NCBI GenBank assembly: GCA_964616425.1
Contig: CAZTQY010000002.1
Coordinates: 2,910 to 66,909, forward strand
Reading direction: 5' to 3'
DNA: 64,000 bases
DNA from: an uncultured Candidatus Saccharibacteria bacterium
GTDB taxonomy: Bacteria; Patescibacteriota; Minisyncoccia; Phycocordibacterales; DATDWN01
This document shows positions 1 through 64,000 of the stretch, piece after piece (position 1 is the first letter of the stretch; every line of letters begins with the position of its first letter). The notes under the pieces are model-generated. The model was not told the origin of the DNA. It ran no database searches and saw only the letters and a program-made list of their open reading frames with translations. The position numbers and the translations under genes are program-made.

Positions 1-1637
1 TATCCTATAGATTTTCTATCCTCTATTTCGTCCCTATAAAAGTCCATCAAGTTTCCTTTTAGTGCGTAATCAAATATCGTAGTTTTTACTTGCCTAGTCT
101 GAACTAAAAACTGCTTATCGCTCACAGCTCTCATAGCCAAAAGTATATGAAATATTTTTTCATTTATCTGAAAGTCGGGGATTGAAAAATATGAATCTAG
201 AGACACAACAGCTGTATTTTCGATTTTATCGTTTAGGTATGTCAGCGCCATTTCAGTTCCTATCAATATACTGCCTGGAGACTGATAAAAGTTGTCGCGA
301 ACTGCAACAGCTTGCTTGTGGGTGCTGACATGATCTTTATCCATTATAAAAATTTTTATATTCGGAAATAGATTTGTTATTTCTTCTGCGACTCTTTCTA
401 CACCTATACCTAAAGGATTCAGTCTCCAACCACCACAGTTTACACAAAGTTTTTGTGCATCATCACGTTCTCCACAATGGTTACATACAAACAGATTTTT
501 TCCTTCACCTTTTGCATTTCGTTTCCCGTAGAGTACAGTCGGAGCACCACAATTTTTACATACAACTACAGTTCCACAGTCAGTACACACTGTTATAGGA
601 TAAAGCCCCTTTCTTGCACAAAACAAAAATGTTTTCTCATTATTTTCACTAGTATTTTGTATTAACTTTTTGAATTTTTCTCCAAATAGTGAAAACTCTT
701 TCTTTTTCATGTCTGCTGGCTCTCTCATACTAACTAGCTCACAGTTCGCAGTCGTTAAAGATCTAAATTTTAAAGGGGATAGTTCAGTATATTTTCCTTT
801 TTTTTCTTCCCATAATGTTTCAATTCGCAACAATGTGTCTCCGAGGACAAGTCTAATGTTCATTTCTTTTGCTAGAGATTCTGCAACATCACGTATATCT
901 ATATATGGCCTGGTCTGCATTTTATAAGCTCTTGAACTTTCTCGTTCCAATATGATTGAACCCAGATCTTTTCTGGGTAGTGACAAAAAAGAACCTGTAC
1001 CAATGATGAGTGTAGGATGATTCTCCTCATTGATATTTTTCCATGTCGAAATAAGTTCTTTTTTTGATAACCCTGAGTGAAGTATGTGGGTGTATTTTTC
1101 AATACCTTTTTCTAGAGTGTTTCTTGCATTCAACAAGTCCTCTGTTGTTGGTAGACAAAAGAATACACTTTTTCCTTTTGCAAATTCTTCTCTAATAAGA
1201 CTTCTGTATGTTGCATATCGTTCTTCGTCATCTGATTGAAGTAATCCGGTCTCGTAGAAACCACCTGTCTGTTTGATTTTTGTATCAATTGATAATTCAG
1301 AGCTGTTCTCTAGTATCGTTCCTGGTATTAGTGCTGAGAGTACACTACCAACACTGCCAGCGTTATAGTCTGCAATTTTTTGGCATGCTCGGATAAATTC
1401 ATCTGATAAAAACGATCTTGATTCAATACTGTCTATTTTCTTAATACTGTATGTAAGCGATTTTAATTCAGATTTAATTTCTGTCGCGATGCGGTTTTCT
1501 GTTACAAGCCCATATATGGTCTTTTTCCGAAGGGGAATAGATACAATAGATCCGACAGAGACATCCGCTTTTGTAAAATATGTCAGAGTATCTTTCGGGA
1601 TTCCTCTGCTGATTGGTATTACGGTTAGTATATTCAT
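1..1637 (-). CDS. priA: Primosomal protein N' (PriA), truncated at the window edge (C-terminus lies beyond position 1)
   Basis: Manual translation of the minus strand from the ATG near 1637 gives MNILTVIPISRGIPKDTLTYFTKADV... Downstream it gives the HSGL, IIGTGSFL, ESSRAYKMQTRPYIDIRDVA and CTDCG...CKNCG...CNHCG...CVNCGG (Cys4 zinc-finger) blocks typical of PriA. It is absent from the ORF track only because it runs off the window edge. Confidence 0.8.
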   Translation of the reverse strand, partial: MNILTVIPISRGIPKDTLTYFTKADVSVGSIVSIPLRKKTIYGLVTENRIATEIKSELKSLTYSIKKIDSIESRSFLSDEFIRACQKIADYNAGSVGSVLSALIPGTILENSSELSIDTKIKQTGGFYETGLLQSDDEERYATYRSLIREEFAKGKSVFFCLPTTEDLLNARNTLEKGIEKYTHILHSGLSKKELISTWKNINEENHPTLIIGTGSFLSLPRKDLGSIILERESSRAYKMQTRPYIDIRDVAESLAKEMNIRLVLGDTLLRIETLWEEKKGKYTELSPLKFRSLTTANCELVSMREPADMKKKEFSLFGEKFKKLIQNTSENNEKTFLFCARKGLYPITVCTDCGTVVVCKNCGAPTVLYGKRNAKGEGKNLFVCNHCGERDDAQKLCVNCGGWRLNPLGIGVERVAEEITNLFPNIKIFIMDKDHVSTHKQAVAVRDNFYQSPGSILIGTEMALTYLNDKIENTAVVSLDSYFSIPDFQINEKIFHILLAMRAVSDKQFLVQTRQVKTTIFDYALKGNLMDFYRDEIEDRKSIG

Positions 1638-1758
1638 GTGAATCACAACTGCTGCAAGCGAGCGGTCACGTGACCATTGCTCGGCTCCGCACAGTTACAG
1701 CGTTGTATGACCATTATATCAGAAACATACACAACAATTTTATCGTGCTAGAAAACGT

Positions 1759-2523
1759 CTAGATGATGATTTGCATCAAGTTTTCGCCATCTAAAACGTA
1801 TATAAAACTCGTGTCCATTTCGATGAAAGCAGGTCTAGTCCCTCTATATATTGGTAAGAAATTTTGAACTCCAGATGTATCAGTTTCTATTGCATAAATA
1901 CTGTTTGCTGTAGAGAATATAATCGCGTCATTCCTGTCTTTGTAAAAAGAAACACTTCGTATAGCTGTATCTGGTTCAATAACTTTTATTTGTTTTTCTC
2001 CATTGCTTATCATGACTCCGTTATCGTCTACCCATAGTTTATATTTCTCATCTGAAGAAATCTTCGGTTTATCTTGTGTTGGTAGTTGGTCGCGTGTTAT
2101 CTGATTTCGTATTTTCCAATATTCTGGATCACTTTGTGTGATTATTTGTCCTGAGGCATTTTGAGAAACAAAAAGTGGATTTAATATAATTTCTCCTTTT
2201 GATGGCATTACAAACTCCTTTGTCCATGGGAAGTATCCGTCACGACCAATTATTATGGAGTGGGCTTTTGGAGAAAGTTTTATTTTTACAGTTTCATTGT
2301 CTGTAGTAGTTTCTATTTTTTTTGAGTTGTCGATATAAATAGAAGTAAGTGGAAGAGGTACTTTAATTGTAAGATTTCCAGATTTACCCAAAGTAAGGTT
2401 GCTTGTAAATCTGTAACCATCAACATATAAATATATTCCTAAAATGACCACTACAGTTAGTATTGCAATCCAAAAATATTTGATTTTATTTGTTAATTTT
2501 TGCTCTTTTGCAATATTGTCCAT
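1759..2523 (-). CDS. Hypothetical membrane-anchored protein with an N-terminal TM helix
   Basis: 254-aa ORF in the track. A hydrophobic segment (FWIAILTVVVILGIYLY) follows a charged N-terminus. No recognisable motif. Confidence 0.4.
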   Translation of the reverse strand: MDNIAKEQKLTNKIKYFWIAILTVVVILGIYLYVDGYRFTSNLTLGKSGNLTIKVPLPLTSIYIDNSKKIETTTDNETVKIKLSPKAHSIIIGRDGYFPWTKEFVMPSKGEIILNPLFVSQNASGQIITQSDPEYWKIRNQITRDQLPTQDKPKISSDEKYKLWVDDNGVMISNGEKQIKVIEPDTAIRSVSFYKDRNDAIIFSTANSIYAIETDTSGVQNFLPIYRGTRPAFIEMDTSFIYVLDGENLMQIII

Positions 2524-2552
2524 ATCGGCTATTATAGTTGTACATTTAATTT

Positions 2553-3566
2553 ATGGCAATTTTCTCTAAAAAACTAGGAATAGATCTCGGGACAGCCAAT
2601 ATATTGGTTTTTGTTCCTGGTAGGGGGATTGTGCTAAATGAACCTTCAGTTGTCGCAGTTTCAGAAGAAGATAACCGAATAGTTGCTATCGGTCTTGAAG
2701 CCAAAGAAATGATAGGTAGAACTCCAGATAACATCATTGCGTATAGACCAATGAAAGACGGTGTTATTGCGGATTACCGAGTTACAGAAGCAATGCTCAG
2801 GTATTATATAGACAAAGCTCTTGGTAAATGGAATTTTGTAAAACCAGAGGTTTTAGTATCTGTGCCTGCTGGAGTTACTTCAACTGAAAGAAGAGCTGTA
2901 ATAGAGGCCGCCATTCGTGCAGGGGCAAAGAACGCTTATGTTGTAAAAGAGCCCATCTTGGCTGCTATAGGAGCTGGTATACCTATCCACGAGGCTATGG
3001 GTCACATGATAGTTGATATTGGTGGTGGTACTACAGATGTGGCAGTCATATCTTTGGGAGGAATCGTTTCTTCGACTTCGGTAAAATGCGCTGGTAACAA
3101 AATAGATTATGCTATTGCAGACTATATTAAAAAAACTTTTAATCTTGGTATTGGAGATAAAACTGCAGAAGATATAAAAATAAAAGTAGGATCAGCTATA
3201 CCTTTAGATGAAGAGCTTTCGATTGTTATAAAAGGCCGTGATTTTGTCACAGGACTTCCTCGAAGTGTGGAAATAAAAACTAATGAAATTGTAAAAGCGA
3301 TCAGCAAAGACTTGCGAGAGATGATAAAAGCTATAAAAGATGTGTTACAAGAAACTCCACCAGAACTATCATCAGATATTATTGATCAGGGAATTATAAT
3401 GACTGGGGGAACTTCTCAGCTCCGAAATTTTCCAGAACTTGTGTTCCGTCGAACAGGTGTAAAGGCTGTGTTAGCAAAAGATGCACTATATTGTGTAGTA
3501 AAGGGTACTGGAATAGCGCTGGAACATCTAGATATGTACAAAAAATCTGTAATTAGTAAGAGGTAG
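2553..3566 (+). CDS. mreB: Rod shape-determining actin-like protein MreB (paralog 1)
   Basis: GIDLGTAN phosphate-1 motif, DIGGGTTD motif and overall MreB length (337 aa). Confidence 0.9.
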   Translation: MAIFSKKLGIDLGTANILVFVPGRGIVLNEPSVVAVSEEDNRIVAIGLEAKEMIGRTPDNIIAYRPMKDGVIADYRVTEAMLRYYIDKALGKWNFVKPEVLVSVPAGVTSTERRAVIEAAIRAGAKNAYVVKEPILAAIGAGIPIHEAMGHMIVDIGGGTTDVAVISLGGIVSSTSVKCAGNKIDYAIADYIKKTFNLGIGDKTAEDIKIKVGSAIPLDEELSIVIKGRDFVTGLPRSVEIKTNEIVKAISKDLREMIKAIKDVLQETPPELSSDIIDQGIIMTGGTSQLRNFPELVFRRTGVKAVLAKDALYCVVKGTGIALEHLDMYKKSVISKR

Positions 3567-3618
3567 TCAGCTCGGGTCTTTTTGAGAGTTTGTGTTTAGA
3601 TTTTGATATAATAATAAA

Positions 3619-4287
3619 ATGCAAAGCTTGATTGACTCATACAAAAAGACAAATAATCTTCATCACGCGTATTTTCTGGTTGGAGACAAAAAGCATATTT
3701 TAAATTCCCTAATTTCTTTTATCGAAACTGAAGTTGGTTTTGAAACATCAGGCAATCCAGATTTTTGGTTAGGCGGTTTTGACAACTTGAGTATTGATGA
3801 TGCTAGAGCAATTTCTCAGAGTTCAGAGAGAAAAGACTTTTCAAATGGAAAAAAGATTTTTATAATTCAAACTGATTTTATAAGTCTTGAAGCGCAGAAC
3901 TCGTTACTCAAAGTTTTTGAAGAGCCTACAGAAGGTACTCATTTTTTTATTATTTCTCCGCAGGATATGCTTTTGCCGACATTGAGATCTAGAATGCAGA
4001 TAATTGAGTTTAAAAGTTTAAATACTGAAAAAGTAGAAAGTATTTTAAATATGAAACTAAAAGATAGATTGTTAAAAGTTAAAGAAATAACAGACGGTAT
4101 AAGTGACGAAGAGAAAACAAAACAAGATGCCATCAGACTTTTAAATAGTGTAGAAGAAGAACTGTATGGTTTGGGGGTGGAAAAATCACATTCTTCGCTA
4201 AGATTATGTGAAGAAACTCGTGCATCTCTGTATGATAGAGGGGCTCCAATTAAAATTATTCTAGAAAATTTACTTTTAAATGTATAA
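3619..4287 (+). CDS. holB: DNA polymerase III delta-prime subunit (clamp-loader HolB-like)
   Basis: N-terminal HHAYFLVGD (delta-prime HAYLF-type box without a full P-loop), followed by a SRCQ-like RSRMQII motif. Confidence 0.6.
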   Translation: MQSLIDSYKKTNNLHHAYFLVGDKKHILNSLISFIETEVGFETSGNPDFWLGGFDNLSIDDARAISQSSERKDFSNGKKIFIIQTDFISLEAQNSLLKVFEEPTEGTHFFIISPQDMLLPTLRSRMQIIEFKSLNTEKVESILNMKLKDRLLKVKEITDGISDEEKTKQDAIRLLNSVEEELYGLGVEKSHSSLRLCEETRASLYDRGAPIKIILENLLLNV

Positions 4288-4311
4288 AATTCTGGTATAA
4301 TCGCTATCTAT

Positions 4312-4863
4312 ATGGCATATAACACAGCACAATTTAAACAAAACCTTAAAGATGTCGAAGAGTGGCTAAAAAAAGAGTTCACTGGTATTAGAACTGGTCG
4401 AGCGAACCCATCTATTTTGGACGGAATAAAAGTCGAATCCTATGGAACAGAGTTACCGATTAACCAGGTGGCCAATATTTCAGTTGAAGACGCTCGTATG
4501 ATACGTATTACTCCTTGGGATATGTCTCAAGTCAAATCTATCGAAAAAGCTATTATGGTTTCTGACCTTGGACTTTCAGTTTCTATTGACGATAGAGGTT
4601 TAAGAGTTAACTTCCCAGAACTGACTTCTGATCGAAGATCTGCACTTATAAAAATTGCAAAACAGAAACTAGAAGATGCAAAAGTCACGATTCGAGCAGA
4701 GAGAGAAAAATCAATAAAGGAAATTGATTCTGCGGAAAAAGCAAAGGAAATTTCTGAAGATGAAAAATTTAGAATGAAAGCTGATCTTCAGAAAGTTTTG
4801 GATGATGCAAATAGAGAGTTGGATGCATTGTTTACAAAGAAAGAGAAAGAGATAACTGAGTAA
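4312..4863 (+). CDS. frr: Ribosome recycling factor
   Basis: 183 aa. GIRTGRANPSILD and charged C-terminal coiled region are typical of RRF. Confidence 0.9.
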   Translation: MAYNTAQFKQNLKDVEEWLKKEFTGIRTGRANPSILDGIKVESYGTELPINQVANISVEDARMIRITPWDMSQVKSIEKAIMVSDLGLSVSIDDRGLRVNFPELTSDRRSALIKIAKQKLEDAKVTIRAEREKSIKEIDSAEKAKEISEDEKFRMKADLQKVLDDANRELDALFTKKEKEITE

Positions 4864-4991
4864 CAGATTTTTTTCTCCTCATAACTTTTTTGAAGCACGC
4901 ATAATTTCTGGGCTAGAAATTTGCTCGCTCTCGGCTACCCGCCTGCGAGAGGCTCCAAAAAAGTTATGAGTCAACAAAATCTTACAAACAT

Positions 4992-6086
4992 ATGAGTATA
5001 ATAATATTTCTAATCATTTTAGCAGTTCTAATATTGGTCCATGAATTTGGACATTTTATTGTTGCAAAAAAATCTGGTATTCGTGTGGATGAGTTTGGAC
5101 TAGGATTTCCTCCTAAAATCGCTTCAAAACAGTGGGGAAGTACGCTTTATACGCTTAACGCTATTCCATTTGGTGGATTTGTGAAAATCTTCGGGGAAGA
5201 CTCTCACGGAGAAGTCTTGAGTGAAGATGACAGAAACGGAAGTTTTGTTTTTAAGCCTAAATGGATTCAAGCACTAGTTTTGGTTGCAGGAGTTACTTTT
5301 AATATTATTTTTGCTTGGCTACTGATTTCTTTTAGTTTTGCTATCGGGATTCCTTCATCTGTTGATTACCAAGGCGCTGGTACTGTAGTTGACCCACATC
5401 TTGTTGTAACTGAGGTAATGCAAGATTCTCCAGCCAAAGTCGCAGGATTAAAGACTGGGGACTATATAGTCTCTGTGGCTTCTTCAAACACATCTCTATC
5501 TGAACAAGAAATAAATGTGGAAAGTGTTCAAAATTTTATTTCGAGTTCAGATTCTATTTCAGTTTCATTTGTTCGTGGAAAAGATCCTGTAAAAACAGTA
5601 AATATTTTACCAAGTACAGATATTGTTCCAGGTAAAAAAGCTATAGGTATAGCGATGGATGAAATAGGTACACTAAAGCTTCCACTTCACCTTGCACTTT
5701 TAGAGGGAACAAAAGCAACATATTTTTTGACAGTAAATACAGCAAAAGGACTCATGACTTTTCTTTGGGGCGCTATTTTATTTAAATCTGACTTTTCTCA
5801 AGTTAGTGGTCCTATCGGTATAGCTGGTGTTGTTGGTGATGCAGCAAAGCTTGGGTTTACTTATCTTGTATCTTTGACTGCTTTGATATCAATAAACCTA
5901 GCGATAATAAACCTTCTTCCTTTTCCTGCGCTTGATGGGGGAAGGTTGTTGTTTGTTGCTATCGAGGCTATAAGACGAAAGCCAATTTCTCCGGTTTTTG
6001 TTAGAAATGCAAATTTTATTGGTTTTGCTTTCCTTTTGATTTTGATGTTTGTGGTTTCTGCGCATGACATTTTTAAACTGTTCTAG
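4992..6086 (+). CDS. rseP: RseP-type site-2 zinc metalloprotease with a PDZ domain
   Basis: N-terminal TM with HEFGHF (HExxH), an internal PDZ-like segment and a C-terminal LDGG motif. Confidence 0.85.
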   Translation: MSIIIFLIILAVLILVHEFGHFIVAKKSGIRVDEFGLGFPPKIASKQWGSTLYTLNAIPFGGFVKIFGEDSHGEVLSEDDRNGSFVFKPKWIQALVLVAGVTFNIIFAWLLISFSFAIGIPSSVDYQGAGTVVDPHLVVTEVMQDSPAKVAGLKTGDYIVSVASSNTSLSEQEINVESVQNFISSSDSISVSFVRGKDPVKTVNILPSTDIVPGKKAIGIAMDEIGTLKLPLHLALLEGTKATYFLTVNTAKGLMTFLWGAILFKSDFSQVSGPIGIAGVVGDAAKLGFTYLVSLTALISINLAIINLLPFPALDGGRLLFVAIEAIRRKPISPVFVRNANFIGFAFLLILMFVVSAHDIFKLF

Positions 6087-6121
6087 TTGATTTATTTTGA
6101 GGTAATGGTAGATTAATCTCT

Positions 6122-6250
6122 GGACGGAGCAGTTGACTTTCCTGGTAAGCGGTCCTAGAACTGATATCCCAGTGAGTCGAACAATTGCTCCGTCCGACGA
6201 ATTCATTTCTGACTTCGTTTCAAGGCCCACATCGATGAAGGGCCTTTTTT
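6122..6250 (+). promoter_or_regulatory. Structured leader (about 13-bp long-range stem enclosing about 50 nt) followed by an intrinsic terminator, immediately upstream of proS
   Basis: ggacggagcagttg (6122-6135) pairs with caattgctccgtcc (6183-6196). Then aaggccc...gggcctttttt (6222-6250), 34 nt before the proS ATG. Confidence 0.45.
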
Positions 6251-6283
6251 GACCCAGTTACTTTTTTAATATAGTATTTAGGC

Positions 6284-7531
6284 ATGCGACAATCACAACT
6301 TTTTACAAAGACAAGAAAAGAAATTCCAGCAGATGAAACAGCTAAAAATGCCCAGTTACTTATACGGGCTGGTTTTGTGCATAAAGAGTTGGCAGGAGTG
6401 TACTCATATTTACCATTAGGACTTAGAACATTAAATAAAATTGTCGAGGTTATACGACAAGAAATGAATGCAGTCGGTGGGCAGGAGTTGCTGATGTCTG
6501 CACTCCAAGACAAAGAACTTTGGACAAAAACCGATAGATGGGACGACAAAAATGTTGATAATTGGTTCAAAACAGAACTCAAGAGTGGTGGAGAGACAGG
6601 GCTAGGCATTACTCACGAGGAACCTTTGACTAGAATAATGAGTGGATATATTTCCTCATACAAAGATTTACCTGTTTTTGCGTATCAGTTTCAAAATAAA
6701 TTTCGAAATGAAATGAGAGCTAAGAGTGGTGTTATGAGAGGAAAAGAGTTTTTGATGAAGGATATGTATAGTTTTTCTCTAGATGAAAAAAGTCACGAAG
6801 AAGACTATAACAAAATACGAAGTGCATATACTCGTATTTTTGATCGATTAGGTATTGGGGATAAAACTTTTGTCACATTTGCTGATGGGGGTATTTTTTC
6901 AGATTTTTCAGAAGAATTTCAGACTATTACTGAGGCTGGAGAAGATGTTATATATATACATGAAGATAAAAAAATTGCACTAAATAAAGAGGTTTACAAT
7001 GACAAAACTATTGAAAAGCTTGGTTTGAATAAAAATGACTTAGTTGAAAAGAAAGCTGTTGAGGTAGGAAATATTTTCCATCTTGGAACTAGATTTTCAG
7101 ATGCTTTGGGATTAGATTACAAAGATGAGTCAGGGGCTGAGCACGCTGTTGTTATGGGAAGTTATGGAATAGGGCCTACTCGTCTTCTTGGAACTATTGT
7201 GGAGACTCTTGCTGATGATAAAGGAATGATATGGCCAAAAGAGATAGCCCCATTTTCTGTACACTTGATAAAACTTGGAAACACTGATAGTACACAGGCA
7301 TATGCTGATAGTCTCTATGCAAAATTGCAGAGTAATGGTATCGAAGTTCTCTATGATGATAGAGATCTCAGGCCAGGAGAAAAGTTCGCAGATTCAGATT
7401 TGATTGGTATTCCTGTGAGATTTGTTGTAAGTGACAAAACTGTTGCTGAGAATAAAATCGAAGTTAAGTATAGAAATACTTTAGAAGCACAGTTATTGTC
7501 AGAAGATGAAGCCTTGAAAATTTTGGTGTAG
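6284..7531 (+). CDS. proS: Prolyl-tRNA synthetase (short form, no large editing insertion)
   Basis: 415 aa with class II aaRS motifs and a C-terminal anticodon-binding region. Confidence 0.85.
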   Translation: MRQSQLFTKTRKEIPADETAKNAQLLIRAGFVHKELAGVYSYLPLGLRTLNKIVEVIRQEMNAVGGQELLMSALQDKELWTKTDRWDDKNVDNWFKTELKSGGETGLGITHEEPLTRIMSGYISSYKDLPVFAYQFQNKFRNEMRAKSGVMRGKEFLMKDMYSFSLDEKSHEEDYNKIRSAYTRIFDRLGIGDKTFVTFADGGIFSDFSEEFQTITEAGEDVIYIHEDKKIALNKEVYNDKTIEKLGLNKNDLVEKKAVEVGNIFHLGTRFSDALGLDYKDESGAEHAVVMGSYGIGPTRLLGTIVETLADDKGMIWPKEIAPFSVHLIKLGNTDSTQAYADSLYAKLQSNGIEVLYDDRDLRPGEKFADSDLIGIPVRFVVSDKTVAENKIEVKYRNTLEAQLLSEDEALKILV

Positions 7532-7712
7532 TCAAAGAGTCTTATTGACTCATGTCTCGAAAAAAGCCTTTCGCAAGAGTTTAGAAAATAAATGAGGTAT
7601 TCCGAATATTATTTTCTTGAACGATGAGAAGTTCGCTAGCTCACCAGAGCTAGATAGATTGCTTTTTGAGAGATTTGAGGAATAAAAGACTCTTTGTGCT
7701 AATATAGCAAAA

Positions 7713-8774
7713 ATGATTAAAAACTTTGAACAACTAAAACGACTGATTTCCAATGATATTGGTATAGATTTGGGTACTGCAAATACTCTAGTGTACCTTC
7801 ATGGAAAGGGTGTGGTAATAAATGAGCCTTCTGTTGTGGCAGTAAACCAGAAAACTGGTCGTGTTGTGGCCGTAGGAAAAGATGCAAAAAATATGTTAGG
7901 TAGAACTCCTGCTCATATAATAGCCGTACGGCCTCTAGTAGATGGAGTCATTTCTGACTTTGAAGTGACAGAAGAAATGATAACTTATCTTTTGAATAAG
8001 GCTCAGAAATCAAACAAGAAACTTTTGGGTCCAAGAGTTGTTGTAGGTGTTCCATCTGGAATAACAAACGTTGAAATACGCGCGGTTAGAGATGCAACAA
8101 AAAACGCTGGTGCTTCTGAAGTCTATATAGTTGAGGAACCAATGGCTGCAGCAATAGGTATGAGAATGCCTATACTTGAGCCAGTTGGAAATATGATTAT
8201 TGATATTGGTGGCGGAACAACAGATATCGCAGTGATATCTTTGGGTGGTGTTGTTCGATCAAAAAACCTTCGTGTAGCTGGAGACAAACTAAACAGCGAC
8301 ATAATGTCATATGTTCGTTCTGAATTTAAAATTTTGATAGGTGAGAAGACTGCAGAAAATATCAAAATATCAATCGGAGCTATTCTTCCAGGTGATGAAC
8401 CACTAGAGGCTTCGATAAGAGGCCGAGATTTGATATCTGGTTTGCCAAGAGAAGTGGTTATAACGGATTCAGACATTAGAGAAGCTATTAGTCAGTCTAT
8501 AAACACTCTGATAGAGGGTATTAAAGAAGTTCTTGAGACAACTCCACCAGAGGTTCTAGCTGATGTTATGCAAAGGGGGATATTTCTAGCTGGGGGAGGT
8601 GCACTAATAAAAGGCTTTGCTGAGCTTATAAATGAATATGTTAAAATACCAATCCATATAGCTCCTGATCCATTAACTGCAGTTGCCAGAGGTACTGGAA
8701 TAATATTAGAAAACATGGAAATGTATAAGGACGTTTTAATTACAAATAAAGATGAACTACCTCCTAAGAAGTAA
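7713..8774 (+). CDS. mreB: Rod shape-determining protein MreB (paralog 2), heads an mreBCD-mrdA operon
   Basis: GIDLGTAN and DIGGGTTD motifs. Overlaps the following mreC. Confidence 0.9.
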   Translation: MIKNFEQLKRLISNDIGIDLGTANTLVYLHGKGVVINEPSVVAVNQKTGRVVAVGKDAKNMLGRTPAHIIAVRPLVDGVISDFEVTEEMITYLLNKAQKSNKKLLGPRVVVGVPSGITNVEIRAVRDATKNAGASEVYIVEEPMAAAIGMRMPILEPVGNMIIDIGGGTTDIAVISLGGVVRSKNLRVAGDKLNSDIMSYVRSEFKILIGEKTAENIKISIGAILPGDEPLEASIRGRDLISGLPREVVITDSDIREAISQSINTLIEGIKEVLETTPPEVLADVMQRGIFLAGGGALIKGFAELINEYVKIPIHIAPDPLTAVARGTGIILENMEMYKDVLITNKDELPPKK

Positions 8775-9549
8775 ACCAAGAAACGAGATCAAAAAGAGGA
8801 TTATTTTGGTTATCGCCACTTTTTCAGTCCTTGTTTTAGTTGGGCTTATCTCGTCTAGTTTTTTGAGAAACTTTTTTTACACTATTTCTAGACCTGTTTG
8901 GGAGTCTGAAAATATAATAACTATTCCATTTAGGAGTATCGGAGGCTTTTTTAAATTCAAAAGTAATTTGGTACAGCAAAATCTAGAATTGCAGGATGAA
9001 TTGAATTCATTAAAGTTAAAAGAAATTGATTATGATATTTTATTAAAGGAGAATCAGGATTTAAAGAGTGATATTGGACGTGTAAGCGGTAAGAATCTTG
9101 TTTTCTCTAGAGTTTTGTCTAGACCTCCACGTTCACCATATGATACTTTTGTTATTGATATAGGTTCAACTTTGGGAGTCACACAGGCTAACAGAGTTTA
9201 CCTTTCTGATAATGTTATTATTGGTGTTGTTACCACAGTCACACCCAACACCTCTCTTGTTCAGCTTTTTTCAACTGGTGGTAATAAACAAGAAGCAATT
9301 TTATCGAGAACTGGAACATCTTTTGTTTTGACAGGGAAAGGAGGGGCTAACTTTCAGTTAGAAGTTCCAAAGGATGCTGACATTGCGTGGGGTGATATGT
9401 TTCTATATCCTGGCATAAATTCATCAATATTGGGTAGTGTGTATTATATTGACATTAACTCTCAAAGTTCGTTTAAAACCATATATATCAAGACTCCAGG
9501 TAACGTTTTTAGAACCAAGTCAGTATTTGTAGACACAAATGTAAAGTAA
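8752..9549 (+). CDS. mreC: Rod shape-determining protein MreC
   Basis: N-terminal TM, coiled-coil (LQDELNSLKLKE), C-terminal beta domain, position after mreB. Confidence 0.75.
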   Translation: MNYLLRSKPRNEIKKRIILVIATFSVLVLVGLISSSFLRNFFYTISRPVWESENIITIPFRSIGGFFKFKSNLVQQNLELQDELNSLKLKEIDYDILLKENQDLKSDIGRVSGKNLVFSRVLSRPPRSPYDTFVIDIGSTLGVTQANRVYLSDNVIIGVVTTVTPNTSLVQLFSTGGNKQEAILSRTGTSFVLTGKGGANFQLEVPKDADIAWGDMFLYPGINSSILGSVYYIDINSQSSFKTIYIKTPGNVFRTKSVFVDTNVK

Positions 9550-9573
9550 TATTGCCTTGTGTGATATTATATT

Positions 9574-9831
9574 TTGGTGAAAAGTATATATCAAAGAATA
9601 GGCTTATTTGTGCTTGTTTATCTGTCAGTTTTAACCCTACCGTGGTGGTTGTCGGTTTTGATATTGATCTCTCTGACAATTTATTTTCAAAACTATTTTG
9701 AAGTAATGTTTTTTGGATTTTTGATTGATATCTTGTATTCATACAAATATCCAATGCCATTTATGGGGCTTTTGATTTCGACAGTCTTTTTGATATTAGT
9801 TATTCTAATCAAAACACGAATCCGTACATAA
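9574..9831 (+). CDS. Small polytopic membrane protein, MreD-like by position
   Basis: 85 aa with three hydrophobic segments, sitting between mreC and PBP2. No sequence motif seen. Confidence 0.4.
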   Translation: MVKSIYQRIGLFVLVYLSVLTLPWWLSVLILISLTIYFQNYFEVMFFGFLIDILYSYKYPMPFMGLLISTVFLILVILIKTRIRT

Positions 9832-9832
9832 A

Positions 9833-11536
9833 ATGTTCCACAGTCTAAAAACAATTTTTCGAAGAAGAAATTTGAAGGCCAATAGAGACATAGATCCAGA
9901 TGAGATTTTTCTCGACTCTCAAAATCTTCCGGAATTTGATACCAACCAGTTTGAGGGACGAATAGAAAAACCAATATCTAGAAATGTTTTTACATTTGTA
10001 GTTATGTTTGTTGTTATTGTTGGCTCAATATTTTGTTACAAATTGTGGAGTTTGCAGGTAACTAACGGTGAGACATTTAGAACTAGAAGTGATAACAACA
10101 GTCTACACAAAACATTAATATATGCGAATAGAGGTGTGATATATGATAGAAATGGTGTTCCACTAGTATGGAATGATGTAAATCCGGAATCTTCGGATTA
10201 TTCTCTGCGTGTCTACGCTACTTCTACGGGACTTTCAACAGTAATAGGATATTTGAAATATCCAACAAAGGATTCTTCTGGTATTTACTATCAAGAAAAG
10301 TTTGATCCAAAGGATGGTATGGAGAAAATATACAATAATCAGTTATCAGGTCTAGATGGTACAAAAATAATAGAGACAGATGTAAAGGGAAATGTTATTT
10401 CTGAAAGTGTGGTGGATAAACCAGTAGATGGTCAAAACGTTGTTACTTCAATAGATATCAGGTTACAGAGACGACTCAACACATCTCTTTTGGATATTGC
10501 CGATCGTGCTGGCTACAAAGGTGGAGCCGGAATAATAATGGATGTTAAAACAGGTGAGATTTTGGCATCGAGTAACTTTCCAGAATATGATTCTCAAATA
10601 ATGACTGATGGTTCAAACGGTACCAAAATCACTGAATGGATAAACTCAAGTAATCATCCATTTTTAAACAGAGCGATAGATGGTCTGTATACACCTGGGT
10701 CTATTATGAAATTGTTTGTGGCTATGGGAGTTTTGGATCAACAAGTTATTTCACCAACAAAACAGATTTTAAGTACGGGTTCAATCACAATACCTAACCC
10801 GTTTTATCCAGATAAACCATCAGTATTTATGGATTGGAAGGCCCATGGTTTAGTTGATCTACGCAGAGCAATAGCCGTTTCGTCCAATGTGTACTTTTAT
10901 GAAGTTTCTGGCGGGTATAAAGATCAAAAGGGAATTGGAATAGATAACTTAGATAAATACGTAAGCATGTTCGGTTTTGGTGCTACGACGGGCCTTGATT
11001 TTCCTGGAGAAAAAAACGGAACAGTGCCAAGTCCAGAGTGGAAAAAGAAAACTTTTGATGGGGAAGACTGGCGAGTTGGAGATACGTATAACACCGCTAT
11101 CGGTCAGTATGGTTTTCAAGTTTCACCAATCCAGGTTGTTAGAGCTGTTGGAGCTATAGCGACAAACGGAAAATTATTAACACCAACTTTTATAAAGGAT
11201 AAAGCTGGCACACTACCAGTTTCAGATGTGGTTTTAAATCCTAGTTATTATCAGATTGTTAAAGAAGGAATGCGACAGGGTGTGACTGAGGGAACTTCAC
11301 AAGCAATAAACTTTCCATTTGTTCGTGTTGCCTCAAAAACTGGAACAGCTCAAATCGGAGTAGCAAAAGATGAAGTTAACTCATGGGTAGTTGGCTTCTG
11401 GCCGTACGAAAATCCAAAGTACGCTTATGTAGTTGTGATGGAAAGAGGCTCAAAGAACAACCAATTTGGAGCGGTGTTGGTTATGCAAGAGTTTCTGGAC
11501 TGGGTCCATGTATATACCCCAGAGTATTTGGAGTAA
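9833..11536 (+). CDS. mrdA: Penicillin-binding protein 2 (elongation transpeptidase)
   Basis: SIMK (SxxK), SSN (SxN) and KTGT motifs. N-terminal TM. Operon position after mreCD. Confidence 0.85.
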   Translation: MFHSLKTIFRRRNLKANRDIDPDEIFLDSQNLPEFDTNQFEGRIEKPISRNVFTFVVMFVVIVGSIFCYKLWSLQVTNGETFRTRSDNNSLHKTLIYANRGVIYDRNGVPLVWNDVNPESSDYSLRVYATSTGLSTVIGYLKYPTKDSSGIYYQEKFDPKDGMEKIYNNQLSGLDGTKIIETDVKGNVISESVVDKPVDGQNVVTSIDIRLQRRLNTSLLDIADRAGYKGGAGIIMDVKTGEILASSNFPEYDSQIMTDGSNGTKITEWINSSNHPFLNRAIDGLYTPGSIMKLFVAMGVLDQQVISPTKQILSTGSITIPNPFYPDKPSVFMDWKAHGLVDLRRAIAVSSNVYFYEVSGGYKDQKGIGIDNLDKYVSMFGFGATTGLDFPGEKNGTVPSPEWKKKTFDGEDWRVGDTYNTAIGQYGFQVSPIQVVRAVGAIATNGKLLTPTFIKDKAGTLPVSDVVLNPSYYQIVKEGMRQGVTEGTSQAINFPFVRVASKTGTAQIGVAKDEVNSWVVGFWPYENPKYAYVVVMERGSKNNQFGAVLVMQEFLDWVHVYTPEYLE

Positions 11537-11537
11537 A

Positions 11538-11652
11538 CCTCAGAATTTGGCGAACTCCTCGTTCCCAAATTAAAAATATTCGTCACCTTAGCCTTAACTA
11601 AGGCTCCTCATATTTTTAATTTCTCACGTCGGATTTCATCCAAATTCTGAGG
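11538..11652. repeat. Intergenic element bounded by a 13-bp inverted repeat with an inner hairpin
   Basis: cctcagaatttgg (11538-11550) and ccaaattctgagg (11640-11652). Inner ccttagcc-ttaa-ctaagg hairpin at about 11586-11607. Confidence 0.55.
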
Positions 11653-11687
11653 TTAGAGATAACTTCTTTTTATCTGTCTTGAGTAAA

Positions 11688-11716
11688 TTGACCGTAGTGT
11701 ATTTTTAAGCTATACT
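11688..11716 (+). promoter_or_regulatory. Sigma70-like promoter for greA
   Basis: TTGACC (11688-11693), 17-nt spacer, TATACT (11711-11716), about 35 nt upstream of the greA ATG. Confidence 0.45.
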
Positions 11717-11750
11717 ATGCGGAATTAGTTAATTAAAAAAGCCCAAAACA

Positions 11751-12203
11751 ATGAAGGAATATTTGACACAAGAGAAATATGACGAGTTTAAGGCGGAGTT
11801 AGCACTACTAAAAGGTACAAAGAGAAAAGAGGTGGCAGAAGCTCTAGAATATGCAAAGTCTTTGGGAGATTTGTCTGAAAATGCAGAGTATCATGAGGCA
11901 CGAGATAACCAAGGTGTGATAGAAGATAGAATAGCTAAACTTGAGGATTTGCTAAAAAATGCAAGTATCATCAAGTCTAACAATACTGGTATGGTTGGGG
12001 TGGGCTCTGTGGTTACTGTTGAAAAAGATGGTAAAAAAGTTGAATATACTATCGTAGGTTCAGAAGAGTCTGATTTTGTAGCGAACAAAATTTCTATGCG
12101 TTCACCTTTTGGTCAGGCAATAATGGGTAAGAAAAAGGGGGATACTTTTACATTCAAAGCGCCTAATGGTGAGCTTACATATTCAGTTAAGGAAGTTAAG
12201 TAA
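11751..12203 (+). CDS. greA: Transcription elongation factor GreA
   Basis: 150 aa with the conserved acidic-tip region. Confidence 0.9.
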   Translation: MKEYLTQEKYDEFKAELALLKGTKRKEVAEALEYAKSLGDLSENAEYHEARDNQGVIEDRIAKLEDLLKNASIIKSNNTGMVGVGSVVTVEKDGKKVEYTIVGSEESDFVANKISMRSPFGQAIMGKKKGDTFTFKAPNGELTYSVKEVK

Positions 12204-12329
12204 AATATTTTCTCTAGTTTTTACAGACACGCATAAACCCCTGTTGGGGTTTTGCTTTGCTCGAAAATCAAGAAAACAATAGTCCTCACTCCAGAGCCTT
12301 CTCGCAAACTCGCTTCGCACCACACGGAC

Positions 12330-12420
12330 ACTAATGTGCCACTTAGTACTTCCAATTTCTAATCGCTCTACTCAAGAAATTTAGGTCGCTCAAACAATGC
12401 TCCAGGCTTCTTTCTGTTCG
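12330..12420 (+). repeat. Diverged copy of the dispersed intergenic GUAC-hairpin repeat family
   Basis: cacttagtacttcc...ggtcgctcaaacaatgctcc resembles ggagtacatttgtacaccttggtcgtaaacaaatcctgcg of the 42165 copy. Confidence 0.3.
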
Positions 12421-12509
12421 TCGTTGTTTTCTAATTTCCTGCGCAGGTCTATAAAAAATATAGAAAATTCTACTTTGGAGATTTTAGAATCAAATGTTAG
12501 TATATTGTC

Positions 12510-13970
12510 ATGGCATCACTTGAAGAAATAAAGCAGGGACGACTTGCAAAGCTACAAATCTTAAAAGACAAAGGTATTAACCCGTATCCTGCATCAGTTC
12601 CTAGAGATTTTTCTATTAGTTACTTTAGGGAAAATTTTGATTCAAAGGTTTCTGAAGCCGGCAAAGTTTCTATCGCTGGAAGAGTTATGGCCTTGAGAGG
12701 TCAGGGAGCGATACTTTTTGCTGTACTTTTTGATGGGACTGAAAAAATTCAAGCAATAATAAAAAAAGACACCTTAACTGATGAAGTCTTTTCTCTTTTT
12801 GTCGATACAGTAGATATTGGAGATTTTATTTCTGTTACAGGAACTCCAATGCTTTCGAAAACTGGTGAACAGAGTGTTATGGCTGAGTCTTGGGTAATGG
12901 CTGGAAAGACACTGCTTCCTTTGCCTGAAAAATGGCACGGACTACAGGATGTTGATGAGAGATACAGAAAGCGATACTTAGACTTCCTTATGGATGACGA
13001 TTTGCGAGCTTTGATCGTAAAGAAATCAAAGTTCTGGTCAGTGGCTAGAGATTTTCTAAACAAAGAAGGTTTCCTTGAGGTAGAGACTCCAACACTAGAG
13101 GTAACTACTGGTGGAGCCGAAGCTAGACCTTTTAAAACACATCATAACGACTTTGATCTAGATGTTTTTATGCGGATATCGGTTGGTGAGTTGTGGCAGA
13201 AGAGACTGATGTCTGCTGGTTTCGAAAAAACATTTGAGTTGGGAAGAGTATATAGAAACGAAGGTTCATCTCCTGAGCATTTGCAAGAATTCACAAACCT
13301 TGAGTTTTACGCTTCTTTCATGACTTTTGAAGATGGAAAAGAGTTAGTCAAAAAACTTTATAAAAAATTAGCAGAAGATACTTTTGGTAAAACAGAGTTT
13401 GAAACTCGAGGTCACAAGTTTGACCTAGCAGGAGAGTGGGAAGAGCTCGACTATGTCGAAACAGTAAAGAAAATGACTGGTGTAGACGTTATAAAAGACA
13501 CTGTAGAAACTTTGCAGGCAAAACTAGATGAGCTAAAAGTAAAATACGATGGAAATAACAGAGAGAGGATGACAGATAGTTTGTGGAAGTACTGTCGAAA
13601 ATCTATCGCAGGCCCAGCGTTTCTAGTAAACCATCCAAAACTAGTTGCGCCTCTTTCAAAGGAACATCCAGAAAATTCAAACCTTACAAAAACATTTCAA
13701 GTGATCCTGGCTGGTAGTGAACTTGGTCGTGCACATGCAGAACTTAATGATCCGATAGACCAAGCGCAGAGGTTTAGTAAACAAAAGGAACTTATCGAAG
13801 GGGGAGATGAAGAGGCAATGATGTCAGACGATGAGTATGTTGAAATGCTCGAGTATGGAATGCCCCCTACATTTGGTTTCGGCTTTGGAGAGAGACTCTT
13901 TGCATTCCTTGCGGATAAACCGTTACGAGAGTTGCAAACCTTCCCACTAATGCGCCCAAAATCCGAGTAA
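12510..13970 (+). CDS. lysS: Lysyl-tRNA synthetase, class II
   Basis: 486 aa with an N-terminal OB-fold region and class II catalytic motifs. Confidence 0.9.
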   Translation: MASLEEIKQGRLAKLQILKDKGINPYPASVPRDFSISYFRENFDSKVSEAGKVSIAGRVMALRGQGAILFAVLFDGTEKIQAIIKKDTLTDEVFSLFVDTVDIGDFISVTGTPMLSKTGEQSVMAESWVMAGKTLLPLPEKWHGLQDVDERYRKRYLDFLMDDDLRALIVKKSKFWSVARDFLNKEGFLEVETPTLEVTTGGAEARPFKTHHNDFDLDVFMRISVGELWQKRLMSAGFEKTFELGRVYRNEGSSPEHLQEFTNLEFYASFMTFEDGKELVKKLYKKLAEDTFGKTEFETRGHKFDLAGEWEELDYVETVKKMTGVDVIKDTVETLQAKLDELKVKYDGNNRERMTDSLWKYCRKSIAGPAFLVNHPKLVAPLSKEHPENSNLTKTFQVILAGSELGRAHAELNDPIDQAQRFSKQKELIEGGDEEAMMSDDEYVEMLEYGMPPTFGFGFGERLFAFLADKPLRELQTFPLMRPKSE

Positions 13971-14043
13971 AATTATCTCATCTACGCGACCTTATTTTCT
14001 TATGAGCAATGCGAATTAGAAAATGGAAGTACTCTTGTGGTGT

Positions 14044-14128
14044 GTTGTTGCTGTTCAATTTTATTCATTCACCGTACGTCAAAGTACGGCTCACTCACAA
14101 AATCTCCAGCGCCTAGCATCTGAGGCAA
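14044..14128 (+). repeat. Dispersed intergenic repeat (GUAC-hairpin family), copy downstream of lysS
   Basis: gttgttgctgttcaatttt...accgtacgtcaaagtacggctcactcacaaaatctccagcgcctagcatctgaggca. Near-identical to the copy at 35326-35410. Confidence 0.7.
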
Positions 14129-14144
14129 TTTAACTCAGATTAGA

Positions 14145-14170
14145 GACCACCAAAGTAGGTGGTTTTTTGG
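14145..14170 (+). terminator. Intrinsic terminator after lysS
   Basis: gaccacc-aaagta-ggtggt followed by tttttt. Confidence 0.7.
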
Positions 14171-14179
14171 TACTCAAAA

Positions 14180-14580
14180 TCATCTATTGACACAATCTGC
14201 TGGAGGTGTATAATATTATATGTGAATGGAAGAGGTGGCGTAAACGTGAACCTTTGGCGATATTCGCGGAGGATGGCGGTTACGCAGAAATACATCATTC
14301 CAATGTCACACCAGCTTGCGGAGGCTTCCAAATCGTCCTTACAGCCTTAGTTGTTCGGTCGATAAATAGATTCGCAGGCTGGAGTTCTTCTCAGGCATCA
14401 GTTCTTCCGAACAGGAGGTGCTCGTTGTATGAGTTTGGTTCCGGCAGGATGTAGGCCTGTCGGCAGAGATGGGGCCTGTTGTACCCATATAAGTTCTGTT
14501 CCGCAGGTGGGTGTCCACAATACACCAGGCACGGCCCCACCTGCGGAAATCTACAAGCTGACTTCGGTCGGCTTTTTTCG
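14180..14580 (+). ncRNA. Probable structured non-coding RNA gene of unidentified class (candidates: RNase P RNA, tmRNA, 6S)
   Basis: About 400 nt at roughly 55% GC in a 35% GC genome, with only short overlapping ORFs. Bounded by the lysS terminator upstream. Ends with an 11-bp stem (ccgcaggtggg/cccacctgcgg) plus an agctgac-ttcg-gtcggc-tttttt terminator at 14556-14579. Confidence 0.5.
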
Positions 14581-14605
14581 TATCTGAATTCCCAAAATAG
14601 AGCGA

Positions 14606-14801
14606 AATCATGAGTTTTTAAAACCCTGCGGAAGCAATTAGCAAATAACGACAAAGATAAAGTAAGCCTGAAGCATCTACCCCGCAGGGGCGACCAAAGG
14701 GAGTCTGCGTAAGGCTACGTATCGAGGAGATTAGTTGCTTGATTGCTGAGCAAGAGCAAAAATTCAACAGAATTTTATGTGTGTTTTAAAAACTCATGAT
14801 T
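14606..14801. repeat. Element bounded by a 19-bp perfect inverted repeat enclosing about 158 nt of GC-rich sequence
   Basis: aatcatgagtttttaaaac (14606-14624) and gttttaaaaactcatgatt (14783-14801). Inner cctgcgg...ccgcagg complementary pair. Confidence 0.55.
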
Positions 14802-14844
14802 GAGCCAAAGTTATCCACTTTTTTGTGGATGTTTTTGGTAGACA

Positions 14845-14890
14845 GTGGGAAGTAGTGGTATATAATGTTATCTAAGTGGGAAGTAGTGGG
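14845..14890 (+). promoter_or_regulatory. mra promoter with direct GTGGG repeats (probable MraZ operator) flanking a tatataat -10 box
   Basis: gtgggaagtagtgg (14845-14858), tatataat (14859-14866), gtgggaagtagtggg (14876-14890), 30 nt upstream of mraZ. Confidence 0.6.
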
Positions 14891-14919
14891 AAACGCCAAA
14901 AAATTAAAATAATAAAATC

Positions 14920-15354
14920 ATGCTTATAGGAGAATACACACATAGCATAGATGATAAAAATAGGCTTTCTCTTCCTGCAAAATTTCGAACAGAGCTTGGT
15001 AAAAAAATAGTTGTTACTCAAGGTTTGGATAACTGTCTTTGGGTTTTCAAACATGTAGAGTGGCAAAAGATTGAAGAGAAGTTAAATCAATCTTCAATCG
15101 GTCAAGCTGATAATCGAAGTTTTAACCGCTTGATGTTTTCTAGTGCAGTGGAGGCCGAAGTAGATTCTATCGGTCGAATACTTGTTCCAGAATTTTTAAG
15201 AGACAGAGCAAATTTAAAAAATAAAGTAGTAGTTATCGGGGTCTCTAGTCGAGTTGAAATTTGGAACGAGAAGACTTGGAGCGACTATAAGAAAGTCGTT
15301 GAAAAACAAGCTGATGCACTGGCAGAAAAGTTAGGCCAAGTTGGAGTCATATAA
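14920..15354 (+). CDS. mraZ: Transcriptional regulator MraZ
   Basis: 144 aa. The duplicated DxxxR motif region (IDDKNRLSLPAKFR ... VDSIGRILVPEFLR) is typical of MraZ. Confidence 0.9.
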   Translation: MLIGEYTHSIDDKNRLSLPAKFRTELGKKIVVTQGLDNCLWVFKHVEWQKIEEKLNQSSIGQADNRSFNRLMFSSAVEAEVDSIGRILVPEFLRDRANLKNKVVVIGVSSRVEIWNEKTWSDYKKVVEKQADALAEKLGQVGVI

Positions 15355-15356
15355 AT

Positions 15357-16277
15357 ATGATTCATAAGACTGTTCTTTTACATGAAGCTATAGATGGATT
15401 GGATATCAAAAATGGTGACATTTTTGTTGACGGTACATTGGGAGGAGGCGGACATAGTGAGGAAGTAGCAAAAAGGTTTGGTAATTCTGTTGTCATGATC
15501 GGAATTGACCTTGATCCTGAAGCAATAGAACGTGCCTCTGCACGACTTTCCCCACTAAATCCAAACATACAATACATTCATGGCAGTTTTCGCAACATAG
15601 ATAATCTTTTGGAGACATCTGGTATCAAAAGTGCAGATAAAATTTTGCTTGATATTGGACTTTCTTCAAACCAGTTCGAGGATTCTGGTCGAGGTTTCTC
15701 ATTTCAAAAGGATGAGCCTCTGATAATGTCATTCAAAAAGGATTTAAAACAGGAAGACCTTACCGCGAGAGAAATCGTTAACACTTGGGATTTAGAGAAT
15801 ATATCTACTATCCTCAAGAGCTATGGTGAAGAGCAGTTTGCTTGGAAAATTGCCAAGGCGATAGTAGCTAGAAGAGAGATAAAACCGATTGATACTACAT
15901 TTGATCTGGTTGAAATCATAAAAATAGCCACTCCAAAGTGGTATCACCACAAAAGAATTCACCCAGCTACAAAAACATTTCAAGCTTTACGTATAACTGT
16001 AAATGATGAGATAGAGAGTTTGAAGGATGGTGTTGCAAAAGGGTTTAGTATTCTAAATCCTGGAGGTAGACTGGCGGTCATATCATTCCACAGCATCGAG
16101 GACAGAGTAATAAAAAATTTTTATAGAGATAGAGACAAGGAAGGTTTAGGTAAGGTGATTACAAAAAAACCCATAATACCTACTGAGGCGGAAATAGCAG
16201 AAAATCCTAGATCACGAAGTAGTAAATTGCGAATAATAGAGAAAACAACCGTGCGAAGCCGAGCAGTGGTCGCATGA
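15357..16277 (+). CDS. rsmH: 16S rRNA m4C1402 methyltransferase RsmH (MraW)
   Basis: VDGTLGGGGHS SAM-binding motif, position after mraZ. Confidence 0.9.
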   Translation: MIHKTVLLHEAIDGLDIKNGDIFVDGTLGGGGHSEEVAKRFGNSVVMIGIDLDPEAIERASARLSPLNPNIQYIHGSFRNIDNLLETSGIKSADKILLDIGLSSNQFEDSGRGFSFQKDEPLIMSFKKDLKQEDLTAREIVNTWDLENISTILKSYGEEQFAWKIAKAIVARREIKPIDTTFDLVEIIKIATPKWYHHKRIHPATKTFQALRITVNDEIESLKDGVAKGFSILNPGGRLAVISFHSIEDRVIKNFYRDRDKEGLGKVITKKPIIPTEAEIAENPRSRSSKLRIIEKTTVRSRAVVA

Positions 16278-16286
16278 CCAAATATA

Positions 16287-16598
16287 ATGACAGAAAAAGT
16301 ATTACAAATAAATAATGAGAAGACTATATTCTGGAGTATTTTGGCACTCTTGCTGTTATCTTTTGGTTTCTATATGTATTTTATAAATGCAACAGTACAT
16401 AATGTAGTTGCAAGACAAAATCTTGAAGCTGAAGCATCAAATCTAACACTGACTATTGGCAACCAAGAATTTCAATATATAACAAGCCGTAACAATGTAA
16501 CATTAGCCCTCGCACATTCAATGGGTTTCAAAGATGTTTCAGAAAAAACATTTATATCAAGAGATGGTGGCAAGCAAGTTTCTCTTCTTTCCAGATAA
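16287..16598 (+). CDS. FtsL-like single-pass membrane protein of the dcw cluster
   Basis: 103 aa with a single TM, sitting between rsmH and ftsI. Confidence 0.45.
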   Translation: MTEKVLQINNEKTIFWSILALLLLSFGFYMYFINATVHNVVARQNLEAEASNLTLTIGNQEFQYITSRNNVTLALAHSMGFKDVSEKTFISRDGGKQVSLLSR

Positions 16599-16656
16599 AA
16601 TATTTTTATATTTCATAGTTTTTTGATAAGATAGATATTGCTATTTTCTTTTTAAT

Positions 16657-18363
16657 ATGAAGAACAACTACATACTCAGAATTCGTATAATCTCTCTAGC
16701 TATTTTTGCGTTTGCTCTGTTACTTATCGGTCGATTGTATGTATTGCAGATAGTAAGAAACGATAACTATATAAATAAAGCAGACAGGCAGTATTCATCT
16801 TCGGCAAATAAAGTGTTTAGTCGGGGAACAATATATTTTCAAAATAAAGATAAAACTCTAGTATCAGCTGCCACACTAAAATCTGGTTTTATCGTTGCTA
16901 TAAATCCAGAAATTTTACAAGAGCCTGATGATGTTTGGTTGAAGATAAAAGATTTAATTTCGATTGAGCATGATGCTTTCATATTGAAGGCTAACAAAAA
17001 AAATGATCCATATGAGGAGATTGCTACTCATGTGGACGAGGCTGTTGGAAAACAGATTTCTGATTTAAATATAAAAGGTTTACAAGTATATAAAGAGAGA
17101 TGGAGGTTTTATCCAGGAGGTAACACAGCGGCTCATGTTTTAGGTATTTTGGGGTACAAGGGTGATGAATATGCTGGAAGGTATGGTCTTGAGAGTAAAT
17201 ATGAGACATTACTTGAGCGAAAAGATGGAGCGTATGTTAATTTTTTTGCTGAAATGTTTTCTGATATAAAAGCCGCGACTAATCCAAGTGAAGAAAATGA
17301 AGGAGATATAGTTACGACCATAGAACCTACTGTACAGACTTTTCTTCAGTCTGTTTTGGCTAGCACAACGGAAAAATGGGACTCAGATTTGACTGGAGGC
17401 ATAATAATGGACCCAAAAACCGGAGAAATAATCGCCATGGAAACTTATCCGACTTTTGATCCAAATAACTCTGGTGAACAAAAGAATTCTGCAATATTCT
17501 CAAACCCTCTGGTGGAAAATGTGTATGAAATGGGTTCTATTATTAAACCGCTAACAGTGGCTGCTGGAATTGATCTTGGAGTTATAACATCCAAGTCAAC
17601 GTACTACGACAAAGGTTTTGTGATGATAAGTGGAAAAAAGGTTTCTAACTTTGATGGTAAAGAAAGAGGAGTTGTTAATATGCAAGATTTACTCTCTCAG
17701 TCACTAAATGTTGGTGCTGCATATGTAGAAAAGCTAATAGGTAATAAAAAATTTGCTGAGTATATTAACTTGTATGGTTTGGGAGAGAAAACTGGTATTG
17801 AACTTCCAAATGAAGCAAAAGATTTGATATCTAGTCTAAAAGGAAATATTGATATTGATTTTGCAACTGCATCTTTTGGTCAGGGTATAGCTCTTACTCC
17901 AGTTTCAACTATTAGAGCACTGTCAGTCATTGCAAACGGTGGTTTTCTTGTTAACCCTCACTTGGTTAAAAGTATAAATTATAAAATCGGTGTTTCAAAA
18001 GATACTCCTATAGATCCAGGCAAATATGTTTTAAAGAGAGAGACCACTGAAGAGGTTGCGAGGATGATGACATACAGTGTGGACAATGTGCTTTCTAATG
18101 GTACACTCAAAATACCTAACTATAGTGTGGCTGCAAAGACAGGTACAGCACAGATAGCCAAGGAGGGTGGGGGTGGGTACTATGATGACCAGTTTCTACA
18201 CTCATTTGTAGGTTTTTTCCCATCGTATAACCCAAGATTCATTATATTTTTGTACACTTTGCATCCAAAAGGAGCTCAGTTCGGTTCAGAAACACTAACA
18301 CACCCTTTTATGGATATAGTCAACTTCCTCATTAACTACTACGAAATCCCCCCAGACCGTTGA
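16657..18363 (+). CDS. ftsI: Division-type penicillin-binding protein (FtsI/PBP3-like transpeptidase)
   Basis: N-terminal TM, SIIK (SxxK), SLN and KTGT motifs, dcw position. Confidence 0.8.
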   Translation: MKNNYILRIRIISLAIFAFALLLIGRLYVLQIVRNDNYINKADRQYSSSANKVFSRGTIYFQNKDKTLVSAATLKSGFIVAINPEILQEPDDVWLKIKDLISIEHDAFILKANKKNDPYEEIATHVDEAVGKQISDLNIKGLQVYKERWRFYPGGNTAAHVLGILGYKGDEYAGRYGLESKYETLLERKDGAYVNFFAEMFSDIKAATNPSEENEGDIVTTIEPTVQTFLQSVLASTTEKWDSDLTGGIIMDPKTGEIIAMETYPTFDPNNSGEQKNSAIFSNPLVENVYEMGSIIKPLTVAAGIDLGVITSKSTYYDKGFVMISGKKVSNFDGKERGVVNMQDLLSQSLNVGAAYVEKLIGNKKFAEYINLYGLGEKTGIELPNEAKDLISSLKGNIDIDFATASFGQGIALTPVSTIRALSVIANGGFLVNPHLVKSINYKIGVSKDTPIDPGKYVLKRETTEEVARMMTYSVDNVLSNGTLKIPNYSVAAKTGTAQIAKEGGGGYYDDQFLHSFVGFFPSYNPRFIIFLYTLHPKGAQFGSETLTHPFMDIVNFLINYYEIPPDR

Positions 18364-18380
18364 AATTACTTTATATACTT

Positions 18381-18468
18381 CGTTGTGATTAGATTTTATT
18401 CGATCACTGTACGTTAGAGTACAGCTCACTCATAAAATCTCTCACGCCTTGTCTCTAAAGCAATTTCC
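18381..18468 (+). repeat. Dispersed intergenic repeat (GUAC-hairpin family), copy downstream of ftsI
   Basis: ...ttcgatcactgtacgttagagtacagctcactcataaaatctctcacgcc... The stem ctgtac/gtacag shows compensatory changes relative to ccgtac/gtacgg in the other copies. Confidence 0.65.
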
Positions 18469-18491
18469 ATGGTCTGATCATTATAAATTTT

Positions 18492-19796
18492 ATGGATTAT
18501 CTTAAATTCTTAGCAAAGCAAATACTAAAGCATGAGGCAAAGCTCGTGTTAAAAAAGTATAATCCAAAAGTTATTGCTGTTATAGGTAGTGTTGGAAAAT
18601 CTCTAACTAAAGAGGCTATATATCAGGTTTTATCAAAGAAATTTTTTGTTAGGAAAAGTGAAAAGAGTTTTACTGCAGAGTTAGGTATTCCGTTAACTAT
18701 TATTGGTTGTGGTGAAGGTGTCGGTAGTATTGTTCAGCTTATTAGTAATATTTTTTTCGGACTTCGAGTTATACTTTTCAAATCAACATATCCAACTTGG
18801 CTTATTTTAGAAGTTGATGGAGACAAACCGGGCGACTTGGAAAAAGTCAGTTCGTATTTAAGAGTAGATATTTTGGTAATAACTGCCATAGGCGAAGTTC
18901 CTTCTCATATAGAAAAATTTGGTGACCTATACACTTTTTTGAAAGAAAAAGTTGCTATGGTTGATGCTGTGAGGTTTGGAGGGGGAGTGATATATAACGC
19001 AGATGATCTGGTTACAAGTAACCTTGCTCAAAATTCGAAAGTAAAAATGATCTCAGTTGGTATAGGAGAAGGTGGGACACAGATTTCCGGATCCAAATTT
19101 GAGATTTTGTATGGTACGGGGAAGACTGGTTCAGTTCCGACTGGTATGTCATTTTCAATAAAAAATAAAACCAATCTTTTGCCTGTTAATGTATTCGAAA
19201 CTATTGGTATGCAAAATGAGTATGCTATCTTGTTTGCGTACGCTGTAGGTTTGGAATTTGGTCTTGAACCAGCTCAGTTAGTTCAGTCACTTGGTAAGTA
19301 TAATACTTTGCCAGGACGAATGAGAATGATTCCTGGGATAAAGGATACACTCATAATAGACGATACATATAACTCATCACCAATAGCTATTGCAGAAGCA
19401 ATAAATGTTTTGAAAGAAATAAAATCTGTTGAGAAAAAAATAGCAGTAGTGGGTGACATGCTAGAACTTGGTCAGTTCTCTGCAATAGAACACAGGCGAG
19501 TAGCACAGATGCTAAATGGTGTTGCGACAGATGTTATTTGTGTTGGCTTGCGGACACGTAAAGTCGTTGAGGAGCTAGTCAACTTTGGTTTTCCTGAATC
19601 AAAAATCAATTCTTTCGACACTTCAGATGAAGTTGAAAATTATTTACAAAATCTAATCAGCGAAGGAGATATTATTCTCGTGAAAGGCTCTCAGGCAATG
19701 CGAATGGAACGAATCGTAGAGGGGATAATGAGATATCCAGAGGAGAAGAAGAAACTGTTAGTCAGACAGGAGGAAGAGTGGAGGGGGAGAAATTGA
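18492..19796 (+). CDS. murF: UDP-MurNAc-tripeptide--D-Ala-D-Ala ligase
   Basis: Mur ligase P-loop VIAVIGSVGKS, 434 aa, dcw position. Confidence 0.75.
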   Translation: MDYLKFLAKQILKHEAKLVLKKYNPKVIAVIGSVGKSLTKEAIYQVLSKKFFVRKSEKSFTAELGIPLTIIGCGEGVGSIVQLISNIFFGLRVILFKSTYPTWLILEVDGDKPGDLEKVSSYLRVDILVITAIGEVPSHIEKFGDLYTFLKEKVAMVDAVRFGGGVIYNADDLVTSNLAQNSKVKMISVGIGEGGTQISGSKFEILYGTGKTGSVPTGMSFSIKNKTNLLPVNVFETIGMQNEYAILFAYAVGLEFGLEPAQLVQSLGKYNTLPGRMRMIPGIKDTLIIDDTYNSSPIAIAEAINVLKEIKSVEKKIAVVGDMLELGQFSAIEHRRVAQMLNGVATDVICVGLRTRKVVEELVNFGFPESKINSFDTSDEVENYLQNLISEGDIILVKGSQAMRMERIVEGIMRYPEEKKKLLVRQEEEWRGRN

Positions 19797-20132
19797 TTAA
19801 ATTCCTAACTGAAATTTCCAATTCATTTTCACTATAGATAAATTAAATGGAGTTGAAATATTGCTTTGTTTTTTAAATGGAATCACTAAATCTTTTAATT
19901 TGATCAACATGGATTCTAAATCTTGTTCTGAAGCATTTGGAAAGGTTGCGTACACATAAATTTCAACAGGGGCAGCGTTTACAGTTATCTTGTTCTCTGA
20001 AGCAAAAACTGAAATATCTTTAGGATCATATTCTGTGGCTTTTGCTGCAAATCCATGAATTGCTTCAGCGACTATTTTAATTTCCTCTGGAGAGATTCTA
20101 CTTTTTTCGTAATCAATTCTAACTATAGGCAT
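19797..20132 (-). CDS. Tautomerase-superfamily (4-oxalocrotonate tautomerase-like) protein
   Basis: The internal Met gives MPIVRIDYEKSRISPEEIKIVAEAIHGFAAKATEYDPKDISVFASE, matching the Pro1-I-x-x-I ... S-x-E-x-K ... EAI ... P ... V-x-V ... E pattern. The track ORF start at 20216 runs into the tRNA-end repeat, so the later start is preferred. Confidence 0.45.
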   Translation of the reverse strand: MPIVRIDYEKSRISPEEIKIVAEAIHGFAAKATEYDPKDISVFASENKITVNAAPVEIYVYATFPNASEQDLESMLIKLKDLVIPFKKQSNISTPFNLSIVKMNWKFQLGI

Positions 20133-20151
20133 AATATTAATTATAACATGT

Positions 20152-20170
20152 TGTGACCTTACCGGGAATC
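20152..20170 (-). repeat. Direct repeat of a tRNA 3' end (copy 1 of 3)
   Basis: Minus strand gattcccggtaaggtcaca is identical to the 3' end of the tRNA at 20461-20532. Confidence 0.65.
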
Positions 20171-20308
20171 TTTCATTACATGAAGGGTCCCCGTGTTTGG
20201 ATATTTTTGTTCGCAAAGCTCCAAAACTATCTCAAACAGGCTTCGATTTCCGACGTAGAGTCTCCCAGACTCTACTGTAAGGTCAAAGCTTTTTGCTTCG
20301 CCAAAACC

Positions 20309-20333
20309 TGTGACCTTACCGGGAAATTCGAAA
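20309..20333 (-). repeat. Direct repeat of a tRNA T-loop plus 3' end (copy 2 of 3)
   Basis: Minus strand ttcgaatttcccggtaaggtcaca. Confidence 0.65.
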
Positions 20334-20460
20334 CTTACAGTTTCAGTACACCTTTTCTATTTTTTGTTTCTAACCGAACAAAAAATTATCAAAGGTTTTC
20401 GATTCCCTAAACAAAACATGTTTTGTTTTAAGGTCACAAAATTTCGTGACCTCAATTTTG

Positions 20461-20532
20461 TGACCTTACCGGGAATCGAACCCGGATTTAAGCCTTGAGA
20501 AGGCTTCGTCCTAACCGTTAGACGATAAGGCC
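20461..20532 (-). tRNA. tRNA-Glu, anticodon CUC
   Basis: 72-nt cloverleaf read on the minus strand: GGCCTTA / D-arm GTCT..GGAC / anticodon stem AAGCC-TTCTCAA-GGCTT / T-arm CCGGG-TTCGATT-CCCGG / TAAGGTC-A. CCA is not encoded. Confidence 0.65.
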
Positions 20533-20550
20533 AATAATCTAAATTTAAAA

Positions 20551-20693
20551 CTAGGGAATCGAACCGGCTCTCCTCCTTACAGGAGCAGTATACCTTTCGC
20601 TCTCTGACTACAGAGTGCTCAAGGTCTTGCAGTTGGGTCCCTATCCCAACTTCACCTCTCAAAGACCTTGTCTAACCTCTAGACTATAAGGCC
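20551..20693 (-). pseudogene. tRNA-like fragment or pseudo-tRNA
   Basis: Minus strand starts GGCCTTATAGTCTAGAGGTTAGACAAGGTCTTTGAGA, with an acceptor and D-arm nearly identical to the adjacent tRNA. The anticodon stem AGGTC only finds its partner GACCT about 36 nt later. A distal GCCGGTTCGATTCCC has no matching T-stem or acceptor 3' end. Confidence 0.4.
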
Positions 20694-20745
20694 AATTGAA
20701 CAGGAAAACTATAGCATTTTTTACAAAAAAATCAAAAATAAAAAA

Positions 20746-20784
20746 TTGACAAGTAGCTATTTTGCTATTAAATGTATTTAGGAG
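20746..20784 (+). promoter_or_regulatory. Promoter (consensus -35 TTGACA) and AGGAGG Shine-Dalgarno for the REC-like gene
   Basis: ttgaca 20746-20751, a -10 candidate tattaa/taaatg around 20766-20774, aggagg 20779-20784, ATG at 20790. Confidence 0.4.
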
Positions 20785-20789
20785 GCAGC

Positions 20790-21260
20790 ATGAAAATTCT
20801 GTTGGTAGAGGATGACTGGGTTGAGCGCGAGATGGCGCTCGATGACATCCGTGCACTGCTACCCAGAGCAGAAGTGACCGCGCTTATGAACGCTGGGGAA
20901 ATGCTCCTCAAGGTTCAGGAGGGTACTGATCTGGGTGGCGTGGATGTTGTGGTCATGGAACACCACCTTCCTCTCTGGGCAATCGGTGAGTCAGAGGAGG
21001 AGTGGGACCAAGCAGTAGGCAATCTCGAAAGAGATTTTCCTGAGGTGATTAGGGAATGGGACGGTCAGTTAGCTGGTGAGCGGCTCGTCCGCTACATGCG
21101 ATCGATAGGAATTCTGATTCCCGTTCTCTTCCACACGTACACTCAGGAATCACACATCGCTGAGGATGTTCGGAGAATGTCCAAAGTCTTCTACTGCTGC
21201 AAGCTACTTGAAAGGGAGCATCTTCCTGAAGCGATCACTGCGGCTGTGCAGGCTCGCTGA
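20790..21260 (+). CDS. Stand-alone CheY-like receiver (REC) domain protein, probably a pseudo-receiver
   Basis: KILLVEDD start. Glu appears where the phospho-acceptor Asp is expected (VDVVVMEHHLP). Conserved T/S (LFHTYT) and Lys (SKVFY) are present. About 57% GC. Start placed at 20790 (SD-ATG) rather than the track's 20772. Confidence 0.55.
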   Translation: MKILLVEDDWVEREMALDDIRALLPRAEVTALMNAGEMLLKVQEGTDLGGVDVVVMEHHLPLWAIGESEEEWDQAVGNLERDFPEVIREWDGQLAGERLVRYMRSIGILIPVLFHTYTQESHIAEDVRRMSKVFYCCKLLEREHLPEAITAAVQAR

Positions 21261-21265
21261 ACAAC

Positions 21266-21316
21266 CCGCTACAACTACGCACGGACGACCCGTTCGAAGT
21301 TGAGCGGGTTTTCCAA
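21266..21316 (+). terminator. Terminator hairpin after the REC-like gene
   Basis: aacccgct ... agcgggtttt. Confidence 0.5.
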
Positions 21317-21342
21317 TGTCAGGAAGGTGATATAATTTAATT

Positions 21343-21708
21343 ATGTCATTCGAAAACATATTTGGTCCGGACAGTTTGAGCATAGAAAAGAACCGGATAC
21401 TGGGTTTGCTCGAAAGAGATGGTCAGTCAGATGAAGCCATGTCCGCAGTACTGGCTTGGACAGAACAGATGGAAGTCAGATCGCTTATTTCATCTAGAGA
21501 AATGGTCCGTTTCAACGTAGATAGAGCTGCTCTATACGAGGCAATTGGCGATATAGAAGGAATGTTTGAAACACTTGCCGAAGCTTTTTATCAAATCAAA
21601 TCAGAAAAGGATTCAGGAAATGAACCAGGGGATTGGCAGGAGTTGTATGATAAGGTTGAAGGACTTTTAAAAGAAATGGATGCAAAATATCCAACTAATA
21701 ACGAGTAA
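21343..21708 (+). CDS. Hypothetical acidic protein
   Basis: 121-aa ORF. An extended -10 (tgatataat) sits immediately upstream. Confidence 0.35.
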   Translation: MSFENIFGPDSLSIEKNRILGLLERDGQSDEAMSAVLAWTEQMEVRSLISSREMVRFNVDRAALYEAIGDIEGMFETLAEAFYQIKSEKDSGNEPGDWQELYDKVEGLLKEMDAKYPTNNE

Positions 21709-21709
21709 C

Positions 21710-22063
21710 ATGTTAAAGAACAAAGTACAGTCACTCACAAATGCTCTGAGAGGTGTTGGATTCGTCTGGAAGGAGGAGTCAAACTTTGGTGTTATTATCT
21801 TTTTTGCCGTATTGGCACTTTGTATAGGATATTATTTTGATTTCACTCTCATTGAGTACTCTATCTGTGCTGTTATCATCACCATAGTTATGGTTGCTGA
21901 GATGGTTAACACTGCTATCGAGGATATATGTAACAAGATAGAGCCAAATCAGGATCCATCGATTGGTAAAATAAAAGACATTTCAAGTGGGTTTGTGCTT
22001 ATTGCTTCTCTTGGTGCAGGCGTTGCAGGACTTTTGGTATTCTTCAATCATTTCACATTTTAG
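21710..22063 (+). CDS. dgkA: Diacylglycerol/undecaprenol kinase family protein (DgkA)
   Basis: Three TM helices and the DgkA signature AEMVNTAIEDICNK. Internal Met start at 21710 preferred over 21680 because the earlier start overlaps the upstream gene. Confidence 0.65.
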   Translation: MLKNKVQSLTNALRGVGFVWKEESNFGVIIFFAVLALCIGYYFDFTLIEYSICAVIITIVMVAEMVNTAIEDICNKIEPNQDPSIGKIKDISSGFVLIASLGAGVAGLLVFFNHFTF

Positions 22064-22104
22064 TAAAATTTGTTGGCTATAACCGAATAAGATATAATTG
22101 ATTC

Positions 22105-24867
22105 ATGGAAAATTATTCTGAAAAGTTAAACTTTACTAGTCCAGAAGCTGAGATAGCCTACTTACGAGAAAAAATAGCAAACAAGGAACTTGAACTTCGA
22201 GAAAAGAAAGTTGATTTTAAAATTGATGAAGTTGTGAGTAGTGAGATCAGTCGATACAGAGATAAACTCTCTAAAGATGTTTTGGATGAGACTCTAGCCT
22301 TGTCAAAAGTAGACTTAGAGTCCCTCGTACTAGATCTCGCTCCAGAGAGGCACGACAAAAAAATAGAAGAGCTACTAGGTATACTTGATACAAAAGGGGT
22401 AAAGAATGCTATGTCTGTTTTATCCGAGTTCAAAGATCCCCATCTAGAGGATGATTTTCATAGGTTTCTGGTTCAATACGTAAAGAAAGGTTTTAAACCA
22501 AAAGAGTTAAATGTTTCCGACAAGGAGTACCGTGGTCTTAATATGACACTTTACGAGGTGGTTCTACCAGAGGATCCTTCAGATTCAGGTAATGAAAAGA
22601 AAAGTAAAACTCTCAAAGAGTTGATTTCTAGTATGGAGCAGTTTCTGGCTGGTATGCTCTCTGTTACAACAAAGGACGATACAAAAAGTTATAAAGAAAA
22701 CTACATCGTACTCGAAATAGCAAACGCTAACGGCAGTGACCAGTTTATTTTCTATGTTGCTGTTCCGAACATTCACAAGTCACTTTTTGAAAAACAAATT
22801 ATCTCTGTTTTCCATAATGCAAAACTGACAGAGGCAACAGGGGACTACAATATTTTCAACGGAGAAGGTGTTTCTTTGGGCTCATATGTTACATCATCAG
22901 TAAATCCTATTTATCCTTTCAAAACATATGAGGCGTTTGACCATGATCCATTAAATATAATTCTCAATAGCTTTTCTAAAATTGAAAAAGAGGGTGAGGG
23001 AGCTGGTATCCAAATAGTTTTCTCTCCAAAGTCTGACTACTATAATAAAAAATATAACTATGCTATCGAAAAGATAGAAAAAGGGGTTCCAACAAAAGAA
23101 GCTATAGATTTGCCAGAAACAGTTACAGGTGAGTTGCGAAAAGGCTTGTTCTCATTTTTTAAATCTGTTCCAAGTAAAAAAGAAGGTGAGGAAGAAAAGC
23201 CTGAAAAAATAGATACAGAAGCAATAGAGAAAATAAAACGAAAGACAGCGAGTACAATAGTGTCAACAAATATTCGCTTGATAGCATCTGCAAAGAGTCG
23301 TCCAGATGCTGAGAGAATTCTGCAAAGTCTAGAGTCTAGTTTTAACCAGTTTACAGACACGTCTTCGGGCGGGCTCAAGGCTGTTAGGTTAGATGCAAAA
23401 GCATTGATGAAGATGTTTAGAGAGTACTCTTTTAGAGTGTTTAACCCTGAGCAGAACTTGCCACTTAACCTTACAGAGTTTGCAACTCTTATACATTTTA
23501 ATACTTCTACACTTGTCCCAACTCCTCAACTGAAACAATCACAAACTATTTCTGCTCCGGCTCCAGCAGATATGCAGAATGCTGGGACATTTTTGGGAGT
23601 AAATACCTATAGAAATGTTGATACACCAATCTACATGCAGGATGAGGATAGGTTGAGACATTTGTACACTATTGGTCAGACAGGTACGGGTAAAACACGT
23701 TTCCTAAAGAGTTTAATTATTCAAGATATAAAAGCTGGCCATGGAGCATGTTTTATTGATCCACACGGAACAGATGTTTTAGATATCTTGGCAAATATTC
23801 CACAAGAACGATACAACGATGTTATTTATTTTGACCCTAGTCATGTAGAGCGACCTATGGCTCTCAATATGCTTGAGTACGATAGAAATTTCCCAGAGCA
23901 GAAAACTTTTGTTGTAAACGAACTATTTAGTATTTTCCAAAAATTGTACGGAGCGGTTCCAGAATCTCTTGGGCCTATGTTCGAACAGTATTTCAGAAAT
24001 GCGACTATGCTTGTGATCGAGGACCCAGACTCAGGTTGTACTTTGTTGGATGTTTCTCGTGTTATGACAAACAAAGAGTTTCGTAAGATGAAACTTGAGA
24101 AATGTAAAAATCCAGTTGTTGTTCAGTTCTGGACAGAGGTTGCAGAGAAAGCTGGTGGTGAGGCATCTCTCGCGAACATCGTCCCGTACATCACATCAAA
24201 GTTTGATGTCTTCCTTGCAAACGATATTATGAGACCTATCATCGCCCAAGAAAAATCTTCTTTCAACTTTAGGGAGATAATGGATAACAAAAAAATCCTT
24301 TTGGTAAATCTATCAAAAGGTAGACTAGGGGACATAAATGCGAACCTTATCGGACTTATTTTAGTAGGAAAGATACTTATGGCTGCACTATCACGAGTTG
24401 ACTCTGCTTCTGGAAACTTTCCACCGTTTTATCTATATATAGATGAGTTCCAGAATATTACAACAGATTCTATTTCAACTATTTTGTCAGAGGCGCGAAA
24501 GTATAAACTTTCACTTAACATTGCACACCAGTTTATTGCTCAGTTGCAAGAAAACATCAGAGATGCAGTGTTCGGAAACGTAGGATCTATAGTTGCGCAC
24601 AGGGTCGGAGCAGAGGATGCAGAATATTTGGAAAAACAGTTTTCTCCAGAGTTTACGGCAAAGGATATTATGAATATTGATAACTTGAATTCTTATGTGA
24701 AAATGTTGGTGGGTGGAAAACCAGTAAAAGCATTTAATATGAAAGACTCACAGCCTCCAGAAGGAAACCCAGCAATCGTAGACAAATTGAAACAACTGTC
24801 ATTTCTTGAGTATGGAGGGGATAGGGAAGCAGTCGAAGCCGAAATTCTAAGAAAGTATAATAAATAA
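22105..24867 (+). CDS. VirD4/TraG/TraD-like (T4SS coupling-protein family) P-loop ATPase, 920 aa, no N-terminal TM anchor
   Basis: Walker A GQTGTGKT, FIDPHG motif, Walker B-like YLYIDEFQN, C-terminal AHQ/ATPase core. Long soluble N-terminal region. Confidence 0.55.
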   Translation: MENYSEKLNFTSPEAEIAYLREKIANKELELREKKVDFKIDEVVSSEISRYRDKLSKDVLDETLALSKVDLESLVLDLAPERHDKKIEELLGILDTKGVKNAMSVLSEFKDPHLEDDFHRFLVQYVKKGFKPKELNVSDKEYRGLNMTLYEVVLPEDPSDSGNEKKSKTLKELISSMEQFLAGMLSVTTKDDTKSYKENYIVLEIANANGSDQFIFYVAVPNIHKSLFEKQIISVFHNAKLTEATGDYNIFNGEGVSLGSYVTSSVNPIYPFKTYEAFDHDPLNIILNSFSKIEKEGEGAGIQIVFSPKSDYYNKKYNYAIEKIEKGVPTKEAIDLPETVTGELRKGLFSFFKSVPSKKEGEEEKPEKIDTEAIEKIKRKTASTIVSTNIRLIASAKSRPDAERILQSLESSFNQFTDTSSGGLKAVRLDAKALMKMFREYSFRVFNPEQNLPLNLTEFATLIHFNTSTLVPTPQLKQSQTISAPAPADMQNAGTFLGVNTYRNVDTPIYMQDEDRLRHLYTIGQTGTGKTRFLKSLIIQDIKAGHGACFIDPHGTDVLDILANIPQERYNDVIYFDPSHVERPMALNMLEYDRNFPEQKTFVVNELFSIFQKLYGAVPESLGPMFEQYFRNATMLVIEDPDSGCTLLDVSRVMTNKEFRKMKLEKCKNPVVVQFWTEVAEKAGGEASLANIVPYITSKFDVFLANDIMRPIIAQEKSSFNFREIMDNKKILLVNLSKGRLGDINANLIGLILVGKILMAALSRVDSASGNFPPFYLYIDEFQNITTDSISTILSEARKYKLSLNIAHQFIAQLQENIRDAVFGNVGSIVAHRVGAEDAEYLEKQFSPEFTAKDIMNIDNLNSYVKMLVGGKPVKAFNMKDSQPPEGNPAIVDKLKQLSFLEYGGDREAVEAEILRKYNK

Positions 24868-24893
24868 TTTCAAAATATCTTATAGAAAGCGAA

Positions 24894-24926
24894 AGGACCC
24901 GACGCAACATGTGTGCGCAGGGTCCT
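24894..24926. terminator. Hairpin (7-bp stem) at the convergent junction of the ATPase gene and small ORF C
   Basis: aggaccc ... gggtcct. Confidence 0.4.
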
Positions 24927-24935
24927 GATGAGGGA

Positions 24936-25130
24936 CTAGTCGATGGGAAACTCTATTTCGTTTCCCTGATCGGCGGCAGCCTCTGCTCCAGAGAGAAGCT
25001 TGTCGAGGCGTACAGCCTCGAGGCATTCTTCTTTTTCGACCCCTCTCAAATCGTGGGGTAAATCAAGAAGTGACGCCACTTCCTCAGGGGTGAGGTCATC
25101 GCGGTCTTTGCAGGCCGCATCATGAGCCAT
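24936..25130 (-). CDS. Small acidic protein C (64 aa), third gene of a GC-rich triad
   Basis: MAHDAACKDRDDLTPEEVASLLDL... About 58% GC. Preceded on its strand by a near-consensus promoter and GGAGG SD. Paralogous to 28709..28891 (C.RD...[ST].EEVA.L..D block). Confidence 0.55.
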   Translation of the reverse strand: MAHDAACKDRDDLTPEEVASLLDLPHDLRGVEKEECLEAVRLDKLLSGAEAAADQGNEIEFPID

Positions 25131-25185
25131 AGGCTCCTCCTCTGTACTACATTATAATACACATTATGACTCTTTGTCAAGCTAG
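25131..25185 (-). promoter_or_regulatory. Near-consensus sigma70 promoter plus GGAGG SD driving small ORF C
   Basis: Minus strand reads TTGACA-aagagtcataatgtgta-TTATAAT...gtacagaGGAGGagcctATG. The -35 is the complement of tgtcaa at 25175-25180, and the -10 the complement of attataat at 25151-25158. Confidence 0.55.
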
Positions 25186-25241
25186 TTATCCACATAGCGA
25201 AAGAGCCAACCTGGTTTCCCAAATTGGCTCCGTGAAAGTTC

Positions 25242-25454
25242 TCATCGGCTTTTCACTCCTTTTTTGTTTTGGAGTTCCAAAGCCTCTTTCTTGATGTTTC
25301 TCCTTGCGGTTTCTTTTGTTTCTCCAAAGAAGCCAAAATGGATTAGACAGTCATTTAGAACTGTCTCGAACAGGTCGGGGTCCGTATTGCCTTGCATCCT
25401 TTGTCTGTCGTACTCGGAGTTTACCCACCGAGCCATCTTGTGGTTTTCTTTCAT
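25242..25454 (-). CDS. Small basic protein B (70 aa, or 64 aa from the internal Met), middle gene of the triad
   Basis: MKENHKMARWVNSEYDRQRMQG...ARRNIKKEALELQNKKGVKSR. GC-rich. Same position and size as 28907..29089. Confidence 0.45.
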   Translation of the reverse strand: MKENHKMARWVNSEYDRQRMQGNTDPDLFETVLNDCLIHFGFFGETKETARRNIKKEALELQNKKGVKSR

Positions 25455-25518
25455 TAGAGACCTCTAAAAACAGTCTAAAACTAATTTTATTTTTGGTCTA
25501 GTAGTAGCAAATTTATAA

Positions 25519-25565
25519 GAAAAAGGCTGGTGCTGCGTAGGTACTGCAGGCGACCAGCCTTTTTA
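25519..25565. terminator. Bidirectional terminator-like hairpin between small ORFs A and B
   Basis: aaaaaggctggt ... gaccagccttttt. Confidence 0.5.
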
Positions 25566-25598
25566 GGTGACGACGCGACGATCTGTCATAGTTGGCTC

Positions 25599-25802
25599 CT
25601 ACGCCGCCGAGGCTTTTAAAAGATTCTTGTACTCCACACCGATCTGTTTTCGTAGTTCCAGATCGCATGGATTGTCGCCGTTTCGCTCCATCACTCGACT
25701 GACGATTGAATCGAGTTCTGACGCTGATGCGCCATCGCTGTCGGCATAAATCTTTTCTGCCATCTGTTTGACAGTCATCTTCTTCTTGTGCACTTTTATC
25801 AC
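25599..25802 (-). CDS. Small protein A (about 60-67 aa), first gene of the triad
   Basis: ...MTVKQMAEKIYADSDGASASELDSIVSRVMERNGDNP... Paralogous to 29190..29375 (S..E[LV].[DS]IV....ER block). GTG/ATG start ambiguous. GGGAGGGGG SD upstream. Confidence 0.5.
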   Translation of the reverse strand: MIKVHKKKMTVKQMAEKIYADSDGASASELDSIVSRVMERNGDNPCDLELRKQIGVEYKNLLKASAA

Positions 25803-25837
25803 CCCCTCCCTAACAATATTATACTGTTAAGTTAAAA

Positions 25838-25962
25838 ATTATAAAAGTCGGTAAAATTAAACTAAGAAAATAGCTTTAGATGCTAGGCGCGAGCGAGTAC
25901 TACGACCAAGCTGTACATTTAGTACTGTGCGTGGAGTATACGGAGTGAGCAACAACGCAGAT
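25838..25962 (-). repeat. Dispersed intergenic repeat (GUAC-hairpin family), minus-orientation copy downstream of yqeY
   Basis: The reverse complement reads gttgttgctcactccgtatactccacgcacagtactaaatgtacagcttggtcgtagtactcgctcgcgcctagcatct. It combines motifs of the 14044 and 37128 copies. Confidence 0.55.
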
Positions 25963-25974
25963 GAAGCTATTTTA

Positions 25975-26430
25975 TTAGTTTAGTAGTTCGTCAACTACTG
26001 CTTTGACTGTATCTCCATCTGCCTTTCCTTTGAGATCTTTCATGAGAGCACCCATGAACATTCCAGCTTTTGATTTATCAACTGCTCCCATCTCTGCCAT
26101 TTTAGCTTTTGCAATTGTCATTACATCTTCTTTACTCATCATTGCTGGTAGGTATGTTTCTAGTATTGCGAGTTCGGCTTTTTCGTCCTCAGCGAGTTCT
26201 GGTCGTCCACCACTAACGAACTGTTCGATTGAATCCTTTCTCTGCTTTACAGCGCGACGTATAACCGCAAGTGCATCTTCATCAGATAACTCATCTTGTG
26301 GCATTTTGCCTAGCTTTACTAACTCGTTTGTAAATGCTGATGAAAGTCCACGAACAACACCAAGCTTTACTGAATCTTTGGCTTTCATAGCTTCTTTCAT
26401 CTGCTCCTTAATATCTATTTGTATTGTCAT
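25975..26430 (-). CDS. yqeY: GatB/YqeY-domain protein
   Basis: 151 aa with a YqeY-like helical domain (…LSDEDALAVIRRAVKQRKDSIEQF…). Confidence 0.7.
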   Translation of the reverse strand: MTIQIDIKEQMKEAMKAKDSVKLGVVRGLSSAFTNELVKLGKMPQDELSDEDALAVIRRAVKQRKDSIEQFVSGGRPELAEDEKAELAILETYLPAMMSKEDVMTIAKAKMAEMGAVDKSKAGMFMGALMKDLKGKADGDTVKAVVDELLN

Positions 26431-26479
26431 AATATCTATAGATTACCATATTGAAACTTATTTTGGTAGAATTGAATAC

Positions 26480-27523
26480 ATGGAAATTACAACTATAATT
26501 TTTATTATTATTGCTCTTGGAATTGGCTTTGCATTGGCCTATTTTCTCCGTCCAAAACAGGAAACAAATGATACCGGTCTCAAACTTATACTTCAACAGA
26601 TAAACGAATTAAATAGGGTCGTAGATGCAAAGATCGGTGAAAGTACGAAAAACATGAACGAGTCGATGCGGAATCAGTTTGATCGTTCAGCGAGTTTGAT
26701 AAGAGATGTGACAGAGGGTCTAACCAAACTAGATGAGACAAACCGACAGGTGGTTTCGTTCGCGGACCAGTTACAAAACCTTCAGGATATTTTGAAAAAC
26801 CCAAAACAGCGGGGGATACTCGGTGAGTACTACCTCGAGACACTTTTGAAAAATGTTTTGGCTCCGAGTCAGTATCAAATGCAGTACGGGTTCAAAAACG
26901 GGGAGATGGTGGACTGTGTGGTTTTTGTAAAAGATAAAATCATCCCTGTAGACTCCAAGTTTTCGCTCGAGAACTATAACAGGATGATAGAAACAAATGA
27001 TAAGTCAGAAAAAGAAAGACTTGAGAAAATTTTCGTAAACGACCTCAAACTTCGCATATCAGAAACAGCAAAATACATAAGGCCGGAGGAGGGGACTATG
27101 GATTTTGCCTTTATGTTCATCCCTCACGAGGCGATTTACTACGACTTACTCATCAACAAAATCGGGGCGGTAACAGAAGAGACAGATAACCTTATCCAGC
27201 GTGCTGCAGGTAAGTACAAAGTCATTATTGTTTCTCCAACATCGTTCCTTGCATACCTCCAGACCGTTCTACAGGGTCTAAAAGCGATGCAAATAGAGGA
27301 AACAACAAAAGACATCATAAAGAGAGTATCTGAGATAGGAACTCATTTAAAAAAGTATGAGGAGTATCACAACAAGATGGGAAGTTCGCTTTCTACAGTG
27401 GTCAGTCACTTTAACAATTCAAGCAAGGAGTTCAAAAAGATAGATAAAGATGTGGTGCGAATAACGGGGGAATCAAACGGTTTTGAACCCTCACTTATCG
27501 ATAAACCAGATAACGAGGAATAA
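26480..27523 (+). CDS. rmuC: DNA recombination protein RmuC
   Basis: N-terminal TM (MEITTIIFIIIALGIGFALAY) and a coiled-coil RmuC core. The track ORF 26003..27523 has an upstream extension that overlaps yqeY, so the start is set at the in-frame Met at 26480. Confidence 0.7.
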   Translation: MEITTIIFIIIALGIGFALAYFLRPKQETNDTGLKLILQQINELNRVVDAKIGESTKNMNESMRNQFDRSASLIRDVTEGLTKLDETNRQVVSFADQLQNLQDILKNPKQRGILGEYYLETLLKNVLAPSQYQMQYGFKNGEMVDCVVFVKDKIIPVDSKFSLENYNRMIETNDKSEKERLEKIFVNDLKLRISETAKYIRPEEGTMDFAFMFIPHEAIYYDLLINKIGAVTEETDNLIQRAAGKYKVIIVSPTSFLAYLQTVLQGLKAMQIEETTKDIIKRVSEIGTHLKKYEEYHNKMGSSLSTVVSHFNNSSKEFKKIDKDVVRITGESNGFEPSLIDKPDNEE

Positions 27524-27524
27524 T

Positions 27525-28289
27525 ATGTATAAATCATTTACAGCAAAAGAATATAAACAACATTTCGGTTTCCCTGAAGATTATGAGATTAAATCATTCA
27601 TATCATATGGAACTTGGAATGACGAAAAGTTTATTGAAAAATTCAATGTGATATTAGGTGAGTTGGGTATACAATACTCAGGCAAGAAGCTTCAGGGTTT
27701 TCTCAGTCATATATATGAATTTACAATAGATGGTAAAACCCACTGGTTTGCTTTGCAATATGGTGGCGCGATGCTTTCCGAGTATGTTCATTTGGCATGT
27801 TTGTTTGGCTCTCAAAAAAATATTCATATTGGAAGTTGTGGTGGATTATATAGTGAATTAAATTCTCTCGATTTAATAGTACCTGAATGGAGTTATGGTA
27901 ACGACAGTGTTACTAGGATGTATGCTCGAGATGTAAATGATCATAAACATTATTCGAATCAGAAGCTTTCTGAGGAGCTTATAAGTTTATTGACCATTCA
28001 AAATAAAGTTTGGAAAGGCCCAATATTTACATGTCAGGCTATGCTGGGAGAAACCTGGGAAGATGTTCAAGAGTGGTCAAATAATGGTTATTACGGGGTA
28101 GAAATGGAAACATCTACAGTTTTTGCCGTATCAAACCACTACAGTGTTCCTTGCGCAAGTATGGTTTATGTATCTGATAATCTTATCAAAGGGCAAACAG
28201 TTCACGATGAGAGTCATAACTCAGAAAAGGAGACTAGAGATAAAGTAAAGGACGAAGTATTTAGGGTTGCAATAAAGGCCGTAATGTAG
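27525..28289 (+). CDS. PNP/UDP-family nucleoside phosphorylase or nucleosidase
   Basis: GVEMETSTVFAV (EME[ST] motif) and SDN motif. Start at the internal Met 27525, immediately after the rmuC stop. Confidence 0.5.
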   Translation: MYKSFTAKEYKQHFGFPEDYEIKSFISYGTWNDEKFIEKFNVILGELGIQYSGKKLQGFLSHIYEFTIDGKTHWFALQYGGAMLSEYVHLACLFGSQKNIHIGSCGGLYSELNSLDLIVPEWSYGNDSVTRMYARDVNDHKHYSNQKLSEELISLLTIQNKVWKGPIFTCQAMLGETWEDVQEWSNNGYYGVEMETSTVFAVSNHYSVPCASMVYVSDNLIKGQTVHDESHNSEKETRDKVKDEVFRVAIKAVM

Positions 28290-28329
28290 GCTTGCCAAGA
28301 CCGGTCATTTTTGCTATATTCTTAGCACT

Positions 28330-28647
28330 ATGGAATTTGCAGTAATACACACAGGAGGAAAGCAATACAAGGTCTCAAAGGGGGACACCGTAAAGATTGA
28401 GAAAATCAAGGGTGATTTCAAGGTAGGAGACAAGATTGTTTTCGACAAAGTGCTACTAGTTGAGGATGGAAAAGATACTAAAATCGGTACTCCATACATT
28501 GCTACTGGCAAGGTAGAGGCTACTCTAGAAGCTGTTGGAAGAAACAAGACAGTTGAGGTTATAAAATACAAACAAAAGTCTCGATATTTCAAGAAGAATG
28601 GTCATAGACAGCCTTGGTTCAAAGTGAAGATAGCAGAGATAAAATAA
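28330..28647 (+). CDS. rplU: 50S ribosomal protein L21
   Basis: 105 aa, MEFAVIHTGGKQYKVSKGD. Confidence 0.9.
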   Translation: MEFAVIHTGGKQYKVSKGDTVKIEKIKGDFKVGDKIVFDKVLLVEDGKDTKIGTPYIATGKVEATLEAVGRNKTVEVIKYKQKSRYFKKNGHRQPWFKVKIAEIK

Positions 28648-28657
28648 TAAAAGAATT

Positions 28658-28681
28658 GGCGCCCCGTGGGGCGCCTTTTCG
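28658..28681 (+). terminator. Intrinsic terminator after rplU
   Basis: ggcgcccc-gtg-gggcgcc-tttt. Confidence 0.75.
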
Positions 28682-28708
28682 TTGGACTTAGAACACGATG
28701 TGAAGACG

Positions 28709-28891
28709 TCAGTTATCGAGTAACGCCTTCATCGTACTTATGTCGAGAACATCTGCAACGAGCTTTGCTACTTCCTCTGACACTCCAGCTTGAATTGTGT
28801 CGCGAATGAAGCATCGCTCGACATCCGCGTCGGCCAATGCGGCCTTGTTCCACTCGTTGTTACGAGCGGAAATTTCGGGTTCGAATTCCAT
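28709..28891 (-). CDS. Small acidic protein C' (60 aa), paralog of 24936..25130
   Basis: MEFEPEISARNNEWNKAALADADVERCFIRDTIQAGVSEEVAKLVADVLD... GC-rich. 15 nt downstream of B'. Confidence 0.5.
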   Translation of the reverse strand: MEFEPEISARNNEWNKAALADADVERCFIRDTIQAGVSEEVAKLVADVLDISTMKALLDN

Positions 28892-28906
28892 AACGGAGCC
28901 TTTCTG

Positions 28907-29089
28907 TCAGCCGGGTTGTTCCAGCAGTTCAGTTCGAATCTCGAGGAGCGCCTGAATAATCGCTTCCTCGGGATCGGATAGACCTTTCTTGAGACTATCT
29001 AGGTAGTCTGCTGCACGTTTTTCGGTCCAGCCGTGCTTGTTGGCAATTTCTCGGATTTTTCGCTTGCGAATTTCTGGGCTCAGTGCCAT
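28907..29089 (-). CDS. Small basic protein B' (60 aa)
   Basis: MALSPEIRKRKIREIANKHGWTEKRAADYLDSLKKGLSDPEEAIIQALLEIRTELLEQPG. GGAGG SD 6 nt upstream of the ATG at 29089. The longer track ORF (to 29263) overlaps A' and the AT-rich intergenic region, so the shorter reading is preferred. Confidence 0.5.
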   Translation of the reverse strand: MALSPEIRKRKIREIANKHGWTEKRAADYLDSLKKGLSDPEEAIIQALLEIRTELLEQPG

Positions 29090-29143
29090 TCCGGGCCTCC
29101 GGATATAAGTGTATATAAATAATATTCTTTTACAATACGATGA

Positions 29144-29188
29144 AAGACCCGGGTACATGGAGTTAGGGTCTCCATCTCGCGGGTCTTG
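29144..29188 (-). terminator. Hairpin (8-bp stem) immediately after the A' stop, between A' and B'
   Basis: aagacccg...cgggtctt, with an inner atggag...ctccat stem. Confidence 0.4.
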
Positions 29189-29189
29189 A

Positions 29190-29375
29190 TTAGTCGACAG
29201 AAACAGCGGCCTCCATCTCTTTGTACATGCGCACCCATGCGAGGATCTCTCGCACAGCTGCACGAGTCGAAAGGCGCGCTCTTTCTTTGTGGTCGAGGAC
29301 GATATCGCAGACCTCTTCCCAAGAGCAGTTGAGCTCGTTGGCGATAAGCGCCACCAAACGTGACGGTCTTTTCAT
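29190..29375 (-). CDS. Small protein A' (61 aa), paralog of 25599..25802
   Basis: MKRPSRLVALIANELNCSWEEVCDIVLDHKERARL... Possibly HTH-like. GC-rich. AGGGAG SD upstream. Confidence 0.5.
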   Translation of the reverse strand: MKRPSRLVALIANELNCSWEEVCDIVLDHKERARLSTRAAVREILAWVRMYKEMEAAVSVD

Positions 29376-29548
29376 TGTTTACACTCCCTTTACAACATTA
29401 ATAAAAAAATTTCATTACTGCAAATTTTAGAACTTTCAGATTTGGATGAAATTCGAGGCAACCAAGAAAAATAAGAGGAGTCTTATCTAGTATAAGGTGA
29501 CGAGAATTTTTTGATGGTTAACGAAGAAGTTCGCCAAATATGAAAGCT

Positions 29549-30160
29549 CTACTGTCGGTTCTTCAAAGCGTTTTTAATTGTGTCGCTATCAGAGTATTCC
29601 AGTTCTGTTCCTGTTGATAATCCACGACCGAGGGTTGATATTTTGATACTATTTTTATCAGCAAGTGGTTTTAAAATTTGTTCGAGATAGGTTAGAGTGT
29701 TTTCTCCCTCTGGGTTGTAACTTAATGCGAGGATAATTTCTGAAAGCCCGTTCGAAACTTTCTTTTCAATATTTTCTATAAGTTCCTTTTGCCGTACTCG
29801 TTTTTCCGGATTTTTTTCAAGTATTGGAACTGTGCCTCCGAGTACAAAATAGTAACCGTTGTAGAAATGTGTTTTTTCTATATTTTCAAAATCAACATCA
29901 TGAGAAACTATCATTAGTGACTTTTTGTCTCGACTGCTATCTCGACAGATAGGACATGTATTCGAGTTGTCATTTAAAAAGAATCTAAAACATGTATCAC
30001 ATGAGTGAACGGTTGCTCGTACGTCGTTAATGAGTCTAGCTAGGTCGTTTGCGTATGCGGGGTTTCTGTTAAGTAAAAAATACACAAACCTTTTGGCCTG
30101 TCTCGGTCCTATTCCAGGAAACTCTTTGAAGAGTTCTATGAGTCTCTGAGTATTATCCAT
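29549..30160 (-). CDS. recR: Recombination protein RecR
   Basis: C4 zinc finger CDTC...CPIC, Toprim region, 203 aa. Confidence 0.9.
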   Translation of the reverse strand: MDNTQRLIELFKEFPGIGPRQAKRFVYFLLNRNPAYANDLARLINDVRATVHSCDTCFRFFLNDNSNTCPICRDSSRDKKSLMIVSHDVDFENIEKTHFYNGYYFVLGGTVPILEKNPEKRVRQKELIENIEKKVSNGLSEIILALSYNPEGENTLTYLEQILKPLADKNSIKISTLGRGLSTGTELEYSDSDTIKNALKNRQ

Positions 30161-30162
30161 AA

Positions 30163-31563
30163 TTAGAAATCACTAAACTCTTTGTCCGCTCCGCCATACT
30201 GAGACTTATCCATACTCTGGAATGTAGCTTTTTTATCATTGAAGAATAGTTCGACTTTTCCAGTCTCTCCATTTCTATGTTTTTCAATAAGGATTTCTGC
30301 TATGTTTGTTCTTTCTGACTCATCCTTGTACTTGTCTTCTCTGTGAATGAACATAACCACATCGGCATCCTGCTCGATGGAACCTGAGTCTCGTAGGTCA
30401 GATAGTCTTGGCCGTCCGCCACGTTGCTCCACGGCTCTGGATAGCTGTGACAGTGCCAAAACTGGACAGTCTAGTTCGCGAGCCAAGTTTTTGAGTGAGC
30501 GAGATATTTCTGTCACTTGTTGAACTACGTTGTCGTTTTTTGTTGAAGTTGGGACCATGAGTTGTAGGTAGTCCACAACAATAAGTCCAAGACCATGTTC
30601 ACTCTTTAACCTTCGTGCGATAGAGCGCATTTTTAGGATATTGTTTCCTGGTTGATCATCTATGAAAATAGGAGCCTTGTTTAGCTTGTCGAGAGACTCA
30701 CGGATAGCTTCAAAGTCATCTTGGCGAGAAAGTTTTCCTGTTCTGAGTTTCCAAGCATCAACATTTGCTTGTGCTGCAAGCATTCTATCTACCAACTGCT
30801 GACTACTCATTTCGAGAGAGAAAATGCCAACAGGGATGTTGTGGTTTACTGCTGCTTGCCGTGCTATATCGAGAGCAAATGAAGTCTTTCCTACAGATGG
30901 TCTAGCCGCAAGAATAATGAGGTCAGATTTTTGTAGTCCTGAAAGTTTGTTATCTATCGCTTCAAATCCAGTTGGGATTCCTCGTAAACCTTTGTCGTCG
31001 CTGTGTAGTCGGTCTAGTCTTTCCCAAGCTTCTGTCAGCTCATCTTTGATAGGAACAAATTTGTGTGCAGTGTTAAAGTTTGTGACATCAAAAAGTTTTT
31101 TCTCTGCATTGTCTAGCATTTCCTCCAACTCTTTGTTTTCGTCGTAACCGATTTGTGATATGTGATCAGATGCTTCGATGAGTCGTCTCATCATGTATTT
31201 CTTTTGAACTATTTCGGCATAGTAGCCGATGTTACTAGAAGATGGCACAGAGTTAACAACTTCTGTGAGATATGTGTTTCCACCGATTTGGTCCAGCCAA
31301 CCTTTTTCTTTAAGCTTTGCTGAAACAGAAAGTAAATCAATAGGGGAACGCTTTGTAAAAAGTTCCATCATTGTTTCGAAAATCACTCGATGCTTTTCAG
31401 AATAAAAAGAATCTTGGTTAACAATATCTGTAACATCGAAAAGAGATTCTGGTCTCAACATAACAGAACCAAGGAACGCCATCTCAGCCTCCAAGTTTTG
31501 TGGAGGTATTCGCATTCTGTTTGGAAATGTTTGTGGAATTACATTCTGAATCTTTTGGACCAT
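30163..31563 (-). CDS. dnaB: Replicative DNA helicase DnaB
   Basis: Walker A ARPSVGKTSFAL, RecA-like core, 466 aa. Confidence 0.9.
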   Translation of the reverse strand: MVQKIQNVIPQTFPNRMRIPPQNLEAEMAFLGSVMLRPESLFDVTDIVNQDSFYSEKHRVIFETMMELFTKRSPIDLLSVSAKLKEKGWLDQIGGNTYLTEVVNSVPSSSNIGYYAEIVQKKYMMRRLIEASDHISQIGYDENKELEEMLDNAEKKLFDVTNFNTAHKFVPIKDELTEAWERLDRLHSDDKGLRGIPTGFEAIDNKLSGLQKSDLIILAARPSVGKTSFALDIARQAAVNHNIPVGIFSLEMSSQQLVDRMLAAQANVDAWKLRTGKLSRQDDFEAIRESLDKLNKAPIFIDDQPGNNILKMRSIARRLKSEHGLGLIVVDYLQLMVPTSTKNDNVVQQVTEISRSLKNLARELDCPVLALSQLSRAVEQRGGRPRLSDLRDSGSIEQDADVVMFIHREDKYKDESERTNIAEILIEKHRNGETGKVELFFNDKKATFQSMDKSQYGGADKEFSDF

Positions 31564-31638
31564 AATGAAATCATTTTAGCATGGCCTTGTTTTTATACGC
31601 CACTTGCGCAAAGGTACTAAACTGTGGGAAAGCTGTGT

Positions 31639-33036
31639 TTAACGAGGAGTAACCACTGTACCATCTGGTGTATCTTTGACTTCAAACCCAAATTCTTCGA
31701 TTTTGGCTCTTAATTCATCACTTTTTGTAAAATCTTTAGTATTTCTAGCTAAATCTCGTTCTTTTATAAGGTTTTGTACTTCTTCAGGTATTTTTATAGA
31801 TTCAGTAAGTTTATATCCAGCAAGTTCTAAACCTAAAACTCTATCAAAATCTAAAATAGTTGCTTTTTTATCTGCATCTGATATTTCTCTATCTTTTATT
31901 ATTTCCCACACCAATGCTAATGCCTTTGGTGTATCTAAATCATCATTAACTAGTTCATTGAATTTATTCACTATTATTTTTCCATTATCTGGGTATGAAT
32001 AAATTTTCAGTCTCAGAGTTTTAATTGAAGTATCTGCTCCCTCTAGTGCCTCCCAACTAAATTGTAGTGGTGATGAATATCTAGCTCCAAGAAAAACATA
32101 CCGGAGTGCTAGTGGATCAATTCCTTTGTCTTTCAAAGATTGCAATTTTATAAAATTGTCACCAGACTTTGCCATTTTTTCGCTACCATTTTCTGTCGCC
32201 ATATTTAGGTGTGCATTGTGTAACCAGTATTTTGCATATGGATTTCCAGCACAAACGGCCTGAGCTATTTCGTTACTGTGGTGAACAGGTATGTGATCGA
32301 TACCACCAGTGTGAATATCGAATTCTGGTCCTAGGTATTTTACTGACATTGCAGAACACTCGATATGCCATCCAGGAAAACCTTTTCCAAATTGAGAATC
32401 GTATCCAATTTTATTGTCGAATTTCCATAAAGCAAAATCCAAGTGGTTCTTCTTCTCCTTTACAGGTATCACTCTGGCAAATTCTTCAATAAGTTTTTTT
32501 CTATCTATTCCAAAAATATTATTATAATCTTTGTATTTTGAGGTTTCAAAATATACTCCGTCAGAAGTTGAATAAGTAAAACCTTTGTCAGTTAGTGTTT
32601 GAACTAGATTAATATCTTCCTGTATGTGGTCGCTAGCAAAAGGGAAATGTTCAGGTAGTTCAATATTCAGAGAAGCTAAATCTTTTTTAAATTCTTCAAA
32701 GTAAAAGTTTGCTACCTCTCGCATTGCTTCTAGTGTTAGAGGTTTACCTTCTCTTTTCAGAGCTTTTGTCATTTTATCCTCACCGTCATCGTTGTCTGAG
32801 GAAAGGTGACCAATATCAGTTATATTTATAACTTGGTTTACTTTATAGCCGTTGTATTCAAAAGTTCGTCTCAAGATGTCAGCAAAGACATAGCTTCGTA
32901 GGTTTCCAATATGAGCGTAGTTATATACAGTCGGTCCACAGTTATACATAGAAACCTCACCTTGTTTCAAGGGTTCAAATTTTCTCTTTTCTTTAGTTAG
33001 TGTGTCGTTTAGGTATATGTCCATATCTATATCCAT
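31639..33036 (-). CDS. cysS: Cysteinyl-tRNA synthetase
   Basis: HIGN (HIGH) and KMAKS (KMSKS) motifs. CGPTVY start region. Confidence 0.9.
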   Translation of the reverse strand: MDIDMDIYLNDTLTKEKRKFEPLKQGEVSMYNCGPTVYNYAHIGNLRSYVFADILRRTFEYNGYKVNQVINITDIGHLSSDNDDGEDKMTKALKREGKPLTLEAMREVANFYFEEFKKDLASLNIELPEHFPFASDHIQEDINLVQTLTDKGFTYSTSDGVYFETSKYKDYNNIFGIDRKKLIEEFARVIPVKEKKNHLDFALWKFDNKIGYDSQFGKGFPGWHIECSAMSVKYLGPEFDIHTGGIDHIPVHHSNEIAQAVCAGNPYAKYWLHNAHLNMATENGSEKMAKSGDNFIKLQSLKDKGIDPLALRYVFLGARYSSPLQFSWEALEGADTSIKTLRLKIYSYPDNGKIIVNKFNELVNDDLDTPKALALVWEIIKDREISDADKKATILDFDRVLGLELAGYKLTESIKIPEEVQNLIKERDLARNTKDFTKSDELRAKIEEFGFEVKDTPDGTVVTPR

Positions 33037-33953
33037 TTTTTATGCTTTGCGTAGACAAAGGCTACTGATGCATAAGCTACCATAGATACAATAACTATCC
33101 AAAAGCCGTTTGAGTTGTTTTCAAGTGGGACACCTCCAACTCTCATAGCAAAAATCCAAGATATTAGGTTCATTGGGAGCAGTATTCCTCCTAGAACTGT
33201 TAGTTGTTTTACAGTTTCATTTTGTTTTGAGGTTAAAAGTGAGTTGTTTGTGTCCCGAAGTTCTCTTAACATTTCTAAGTTAGACTTTATAGTTGTGTTA
33301 ATTTTCAAGTAGTCAACCAAAATAGAGTCAATCTCATGTGCAAAATTTTCTCCAAATATTCTTCCTCCATGATCCCGAAGTGATTCTAGGATTTTGAAAT
33401 GCAAATCTGTTGTTCTTTTGAAATCTAACAGCGTTCTTGTGACTTCAGAGATTGAAATCACCATTTCCTTTTCCTTTCCTTTGAAAATATCGCTTGTTAT
33501 GTCGTCTGTTATATCATCTATGTATTCTAGTTCTTCAAAAAGTGAATTATATAGTTCTTTTAACATTCTCATTAACAAAATATGGTCATGAGCCTTTTTC
33601 TTGTCTCCACTTTTTTCAAGAATCTCGTGAACCTCTAAATCCTTTGAGAATTTATGTAGCGCATCGATCGTATCGTATCTTGCAGTTATTAGAGCGTCTT
33701 TTCCAATAATAAAATCGATTTCTTGGCTTCTACCTGTTGTGTGAGAATGTTTAAAAACAGGGAAGTGGAGTATGCAATACACATATGTATCATGGAATTC
33801 TATTCTGGGTTTTGGTGTAGCTGAAGTTAGTTCTTTTGCTACGAACGGGTGAATATTGTAAGTATTCATTAATTCATGAATTTCTTCTGGAGTCCCGTTA
33901 TCAACATCTATCCAAGTTTCTCCACTGTACTTGTGTTCAGTTATCATATGCAT
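33027..33953 (-). CDS. CorA-family (MIT superfamily) divalent-cation transporter with an atypical AMR in place of GMN
   Basis: N-terminal cytoplasmic domain and two C-terminal TM helices with LLPMNLISWIFAMRVGG, which aligns to the CorA LP..F.AGIYGMNF region. Confidence 0.55.
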   Translation of the reverse strand: MHMITEHKYSGETWIDVDNGTPEEIHELMNTYNIHPFVAKELTSATPKPRIEFHDTYVYCILHFPVFKHSHTTGRSQEIDFIIGKDALITARYDTIDALHKFSKDLEVHEILEKSGDKKKAHDHILLMRMLKELYNSLFEELEYIDDITDDITSDIFKGKEKEMVISISEVTRTLLDFKRTTDLHFKILESLRDHGGRIFGENFAHEIDSILVDYLKINTTIKSNLEMLRELRDTNNSLLTSKQNETVKQLTVLGGILLPMNLISWIFAMRVGGVPLENNSNGFWIVIVSMVAYASVAFVYAKHKKWI

Positions 33954-34069
33954 TAATTATATCTGAATATACATTTCACTACAATATTTTTTTGAACCTA
34001 TCTAGAGTTTTTTATTAAACTATTTAAAAACAAATTTAAACTTGCAAAACTTTTCAGAGGTTGCGATAA

Positions 34070-35305
34070 TTGAATGCAATGAGAGACTTTTTTAAGTATA
34101 GAGCATATGTTCTAGTAGCCATCGCAGTTGTGGGTGGCATATTTTTTTCTGGGTACTATTTTGGTAGAAACAGTATGTCAGACGAAGAGAAAATTTTTTC
34201 TTTAATGAACAAAACTGATTCAGAAAATAAAATTGATTTTGCTCCATTTTGGAAAGCTTGGAATATAATCAATGAAAAATATGTTCCAACAAATAGCACA
34301 ACTACTGAAAAGGTAGACGACCAAGATAGAGTTTACGGTGCTATTGAGGGTATGGTTAAGTCACTAGGTGATCCGTACACGACTTTTTTCCCACCGGTTG
34401 AATCAAAACAGTTTAATGAGACTATTGCAGGACAAATCGAGGGTGTAGGTATGGAAGTTGGAATGAAAGATGATGTTCTTACTGTTATTGCTCCAGTAAA
34501 AGGTACACCAGCGTACAAAGCAGGAATAAAAGCGGGGGACAAAATACTAAAAATAGATGATTTAATTACTTCTGGACTAAGTGTTGAAGAAGCTGTCAAA
34601 AATATTCGTGGCAAGAAGGGAACTGCAGTTAAACTTACTCTTTTGAGAGATGGGGTAAAAGATCCATATGTGATTGATGTTGTTAGGGATGTAATAAATA
34701 TGCCTACGGTTGATACGGAGACAAATGGTGATGTATTTATTATTCGTCTATATTCATTCTCTGCTATTTCCCCAAACCTTTTCAGAGATGCGCTACGTGA
34801 CTTTGTGCAGTCTGGAAAATACAAATTGATTATTGATTTGCGCGGAAACCCTGGAGGATACCTAGAAGCTGCTCAAGACATGGCTTCATGGTTTCTACCA
34901 ACAGGAAAGGTTATCGTTAGTGAGGATTTTAGAGACGAGAAAGATAAACAAATTTTCCGATCTAGAGGATACAATATATTTAACGAAAATCTTAAACTAG
35001 TCATTTTGATTGATGGAGGTTCCGCTTCTGCTTCAGAGATTCTGGCTGGAGCACTTCACGACCATGGTATTGCAACACTTGTTGGTTCTCAGTCATTTGG
35101 AAAGGGTTCAGTTCAGGAACTCGTGGATATAACAGAAGATACAAGTCTTAAAGTTACTATTGCAAAATGGCTTACGCCAAATGGAATATCTATTTCACAC
35201 AACGGACTTACTCCAGATGTTGAAGTTAAACTAGATGAGAAGAAATATCTGGAAGATAAGACCGATACTCAACTAAACAAAGCATTAGAAATTCTTTCAA
35301 AATAA
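34070..35305 (+). CDS. ctpA: C-terminal processing peptidase (S41 family, Prc/CtpA)
   Basis: N-terminal TM, PDZ domain, and GSASASEILAGAL with catalytic Ser and Lys (…SFGKGSVQ). Confidence 0.85.
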   Translation: MNAMRDFFKYRAYVLVAIAVVGGIFFSGYYFGRNSMSDEEKIFSLMNKTDSENKIDFAPFWKAWNIINEKYVPTNSTTTEKVDDQDRVYGAIEGMVKSLGDPYTTFFPPVESKQFNETIAGQIEGVGMEVGMKDDVLTVIAPVKGTPAYKAGIKAGDKILKIDDLITSGLSVEEAVKNIRGKKGTAVKLTLLRDGVKDPYVIDVVRDVINMPTVDTETNGDVFIIRLYSFSAISPNLFRDALRDFVQSGKYKLIIDLRGNPGGYLEAAQDMASWFLPTGKVIVSEDFRDEKDKQIFRSRGYNIFNENLKLVILIDGGSASASEILAGALHDHGIATLVGSQSFGKGSVQELVDITEDTSLKVTIAKWLTPNGISISHNGLTPDVEVKLDEKKYLEDKTDTQLNKALEILSK

Positions 35306-35325
35306 TTCCAAAAACACCCCATATA

Positions 35326-35410
35326 CGTTGTTGCTGTTCAATTTTTCTCATTCACCGTACGTCAAAGTACGTATCACTCGCAAAATTTCCAGCGCCTAGT
35401 ATCTGAGGCA
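35326..35410 (+). repeat. Dispersed intergenic repeat (GUAC-hairpin family), copy downstream of ctpA
   Basis: cgttgttgctgttcaatttttctcattcaccgtacgtcaaagtacgtatcactcgcaaaatttccagcgcctagtatctgaggca. Confidence 0.7.
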
Positions 35411-35438
35411 TTTTTGAAATTATTACGTTTATGCTAAT

Positions 35439-35891
35439 ATGGGAAATATGAAAGTTATATTCCTAAAAGACGTCAAAAATGTCGGACGAAAATATGACAT
35501 AAAAGATGTGGCTGATGGCTACGCGATAAATATGCTTTTGCCAAAAAAGCTGGCTGAAATAGCAACTCCTCAAGCTATAAAGAAAGTTGAGGACATGAAG
35601 AATAATGATCTTACTCAGAAAAGGATTCAAGAAGAATTGCTACAGAAGAATCTAGAAGTTATAAACAGTATGAAGATTACTGTTAACGGAAAGGCAAATG
35701 AAAAGGGGCATCTCTTTGCTGGTATTACAAAAGAAATGCTAGTTTCTGAAATACAAAAATCATCTCGACTTAGTATTGATCCAAACCTCATTCAACTTTC
35801 AAAGCCAATCAAAGAAGTTGGGGAGCACAAAGTTACAATTCAAGCTGGTAATAAAAAAGCAGAGTTTACACTAATTATTACTGGAAACTAA
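35439..35891 (+). CDS. rplI: 50S ribosomal protein L9
   Basis: 150 aa, [26 protein letters not shown]. Confidence 0.9.
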
Positions 35892-35898
35892 ATATAAG

Positions 35899-35940
35899 AA
35901 AACCGCCGGACTGACAGATATCGCCAGCTGGCGGTTTTCT
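35899..35940 (+). terminator. Intrinsic terminator after rplI, also at the 3' end of the convergent GC-rich gene
   Basis: aaaaccgccgg...ccagctggcggttttct. Confidence 0.65.
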
Positions 35941-35955
35941 GTAGTTCGGCGGTTG

Positions 35956-36333
35956 TTACTTGGTTTTGCGCCTCTTCCTGTCGGTGAAGTCCTGCTGGAG
36001 CCAAGCGTCCACGTCGACTCCCCGAGAATCAAGGATGGAGCACCAAACCATGATGGCTGTGTCTCCGATGCCTTCGTACTCCATCAACTGATGGAGGTCA
36101 ATCCTCCGGGCGAGCTCGTGCACTCCCTTGGGTTTGAACCTTTGCAAAACGAGATCGAGATTGGCGGCAGCGAAGAAGTTCGCAGTTTCCGCCTTCACAA
36201 CCATGTCACGTCGGGTGAACTGGTCTTTGCCGACCTGTACAATCGTCTCAGGGAGACGATCGACGTAGTTCTTACCGATGTGGTCTTTCCAGCGTTTGTG
36301 TGCCATGTACGCCACTCCTTTGAGGCGTTTCAA
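35956..36333 (-). CDS. Hypothetical GC-rich protein (about 55% GC)
   Basis: 125-aa ORF, MKRLKGVAYMAHKRWKDHIGKNYVDRLPETIV... Composition differs from the flanking ribosomal genes. The plus-strand ORF 35953..36336 is its mirror artefact. Confidence 0.45.
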   Translation of the reverse strand: MKRLKGVAYMAHKRWKDHIGKNYVDRLPETIVQVGKDQFTRRDMVVKAETANFFAAANLDLVLQRFKPKGVHELARRIDLHQLMEYEGIGDTAIMVWCSILDSRGVDVDAWLQQDFTDRKRRKTK

Positions 36334-36408
36334 TGATAATTATATCACTTTATATGTACATGTCAAGTACTTTTAAGTAAGAAAAAACGCCCAACTGGGC
36401 GCTAGTTC

Positions 36409-36681
36409 CTATATAACGTGGATGACTTTCTTTACGTGAGTCGTGTTGTCGAAATGCATCTTTCGCTTTGTTCCAAACTTAACTTTTCCGGATATAAGAG
36501 AAAAGATAGTGTGGTCCTTGCCCATAGATACTCCTTTTCCAGGAAGAACGTCAGTTCCTCTCTGTCGGATAAGTATTGAGCCGGCCTGTGCCAAATCTCC
36601 TTCGGTGATTTTAACACCCAAGTATTTTGGATTTGAATCTCGGCCGTTTTTGGTTGTTCCCGCGGACTTTTTATGTGCCAT
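36409..36681 (-). CDS. rpmA: 50S ribosomal protein L27
   Basis: [24 protein letters not shown], 90 aa. Confidence 0.9.
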
Positions 36682-36707
36682 GACTAATTAATATATGATA
36701 AAATGTT

Positions 36708-37112
36708 GTGGATATGAGTATAAATGATTTATATGAAAAAATCAAGCCTTTTTATACCATACTTCTAGTGTTGGTTATTTGTGGGATAATCGCCTCATTA
36801 GTTAAGCTATCTATGCTTGAAAATGGTAAAACTGGCATTAAAATCAGTTATCCAAATGCTGAAATGGCTAGTTTGGTCCTAGTTTCTACTCAGGATGAAG
36901 CCTCTAATGGTGTAGCCTCTAGTCTAACTCAAGATCCATCTTCTACTCAGTCAGGAGAGGTTATTGGTTCAAAGTCTGGAAAGAAATATTATTTTCCATG
37001 GTGCGGAACTGTAAAAAGAATTAAACCAGAGAATCAAGTTCATTTTGTTTCGATTGATGAGGCAAAAAAAGCGGGCTTTACACCGGGAGGAAATTGTAAA
37101 GGCCTAAAGTAG
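36708..37112 (+). CDS. Membrane-anchored protein with a C-terminal Cys-containing Ada-like metal-binding motif
   Basis: N-terminal TM, low-complexity linker, then C-terminal YYFPWCG...EAKKAGFTPGGNC. Confidence 0.35.
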   Translation: MDMSINDLYEKIKPFYTILLVLVICGIIASLVKLSMLENGKTGIKISYPNAEMASLVLVSTQDEASNGVASSLTQDPSSTQSGEVIGSKSGKKYYFPWCGTVKRIKPENQVHFVSIDEAKKAGFTPGGNCKGLK

Positions 37113-37127
37113 TCCGGTCCTTTTTCC

Positions 37128-37232
37128 TAAATTTCTTTGTTGTTCGTTTGCGTTTGCTCCACGCGCAGTATACTTATACAGCTTGGTCGCAAGCCGCACT
37201 CACGCCTCGAACTTTAGAAAAAATTTACCGGA
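37128..37232 (+). repeat. Dispersed intergenic repeat (GUAC-hairpin family, second subtype)
   Basis: tttgttgttcgtttgcgtttgctccacgcgcagtatacttatacagcttggtcgcaagccgcactcacgcctcgaacttta. Confidence 0.65.
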
Positions 37233-37293
37233 CTCAATTTAAATAATCCACTTGTTTATTTTAAGTTCATGAAAAATATGTTACAGTATTTTT

Positions 37294-38886
37294 ATGCAAT
37301 ATCTTACATTTATAGCGAGAGTTAAGTCTCTTTTTACAAAGAAACGAGTCATTTGGGGTTTAGTAATAATTTTCCTTATTTTCATTGGATGGTTTTTCTT
37401 TATTAGAAAGCCAAACAATTCTAGTGTGCAAACAGCTCAAGTTGTTAAAAAAGATATAAAAAGAACTGTTCTAACAACCGGTCAAGTTGTGAGTTCAATC
37501 GATCTCAGTTTAAGTTTCCAATCCAGCGGTGTGGTTAGAAGAATCAACGTAAAAGAAGGGGATAACGTATATGCAGGTCAGGTTTTGGCCGTGCTTGATC
37601 AAGGTAATGTATCTGGAAGTCTAGAGAGTGCAAAAGGTGCTCTAGCTCAGGCCAAGGCAAATTATGAGAAAGTTAAGGCTGCTGCAAGTGCCCAAGATAT
37701 AGCTGTCAGTCAGGCGTCTGTTGATTCCGCAACGGTAACTCTGGAGAATGCAAAACAGGATCTGATTAATGAAATTACAAATGCTTATAACAATGCAAAT
37801 ACGGCTATCTTGTCTTATACGAACATTTTGTACTCAAATCCACAGTCAAATTATCCTCAGTTTAGTATTGCTGGCACAGTTCAAACAAATGCTCAAGCAG
37901 TTAGTAATGCCAATAATGATCGTGTAGTTATAAATGGTTTACTAGCATCTTGGCAAGTCAGCGTCTACTCTTTGACAGAAGCAAATATGGAGCAAGTTGC
38001 TACAGAATCACTAAATAATTTGTTGAAAGTTGGAAGTTATTTAAATAATATAATTAATATTTTAACTTCGTACACACAGGTTGCAACTGGTGGAAGTCAA
38101 ACATCTCTTACTACATATCAAACTGGAGTTGCTACTGCAAAAAGTACAGTTGATACATCATACACAGCTATATTGAATGACCTCCAAGCGATAAAAACAG
38201 CTAGTTATGCATTGGCTTCAGCTAAGGCTTCTCTGGCTCTAAAACAATCTCCCGCTAGACCAGAAGATATCAGTATTGCAGAGGCGCAGGTTCAGTCTGC
38301 ACAAGGTCAGTACGATTTGGCTTTATCGGCATTAAATAACACAGTGATCGTCGCGCCAGAAAGTGGAACTATTACACAAGTAGATATAAAACTTGGTGAA
38401 CAGGCCACTGCAATGAAAGAAGTTATAAAACTTCTAAATGTTGGACAGCTACACACAGAGGCGCAGGTTAGTGAGGCTGATATTGCTTCAGTTTTTGTTG
38501 GACAAACGATAGACAACACTTTTGATGCTTTGGGTCCAGATAAACATTTTGAAAGTAAAGTTTTGACAGTAAATCCAGCTGCGACACTCGTCTCTGGTGT
38601 GGTTAACTACAAAATAACAGGAAGTTTGGAAAATATTCCAGAAGTTAGACCTGGTATGACATCCAACATGACTATTCTTGTTGCAGAAAAGAAAGATGTA
38701 TTAGTTGCTCCTTCATCTTCGATAATAAATCAAGATGGTAAGAAATTTGTGAGAATAATCGATGATCCAAAAACAAAAACATATCATCAGGTTGAAGTAA
38801 CTACTGGACTTGAAGCAGATGGTGGGGAAGTTGAGGTGTTATCTGGATTGACTACAGACAATCAAGTTGTGACTTACATTAAATAA
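37294..38886 (+). CDS. HlyD/MacA-family periplasmic adaptor (membrane fusion protein)
   Basis: N-terminal TM, biotinyl/lipoyl-like hairpin (VVRRINVKEGDNVYAGQVLAVLD), long coiled-coil, C-terminal beta-barrel domain. Confidence 0.8.
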   Translation: MQYLTFIARVKSLFTKKRVIWGLVIIFLIFIGWFFFIRKPNNSSVQTAQVVKKDIKRTVLTTGQVVSSIDLSLSFQSSGVVRRINVKEGDNVYAGQVLAVLDQGNVSGSLESAKGALAQAKANYEKVKAAASAQDIAVSQASVDSATVTLENAKQDLINEITNAYNNANTAILSYTNILYSNPQSNYPQFSIAGTVQTNAQAVSNANNDRVVINGLLASWQVSVYSLTEANMEQVATESLNNLLKVGSYLNNIINILTSYTQVATGGSQTSLTTYQTGVATAKSTVDTSYTAILNDLQAIKTASYALASAKASLALKQSPARPEDISIAEAQVQSAQGQYDLALSALNNTVIVAPESGTITQVDIKLGEQATAMKEVIKLLNVGQLHTEAQVSEADIASVFVGQTIDNTFDALGPDKHFESKVLTVNPAATLVSGVVNYKITGSLENIPEVRPGMTSNMTILVAEKKDVLVAPSSSIINQDGKKFVRIIDDPKTKTYHQVEVTTGLEADGGEVEVLSGLTTDNQVVTYIK

Positions 38887-38894
38887 AATAAATA

Positions 38895-39611
38895 ATGCCA
38901 ATAATACGTACAGAAAACCTACAAAAAGAATATTTTAATGAAGGGGTTGGTACTCCAGTATTGTTTGGAGTTAACTTTATTATGGAAAAAGGTGAGTTTG
39001 TTGCAATCATGGGCCCTTCAGGTTCAGGAAAATCAACTCTCATGCATATACTAGGCTTTCTAGACAAGGCTACTGCTGGTTTGTATGAGTTTGAAGGACA
39101 GGACACGAGAAACTTTGACAAAGATTATCTAGCGAAACTTAGAAATGAGCGAATAGGTTTCGTCTTCCAATCTTTTAATCTACTTTCTAGAACAACAGTT
39201 TTGGACAACGTTAAACTTCCGCTGATGTATAGCAATAAAACAAACCATGATGACTTGGCTAAAAAAGCTTTGGCTGATGTCGGGCTTTCTCATCGTTTGG
39301 GTTACTATACCAACCAGATTTCTGGTGGAGAAAAACAGAGAGTTGCTATTGCTAGAGCTTTGGTTAACGATCCAGCTGTTATTTTTGCAGATGAACCAAC
39401 TGGAAACTTGGATTCAAAGTCGGGTAATGCCGTGCTGTCTATTCTTCAGGAACTCAACGCAAAAGGTCACACTATTATTTTGGTTACTCATGAGATGGAC
39501 ACCGCCAATCACGCAAAGAGAATTATTCGTGTAAAGGATGGAATGATTGTGGCAGATGAATTGGTAAAGCATAGAACATTTGCTACAGCAGGAAGCGAGT
39601 TGAAGAAATAG
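38895..39611 (+). CDS. ABC transporter ATP-binding protein (MacB/LolD type)
   Basis: GPSGSGKST Walker A, LSGGEKQR signature, FADEPTGNLD Walker B. Confidence 0.9.
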   Translation: MPIIRTENLQKEYFNEGVGTPVLFGVNFIMEKGEFVAIMGPSGSGKSTLMHILGFLDKATAGLYEFEGQDTRNFDKDYLAKLRNERIGFVFQSFNLLSRTTVLDNVKLPLMYSNKTNHDDLAKKALADVGLSHRLGYYTNQISGGEKQRVAIARALVNDPAVIFADEPTGNLDSKSGNAVLSILQELNAKGHTIILVTHEMDTANHAKRIIRVKDGMIVADELVKHRTFATAGSELKK

Positions 39612-39625
39612 TTTCTTAAAACAAA

Positions 39626-40897
39626 ATGGGTTTTACATCTACCATAAAAGCAACAGTAAAAAACTTACTGGCCAGAAAGGGTCGAACTTTTTTGACGATG
39701 CTCGGTATCATTATTGGTGTTGCTGGAGTGATAATTATTATCTCACTTGGTGCTGGTGCTCAAAGTTTAGTTTTGGGACAAGTAAATAAACTTGGTTCAA
39801 ACCTGCTAAGTATTCAACCTGGAAAAAGTGATACAAACGGTCCACCAGCCCAAGTGTATGGGGTTATTATAACTTCTCTTATCGAAGATGATGCGATGGC
39901 TCTCCGATCACAAGTGCCCCACGCTTCAGCTGTTAATTCACTCGTAAGAGGTGTTGGAACTGTTACCTGGCAAAATAAAACTATTGATACCAATTTTGTT
40001 GGAACAGACTCTGGTTATTCAGCTGTAGTTGATTTTACAATGAGTGATGGAGCTTTTATGAACCAGTCAGAGGCAGATGGTGGGGCGAACGTGGTAGTTC
40101 TCGGTTCTACTGTTGCAGACTCACTTTTCAAGGGAACTGGTGTAGATCCAATAGGTCAAGTTATAAAAGTAAAAACGTCGACAGCATCCAACTCAGGGAG
40201 TTTGGGTATACCACTTCGTATAGTCGGAGTGGTGAACCCACGAGGTAGTGCATTTTTCCAGGACCAAGATGACCAAATATTTGTTCCTCTTGCTATTGGC
40301 CAAAGTCAGTTGTTAGGAATCCGCTATCTTCAAGTAATAAACATGAAAGTGGATAAGGCAGATAATATTGATCAGACTATAGTTGATGTGACTAGAGTTC
40401 TAAAACAAAGACATCATATCTTAACTGATGATAATATTGATTTTACTGTTAGAAACCAAGCTACAGCTATCGGACTTCTAACAACTATAACAAACGCATT
40501 GAGTTTGTTTCTAACTTCTATGGCCGCTGTATCTCTACTGGTTGGTGGAATTGGTATTTTAAATATAATGTTGGTAACTGTTGCAGAGAGGACAAGAGAG
40601 ATTGGTCTTCGCAAAGCGGTGGGAGCAACAAATAAAAATATTATGAAGCAGTTTTTGATTGAGTCTGGTATTTTAACAGCACTTGGTGGTCTTATTGGTA
40701 TAATAGTCGGTGTCATCATTTCCTATTTAATGTCTGTTTTGATGAACTATCTCGGTTATGACTGGGCATTTGTTATATCTCTTTGGTCGGTCGTTTTAGC
40801 AATCTCAGTGTCGGTTTTGACTGGTGTTATATTCGGACTTTATCCATCATATAAAGCATCAAAGCTTGATCCGATAGATGCTTTAAGATACGAATAA
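39626..40897 (+). CDS. ABC transporter permease (FtsX/MacB-like)
   Basis: N-terminal TM, large periplasmic domain, C-terminal FtsX 3-TM bundle. Confidence 0.8.
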   Translation: MGFTSTIKATVKNLLARKGRTFLTMLGIIIGVAGVIIIISLGAGAQSLVLGQVNKLGSNLLSIQPGKSDTNGPPAQVYGVIITSLIEDDAMALRSQVPHASAVNSLVRGVGTVTWQNKTIDTNFVGTDSGYSAVVDFTMSDGAFMNQSEADGGANVVVLGSTVADSLFKGTGVDPIGQVIKVKTSTASNSGSLGIPLRIVGVVNPRGSAFFQDQDDQIFVPLAIGQSQLLGIRYLQVINMKVDKADNIDQTIVDVTRVLKQRHHILTDDNIDFTVRNQATAIGLLTTITNALSLFLTSMAAVSLLVGGIGILNIMLVTVAERTREIGLRKAVGATNKNIMKQFLIESGILTALGGLIGIIVGVIISYLMSVLMNYLGYDWAFVISLWSVVLAISVSVLTGVIFGLYPSYKASKLDPIDALRYE

Positions 40898-40898
40898 A

Positions 40899-42143
40899 AT
40901 GATTAAACTACTAAAACAATCCATCAAAGCATTGAGCGCCAACAAGGGCAGAACTTTTTTGACGATGCTTGGTATTATCATTGGTATCGCAACTGTTGTG
41001 TTGGTGCTTTCTGCTGGTGAAGGTTTTAGAAGTCTGATCAACTCACAGGTAGCAACACTTGGAACAAACACTCTTTTCATACAAACACGTGTTCCTCCAA
41101 CAACGAAAAACCGAGCTAGTAACAGTTCGGGTCCTGGAGGTTCTTTTACTGGAGTAACAATAACAAGTTTCAAAGAACGTGATCTAGATAATATTAAAAA
41201 ACTTTCCAACGTAGAGGGTGCATATGGAATTGTGACAGGCCAAATCTCATCAAGTTACAGAAGTAACAAAAAGACAGTTATATATTATGGTGCTGGTGCA
41301 GAGCGATTTAGTATTGATAAAAGTGAACTATCATCTGGAAGATTTTATACAGAGAGTGAGGACAGTGGAGGGGCTCAAGTAGTAATACTCGGTAGCAACG
41401 TTGCTAGTGATTTGTTCGGCCAAGACGAACCTGTTGGAAAACTTTTGCGTCTCGGCAGTTTAAATTTTCTAGTTATTGGTGTTTACAAACCACAGGGGGC
41501 TTTGAGTGGAAACGATGATTTAGTTTTCATGCCATTAACAACCGCTCAGAAAAAAATGTTGGGTGTGGATTACATTTCTGTCGGTATAGTTGCTCTCCGA
41601 GACATTAACCTCAGTGACGCAACAGCAGAAGAAATAAAAGCAGTTATGCGAGATAACCATTCTATAACCAACCCTGACAAAGACGACTTTGATGTGCAAA
41701 CACAGGCTCAAGCGCTAGAAACATTCAATACTATTTTTGGTGGCGTGACTTATCTTCTGGTTGCCATAGCCGCGATATCACTTATCGTTGGGGGAGTTGG
41801 GATTATGAACATTATGTACGTTGTTGTGACAGAGAGAACATCTGAAATAGGTTTGAAAAAAGCTATTGGTGCGCGCGAGTCTGATATTTTGAAAGAATTT
41901 TTGCTCGAAGCTGTTTTGGTCACTGTTTTCGGGGGGATAATAGGTCTTTTGTTCGGATCGTTTCTGGGATTTATAATTTCGGTCATTGCTCAGTCGTTTA
42001 ACCTAGAGTGGACATTTTCTGTACCGCTGTATGCCATTTTCATCGCATTCGGAGTTTCTGGAGCGATCGGTATTTTCTTTGGAGTTTTTCCGGCGAGGTC
42101 TGCCGCCAAGATGGATCCGATTGAAGCACTTCGCTATGAATAG
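40899..42143 (+). CDS. ABC transporter permease (FtsX/MacB-like), second copy
   Basis: Same architecture as the previous gene. Translationally coupled to it. Confidence 0.8.
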   Translation: MIKLLKQSIKALSANKGRTFLTMLGIIIGIATVVLVLSAGEGFRSLINSQVATLGTNTLFIQTRVPPTTKNRASNSSGPGGSFTGVTITSFKERDLDNIKKLSNVEGAYGIVTGQISSSYRSNKKTVIYYGAGAERFSIDKSELSSGRFYTESEDSGGAQVVILGSNVASDLFGQDEPVGKLLRLGSLNFLVIGVYKPQGALSGNDDLVFMPLTTAQKKMLGVDYISVGIVALRDINLSDATAEEIKAVMRDNHSITNPDKDDFDVQTQAQALETFNTIFGGVTYLLVAIAAISLIVGGVGIMNIMYVVVTERTSEIGLKKAIGARESDILKEFLLEAVLVTVFGGIIGLLFGSFLGFIISVIAQSFNLEWTFSVPLYAIFIAFGVSGAIGIFFGVFPARSAAKMDPIEALRYE

Positions 42144-42164
42144 TTAAAACTTCCAAAACTGGCG

Positions 42165-42270
42165 AATTTCTATGTTCTCGAATTTGTTTCCTTCACGCGG
42201 AGTACATTTGTACACCTTGGTCGTAAACAAATCCTGCGAACTACGAACTTCACTCAGTTTGTGAAAGTTT
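42165..42270 (+). repeat. Dispersed intergenic repeat (GUAC-hairpin family, second subtype)
   Basis: aatttctatgttctcgaatttgtttccttcacgcggagtacatttgtacaccttggtcgtaaacaaatcctgcgaactacgaacttcact. About 75% identical to the 37128 copy. Confidence 0.65.
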
Positions 42271-42302
42271 AATTTGTATTTAATTGTGATATATTCATTA
42301 AT

Positions 42303-42821
42303 ATGAAACTAACTTATGCAGACATAATTTCATCACTTGCACTTATTACAGCAACTGCTGCATTAGTCTGGAATATAATTAGAGATCTAATATTAGATAG
42401 AGTGTCAATTAAGTTAGATATTAAATTTGGAGAAATTGGGAATATTAAAAATTCAATGACTGCATTATTTGTTGAAGCGGGAAGCTTAAAACCAGTTCAC
42501 AAGTTTGATAAGGTTGGAATGCTTGTCAAAATAATAAATACTGGGAGAAGAGAAATTGTTGTAAGTGGTGTGGGTGGAAAATTAATAGATGGTAACGATA
42601 TATCAATGGCTGTTGACGGTCTTCCTAAACTACTAAAACCATATGAAGAATTTTCGAGCCTATCTGAAATTAAAGTTGACTTCAAGGATATGATTATTAA
42701 TAAAAAAATACTTGAGTTGTGGGCAAAAGATACAAAGGGTAAGAAGTGGTTTTTGACAGCTCAATCATGGAAGAATTTAAGCGATAGTGCCGAATATATT
42801 AATCTTAATAAGCATATTTAA
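42303..42821 (+). CDS. Hypothetical protein with an N-terminal TM
   Basis: 172-aa ORF downstream of the exporter operon. Confidence 0.35.
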   Translation: MKLTYADIISSLALITATAALVWNIIRDLILDRVSIKLDIKFGEIGNIKNSMTALFVEAGSLKPVHKFDKVGMLVKIINTGRREIVVSGVGGKLIDGNDISMAVDGLPKLLKPYEEFSSLSEIKVDFKDMIINKKILELWAKDTKGKKWFLTAQSWKNLSDSAEYINLNKHI

Positions 42822-42827
42822 AATAAA

Positions 42828-42886
42828 TGAAAACCGCGAGATGCGTGAGACTTGCGTCTCGCGATTCTCGCGGTTGGTCCTGACTC
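42828..42886. terminator. Bidirectional terminator-like complex hairpin at a convergent gene junction
   Basis: aaaaccgcgagatgcgtgagacttgcgtctcgcgattctcgcggtt. Confidence 0.5.
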
Positions 42887-42915
42887 TCGTCAGTGTTTTC
42901 GTTGTCGGACGACAA

Positions 42916-44784
42916 CTACTTCGATGGCTTATAAGCCCGTCCAGTGATGCTACCTTCGTGCCGAGCCATGATCTCGGAAGCGCGCTGGTTGTACACCTGC
43001 GCAGTTTCGATATCAATGTTCGTGAAGTAGTGATACCAGGCTTCTTCAACACTGGTCGGAACAACTAAGTCCGACGCGTGCTTTCCAAAGCTGTGATGCC
43101 ACTGCTCCGACGAAATCTCTTTTCCGGCAATCGCTGCAAGCGTGCGAGCCTTCTCGTAGCTCGTGAATACTTCGCTGACTGGCGAACCGAAGTTCAACCA
43201 ATACAGATCAGTTTCCACGAGATCGAGTTGAGACCCGAGCGTCGCAATCGACCACTCAAGAAATTCGATACTCCGCTCACAAGAGTCGGTTGTCTCACCT
43301 GGAGATCCGAAGATCAAGGAATAGTGGAGATGCGTGCCACTCTTTCGAATGTTGCGCACCGCCTCATAGTTCTCCTCAATCCGCGAACCTTTACCCAAAG
43401 AAGACTTTATGACACCTTGTGCGAGGATTCTGCCGTCACCTGAATCCATCCCTACGTTCACCAGAAGTCGGTCACTCACGAGTGAGAGCCAACTATCAAG
43501 GAGTTCGGGTTGGAGGGCGAGGCCTTGAGCACGACCATAGATTGTCAGAGCATCGAATGAAGCTCCAACTTTCTGCAGTCGTTCTACAAGTGGACGCATC
43601 TCATAAGCTGAATCGGTCGTGTTGAAGATCATGCGGATCCCTAACGACTCGTAAGCTTCGAGTGTACGTCTCAAGTAATCCTCAGAAGGAATACGAATAT
43701 CAGCAACTCCTGCAATCGTGCAGTAACTGCAAACATCCGTACCACGGGTGCGGGTGCACCCCTGAGCAAACAGAGCGATGCCATTTCGGACAGCGTCACC
43801 GTTCTGATGTTTGTGACCGAACACCTTTCGGTAATTCGACCATACCTCTTTCCAGTACGAATCCGGGAAAAGATCAAACTTCGGAACGATGAAGACATCT
43901 TCGACATCGAAGGCGCCTTGTCGCTCAAGTTCCTTTAGGTTCTTGAGTTCTGACATAAGCACCTGCTGGACGTTTGATCGTGCCGATCCGCCACTCATCA
44001 CAGCCACTCCAGGAATTTGAAGCCTTGAGAGCTCCACTTTCCCGAATTGACGGAAGAAGTTACGAATCGACGCGAGGCTATTGGAAGTGAAGACCACATC
44101 AATGGGGTGACCTGGCAAACTCAAGATCTCGTTTGCTCGGAAGATTGCTGAATCGTTTCCAGAGATAACTGCCGAAGCTCCAAGTGTCTTGGCCTGCTTA
44201 GCCAACTCAACTCCGCGTTCCACTCCAGTCACAACGAGACCAAGGCCGACGACATCGCCTGGTTGAACGAGTTTCTCAAGATCGCAATGACCTTGAACGA
44301 GCTCGTCCCACAAGACAACATCATAACCTTCCTCGTGTGCAGCCGTCCCAACGTAGAGCATTCCCAAGTGAGGCCATGTTCGGTATTGTCTACCAACCTC
44401 GACATCCCACAAAGTTTGCTCAACATTGATCAGCACGAAGCGCCGACGAGCTTGCTGTGCGACAGCGAAGAACGCTGATGCACAGAAGATTTCGGGCTTG
44501 CGGGTCAGGTCCGAACGAACAACGATCACCGTATGGTGTTTCTCTGGAATATCGTACAGATGAACGAGCTGATATTTCTTGACCGGATCACGTTCTTCCG
44601 CGATGGCAGCTGATAACCAGTTGTCATGCAGGTTTCTGTTTACGAAAACGTGTCTCTCCACATCGTGATGGATGTAAGCCGGATTCCCGAATATTAGTTC
44701 GGGAATCGCTGCTTCACCTGACCAGACCGTCTCTGTTTTGAACAGGGAGGCGATCATGAGAACTGCGATTACAAGTTTGCGCAT
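42916..44784 (-). CDS. GC-rich (about 50% GC) putative secreted protein with a B12-binding/radical-SAM-like region and a non-canonical Cx7CxxC motif
   Basis: Signal-peptide-like N-terminus MRKLVIAVLMIASLF, a Rossmann-like DVVGLGLVVTGVERGVELAKQAKTLGASAVISG, and a Cys cluster GCTRTRGTDVCSYC. Confidence 0.35.
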   Translation of the reverse strand: MRKLVIAVLMIASLFKTETVWSGEAAIPELIFGNPAYIHHDVERHVFVNRNLHDNWLSAAIAEERDPVKKYQLVHLYDIPEKHHTVIVVRSDLTRKPEIFCASAFFAVAQQARRRFVLINVEQTLWDVEVGRQYRTWPHLGMLYVGTAAHEEGYDVVLWDELVQGHCDLEKLVQPGDVVGLGLVVTGVERGVELAKQAKTLGASAVISGNDSAIFRANEILSLPGHPIDVVFTSNSLASIRNFFRQFGKVELSRLQIPGVAVMSGGSARSNVQQVLMSELKNLKELERQGAFDVEDVFIVPKFDLFPDSYWKEVWSNYRKVFGHKHQNGDAVRNGIALFAQGCTRTRGTDVCSYCTIAGVADIRIPSEDYLRRTLEAYESLGIRMIFNTTDSAYEMRPLVERLQKVGASFDALTIYGRAQGLALQPELLDSWLSLVSDRLLVNVGMDSGDGRILAQGVIKSSLGKGSRIEENYEAVRNIRKSGTHLHYSLIFGSPGETTDSCERSIEFLEWSIATLGSQLDLVETDLYWLNFGSPVSEVFTSYEKARTLAAIAGKEISSEQWHHSFGKHASDLVVPTSVEEAWYHYFTNIDIETAQVYNQRASEIMARHEGSITGRAYKPSK

Positions 44785-44922
44785 GACCTGCCTCCAAGAT
44801 ATAGGGGTTTACAAAGAGCTTTTTCATCCAGTATTATACTCTTATTTTAGTATATTGTCAATGTACTGTTAATAAAAATCAGAATCCTAAACATTTAGAT
44901 ATTTATATGTTAATCTTTCACT

Positions 44923-45807
44923 ATGTCGGAATACACGATACTTTTATTTTATAAATACGTTCATATAGAAAACCCAGAGGAGCTTCGGGATGAGCAGAGG
45001 GCACTTTGTGAAAAGTTGGGTCTAAAAGGGCGAATAATCGTTGCACATGAGGGCATTAACGTTACTGTAGAAGGAACTACAGAAGCCACAAATGAATATT
45101 TAAGGGTCTATCTTGCAGACCCGCGTTTTGCCGACACTCATATAAAGAAAAGCGCGGGAACAGGGAACTCATTTCCAAAACTTTCAGTTAAAGTTCGAAA
45201 AGAAATTGTTTCTCTACATTTGGAAAACGACATCAACCCAAACGAGTTAACTGGGCATCATTTGAAACCAGAAGAACTGAAACAGTGGTATGAATCAGGA
45301 AAGGATTTTGTTGTTATCGATTTCCGAAACGACTATGAGTTTAAAGTTGGTAGATTCAAAAACTCTATCATGCCAACACTACAGAATTTCCGCGACATTC
45401 CAAAAGCTCTAGGTGAGATAGAAGATTTAAAAGATAAAACTGTTTTAACTGTTTGTACTGGAGGTGTGAGGTGTGAAAAAGCTTCAGGACTTTTGAAACG
45501 CGAAGGTTTTAAAGACGTTCACCAGTTGGATGGTGGCATGGTTACATATATGGAAAAGTTTCCTGGTGGGGAGTTCGAGGGATCACTATATGTTTTCGAC
45601 AAACGCATAACAATGACTTTTGATCCGGCAGACAAACACAAAGTGATAGGAAAGTGTGATAAATGCGAAACAGCAAGTGAGAGATATGTAAATTGTAAAT
45701 ATCCTAGATGCAATAAACATTTTATATGTTGCGAAGCTTGCTCTGAGGAGGATGGAAGATCATTCTGTAGTGAGGAATGTCGAGAAAAAGTGATAGTAAC
45801 AGCGTAA
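44923..45807 (+). CDS. trhO: Rhodanese-domain protein of the YceA/TrhO family (tRNA U34 hydroxylase-like) with a C-terminal Cys-rich zinc ribbon
   Basis: ILLFYKY...GRIIVAHEGIN start, a rhodanese CTGGVRCE active-site loop, and a C-terminal CDKCE...CKYPRC...CCEACSEE cluster. Confidence 0.7.
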   Translation: MSEYTILLFYKYVHIENPEELRDEQRALCEKLGLKGRIIVAHEGINVTVEGTTEATNEYLRVYLADPRFADTHIKKSAGTGNSFPKLSVKVRKEIVSLHLENDINPNELTGHHLKPEELKQWYESGKDFVVIDFRNDYEFKVGRFKNSIMPTLQNFRDIPKALGEIEDLKDKTVLTVCTGGVRCEKASGLLKREGFKDVHQLDGGMVTYMEKFPGGEFEGSLYVFDKRITMTFDPADKHKVIGKCDKCETASERYVNCKYPRCNKHFICCEACSEEDGRSFCSEECREKVIVTA

Positions 45808-45809
45808 AA

Positions 45810-47573
45810 ATGCAAAATAAAAATACAATAAAAACATCTTGGGATTTGAGTGTGTTTTACAAGGGTGAAAATGATCCAAAGATAGAGAAGGATATTAAAA
45901 AAGCAGAAAAAGCTATAGCTGACTTCGAAAAGAAGTACCGCAACAAAGACTTTACTTCTACACCAAAGAAGCTACTTGCTGCATTAAAGGATGACCAAGT
46001 CATAAATGATCTAGTATCAAAAGTTAAAGGTCCTTCATATTTTCATTATCGAACAGACTTGAATTCAGATGATTCTGTTGCACAGGCGATGTCTACAAAA
46101 ATTTCAAATAGACTGACATTGTCTATGAACAAGCTAGTATTTTTTGGTATCGCTATTTCAAAAATTCCAACAAAGGAGCATAAAAAGTTTTTGGCTGATA
46201 AAGAACTTGAACCATACAGATATTCACTTAAAAATATTTTTGAAAATGCAAAGCATGTTCTAACAGAAAAGGAGGAGCAGTTGGTTGGGCTACTTTCAAA
46301 TACAAGTTATGGAATGTGGGTGGATGGTCAGGACAAACTACTTTCTCAACAGGTTGTAGACTTTAACGGCAAGAAACTACCTATTGCAGAAGCTATGTCT
46401 GTTGTCTCTTCATTACCAAAAAAAGATAGACACGAACTGTCTGACAAAATAAGTACAACTCTAAAATCTATTAGCCATTTTGCGGAGGCTGAAATAAACG
46501 CTGTATATAACTTTAAAAAAGTTATGGATGAAAGGAGGGGATTCAAACAACCATACGATGGAACTTTTTTGAGTTATCAAAACGATGAAAAAACTATTTT
46601 GCTTTTGGTTGACGTTGTGACAAAAGGTTTCAAGATAAGTCAGCGTTTTTATCGTTTGCATGCAAAACTTTTGAAAGAAAAGAAGTTAGTAGTATCAGAC
46701 CGAAGTGTGAAAATAGGGGAGATTAACAAAAAATTTGATTTTGATGCTGCAGTTTCGCTGGTTGGAGAGGTGTTTGAAAAAGTTGGACCACAGTACAAGA
46801 AAATTTTTGACAAAATATTAGATGGACAGACAGATGTTTTTCCAAAGAAAGGTAAAACTGGAGGAGCATATTGTTCAGGTGGATATAACTCACCTACACT
46901 GGTTTTGCTCAACCACACCGATGATCTACGTTCACTTGAAACTCTAGCACACGAGATGGGCCATGCAGTTCACACAGAACTCGCAAAGTCTCAACCATCT
47001 TGGTATCAGGATTACTCTATGTCTACTGCAGAAGTTGCAAGTACTTTTTTTGAACAAGTTACACTTTCTGAAATTGAAAAACAACTGACTGATGATGAAA
47101 AAGTAATACTTCTTCATAACCAGCTTATGGGTGATGTCTCTACTATATTCAGACAAATAGCTTGTTTCAACTTTGAACTCGAGTTGCACCAGAGAATACG
47201 TGCAGAAGGACAGCTTTCAAAAGAAGATATGGCAAAACTTTTGCGAAAACACCTAGAGTCTTATCTTGGGGAAGCATTTAACGTGACAGATGATGATGGA
47301 TACTATTTTGTAAGCTGGTCACATATACGTAGATTTTTCTACGTTTACACATATGCCTATGGACAGTTAATAAGCCGAGCACTGTTTGAAAATTGGAAGA
47401 AAGATAAAAAGTATGCAGAGAAAATAGAAAAGTTTCTGTCTCTTGGTGGTTCTATGACACCAGAAGAAATATTTAAAAAAGTTGGAATTAATGTAAAAGA
47501 TCCGAAATTCTTTGAATCTGGCTTGAAAAGTATTGAAAAAGATATAGAAAAATTAGAAAAACTAACAAAATAG
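45810..47573 (+). CDS. pepF: Oligoendopeptidase F (M3B family)
   Basis: HEMGHAVH zinc motif, about 590 aa. Start at the internal Met 45810 (the track ORF from 45777 overlaps trhO). Confidence 0.75.
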   Translation: MQNKNTIKTSWDLSVFYKGENDPKIEKDIKKAEKAIADFEKKYRNKDFTSTPKKLLAALKDDQVINDLVSKVKGPSYFHYRTDLNSDDSVAQAMSTKISNRLTLSMNKLVFFGIAISKIPTKEHKKFLADKELEPYRYSLKNIFENAKHVLTEKEEQLVGLLSNTSYGMWVDGQDKLLSQQVVDFNGKKLPIAEAMSVVSSLPKKDRHELSDKISTTLKSISHFAEAEINAVYNFKKVMDERRGFKQPYDGTFLSYQNDEKTILLLVDVVTKGFKISQRFYRLHAKLLKEKKLVVSDRSVKIGEINKKFDFDAAVSLVGEVFEKVGPQYKKIFDKILDGQTDVFPKKGKTGGAYCSGGYNSPTLVLLNHTDDLRSLETLAHEMGHAVHTELAKSQPSWYQDYSMSTAEVASTFFEQVTLSEIEKQLTDDEKVILLHNQLMGDVSTIFRQIACFNFELELHQRIRAEGQLSKEDMAKLLRKHLESYLGEAFNVTDDDGYYFVSWSHIRRFFYVYTYAYGQLISRALFENWKKDKKYAEKIEKFLSLGGSMTPEEIFKKVGINVKDPKFFESGLKSIEKDIEKLEKLTK

Positions 47574-47631
47574 TTTAAAAATTATTTTGTTATGTTATAC
47601 TAGAATTAAATAAAATTATTTAATTCTGGTA

Positions 47632-48312
47632 ATGAAAAGATTTTTCTACTACACTCCAATTTTTCTCCAGAAAATCGCTTTTTTTGTTTTTGGATTTTTA
47701 TATAAAGTCTTTTTGAGGATTGAAATCAAGGGGAAAGAAAATCTACTTGGTTTAACTGGTCCAATAATTCTTGCGGCAAACCATACTAGTGAGCTAGATG
47801 TAACAGCAACACCTCTTTTGCTACCATTTTTCTCACCACTTCTACCTGTGTACTTTGTCTCAGCGCCAAAGGAGGCTTTTACAACTTTTGGTTGGAGAAA
47901 CTATATTTACGGTGGAGTTTTCTTTAATGTACTCGGTGGATACGCTATACATTCTGGTCACAAGGACTACTCCGTCTCCCTTACTGACCATTTGCAGTTG
48001 CTAAAGAAAGGTAGAACAGTTTATATTTTTCCGGAAGGCAAAAGGACTTTAGATGGAAATCTAAATCCTGCCAGAGGGGGGTTAGGATACTTGGCATTTG
48101 AATCAAAAGCTACAGTTGTTCCGATTGCAATTAACACTTTTCATGCGCTCAGCTGGAAAGTGTTTTTGTTAAGACAGAGGAAAGTGGTGATTGAAATTAT
48201 GAAACCAATAAAAGCAGAAGAGCTATTTGGAACTGACGAGCCAATAGTGGATGATTACCGTATGGCTTCACAAATCGTGATGGATAAGATTAGAGATAAT
48301 TTAAGCAGTTAA
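47632..48312 (+). CDS. plsC: 1-acyl-sn-glycerol-3-phosphate acyltransferase
   Basis: NHTSELD (HxxxxD) and FPEGKRT motifs. Confidence 0.8.
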   Translation: MKRFFYYTPIFLQKIAFFVFGFLYKVFLRIEIKGKENLLGLTGPIILAANHTSELDVTATPLLLPFFSPLLPVYFVSAPKEAFTTFGWRNYIYGGVFFNVLGGYAIHSGHKDYSVSLTDHLQLLKKGRTVYIFPEGKRTLDGNLNPARGGLGYLAFESKATVVPIAINTFHALSWKVFLLRQRKVVIEIMKPIKAEELFGTDEPIVDDYRMASQIVMDKIRDNLSS

Positions 48313-48315
48313 TTT

Positions 48316-49470
48316 ATGAAATCATTTAAAAATTTTATTTTAGATTTGTTTTTTATTTTGAAAGGATTTTTTAAAAAAAAGGAAATCCAGGAGTATAAGT
48401 TTGCATTTATTGTTCATTCTAGAAATTATCATGATATTTTTAGAAAATTCCCAGGTTTTAAATGGGTTCCCAAAAAAATAGTTCTATTTATTATGAAACA
48501 TATGTGGCCAATTACATTGTCAAAAGTTACTGGCGTAAAATCTATTGAGACAGGAAAAGATATAGGGGGATATGTCTTGGGTATAACGATGACAGCTGAT
48601 CAAATGCTGAAAAATCGTGAATATGCACTGAAAAAGATCAGGCAATCTCTGTATCTGGCAAAGGGAAGAGGTGTAAAAATCGTAGGTTTAGGAGGTCTAA
48701 CGTCATCTATGTCAAAAGGCGGTCTAGATCTACTTGATATTCCTATAAATATAACAACGGGACATGCATATACTGCATATAATGTAACTCAGAATCTCGA
48801 GAAGATTGCGGAGATTTTCGGTATTCCAAAGAAACAAATCAAGGTGGCTATCGTTGGAGCTGCGGGTTCTGTGGGTTCAATGTCTTCAAACCTATTGGCT
48901 AGATCTGGATATGGATCAATTGTTTTGATTGATTTGAAAAGAAAACATGAGGCTTTTGTTGAGTTGAAAGAGCAAATGATAAAGTTAAACCCAGAAATTA
49001 ATGTTACTTTTTCTGATAGCATAGTGGATATTAAAGGATGCGATTTTGTTGTTACTGCCACAAACACAGCGGAAGCTTTAGTAACGAACGATATAGTAGA
49101 AGATGGAATGGTTATTATAGATGATGCACAGCCTTCAGATATACACTCTGATGTTTTGAAAATGGAAAACGTATTAGTGTTAGAAGCTGGTGTTGTTCAT
49201 ACACCAAACATAAACAGTAACTTTAACTATGGATTGAAAAATCGGACAGATAATTTTTGTTGTATGGCGGAGTTGCTAATACTCGCGAGTATGGAATGGG
49301 ACAAGCACTATGTTATAAACAGAGCAACTCTTGAAAATATTGACCACATATCTAAACTTGGTGAGCAGTTAGAATTTAATCTTGCTTCGTTCCAAAACTT
49401 TCAAGAATCCATATCACATGATAAAATTGAACATGTAAAGAAGATTGCTCAAAAAAAACATGGCATTTAA
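48316..49470 (+). CDS. Acyl-ACP reductase (AAR)-like NAD(P)-binding protein
   Basis: GLGGLTS...TTGHAYTAY...VAIVGAAGSVGS resembles the cyanobacterial AAR core ALGGFTS...TTGNTHTAY...VAVVGATGDIGS (comparison made from memory). Confidence 0.45.
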   Translation: MKSFKNFILDLFFILKGFFKKKEIQEYKFAFIVHSRNYHDIFRKFPGFKWVPKKIVLFIMKHMWPITLSKVTGVKSIETGKDIGGYVLGITMTADQMLKNREYALKKIRQSLYLAKGRGVKIVGLGGLTSSMSKGGLDLLDIPINITTGHAYTAYNVTQNLEKIAEIFGIPKKQIKVAIVGAAGSVGSMSSNLLARSGYGSIVLIDLKRKHEAFVELKEQMIKLNPEINVTFSDSIVDIKGCDFVVTATNTAEALVTNDIVEDGMVIIDDAQPSDIHSDVLKMENVLVLEAGVVHTPNINSNFNYGLKNRTDNFCCMAELLILASMEWDKHYVINRATLENIDHISKLGEQLEFNLASFQNFQESISHDKIEHVKKIAQKKHGI

Positions 49471-51052
49471 TTTTGATTTAATTAATATTTTTATCCTGCT
49501 CGTTATCGTTTCAAATTCTATTTTAGGGTTATTTATTTATTTGAGTAATAGAAAAGAACCCGTAAATATAAATTTCTTTATATTTTCTATTACAGCCACA
49601 ATGTGGGGTGTAACAATGTTCTTATTTAGAAGTTTTCCTGAGTTCAACAGTGATGGATTTTTTGCTCGAATTTTATATGCGAGTGCTGCCACTATCCCAT
49701 TTGTATTTCTGTATTTCATTAGATTTTTTCCTACAAGTAGGTTTGGTATGACCAGAATAAAAATTCAGCTACTTTCCGTGCCTTTTCTAATAGTTTTTTC
49801 ACTTGCTCTATTGCCAAACATGTTGATAGTTTCTAGCTATCAGCCAGTGGTTGGAGAACCTATAATAGTATTCAATAAACTATTTCATACTTTTTATGCA
49901 CTATATATAACTAGCTACTTTTCAATCTGTTACTTTCTTTTATTTTACAAATATTATAAGTCAGAAGGTATTGAAAAAATTCAATTAGCATATGTTATTA
50001 CTGGAACTCTAGTAGCAACAATGATTGGTGTATCTACCAATCTAATTTTCCCGTACTTTGGTGATTTCAAATTTAATTGGATGGGACAAATTGGAGTTAT
50101 TTCAATGATTGGAGCTATAGCATATTCAATAATGAAACATAAGTTGTTTAACATGAAAGTTCTTGCAACCCAGTTTACTGTAGTTATTCTTTGTATTTCA
50201 TTATTCACAAAAGTTCTGTTTTCTGTTGATCAGAAAGATTTTATTATCAATATTATAATCCTAATCATTACTGGAATTATTGGTCTGTTTCTTATTAGGA
50301 GTGTTATTGGTGAAGTGCGTCAGAGAGAACAGATTGAAAAATTGGCAGATGATCTAAGGATCGCAAATCAAGGCCAATCCAGTATTATGCATTTTATGAA
50401 CCATCAGGTTAAAGGTAGGCTGGGGAATATAAAAAATATTTTTGCTGAACTAATGACTGATGACTATGGTCAAATGCCTCCAGACTCTAAACCTCTATTG
50501 AACAAAGGCTTAGATGAAGCAGATATTGGAGTGAATTATGTGCAAAATATTCTGAAGGGGGCTTCTGCTGAAAATGGAACTTTACCATATGATATGAAAT
50601 TGATGGACTTTAAGTCAGTGGTCACTGATGCGTTTGAAAAACAGAGAGATCGTGCTGAAAGTCGTGGATTAAAATTTAATCTTGCAGTTTCAGAAGGGGA
50701 CTATTCAATGACTGGAGATTCGTTGCAGTTAGGAGAATCGATTAGAAATCTGATAGATAATTCCATAAACTATACACAAGAAGGAGAGATAAATCTTCAG
50801 CTATCCGTTTCTGACAATAAGATAAGATTGGCAATAAAAGATACGGGTGTTGGGCTTTCTCCAGAAGATAAAGCCAAATTATTTAAATCTGGTGGACGTG
50901 GTGATGAATCAATAAAGATTAATATAAACTCAACAGGGTACGGGCTAGTTTTTGTAAAAGGAGTAGTGGAGTCACACAAAGGTAAAGTTTGGGCAGAGTC
51001 AGACGGCCGTGGAAAAGGATCTGTGTTTATAGTAGAAATACCAAAAAGTTAG
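49445..51052 (+). CDS. Membrane sensor histidine kinase (multi-TM N-terminus, HATPase_c C-terminus)
   Basis: Eight or more hydrophobic segments, an H-box region IMHFMNHQVKGRL, and N/G1/G2 boxes (DTGVGLS, GYGLVFVKG). Confidence 0.7.
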   Translation: MLKKNMAFNFDLINIFILLVIVSNSILGLFIYLSNRKEPVNINFFIFSITATMWGVTMFLFRSFPEFNSDGFFARILYASAATIPFVFLYFIRFFPTSRFGMTRIKIQLLSVPFLIVFSLALLPNMLIVSSYQPVVGEPIIVFNKLFHTFYALYITSYFSICYFLLFYKYYKSEGIEKIQLAYVITGTLVATMIGVSTNLIFPYFGDFKFNWMGQIGVISMIGAIAYSIMKHKLFNMKVLATQFTVVILCISLFTKVLFSVDQKDFIINIIILIITGIIGLFLIRSVIGEVRQREQIEKLADDLRIANQGQSSIMHFMNHQVKGRLGNIKNIFAELMTDDYGQMPPDSKPLLNKGLDEADIGVNYVQNILKGASAENGTLPYDMKLMDFKSVVTDAFEKQRDRAESRGLKFNLAVSEGDYSMTGDSLQLGESIRNLIDNSINYTQEGEINLQLSVSDNKIRLAIKDTGVGLSPEDKAKLFKSGGRGDESIKININSTGYGLVFVKGVVESHKGKVWAESDGRGKGSVFIVEIPKS

Positions 51053-51699
51053 ATATTGTAAATAAATAGTTTTTTAACTAATTTATCGCTATCCTTTCCT
51101 ACAACTATAATTTCGTCTGCTTTTCGATCGGCGCATTCAAAATCACAAGAAATAATTCTTTTTGGAGTATTCGAGTTTTTGATTATCTGGGGTATTAAAT
51201 TTGAGACAGCATTCGGAAAGAGATATAAAAAAATGTGAGTTGCGTCCTGAGTATCTGTTTTAAAGATATTTTCTCTTTGTATGTGAATATTTTTGTATTT
51301 TCTGGTATTAAATTTTGCTATTAGAAATGGTAAAAAAGCCACTTCTATTCCAACGGCTTTTATATTAGGAAATTGCTTTACTGCTTGTATTAAAATTCTT
51401 CCATCTCCACAGCCTAGATCATATAGAACGCTATTTTCTGATAGCTTCAAACCATCAGTAATTAAATTTAATTTTTCATTTGCGATGCTCACAAATGGTG
51501 CGTCTGTCGTAAATATCGCTAAGATTTGAATTGACAGTAGAAAAATAATAATGGATAGGACTGCGAGTGAAGATAGCAGTATTAGGATGTAAGCAAAAAT
51601 CATTAGTAAAATATATATGATGTAGTGAGTATTTACAATTATGATAGTATACAAATATGTCACAAGAATCAGTTTGGGATAGGGAATACAGGAATTCAA
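51049..51699 (-). CDS. Class I SAM-dependent methyltransferase with an N-terminal TM
   Basis: VLYDLGCGDGRIL motif I. The annotated start overlaps the divergent neighbour by 43 nt, so the real start may be the internal Met near 51603. Confidence 0.6.
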   Translation of the reverse strand: MNSCIPYPKLILVTYLYTIIIVNTHYIIYILLMIFAYILILLSSLAVLSIIIFLLSIQILAIFTTDAPFVSIANEKLNLITDGLKLSENSVLYDLGCGDGRILIQAVKQFPNIKAVGIEVAFLPFLIAKFNTRKYKNIHIQRENIFKTDTQDATHIFLYLFPNAVSNLIPQIIKNSNTPKRIISCDFECADRKADEIIVVGKDSDKLVKKLFIYNI

Positions 51700-52355
51700 A
51701 ATTTCTCACAAAGGAAAACAAACCTCAGTCGGACGTGGTTCGTTTTGTGCAGTTTCTTAGAAAAGATCAGAAATTAGTAACAGAAGCACTAAAAGTTTTA
51801 GATCTTGGTTCTGGAGCAGGTAGAAATAGCTTTTATTTTGCTGATATGGGGAATATGGTCACAGGTTTAGAAATTTCTAAAACAGCAGTTGGTATTGCAG
51901 ATCAATATGCAAAAGATGCGGGACTGAACATAAGCTATGTTAAGCAAAGTATAGGGGATGAGTTTCCGTGCGAGGACAACTCTATCGATATTGCTCTCGA
52001 CATAACATCATCTAACTCTCTTACCGAGAAAGAACGTGAGGTTTTTCTTTCTGAAACAAATCGAGTCTTAAAAAATGGCGGGTATTTTTTTACAAAAGCT
52101 CTGTGCAAAGAAGGAGATGAAAACGCGAAATATTTGATAAAAAATAACCCTGGCAAAGAAAAAGATACATACATAATGCCTGAAGTAGGTGTAACTGAGA
52201 GAGTTTGGACAAAAGAAGATTTTGTTTCAACGTATGAAAAGTATTTTGAAATTATTTTTATAGATAAGAAAACTAGTTATTCAAAAATAAAAGGACGTTC
52301 CTATAAACGTAACTTTTGGATCGTGTATATGAAAAAGCGAGCGGCCGGGAACTAG
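51657..52355 (+). CDS. Class I SAM-dependent methyltransferase (TehB/TPMT-like)
   Basis: VLDLGSGAGRNSFYFA motif I. Confidence 0.65.
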   Translation: MSQESVWDREYRNSKFLTKENKPQSDVVRFVQFLRKDQKLVTEALKVLDLGSGAGRNSFYFADMGNMVTGLEISKTAVGIADQYAKDAGLNISYVKQSIGDEFPCEDNSIDIALDITSSNSLTEKEREVFLSETNRVLKNGGYFFTKALCKEGDENAKYLIKNNPGKEKDTYIMPEVGVTERVWTKEDFVSTYEKYFEIIFIDKKTSYSKIKGRSYKRNFWIVYMKKRAAGN

Positions 52356-52371
52356 TCCCAACCGCCCACTA

Positions 52372-53097
52372 CTATCGCTTTGAAATCCATCTCAGAATCT
52401 GGGTTGCTACCCAGGGGGCTTGCCATGACGCGAGCGTCAGATGGCCAACGTTCTTGAGTTCGATGATTTCAGCTTGCTGACCTGCTGAAAGCATTTTTCT
52501 CCCAAGCTTCCACTGAGCTTTGCAGTTGATCCACCTGTCCTGGTCACCAAACACGTGAAGAGTCGGATAGTTGTATCCGTGGAAGACTGGAGGAACAAAA
52601 GCAAGTGTTCTGGCTTCATTGCCCGAGATCATGGTTCTGTGTCTCACGGCTCTTTCGATGTTGCTGTGAATTCCAGGTTCCACGAGTACTCGATATTCGT
52701 GCTCGGTTGTTCGAATCATCCTGCCGAGCATGAGGTCAGAAACTCGACCCCTCATAACTTTCCAAAGGGTTTCAGTCATGTACTGGATGCCCCATGGCAT
52801 AGCCGGTGAGAGCATCACGACTCCAGCAAGTGGTCGTCTCAGTTGATGCAGTCTTTCGGCTACAATACGCACAGCGCTGCCGCCAGCAGACTGACCAACC
52901 AAGAAGACGGCTTCCGAACCAGTGACATGACTGTAGTACGCGTCAAGTACCAATCTAACACGATCTTCGTGTGTTACGACACTAGAAGTGTCGATAACCA
53001 CAACCTCGTGGTCGGCACTCAACAGTTTCCTTTTCAAGAAATCGAACGTAACTTCCGGATGGCCTCCAAGACCATCCACACAAATTACAGTGGCCAT
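52372..53097 (-). CDS. Alpha/beta-hydrolase (esterase/lipase-like), GC-rich
   Basis: GQSAG nucleophile elbow, about 55% GC. Confidence 0.6.
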   Translation of the reverse strand: MATVICVDGLGGHPEVTFDFLKRKLLSADHEVVVIDTSSVVTHEDRVRLVLDAYYSHVTGSEAVFLVGQSAGGSAVRIVAERLHQLRRPLAGVVMLSPAMPWGIQYMTETLWKVMRGRVSDLMLGRMIRTTEHEYRVLVEPGIHSNIERAVRHRTMISGNEARTLAFVPPVFHGYNYPTLHVFGDQDRWINCKAQWKLGRKMLSAGQQAEIIELKNVGHLTLASWQAPWVATQILRWISKR

Positions 53098-53332
53098 GAA
53101 GGCCCTCCTTCTATTTTTACTATTACATTAATTATAGTGTGAGTCAATACTTGACTAAATACTGATATCTGTTAAAGTCATGACTAATGACAAATATTGG
53201 TAACCAACTGAATATTGGAGGAAAAGGCCGAACAGGTTTTGTTTCTTCTGTTGTATCTAAAAAAACACCAGCAGCATATGCGGGTGGGTTACGCTGTATT
53301 TCTAGAACTTAATCAAAAGCGATTGAGTCCTA

Positions 53333-53360
53333 AAAATGCCGCGTTACGCGGCATTTTTAG
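53333..53360. terminator. Bidirectional terminator hairpin
   Basis: aaaaatgccgcg-ttac-cgcggcattttt. Confidence 0.6.
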
Positions 53361-53404
53361 TTCTTTGGGTTCTTTAATAACATAAGTTTGCACAAGGAGG
53401 ACGC

Positions 53405-55186
53405 ATGACCGAGTTGGACCGTAAAAGCCCATTTCTGTACCTGTTTGGTAAGATGTGGGAGTACTCTGCAGGAGACCGAATCAAGGTTGTTCTGTACGTT
53501 AGCCTGGCAATTGTAAGTGAGATTGTGAACACATTCTGGGCTCCACTTGTCATGGCACGGATCATGAATATTGTAAGCACAGAAGGTATCACTGAGACAA
53601 GCACTCATCAGTTGATACTTCTCACATTACTCTTCCCGGTCGGTACTATGATTGTTTGGCTTTTTCATGGACCATCACGGTACATTGAAAACATCAATGC
53701 ATTCATGGCCAAAGTACGCTACCGGGAACATCAACTCAAAGGTGTCATGGGTATGCCACTTGAGTGGCATACTGAGCGACACACTGGTAATGTTCTCGAT
53801 CGGATCGAGAAGGGCGCGATGTCTATTTTTGATTTTTCATCAGAGACATCGCAATTCCTAAAGCCGATCATCAAGCTCATTGGTTGTTTTGGTGGTGTGG
53901 TTTACTTTAGCAACATTTCAGCAGTCGTTGTGATTGCGATCATGGTGATTGGAGTAGCTATTACGATCAAGATCGACACAGTGTGTGCTCCGCTCATCAA
54001 AGAGCTTAGTAGACAGGAGAATGTATTGTCCGAAGGTGTCCATGACGCAATCAACAACATCTCGACTGTCATTACGCTCCGCGTAGAGAAGCCAGTATTC
54101 ACTTCACTCATGCATAAAATCATGAGCCCACTTTCAGTGTTCAAAAAAAACGCGGCACTGAATGAGATCAAATGGTTCCTGACGAGTATGTGTTGTGCAG
54201 TCATGACTGTTCTTGTCTACTGTGTGTACTTCTTTCAACACGAAAGTGTTGCAACGAAGGTGTCAGTTGGGAGCTTTTTCCTGGTTGTCAGTTATCTCGA
54301 CAAGATCAGTGAACTGTTTTATCAGTTTACCGACCTCTACGGGTGGACGATCCGGCGAAAGTTTCGGCTGCAAAATGGCGACGAGCTCGCTGCTGAGTTT
54401 ACAGAGCGGAGTTTTGTTGACCACGTATTGCCCGAACACTGGAAAGTGTTGCAAGTAAGAGACCTGAGTTTCTCCTACGGGATGGTAAACGATCGACAAC
54501 TGCAACAACTCGACGATGTATCATGTGATATTTTCCGCAAAGAAAATATTGCCATCGTTGGGCGCAGTGGGGGTGGCAAAACTACCTTCCTCAGTATTCT
54601 GCGGAATATTTTCTTTCCACAGAAAGGTACAGTCCTGGTAGACGGGGAAGAGATTCTCACAGGGTTTGGTGGTATCAGTGAAGCAATTGGACTTGTTCAG
54701 CAGGATCCTCAGATCTTTGAGCGTACTATTCGCGAGAATATTACGCTCGGGGCTGAGTATTCAGATGAGCTTATCCAACACTACGCCAAGATCGCACTCT
54801 TTGCTCATGTTGTTGAAGCGTTCCCTAAAAAGTACGATTCAATGATCAAGGAGCAGGGTGTAAATCTGTCAGGAGGCGAAATCCAGCGTCTTGCACTCAC
54901 GAGGGCACTCCTCGCAAGTCACGACAAAGACATCGTCCTCCTCGACGAGCCGACAAGCAGTTTGGATCCTGCTACTGCACCGGGTGTGCTCAGAAACATC
55001 ATCCAGCAGTTTCAGGATAAGACTATCATTGCATCGATCCATTCGATGCAACTGCTTCCACTCTTTGATCGAGTCTTTGTTTTCGACAAAGGCAAGATCG
55101 TTGGGATGGGGACACCGTCGGAGTTGCTCGCAAACTGTCCAAAGTTCATTGAACTGTGGGAGGAACAGTTTATACCTACGAGGTAG
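53405..55186 (+). CDS. Fused ABC exporter (TMD plus NBD, ABCB/MsbA-like), GC-enriched
   Basis: Six TM helices, then GRSGGGKTT Walker A, LSGGEIQR signature, LLDEPTSSLD Walker B. AAGGAGG SD upstream. Confidence 0.85.
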   Translation: MTELDRKSPFLYLFGKMWEYSAGDRIKVVLYVSLAIVSEIVNTFWAPLVMARIMNIVSTEGITETSTHQLILLTLLFPVGTMIVWLFHGPSRYIENINAFMAKVRYREHQLKGVMGMPLEWHTERHTGNVLDRIEKGAMSIFDFSSETSQFLKPIIKLIGCFGGVVYFSNISAVVVIAIMVIGVAITIKIDTVCAPLIKELSRQENVLSEGVHDAINNISTVITLRVEKPVFTSLMHKIMSPLSVFKKNAALNEIKWFLTSMCCAVMTVLVYCVYFFQHESVATKVSVGSFFLVVSYLDKISELFYQFTDLYGWTIRRKFRLQNGDELAAEFTERSFVDHVLPEHWKVLQVRDLSFSYGMVNDRQLQQLDDVSCDIFRKENIAIVGRSGGGKTTFLSILRNIFFPQKGTVLVDGEEILTGFGGISEAIGLVQQDPQIFERTIRENITLGAEYSDELIQHYAKIALFAHVVEAFPKKYDSMIKEQGVNLSGGEIQRLALTRALLASHDKDIVLLDEPTSSLDPATAPGVLRNIIQQFQDKTIIASIHSMQLLPLFDRVFVFDKGKIVGMGTPSELLANCPKFIELWEEQFIPTR

Positions 55187-55195
55187 TTTTTAAAG

Positions 55196-55227
55196 ACCCC
55201 GCATCGAAAGATGCGGGGTTTCTCTTT
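55196..55227 (+). terminator. Intrinsic terminator after the ABC exporter
   Basis: accccgcatc-gaaa-gatgcggggt-ttctcttt. Confidence 0.65.
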
Positions 55228-55254
55228 ATACAAAAGATTTGCTAAAATACTTTT

Positions 55255-56235
55255 ATGACTAAAAAAACATTACTTTCTGGAGTAAAACCTACAGGACGGC
55301 CACATATTGGAAACTATTTTGGCGCTATGAAGCAGTTTGTTGATATGCAGGATGAATACAATGCTATTTATATGATAGCCGACTATCACGCACTTAACTT
55401 TATCCAAAATAAAGAAGAATTAAACAAAGCAATAATTGACCTAACTATTGATTATCTAGCTCTGGGATTAGACCCAAAGAAATCTATTATTTTCAAGCAG
55501 TCAGATGTAATGGAACATACAGAACTTACATGGATTTTCGATACTATAACAACAATGCCTTATTTAGAGCGTGCACATGCATACAAAGATGCAGAGGCAA
55601 AAGACAAGGAAATAACAGTTGGTACTTTTAATTACCCAATGCTAATGGCTTCAGATATTCTTTTGTACGATACTGATGCTGTACCAGTTGGTCAGGATCA
55701 GAAACAACATGTTGAATACGCTCGAGATACTGCACAAAAATTTAATTTTACATTTGGAAAAGAAGTTTTTAAACTTCCTGAGTCAAAGATTTTATCAGAA
55801 GTTGCAGTTGTGCCTGGACTAGATGGTCAGAAAATGAGTAAAAGTTATGGAAACACAATTCCGCTTTTTGCTACATTGGATGAAATCACAAAAGCAGTGA
55901 TGTCTATTCCTACTGACTCAAAACCAATGAATGAATCTCGTAATGCAGATGAGGATAATGTTTATAAACTACACAAACTATTTTCAAAACCAGAAGACTT
56001 GTATGTTTTACATGAGAGATATGCAAAAGGTGAAATAGGACACAAAGAATCTAAAGAAATATTGATAAAAAATATAGATGCATTTATTTCACCACTACGT
56101 GAAAAGAGAGAGCAAATTGCTCATGATATCGACTATGTTCTAGATGTTCTGAAAGACGGTGGTAAACGTGCAAAAGCAAAAGCTGAAAAGAAAATGGAAG
56201 CAGTGCGCGAGGCTATTGGAGTGAAATTATATTAG
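55255..56235 (+). CDS. trpS: Tryptophanyl-tRNA synthetase
   Basis: TGRPHIGN (HIGH) and KMSKS motifs, 326 aa. Confidence 0.9.
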   Translation: MTKKTLLSGVKPTGRPHIGNYFGAMKQFVDMQDEYNAIYMIADYHALNFIQNKEELNKAIIDLTIDYLALGLDPKKSIIFKQSDVMEHTELTWIFDTITTMPYLERAHAYKDAEAKDKEITVGTFNYPMLMASDILLYDTDAVPVGQDQKQHVEYARDTAQKFNFTFGKEVFKLPESKILSEVAVVPGLDGQKMSKSYGNTIPLFATLDEITKAVMSIPTDSKPMNESRNADEDNVYKLHKLFSKPEDLYVLHERYAKGEIGHKESKEILIKNIDAFISPLREKREQIAHDIDYVLDVLKDGGKRAKAKAEKKMEAVREAIGVKLY

Positions 56236-56242
56236 AAATATA

Positions 56243-56755
56243 ATGTTAAATATAAATTTTTATCCAGACTCAGATTTAGGTGACTATACACAAGCAGTAA
56301 AAGAGTATGAAGAAATTTGGAAAATAGATGGTAAAAAAATTTGTGATCAATGGGAAAAAATTACTAATTTATCTTTCAAAGAAAGTAATATTAATGCTAT
56401 AGTAGCAAATCTAAGATCAGGTTCTCATCCTCTAACCTTAAGAAGTGATCTTACTTTAGATCAAAAGAAGATTATTCTAATACATGAGCTTGGTCATAGA
56501 ATTTTATATAAAAGAGTGAACTGGATGAAATCCGTTGATTCGTTTGGACATCATAAATTTTTGTATTTGGTTCTTTGTGATGTCTTCGAGGATTTATTCG
56601 GTAAAGAATTCTTACTTAAAGCTATCGAATATGATAATACTCTACCTGATCTATATGGTAACTCGTGGAAGTGGGTATCGGTATATTCAAAGGAAGAAAG
56701 GTTAAATTTATTTAACAAAATACTAAATGGAGATCTTTCAGTAATTACTAAATAA
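56243..56755 (+). CDS. Hypothetical protein with an HExxH motif (putative small zinc metallopeptidase)
   Basis: IILIHELGHRIL. First gene of a four-gene translationally coupled operon. Confidence 0.4.
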   Translation: MLNINFYPDSDLGDYTQAVKEYEEIWKIDGKKICDQWEKITNLSFKESNINAIVANLRSGSHPLTLRSDLTLDQKKIILIHELGHRILYKRVNWMKSVDSFGHHKFLYLVLCDVFEDLFGKEFLLKAIEYDNTLPDLYGNSWKWVSVYSKEERLNLFNKILNGDLSVITK

Positions 56756-57549
56756 TGTATAAATCTATATTATTACCAAGAGAAAAATACAATGAATCTG
56801 CAAATAAATGGGGTAAATCACCCATAATGATGGAGATTAAAAATGATAAGCAAGTGCTTTTTTATTTTGGTGCAAATCATTCTAGGAATCCAGAAGATAG
56901 TCAGTACCCAGCTTTAAGAGAGTATTGGGATAAGTTTATTGAAAAAACAAAGGATAAAAATAAAGTAGTTTTAATTGAGGGGGGGTTGAGAAAATTGTCA
57001 GCAGATGATACAGAGACTAAGGCTATTGAACATGGGGCAGAGGCTGGATTGATTACAATACTTGCAAATATTCAAGGCGTAGCTATAGAGTCTCCAGATA
57101 TCAATGAATCTGATATGTTTGATTTATTAAAAGATTCAGTTCAACGCGACGAATTTCTTTTGTTATGGTTTCTTATATGGTTTGATAATTTTCAAAGATT
57201 CCCTGAACCTAAACCAGATTTTGATAAATTCTTTGAAAGTTGGAAAGAAAGACAATCCAAGAGAGCTTTGTGGGAGGGGTTAGATCTTTCTTTTCAGTCG
57301 TTAAGAGATTTATACAAAAGAATTATTGGAAGAGAATTTAACGAAAAAGAGGACCAGAATATTTTAATTGATCCTAACAAATTCGGAGCAAGAACAAATG
57401 AGATTGTTCGTATGCAAAGTGATTTGAGGGAAGAACGAGTTGTGTCAGAGATAGTTCGTCACTGGAATCTGGGTGAAAGTATTTTTGTTGTATTTGGAAA
57501 TGGACACTTAATAATTCAAGAACCAGCTTTAAAAATTTTATTAAAATAA
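56755..57549 (+). CDS. TraB/GumN-family-like protein
   Basis: N-terminal FYFGANHS and C-terminal VVFGNGHL resemble the GT[AS]H...GaaH pair of the TraB/PrgY family. Confidence 0.35.
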   Translation: MYKSILLPREKYNESANKWGKSPIMMEIKNDKQVLFYFGANHSRNPEDSQYPALREYWDKFIEKTKDKNKVVLIEGGLRKLSADDTETKAIEHGAEAGLITILANIQGVAIESPDINESDMFDLLKDSVQRDEFLLLWFLIWFDNFQRFPEPKPDFDKFFESWKERQSKRALWEGLDLSFQSLRDLYKRIIGREFNEKEDQNILIDPNKFGARTNEIVRMQSDLREERVVSEIVRHWNLGESIFVVFGNGHLIIQEPALKILLK

Positions 57550-57550
57550 A

Positions 57551-58066
57551 ATGAGTGAAGGAATAGAAAGAATTCAATCAGGAAAGGAAATTTTAAAAAG
57601 CTTAGAGTCTGAAGGTGTTTATGTTTTTCATGGGTCTTTAAATCCAGATATTGAAATACTTGAACCAAGGCAAAGTACCCATGTGGACTTAAGAAAACCA
57701 ACAGAAATGATAAGGGATGGTGAACCTACTGTTTCAGCGACTCCCTATTCTGAAATTGCCATTTTCAGGTCTATTATGAGAGGTTCAAATCTCGGTGTTA
57801 AAGATTTGGTTACAAAATTTGGTATAGTAGATGGTAACGTTGGATTTTATGTTTCTACGCAAGAAGCAATAGAGAAAGTGAGAGAGAAAAAAGGTTATGT
57901 TTATGTATTTAATAAATCAGACTTTGAACCGTATGATAGAAATGGAAATATCAGTGAGAAAAGTATGGAATGGAGATCATATAAGCCAGTAAAACCAATT
58001 AGAGTAGTTGAGGTTAATTATGAGGATTTACCGGAAGTGGAAAAAATAACAGTAGGTGATAAGTAG
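57551..58066 (+). CDS. Hypothetical protein
   Basis: 171-aa ORF, last gene of the operon. Confidence 0.3.
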   Translation: MSEGIERIQSGKEILKSLESEGVYVFHGSLNPDIEILEPRQSTHVDLRKPTEMIRDGEPTVSATPYSEIAIFRSIMRGSNLGVKDLVTKFGIVDGNVGFYVSTQEAIEKVREKKGYVYVFNKSDFEPYDRNGNISEKSMEWRSYKPVKPIRVVEVNYEDLPEVEKITVGDK

Positions 58067-58086
58067 GTTCAAGAAATAAACGACGA

Positions 58087-58111
58087 GGCCCGCGGGGTTA
58101 GCGCGGGCCGT
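58087..58111. terminator. Bidirectional GC hairpin terminator
   Basis: ggcccgcg-gggttag-cgcgggcc. Confidence 0.6.
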
Positions 58112-58406
58112 TGGTGTGCATGGGAGCTGTGCAGATGTGTTCCTCGAATACAGAGTCAGCGGGTCTCATAGTTGGAAAGAATGGTGTCCCTCCGCATACT
58201 TCACAAACCGGCGGTCTTTTGCCGAATTTCTGAACCTCCTCACCTTTGGTGATGATTGTTCGGAGATCATCGAGTGTGAATGAGATGTTACCAAGATCAA
58301 CGATTGTTCCTCCTGCAACAATATCTCCAGCGAAGACATCTTCGACGTGGATTTCCAATCTACGTCGGTCTTCGCTGATTGGAAAAGTGAGGTATTCCTT
58401 ATTCAT
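58098..58406 (-). CDS. Hypothetical GC-rich small protein with a CxxC pair
   Basis: 102 aa, ...PPVCEVCGG...HICTAPMH. About 52% GC. Confidence 0.35.
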   Translation of the reverse strand: MNKEYLTFPISEDRRRLEIHVEDVFAGDIVAGGTIVDLGNISFTLDDLRTIITKGEEVQKFGKRPPVCEVCGGTPFFPTMRPADSVFEEHICTAPMHTNGPR

Positions 58407-58444
58407 CTGCTCCTCCTATGTTCAGATTATATTTATAGCCATCA

Positions 58445-59821
58445 ATGTCAAGTTGTGTTAGTATTTTATTTATCATGAAAAGAACTTATATAAAGGATCT
58501 AGGACAGTTTATAGGGCAGGAAGTAAACATTCGAGGCTGGGTAGATGTTCGTCGAGACCAAGGAAAAATGGTTTTTATGGATATCAGAGATATGACTGGA
58601 AAGGTTCAGTCTGTGGTTTTGCCTAATCACGTTGAGGCATTAGAAGCTGTAAAAGAGGTGAGAAACGAGTGGGTCCTCTCTATACAAGGTTTGGTAAATA
58701 AGCGTCCTGAGAGAAATATAAAAGCAGGTGTTATGAACGGGGTTATTGAGATAGAAATTTTGGCTATAAATGTTTTGGCTAAAGCTGAACCGCTTCCTTT
58801 TGATATGTCAGTAGATGGATATAATCTAGATTTGTCTACCGAGTTGGATAATAGAGCATTAGTTTTGAGACAACCAAAAATTCAAGCTATTTTCAAAGTT
58901 CAAGAAACAGTGATTGATTCTTTCAGAGAGTTTATGAAAAAGAATATGTTTTTTGAATTTCAGGCTCCAGCTATTACACCAGCAACTGCGGAGGGTGGGG
59001 CAGAAGTTTTCCAAGTTGATTATTTTGACAAGAAAGCTTTTCTAACTCAGTCTCCACAGTTGTACAAGCAGATTGTTATGTCTGCTTTTGAACGAGCTTT
59101 TTCTGTAAACAAAGTTTTTCGCGCAGAACCATCATCAACAACTCGTCACCTGACTGAAATAGTTTCACTCGATGCAGAAATGGGATTTATAGATTCATGG
59201 ACTGATGTGAGAGATATGGCAGAAGAGACAGTGCGATATATATTGAATCAAGTTTCTACAAAGAACGCTGAACATTTGAAGGTGCTAAATGTTGAACTGC
59301 CCGTTATGTTAGACAAGACTCCAACAATGTCCCTAAAAGAAGTTCAGCAAAAAATATTTGATAAAACAGGAAGAGATGTAAGAGGTGAAAAAGATACGAA
59401 CCCACAGGATGAAAGAGAGATTTGTGAAATCATAAAAGAAGAAACTGGTTCTGACTTTGTGTTCATCTACGGTTATCCGACTCGCAAGAAACCATTTTAC
59501 GTTTACCCAAATCCAGAGGAACCAGAGTTCAACGAAGGTATGGATCTCATCTGTCGCGGTGTTGAGTGGCTTTCAGGTGGAAGAAGAATAAATGAATATG
59601 ACCAACTCATGAAACATGTTGAGGAGTGGGGAATGGATCCAAATAAAATCAAAATGTTCTTGCAGGCATTCAAATACGGAGTTCCTCCCGAAGGTGGTTT
59701 TGCTTTTGGTGCTGAACGCATTACTATGCAGCTATTGGGTCTAAAAAATGTTCGTGAGGCGTCTATGTTCCCACGAGATATGAACAGAATCGATGAACGA
59801 CTAACTGATGAGGGGTATTAA
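58445..59821 (+). CDS. Class IIb aspartyl/asparaginyl-tRNA synthetase (archaeal/AsnRS-like short form)
   Basis: N-terminal OB fold, FRAEPSSTTRHLTE motif 2 region, GGFAFGAERITM motif 3. The real start may be the Met at about 58475. Confidence 0.8.
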   Translation: MSSCVSILFIMKRTYIKDLGQFIGQEVNIRGWVDVRRDQGKMVFMDIRDMTGKVQSVVLPNHVEALEAVKEVRNEWVLSIQGLVNKRPERNIKAGVMNGVIEIEILAINVLAKAEPLPFDMSVDGYNLDLSTELDNRALVLRQPKIQAIFKVQETVIDSFREFMKKNMFFEFQAPAITPATAEGGAEVFQVDYFDKKAFLTQSPQLYKQIVMSAFERAFSVNKVFRAEPSSTTRHLTEIVSLDAEMGFIDSWTDVRDMAEETVRYILNQVSTKNAEHLKVLNVELPVMLDKTPTMSLKEVQQKIFDKTGRDVRGEKDTNPQDEREICEIIKEETGSDFVFIYGYPTRKKPFYVYPNPEEPEFNEGMDLICRGVEWLSGGRRINEYDQLMKHVEEWGMDPNKIKMFLQAFKYGVPPEGGFAFGAERITMQLLGLKNVREASMFPRDMNRIDERLTDEGY

Positions 59822-59824
59822 TTT

Positions 59825-60367
59825 ATGAAAAAAGTATTTATCGTTCATGGTCTTCAAGGTAGTCCTAACGGGGGTTGGAGACCTTGGCTTATGAGTGAAC
59901 TTGAAAATAATGAAATATATGCTTGTGCGCTACCTATGCCTCGATCAGAGGCGCCTATAGTTTTAGAGTGGGTGGAAGAAATAACTCGTGTTGTAGACAT
60001 GAATCCAAATGATGAGATATGTCTCGTAGGTCACAGTCTAGGCGTACCTGCTATTTTGAGATATTTAGAAGATGATGATTCAAGAAAAATAAGTAAAGTA
60101 GTCTTAGTCTCTGGTCCGTCAGAGAAAAATGGTAATCCTAAGATTGAAAATTTTTTGGAAACCCCATTTAATTTTGAAATGATAAAAAACAAAGTTGATC
60201 AATTTTACATTATTCATGGAGTAAACGATCCAGTTGTGCCTTTCGCAAATGCAGAAACTCTAGCAACTGAACTTGGAGGAAAACTAATTCCTATTGAAAA
60301 CGGTGGTCACTTAAACGGTTCTAGTGGCTGGAGACAGTTACCACAAGCATTGGAAGTTTTGATATGA
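59825..60367 (+). CDS. RBBP9/YdeN-like serine hydrolase (alpha/beta fold)
   Basis: VFIVHG...GHSLG nucleophile motif, 180 aa. Confidence 0.6.
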   Translation: MKKVFIVHGLQGSPNGGWRPWLMSELENNEIYACALPMPRSEAPIVLEWVEEITRVVDMNPNDEICLVGHSLGVPAILRYLEDDDSRKISKVVLVSGPSEKNGNPKIENFLETPFNFEMIKNKVDQFYIIHGVNDPVVPFANAETLATELGGKLIPIENGGHLNGSSGWRQLPQALEVLI

Positions 60368-60371
60368 GTCT

Positions 60372-60977
60372 ATGAGCAAAGAAAAATCTAAAAATATTGG
60401 TTTTGATCTTGATGATGTGCTACTCGATTTTTGTGATGCATTGTTGAAGCATTTGAACGCCAAGTACAATAAGGATGTAAAAAGAGAAGCGATAAATCAC
60501 TATTTTGTTGAGGATTTTTTTGGTATTCCACGGAGTGAAGGACGAGAACTATTTGATAATTTCTTCTTTCATGAGGACCACTTACATGCAGTTCCAGTAT
60601 CAGGGGCTCAAGAAGTTATTGAGAGTTTGAGTAAAGATAGTAATCTACATATAATTACAGCTAAGCCAGAAATATTGAGAGATATTACGCTTACATGGTT
60701 AAGAACCCACTACCCCGAAAGATTTAGTAGTGTTCATTTTGCGAATTTTTTTACAGATACTCATGAAAAAAGAAAGAAGTCAGAAATTTGTTTAGAGCAC
60801 AACATTGATATTTTCGTAGATGACTCATATGAAACCGCAATTGATGTATCGTCTGTCGGAATACCAGTTTTGTTATTTGATGCTCCATGGAATCAACAAG
60901 ATTATCTTCCAAAAGGAGTTACAAGAATATATTCGTGGCGCGATATAGAAAAAGAAATACATAATTTGCTACAATAG
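60372..60977 (+). CDS. HAD-superfamily 5'(3')-deoxyribonucleotidase-like phosphatase
   Basis: DLDDVL motif I and a FVDDS motif. Confidence 0.55.
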   Translation: MSKEKSKNIGFDLDDVLLDFCDALLKHLNAKYNKDVKREAINHYFVEDFFGIPRSEGRELFDNFFFHEDHLHAVPVSGAQEVIESLSKDSNLHIITAKPEILRDITLTWLRTHYPERFSSVHFANFFTDTHEKRKKSEICLEHNIDIFVDDSYETAIDVSSVGIPVLLFDAPWNQQDYLPKGVTRIYSWRDIEKEIHNLLQ

Positions 60978-60981
60978 ACTC

Positions 60982-61725
60982 GTGGAATCATCCTACAACG
61001 TAAAAACACATATATTTGAGGGGCCACTTGATACGCTCCTTTCTCTTATAGAAAAGCGGAAACTTTTCATAAACGACATATCGCTTGCTCAGGTGGCTGA
61101 CGATTATATTTCATATGTTAGATCACTAACAGATTTTCCACTTGCTGACTCAGCACACTTTGTTTTGATTGCATCAACACTTGTTCTCATAAAGTCCAAG
61201 TCTCTTTTGCCAAACTTGTCACTAACAGAGGAGGAGCAGAGTAATATCGACGATCTCGAAGATAGATTGAAGCAGTATCAGAAATACAAAGCATTGAGCG
61301 CACATCTCAAAGAAAGATTCGGAATAAACGTAGAGTATCTACGGCTCCCTTCAAAAGAAAAAATCGTCGTTTTCACTCCTGACAAAAATACTTCAGTTGC
61401 GAGAATAAGTGAGGTAATAAAATCTGTAATATCTGGAATGCCGAAAAAGGAATTTGTTCCAAAAGCCATTGTGCAAAAAGTCATAAGTCTTGAAGAGATG
61501 ATGGACAGTTTAGCTGACAGAATAACAAAGAGTATGAAAATGAGTTTTCGTGATTTTGCCCGTTCGACAAGCTCAGGGCAAGCTGGACCAGAAAAGATAA
61601 ATGTTATAGTTTCTTTTTTGGCCATGCTGGAGTTGGTAAAACAGGGAATAATACAGGTTCGTCAGGATAAGGATTTTCATGATATTGAGATAGAGACAAA
61701 TGAGGTTGGTGTGCCAAATTATTAA
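60982..61725 (+). CDS. scpA: Segregation and condensation protein A
   Basis: FEGPLDTLLSLIEKRKLFINDISLAQVADDY N-terminus is typical of ScpA. Confidence 0.85.
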   Translation: MESSYNVKTHIFEGPLDTLLSLIEKRKLFINDISLAQVADDYISYVRSLTDFPLADSAHFVLIASTLVLIKSKSLLPNLSLTEEEQSNIDDLEDRLKQYQKYKALSAHLKERFGINVEYLRLPSKEKIVVFTPDKNTSVARISEVIKSVISGMPKKEFVPKAIVQKVISLEEMMDSLADRITKSMKMSFRDFARSTSSGQAGPEKINVIVSFLAMLELVKQGIIQVRQDKDFHDIEIETNEVGVPNY

Positions 61726-61730
61726 TTTGC

Positions 61731-61846
61731 AAATCTCTTTCTCGCAGCATGTTTTACTCAACACACATAAATCGTTGCTACGATTTTGCTTTTCTCGGCC
61801 CGTCGGCCTGTGAAGGTCTCGTAAAACATGCAGCTTAAAGAGATTT
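61731..61846. repeat. Intergenic element bounded by an imperfect inverted repeat of about 26 nt, between scpA and scpB
   Basis: aaatctctttctcgcagcatgttttac (61731-61757) versus gtaaaacatgcagcttaaagagattt (61821-61846). Confidence 0.5.
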
Positions 61847-61864
61847 TATATATAATGTTACATA

Positions 61865-62455
61865 ATGAAATCTTCAGAACTTATAAAACAAATAGAAGCG
61901 GTACTTTTCTACCTTGCTGAGCCAGTAAAGATTGATTTTTTGGCTAAAACATTGGAAGTCTCAAAAAAAGAAATCGAAGCTGGGCTTAAAGAACTAGAGG
62001 AAACTTTGGGTCAAAGAGGCGTAAGGATTGTAAATCATAATGATGAAGTTGTTCTAACTACCGCACCTGAACTCGCTCCATTAATTGAAAAGATTATTAA
62101 AGAAGAACGAGAAAGAGACCTCGGACGTGCAGGCATAGAGACCCTAGCCATCATAGCTTATAAAGGTCCAGTTTCTAAAAAAGAAATAGAATACATAAGA
62201 GGGGTTAACTCCCAGTTTGCCTTGAGAAATCTCCTTCTCCGAGGGCTTGTGGAAAGAAGGGCTAGTTCCTGGGATGAACGTGTTATAGTTTATAGTATTA
62301 CTGCTGACTCATTGCGTTATTTGGGTTTGAGTAGTATCACTGAATTGCCAGAATATATGGAAGTTAGAAAGCAACTAGAAGTTGAATCAGAAGATGAATC
62401 TGAAACTGATCTGCCTCAACGGCAGACAAGTACAAAAGAAAATGATGGCCAGTAG
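61865..62455 (+). CDS. scpB: Segregation and condensation protein B
   Basis: Tandem winged-helix layout (IEAVLFYLAEPVKIDFLAKTL...; ETLAIIAYKGPVSKKEIEYIRGV). Confidence 0.85.
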   Translation: MKSSELIKQIEAVLFYLAEPVKIDFLAKTLEVSKKEIEAGLKELEETLGQRGVRIVNHNDEVVLTTAPELAPLIEKIIKEERERDLGRAGIETLAIIAYKGPVSKKEIEYIRGVNSQFALRNLLLRGLVERRASSWDERVIVYSITADSLRYLGLSSITELPEYMEVRKQLEVESEDESETDLPQRQTSTKENDGQ

Positions 62456-62553
62456 TAGAAAATAGCATCGGATAAATCCATAAATTGGTAATAGTATGAT
62501 AAAATTAACATTATTAAATATATATTTAAAGACAACATTCTGTTCATAGAACT

Positions 62554-63534
62554 ATGTCATTTTTCACTACTGGGATGGATAAAATAGAATATTTTAGAAA
62601 TAAATACGGAATATCAAGTGGACTTTTTATGTTTAATGTTTTTCTAGTGCTCTCTATTGTTGGAGTGTCTTTTGCTATTGTTGCAACAAAAAATAAAATT
62701 GTTTCTATAGAAACAAAAGCTCCTGAAAAAATTATTTCTACAAAGATGTTTGATAATTTGAACTTGGTGGCTAAGGCTGTATATGTTTACGATGTAAATG
62801 CAAAAAAAGTGATTTTTGAAAAGAATTCAGACTCTCAACTACCTTTGGCTTCGTTAACAAAACTCATGACAGCAATAACTGCAATGGATATGTTGCCAAA
62901 TGATTCAAAGATCACAATCAAAAAAGAATTTCTTGCTGAGGAAGGGGACACTGGTTTGTTGGCGAATGAATCTTGGAAACTAAAAGATCTACTTGATTTT
63001 TCACTAGTTGCTTCTTCGAATGATGGTGCTAGGTCTATTGCTTCGGTAATAGGAGCTTTTGATTTAAAAACAGATGATTATGATTTGGGTAGAAAGGATT
63101 TTATAGAAAAAATGAACATAAAAGCTAAAGAGCTTGGACTTACTCAAACATATTTTATAAATGAAAGCGGTCTTGATGTTAATACATCAACTAGCGGTGG
63201 TTATGGTTCTGCACAGGATGTTGGAAACCTTTTAAAGTATATTTTAGTTACAAATCAAGATATTCTTGAAGCAACAAAATACAAAAATTTTAGTGTTGAT
63301 TCTGATACTACTGAACACATGGCAAAAAATACTAATTCAAGTGTTAGTAATATCCCTGGGTTGTTAGCCTCAAAGACTGGATATACTGATTTGGCTGGTG
63401 GAAATTTGGCTGTAGCTTTTGATCCGTCTGTCGGTAAACCTATTGTGATTGTAGTTTTAGGATCTACTATAAATGGACGGTTTAGTGATGTGAAAAGTCT
63501 GGTTGATGCAAGTTTGGAATATGTGCAGGAATAA
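62554..63534 (+). CDS. dacA: D-alanyl-D-alanine carboxypeptidase (S11, PBP5/6-like)
   Basis: SLTKLMT (SxxK), SSND (SxN) and KTGYT motifs. N-terminal TM/signal. Confidence 0.8.
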   Translation: MSFFTTGMDKIEYFRNKYGISSGLFMFNVFLVLSIVGVSFAIVATKNKIVSIETKAPEKIISTKMFDNLNLVAKAVYVYDVNAKKVIFEKNSDSQLPLASLTKLMTAITAMDMLPNDSKITIKKEFLAEEGDTGLLANESWKLKDLLDFSLVASSNDGARSIASVIGAFDLKTDDYDLGRKDFIEKMNIKAKELGLTQTYFINESGLDVNTSTSGGYGSAQDVGNLLKYILVTNQDILEATKYKNFSVDSDTTEHMAKNTNSSVSNIPGLLASKTGYTDLAGGNLAVAFDPSVGKPIVIVVLGSTINGRFSDVKSLVDASLEYVQE

Positions 63535-63548
63535 GGTAAACTGGATGA

Positions 63549-64000
63549 TATGTGTGGAATATCTGGCGTAATAGAGCCATCAATTAAGCATAAAGATAAG
63601 GTTATTGAGGCCATGGTCTCAAGAATAATCCATAGAGGTCCTGATGAGGATGGTTTTTATGTTGATAAAAATGTTGGTCTAGGGATGCGTAGGTTGTCTA
63701 TTATAGACCTTTCAACTGGACATCAACCAATAACATCTGAAGACGAAAATTTACTTATCTTTTTTAACGGAGAGATTTATAACTACCTTGAACTCAAGAA
63801 AAACCTTTTAGAGAAAAAATACAAATTTAAAACTGATTCTGATACAGAAGTTATACTCCATATGTACGAAGAGTATGGAGAAAAGATGCTGACTCAACTT
63901 CGTGGAATGTTTACTTTTTGTATATACGATCTTGAAAAGAAAGAAGTCTTTATCGCTAGAGATTTTTTTGGAATAAAACCACTTTACTATTTAGTCCAAA
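63549..64000 (+). CDS. asnB: Asparagine synthetase (glutamine-hydrolysing) AsnB, N-terminal part (runs off the window)
   Basis: MCGISGVIEP... with Cys2 as the Ntn nucleophile and GPDEDGFY, RLSIIDL and GEIYNY motifs. Not in the track because it has no stop within the window. Confidence 0.85.

Follow-up and report, generated by a model that had tools for sequence, protein, structure and literature searches.

In this work we have examined a window of DNA, the whole 64,000-nucleotide stretch under analysis, in which a first-pass annotation had singled out the span 20746-25960 as an island next to a tRNA gene. The tRNA does adjoin the region: it is a tRNA-Glu(CTC) on the minus strand at 20460-20532, called by ARAGORN and by Rfam (tRNA, 63.6 bits). 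The plus strand then carries an orphan gene of 156 aa, the REC-like gene or "pseudo-receiver" (20790-21260, N-terminus MKILLVEDD), an ORF of 121 aa (21343-21708) directly upstream of dgkA, dgkA itself (21710-22063; 21710 is its likely start by comparison with relatives) and an ORF for an ATPase of 920 aa (22105-24867). The assignment of dgkA to the prokaryotic diacylglycerol/undecaprenol kinase family was borne out by Pfam (DAGK_prokar, E = 4.9e-27). The triad of small ORFs was also found as described, all on the minus strand: s64 (64 aa, 24936-25130), s70 (70 aa, 25242-25454) and s67 (67 aa, 25599-25802). They are followed by yqeY, again on the minus strand (25975-26430). The layout may be read as tRNA-Glu, a variable slot, dgkA, a core ATPase gene, a second variable slot and yqeY.

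Is this span a single mobile island? The relatives of the locus, with ATPases 50–89% identical, have the order mraZ…murF–tRNA-Glu–dgkA–ATPase–yqeY–rmuC–L21–recR–dnaB, so that dgkA and the ATPase gene lie between the dcw (division/cell-wall) cluster and yqeY-rmuC-L21-recR-dnaB. This gene order is kept in L001, L002, L004, L006, L009, L023, L027 and L071; dgkA adjoins the ATPase gene in the first four of these loci, and the tRNA-Glu has the same position upstream of the pair in L001, L002 and L006. In these loci, MurF and PBP2 reach an identity similar to or below that of the ATPase. A relative of the ATPase is carried by at least 543 species-level Paceibacteria genomes, with the 80 best being full-length at 50-74% identity, and the protein collection holds at least 2258 homologues. 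Composition is not uniform across the span. The REC-like gene, s64, s67 and s70 are GC outliers (z = 5.8, 6.2, 3.9 and 2.5, respectively) and in this part the suspicion of atypical composition was justified, whereas dgkA and the ATPase gene are native (GC z = 0.4 each; GC3 z = 1.7 and 0.8) and the 121-aa ORF is borderline (GC z = 1.4).

The annotation had also suggested the remnant of an integrative element. According to this explanation, the ATPase is the coupling protein left over from an integrative/conjugative element at the tRNA-Glu whose genes for integrase, relaxase and mating pore have been lost. The ATPase is indeed of the coupling-protein type and its closest characterised relatives are found on plasmids and phages. 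The neighbouring tRNA, the GC-rich REC-like gene and small ORFs, and the absence of the REC-like gene and the 121-aa ORF from L001 and L002 would fit as well. However, dgkA and the ATPase gene are native in composition, the motifs of the ATPase are invariant, and its chromosomal place is kept in relatives as low as 50% identical and within so widespread a family, all of which speaks against it. Moreover, the repeat search found the tRNA 3' end partially copied at two places (20148-20170 and 20305-20327, without strand; repeat family D6), 96% and 78% identical to 20455-20477. Both copies are located 3' of the tRNA and the proposed island 5' of it, and the same search found no repeats bounding 20746-25960. 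A mobile origin, if there was one, must be older than the radiation of the class. We therefore regard the remnant as very improbable, and for the ATPase this reading is already largely refuted. As had been noted from the start, no integrase, relaxase or T4SS parts are visible; a Pfam scan of the ~65 long ORFs of the window found none of these families. Our preferred explanation, which we hold to be probable when chromosomal context, ATPase family and domesticated role are taken jointly, is that the span is not a single mobile island and that its dgkA and ATPase part is vertically inherited, conserved chromosome. The host region would then be a conserved stretch of chromosome in a Paceibacteria (Parcubacteria, Zambryskibacteria-like) genome.

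The REC-like gene and the three small ORFs would, in our explanation, be separate, lineage-specific, GC-rich coding genes which fill both variable slots, each with its own promoter. In the first slot, the TTGACA (20747-20752) and AGGAGG (20780-20785) elements reported for the REC-like gene are present, although its GC content was measured as 53% and not 57%. Since the AGGAGG is followed after 4 nt by the ATG at 20790, this is the true start rather than 20772. The promoter, whose -10 element is weak, was not listed in the promoter scan; a hairpin with a T-run lies 3' of the gene (~21263-21314). Only three homologues were found among 5.8 billion proteins, and the two with retrieved context (L004 and L006) are syntenic and likewise GC-rich. 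The gene has no Pfam match, and the profile of its family gives weak response-regulator matches (E = 0.04-0.8). For the 121-aa ORF we read a TGaTATAAT at 21328-21336, 6 nt 5' of its ATG. L006 has an orthologue 57% identical to it and L008 a 34% match; profile searches, including Pfam, NCBIfam, PADLOC and PHROG, matched the ORF to no family.

In the second slot, s64 (GC 0.54) has a promoter matching the sigma-70 consensus in 12 of 12 positions (25180-25151) and the ribosome-binding site GGAGGAG, and in L004 and L006 its orthologues, 52-55% identical, occupy the same position. An orthologue of s70 (GC3 0.52), 77% identical, is at the same place in L001. For s67 (GC3 0.56) we found a partial match in L004, and a hairpin lies between s67 and s70 (~25520-25565). 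Substitutions by codon position were 51/36/95 for the REC-like gene against L004, 17/16/35 for s64 and 9/9/23 for s70; the excess of third-position changes between species marks the REC-like gene, like the small ORFs, as coding. Could they form one defence or toxin-antitoxin-like module with the ATPase? The ATPase has weak PADLOC matches (mad8, E = 3e-10; DndH; HerA) and the small neighbours have strong promoters of their own. However, the PADLOC matches are restricted to the generic P-loop core, and neither the REC-like gene nor any of the small ORFs matches a defence, phage or Pfam family. Close relatives differ in the small genes but not in the ATPase, most clades have the ATPase without these neighbours, and in distant clades the small genes are absent beside it. 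Such a module is thus highly unlikely. We treat these neighbours as genes separate from the ATPase.

The ATPase belongs to a family defined by Pfam DUF8128 and TraG-D_C which is conserved across the class Paceibacteria; NCBI names it 'TraM recognition domain-containing protein'. It consists of a helical N-terminus specific to the lineage, then a domain with the VirB4 N-terminal fold, and lastly a P-loop motor of the VirD4/TrwB type with intact Walker A and B. The helical region (residues 1-134; 22105-22506), modelled by AF2 with low to moderate confidence, is missing from the plasmid and phage relatives, whose hhalign and PHROG matches begin at residues 160-176. Residues 135-478 (22507-23538) form an alpha/beta core, recorded for orthologues as PF26449:DUF8128. 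The N-terminal part, for which the annotation had proposed a soluble extension of 400 aa, is longer (~480 aa) and is a defined domain known outside the lineage as well, rather than an extension unique to it. No N-terminal hydrophobic segment was found, in agreement with the reported absence of a membrane anchor; the sole Kyte-Doolittle peak (1.94, residues 744-762) is a helix within the modelled ATPase core. The model of the N-domain (pTM 0.78) suggests that it is folded like the N-terminal domain of VirB4, with modest TM-scores: in a Foldseek search against the PDB, all 13 chains with E <= 1e-3 were TrwK/VirB4 (E = 1.6e-6 to 8e-5, TMq 0.40-0.46) and the next unrelated protein had E = 2.3e-3. 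Against BFVD the domain matched Bacillus phage G gp156 and phage JL with TMq of 0.62-0.65.

The remaining residues, 479-920 (23539-24867), match coupling-protein-like P-loop domains in both profile and structure. The hallmarks pointed out earlier, GQTGTGKT (Walker A, residues 524-531; 23674-23697) and FIDPHG (residues 550-555; 23752-23769), are present, as is Walker B, YLYIDEFQ (24430-24453). The motifs are invariant in 62 sequences and the gene is thus under purifying selection. The description as a VirD4/TraG-like ATPase held when profile searches were run. TraG-D_C reached 26.2 bits (cutoff 22), TrwB_AAD_bind came close to its cutoff (19.8 vs 20.5), and the best NCBIfam matches were SXT_TraD (E = 1.9e-12) and CD1115 VirD4-like (E = 3.3e-11). 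TrwB (E = 6e-4) and DotL (E = 1.3e-3) were the top matches of the ATPase profile in the PDB, and the structural models, of moderate confidence (pLDDT ~76), compare with TrwB at a TMt of ~0.65. On the basis of these profile matches and the model, the ATPase belongs on the VirD4/TraD/TrwB, or coupling-protein, side of T4SS ATPases. The alternative that it is a chromosomal HerA/FtsK-like DNA translocase, acting in segregation, division or recombinational repair and resembling T4SS ATPases through shared fold ancestry, seems unlikely to us. In this clade the gene does end the dcw cluster beside rmuC, recR and dnaB, HerA structures are among the good Foldseek matches, and there are weak matches to DUF87, FtsK and the PADLOC HerA. 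However, the HerA and FtsK profiles stay below their thresholds (16.3 vs 23.2 and 14.5 vs 24) and are weaker than TraD, VirD4 and TraG-D_C, the profile search of the PDB puts TrwB and DotL ahead of HerA, and the N-domain resembles VirB4 and not the HerA barrel. Most other clades, furthermore, have secY-adk-map and ndk as neighbours and not genes of DNA metabolism; this second housekeeping context, secY-adk-map-ATPase-ndk, accounts for ~25-38 of 84 loci, the number varying with which neighbour is counted. Since the context of the gene varies by clade, it gives no consistent functional partner.

How does the protein compare with known systems? With the coupling proteins VirD4, TraD, TrwB and DotL it shares the P-loop motor with both Walker motifs in the same context, and its model superposes on TrwBdeltaN70 over ~450 columns. 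In contrast to them it has no N-terminal transmembrane anchor, carries the N-terminal region of 480 aa with its VirB4-like domain, has no relaxase or mating-pore gene nearby, scores far under the NCBIfam TraD and VirD4-like cutoffs, and is a vertically inherited core gene in housekeeping operons. With VirB4 (TrwK of R388) it shares solubility, a length of ~800-920 aa and the arrangement of an N-terminal alpha/beta domain and a C-terminal RecA-like ATPase, and the best Foldseek E-values of the full-length model go to VirB4. However, there is no match at the sequence level (TIGR00929, 14 bits vs a cutoff of 643; no AAA_10/CagE), no VirB4 chain appeared at E <= 1 in the profile search of the PDB, virB3, virB6 and virB8 do not adjoin, and the TM-scores are modest. 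Closer are a Bacillus plasmid 'DUF87' ATPase, homologous over the DUF8128 core and the ATPase domain (hhalign probability 100%, E = 1e-39, 649 columns), and phrog_5156 (SPO1 gp27.4, phage G gp156; E = 6.7e-80 over residues 160-917). These proteins are also soluble and of broadly similar length (825-913 aa; ~800-900 aa), but they are only 21-26% identical to the Paceibacteria protein, which adds a helical N-terminus of ~135-175 aa. On the Bacillus conjugative-type plasmid the gene occupies the coupling-protein position beside a Replic_Relax nickase, followed by TcpC and a VirB4-like AAA_10 protein, and in SPO1-type phages gp27.4 is likewise beside a Replic_Relax nickase. A homologue of this nickase was looked for in the window and in 87 related loci and not found.

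From homology and context, the protein is most likely a soluble, hexameric ATPase that has been domesticated and serves in translocation or coupling. The domesticated translocase which the annotation had offered as its other option fits the data, namely a conserved orphan coupling-type ATPase in a housekeeping context. In Paceibacteria the nickase partner would have been lost and the gene would now reside in housekeeping operons. The soluble ATPase, probably a hexamer, may dock at the membrane via its VirB4-like N-domain, and the docking partner may be a patescibacterial T4SS encoded elsewhere or another complex. ATP would drive the handover or translocation of a macromolecular substrate, in a process distinct from classical relaxase-dependent conjugation. 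Could the substrate be environmental or host DNA, taken up by a domesticated motor together with type IV pili and ComEC? Patescibacteria rely on imported nucleotides and carry competence genes, according to background cited in two reports (PMC12102498, PMC12857230), and the ATPase is a core gene of the DNA-translocating type. However, neither the window nor any of the 84 loci analysed has a pilus or competence gene linked to it, ComEC-dependent uptake was reported to be dispensable in the single species tested, and DNA and protein substrates are indistinguishable from the present data. We consider a role in DNA uptake rather improbable.

Orphan VirD4-like genes in Patescibacteria have already been published by Quinonero-Coronel et al. 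2025 (PMC12102498). That study reports 5,713 VirD4-like homologues in 2,918 genomes, only 148 of them near virB4, and suggests exaptation. Our ATPase resembles these orphan T4CPs as a VirD4-like chromosomal gene far from virB4 and without a relaxase, the condition of most homologues in the study, although their set may not include the DUF8128 family. Unlike our description, the text consulted has no mention of a DUF8128 or VirB4-like N-domain, of housekeeping-operon contexts or of a link to Replic_Relax-associated plasmid and phage ATPases. It also reports that in the sole Patescibacteria species tested genetically, a member of the Saccharimonadia, the t4cp homologue is non-essential, a gene which may not be a DUF8128 member.

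Lastly, the edges of the region contain some smaller features. A tRNA-like sequence on the minus strand (20541-20700), read from the sequence and interrupted by ~95 nt, sits between the conserved tRNA promoter and tRNA-Glu; neither ARAGORN nor Rfam calls a tRNA there, and the region is 83.7% identical to L006 6390-6622. At the other end, a copy of a repeated structured element of ~90 nt (25864-25968, minus strand; pattern match 25873-25891, consensus hairpin) aligns with copies at 14044, 18379 and 35327. It lies just downstream of yqeY and belongs to the 3' end of that gene, not to an island.

The 920-aa ATPase encoded at 22105-24867 on the plus strand is the gene on which our reading of this region turns. 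Its exact sequence is not on record, and relatives were used for the database work. Three motor motifs, GQTGTGKT (residues 524-531), FIDPHG (550-555) and the Walker B sequence DEF (780-782), are invariant across 62 homologues, and orthologues carry the precomputed assignments PF26449 (DUF8128) and TraG-D_C. On the ATPase itself TraG-D_C scores above threshold (26.2 bits vs a cutoff of 22), whereas the HerA-type profile DUF87 (16.3 vs 23.2) and FtsK_SpoIIIE (14.5 vs 24) do not. The best NCBIfam matches are SXT_TraD (E = 1.9e-12) and the CD1115 VirD4-like model (E = 3.3e-11), both below their curated cutoffs (46.5 bits vs 366 for SXT_TraD, which is a subfamily model, and 42.7 vs 250 for CD1115), as is TOL TraD (31.8 vs 647); VirB4, HerA and FtsK profiles score far lower than these TraD/VirD4-like models. 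A phmmer search against PDB sequences returned noise only and a family profile was needed; this profile found TrwB first (E = 6e-4) and DotL next (E = 1.3e-3), and no VirB4 chain in the PDB. The AlphaFold model, of moderate confidence (pLDDT 75.9), superposes on TrwB over nearly the whole chain with a TM of ~0.65 and has an all-helical insertion (residues 598-727) that may correspond to the all-alpha domain of TrwB, while TrwB_AAD_bind reaches 19.8 bits, just under its cutoff of 20.5. We conclude that, judged by sequence, the C-terminal half of the protein is coupling-protein-like. A HerA/FtsK-like chromosomal role could appeal to the structural likeness of the model to these motors, which is confined to the shared ATPase core; with DUF87 and FtsK_SpoIIIE both under threshold we consider such a role unlikely, and less likely than that of a relaxase-independent translocation motor. 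The first-pass annotation had described the protein as VirD4/TraG-like and possibly domesticated, with the hallmark T4SS motifs and without a membrane anchor, and in this it was right: no hydrophobic segment lies in the first 700 residues, and the sole Kyte-Doolittle peak is a core helix at residues 744-762.

A different affinity emerges from the N-terminal domain (residues 135-478, the DUF8128 core). Modelled alone, likewise with moderate confidence, it reached a pTM of 0.78, and a Foldseek search of the PDB returned 13 chains at E <= 1e-3, all of them TrwK/VirB4 (E = 1.6e-6 to 8e-5, probability 1.0, TMq 0.40-0.46) and aligned over their N-terminal part; the next, unrelated protein stood at E = 2.3e-3. 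Among viral models, those of Bacillus phage G gp156 and phage JL matched with a TMq of 0.62-0.65. The domain is thus predicted to have the fold of a VirB4-type N-terminal domain. The likeness to VirB4 does not extend to the ATPase domain, however, since neither of the Pfam VirB4 families CagE_TrbE_VirB and AAA_10 was matched and TIGR00929 gave 14.1 bits against a cutoff of 643. Taken together, the fold matches of the N-domain and the profile matches of the C-terminal half point to a VirB4-like plan carrying a VirD4-like motor. With the canonical coupling proteins VirD4, TraD and TrwB the ATPase shares the motor, whose Walker A and B motifs the family profiles recognise, but it departs from them in architecture and genomic status: it has no N-terminal transmembrane anchor and, within the window, no linkage to relaxase or mating-pore genes.

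Relatives with the same design occur on plasmids and phages. The profile phrog_5156 matches residues 160-917 of the ATPase (E = 6.7e-80), and tblastn matched the ATPase at 21-26% identity to SPO1 gp27.4, phage G gp156 and Bacillus plasmid 'DUF87' proteins, and in the motor only to archaeal and actinobacterial plasmid ATPases. When the family profile was aligned by hhalign to an 885-aa B. subtilis plasmid protein, the match spanned 649 columns and both domains (probability 100%, E = 1e-39). The plasmid gene heads a conjugation-type cluster, followed by genes for a Replic_Relax nickase, TcpC and an AAA_10 VirB4-like ATPase, and the gene for a Replic_Relax 'nicking' protein likewise follows SPO1 gp27.4. 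Given these neighbours, the ATPase relative occupies the coupling-protein position in the plasmid and in SPO1. In contrast to these nickase-linked ATPases, neither the window nor any of the 87 related loci (with handles of the form L001) has a Replic_Relax homologue, and a Pfam scan of the ORFs of the 64-kb window found no relaxase, VirB4, VirB6 or other mating-pore family, in agreement with the original remark that no such parts are visible.

How is the gene distributed? Among loci with 76-89% identical ATPases the gene order is mraZ-rsmH-ftsL-PBP2-murF, tRNA-Glu, a variable segment, dgkA, the ATPase, the small ORFs where present, yqeY, rmuC, L21, recR, dnaB and cysS; the same backbone is found at 50-71% ATPase identity in L009, L023, L027 and L071, where dgkA does not adjoin. 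When one genome per species was scanned, at least 543 genomes proved to contain relatives. In the best 80 of these they are full-length and 50-74% identical, and the bins are labelled Zambryski-, Taylor-, Nomura-, Kaiser- and Campbellbacteria and Paceibacter. A cluster look-up of distant relatives of the N-domain gave Paceibacterota/Minisyncoccia names only, with no other phyla by that route. A second context was seen among L013-L087, in which the ATPase directly follows secY (25 of 84 loci), adk (30/84) and map (33/84), with ndk (38/84) and a beta-CASP RNase gene downstream. All of these genes share one strand and form the end of the ribosomal-protein operon (for example L062 4046-13944, L028 on the complete Paceibacteria genome OY970290.1, and L031). 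In close relatives the ATPase is at least as conserved as PBP2 and MurF of the same loci. From its distribution, constraint and context we conclude that the ATPase is a vertically inherited core gene.

The first-pass annotation had taken the span 20746-25960 for an island next to the tRNA. What it observed was largely correct, with the genes and quoted motifs in place: tRNA-Glu(CTC) at 20460-20532 (minus), the REC-like ORF at 20790-21260 (plus; true start 20790, with AGGAGG 4 nt upstream and TTGACA at 20747), a 121-aa ORF at 21343-21708 (plus), dgkA at 21710-22063, the ATPase, and three minus-strand ORFs of 64, 70 and 67 aa (24936-25130, 25242-25454 and 25599-25802) before yqeY (25975-26430, minus). 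The dgkA product belongs to the prokaryotic diacylglycerol kinase family by a full-profile match above threshold (DAGK_prokar, E = 4.9e-27, 94.2 bits vs a cutoff of 22.3, profile positions 2-102 of 102 aligned). An extended -10 element (TGaTATAAT; site 21328-21343) ends 6 nt upstream of the ATG of the 121-aa ORF, which lacks a ribosome-binding site, and this suggests that the unit of this ORF, dgkA and the ATPase is transcribed as a leaderless message. The 121-aa ORF matched no family in Pfam, NCBIfam, PHROGs or PADLOC.

The interpretation as an island, on the other hand, proved wrong. The window has a GC content of 37.8% and carries housekeeping genes throughout (mreB, mreC, PBPs, greA, mraZ-rsmH-ftsL-PBP2-murF, rmuC, L21, L27, L9, recR, dnaB, cysS, corA, ABC exporters, scpA and scpB); by the names of close homologues it belongs to Parcubacteria/Paceibacteria, near Zambryskibacteria. 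Against 47 reference ORFs of the window (GC 0.364 ± 0.029, GC3 0.282 ± 0.052) the ATPase (GC z = 0.4, GC3 z = 0.8) and dgkA (0.4 and 1.7) are ordinary. Strong outliers are the REC-like ORF (GC z = 5.8), the 64-aa and 67-aa ORFs (6.2 and 3.9) and the 70-aa ORF (GC z = 2.5, GC3 z = 4.6). Since only these four are atypical, the span is a mosaic and not a compositionally coherent island. Could it be an island that has decayed? Islands left by integrative elements normally lie 3' of the tRNA, as does the repeat of its 3' end. The window does contain two partial copies of the tRNA-Glu 3' end, 23 nt long, at 20148-20170 (22/23 identical) and 20305-20327, but they sit 3' of the tRNA, on the side opposite to the proposed island; the window repeat search found no bounding repeat near its far end at 25960, and the Pfam scan of the window ORFs no integrase or recombinase. 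Moreover, tRNA-Glu and the tRNA promoter are conserved at the same site in relatives, where dgkA and the ATPase are not missing: both occupy it in L001, L002, L004 and L006, and in L009, L023 and L071 the ATPase is there unaccompanied by dgkA. L001 and L002 lack just the REC-like and 121-aa ORFs and keep the dgkA-ATPase pair. We therefore regard a decayed island as highly improbable, and less likely than a translocation motor. When genomes of this kind are annotated, a T4SS-type ATPase beside a tRNA and amid GC-rich genes does not count as evidence for a mobile island. The place to expect an old insertion at the tRNA is 19797-20327, on the other side, where the copies of the tRNA 3' end adjoin a tautomerase-like gene of low GC (19797-20133, starting MPIVRI) with no match in any of the 87 related loci.

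What might a core gene of this type do? Our results establish its superfamily-level membership, its domain folds, its intact catalytic motifs, its core-gene status and the lack of local relaxase and T4SS partners. We hypothesize that the protein is a soluble hexameric ATPase motor which would dock at the membrane through its VirB4-like N-domain and, with no need of a relaxase, use ATP hydrolysis to deliver or translocate a macromolecule. As to its origin, an ATPase of the coupling-protein lineage that still carries a VirB4-type N-domain may have been acquired from a monoderm conjugative element or phage before the Paceibacteria radiated, and may then have settled within operons as a core motor, behind secY-adk-map or the dcw cluster; we offer this scenario as a whole tentatively and hold it, on balance, to be doubtful. 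If it were true, the ATPase would be a living VirB4/VirD4 intermediate, and in addition either the missing substrate receptor or energiser of the T4SS on which the host dependence of these episymbionts rests, or a motor for a new housekeeping translocation task. The DNA-uptake motor that had been suggested at the outset is quite unlikely, and less likely than a relaxase-independent translocation motor. The same comparison goes against a defence module, which seems to us very improbable: PADLOC gave generic P-loop matches only (mad8, DndH, HerA) with no partner genes, and we rejected this reading.

Patescibacteria, with their minimal genomes, rely on hosts, and in the single species tested a T4SS proved essential. 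The family is known and annotated but functionally uncharacterised, and a literature search for 'DUF8128' found no papers. The survey by Quinonero-Coronel et al. (2025, PMC12102498) counts 5,713 VirD4-like homologues in 2,918 Patescibacteria genomes, only 148 of them near virB4, reports relaxases as almost absent and raises exaptation as a possibility; the existence of orphan VirD4-like genes is thus already known. Most VirD4-like genes of the group being such orphans, two results narrow the question of how substrates reach the T4SS: one orphan family belongs to the core genes of the whole class and lies in ribosomal or cell-wall operons, and it combines a predicted VirB4-like N-domain with a coupling-protein motor that nickase-linked plasmid and phage ATPases share. 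The family is thus a concrete candidate for genetics or structural work.

The GC-rich genes flanking the ATPase vary between close relatives and are absent beside it in most clades, so we do not treat them as its partners. The REC-like protein has only three homologues among 5.8 billion proteins; the two with retrieved context, in L004 and L006, share its site and its high GC content. Its N-terminus is MKILLVEDD, and at the phospho-acceptor position at the end of beta-3 (VVMEHHLP) all four family members have an invariant Glu. Pfam gave no match at E <= 0.1, and a four-sequence profile gave weak, register-consistent receiver matches (5uic, E = 0.04; 3cz5, E = 0.047; FixJ, E = 0.31). If the REC fold holds, the Glu in place of the acceptor Asp would make it a pseudo-receiver, which is plausible. 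The REC-like and small ORFs matched no family in Pfam, NCBIfam, PHROGs or PADLOC. Orthologues of the 64-aa ORF are present in L004 and L006, with a possible one in L001, which also has an orthologue of the 70-aa ORF; a homologue search with the 64-aa ORF returned the query alone, the word index being insensitive for a query of that length. In every pair tested, substitutions are in excess at third codon positions (e.g. 9/9/23 and 51/36/95), and the REC-like and small ORFs are therefore real coding genes.

Their GC3 is 0.46-0.62 in every species, against 0.28 for core genes, while roughly every second identical residue is encoded by a different codon in the orthologue and synonymous change is near saturation. 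This retention could mean that a class of small proteins is under a selective or mutational regime that has gone unrecognised. One idea is high expression, because the 64-aa ORF has a 12/12 consensus promoter and GC3 is somewhat raised in L21 and L27; another is repeated transfer from a GC-richer pool. More generally, in the window, L001, L004 and L006 accessory genes fill slots between core genes, with a GC3 of 0.45-0.62 vs 0.28 for the core, and keep it in the orthologues of other species despite heavy synonymous divergence. Other GC-rich patches of the window lie at 14339-14611, 28709-29263 and 35953-36336, and the accessory genes include those for a 622-aa radical-SAM protein (42916-44784) and for an alpha/beta hydrolase and an ABC exporter (52372-55186). 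Between L9 and L27 lies a GC-rich palindrome of 54 nt (35901-35954), and the stretch of 0.54 GC after it, to 36336, is open on both strands; its ORFs of 127 and 125 aa had no family match.

A tRNA-like sequence (20541-20700, minus) separates tRNA-Glu from the conserved tRNA promoter and has a counterpart in L006 (6390-6622), where it is 83.7% conserved; it is absent from L001 and L002. Its 5' half, GGCCTTATAGTCTAGAGGTTAGAC..., and its 3' part, ...GGTTCGATTCCC, are split by ~95 nt with a hairpin of their own. Neither ARAGORN, allowing introns and a lowered threshold, nor Rfam, at the gathering threshold and at E <= 1, called it, and tRNA-Glu was the only call. It could be a tRNA gene that is interrupted, or else a tRNA copy that has decayed.

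Intergenic elements of ~90 nt recur at 14044-14131, 18379-18466 and 35327-35414 (plus), at 25864-25968 (minus) and in L001 (5051-5140). They start within ~75 nt 3' of a stop codon, in the orientation of that gene, the upstream genes being an AspRS-like gene, PBP2, a Ctp protease and yqeY. They had no Rfam match and fold as one long imperfect hairpin, in which 5 of 21 pairs are kept by two-sided changes, and they could serve as a terminator or 3'-UTR element specific to the lineage, or represent a REP/MITE-like repeat. Upstream of an HlyD-like gene, 31 nt at 37177-37207 are 77% complementary to 25885-25915, in the interior of the element downstream of yqeY, and may represent one more, diverged member of this family.
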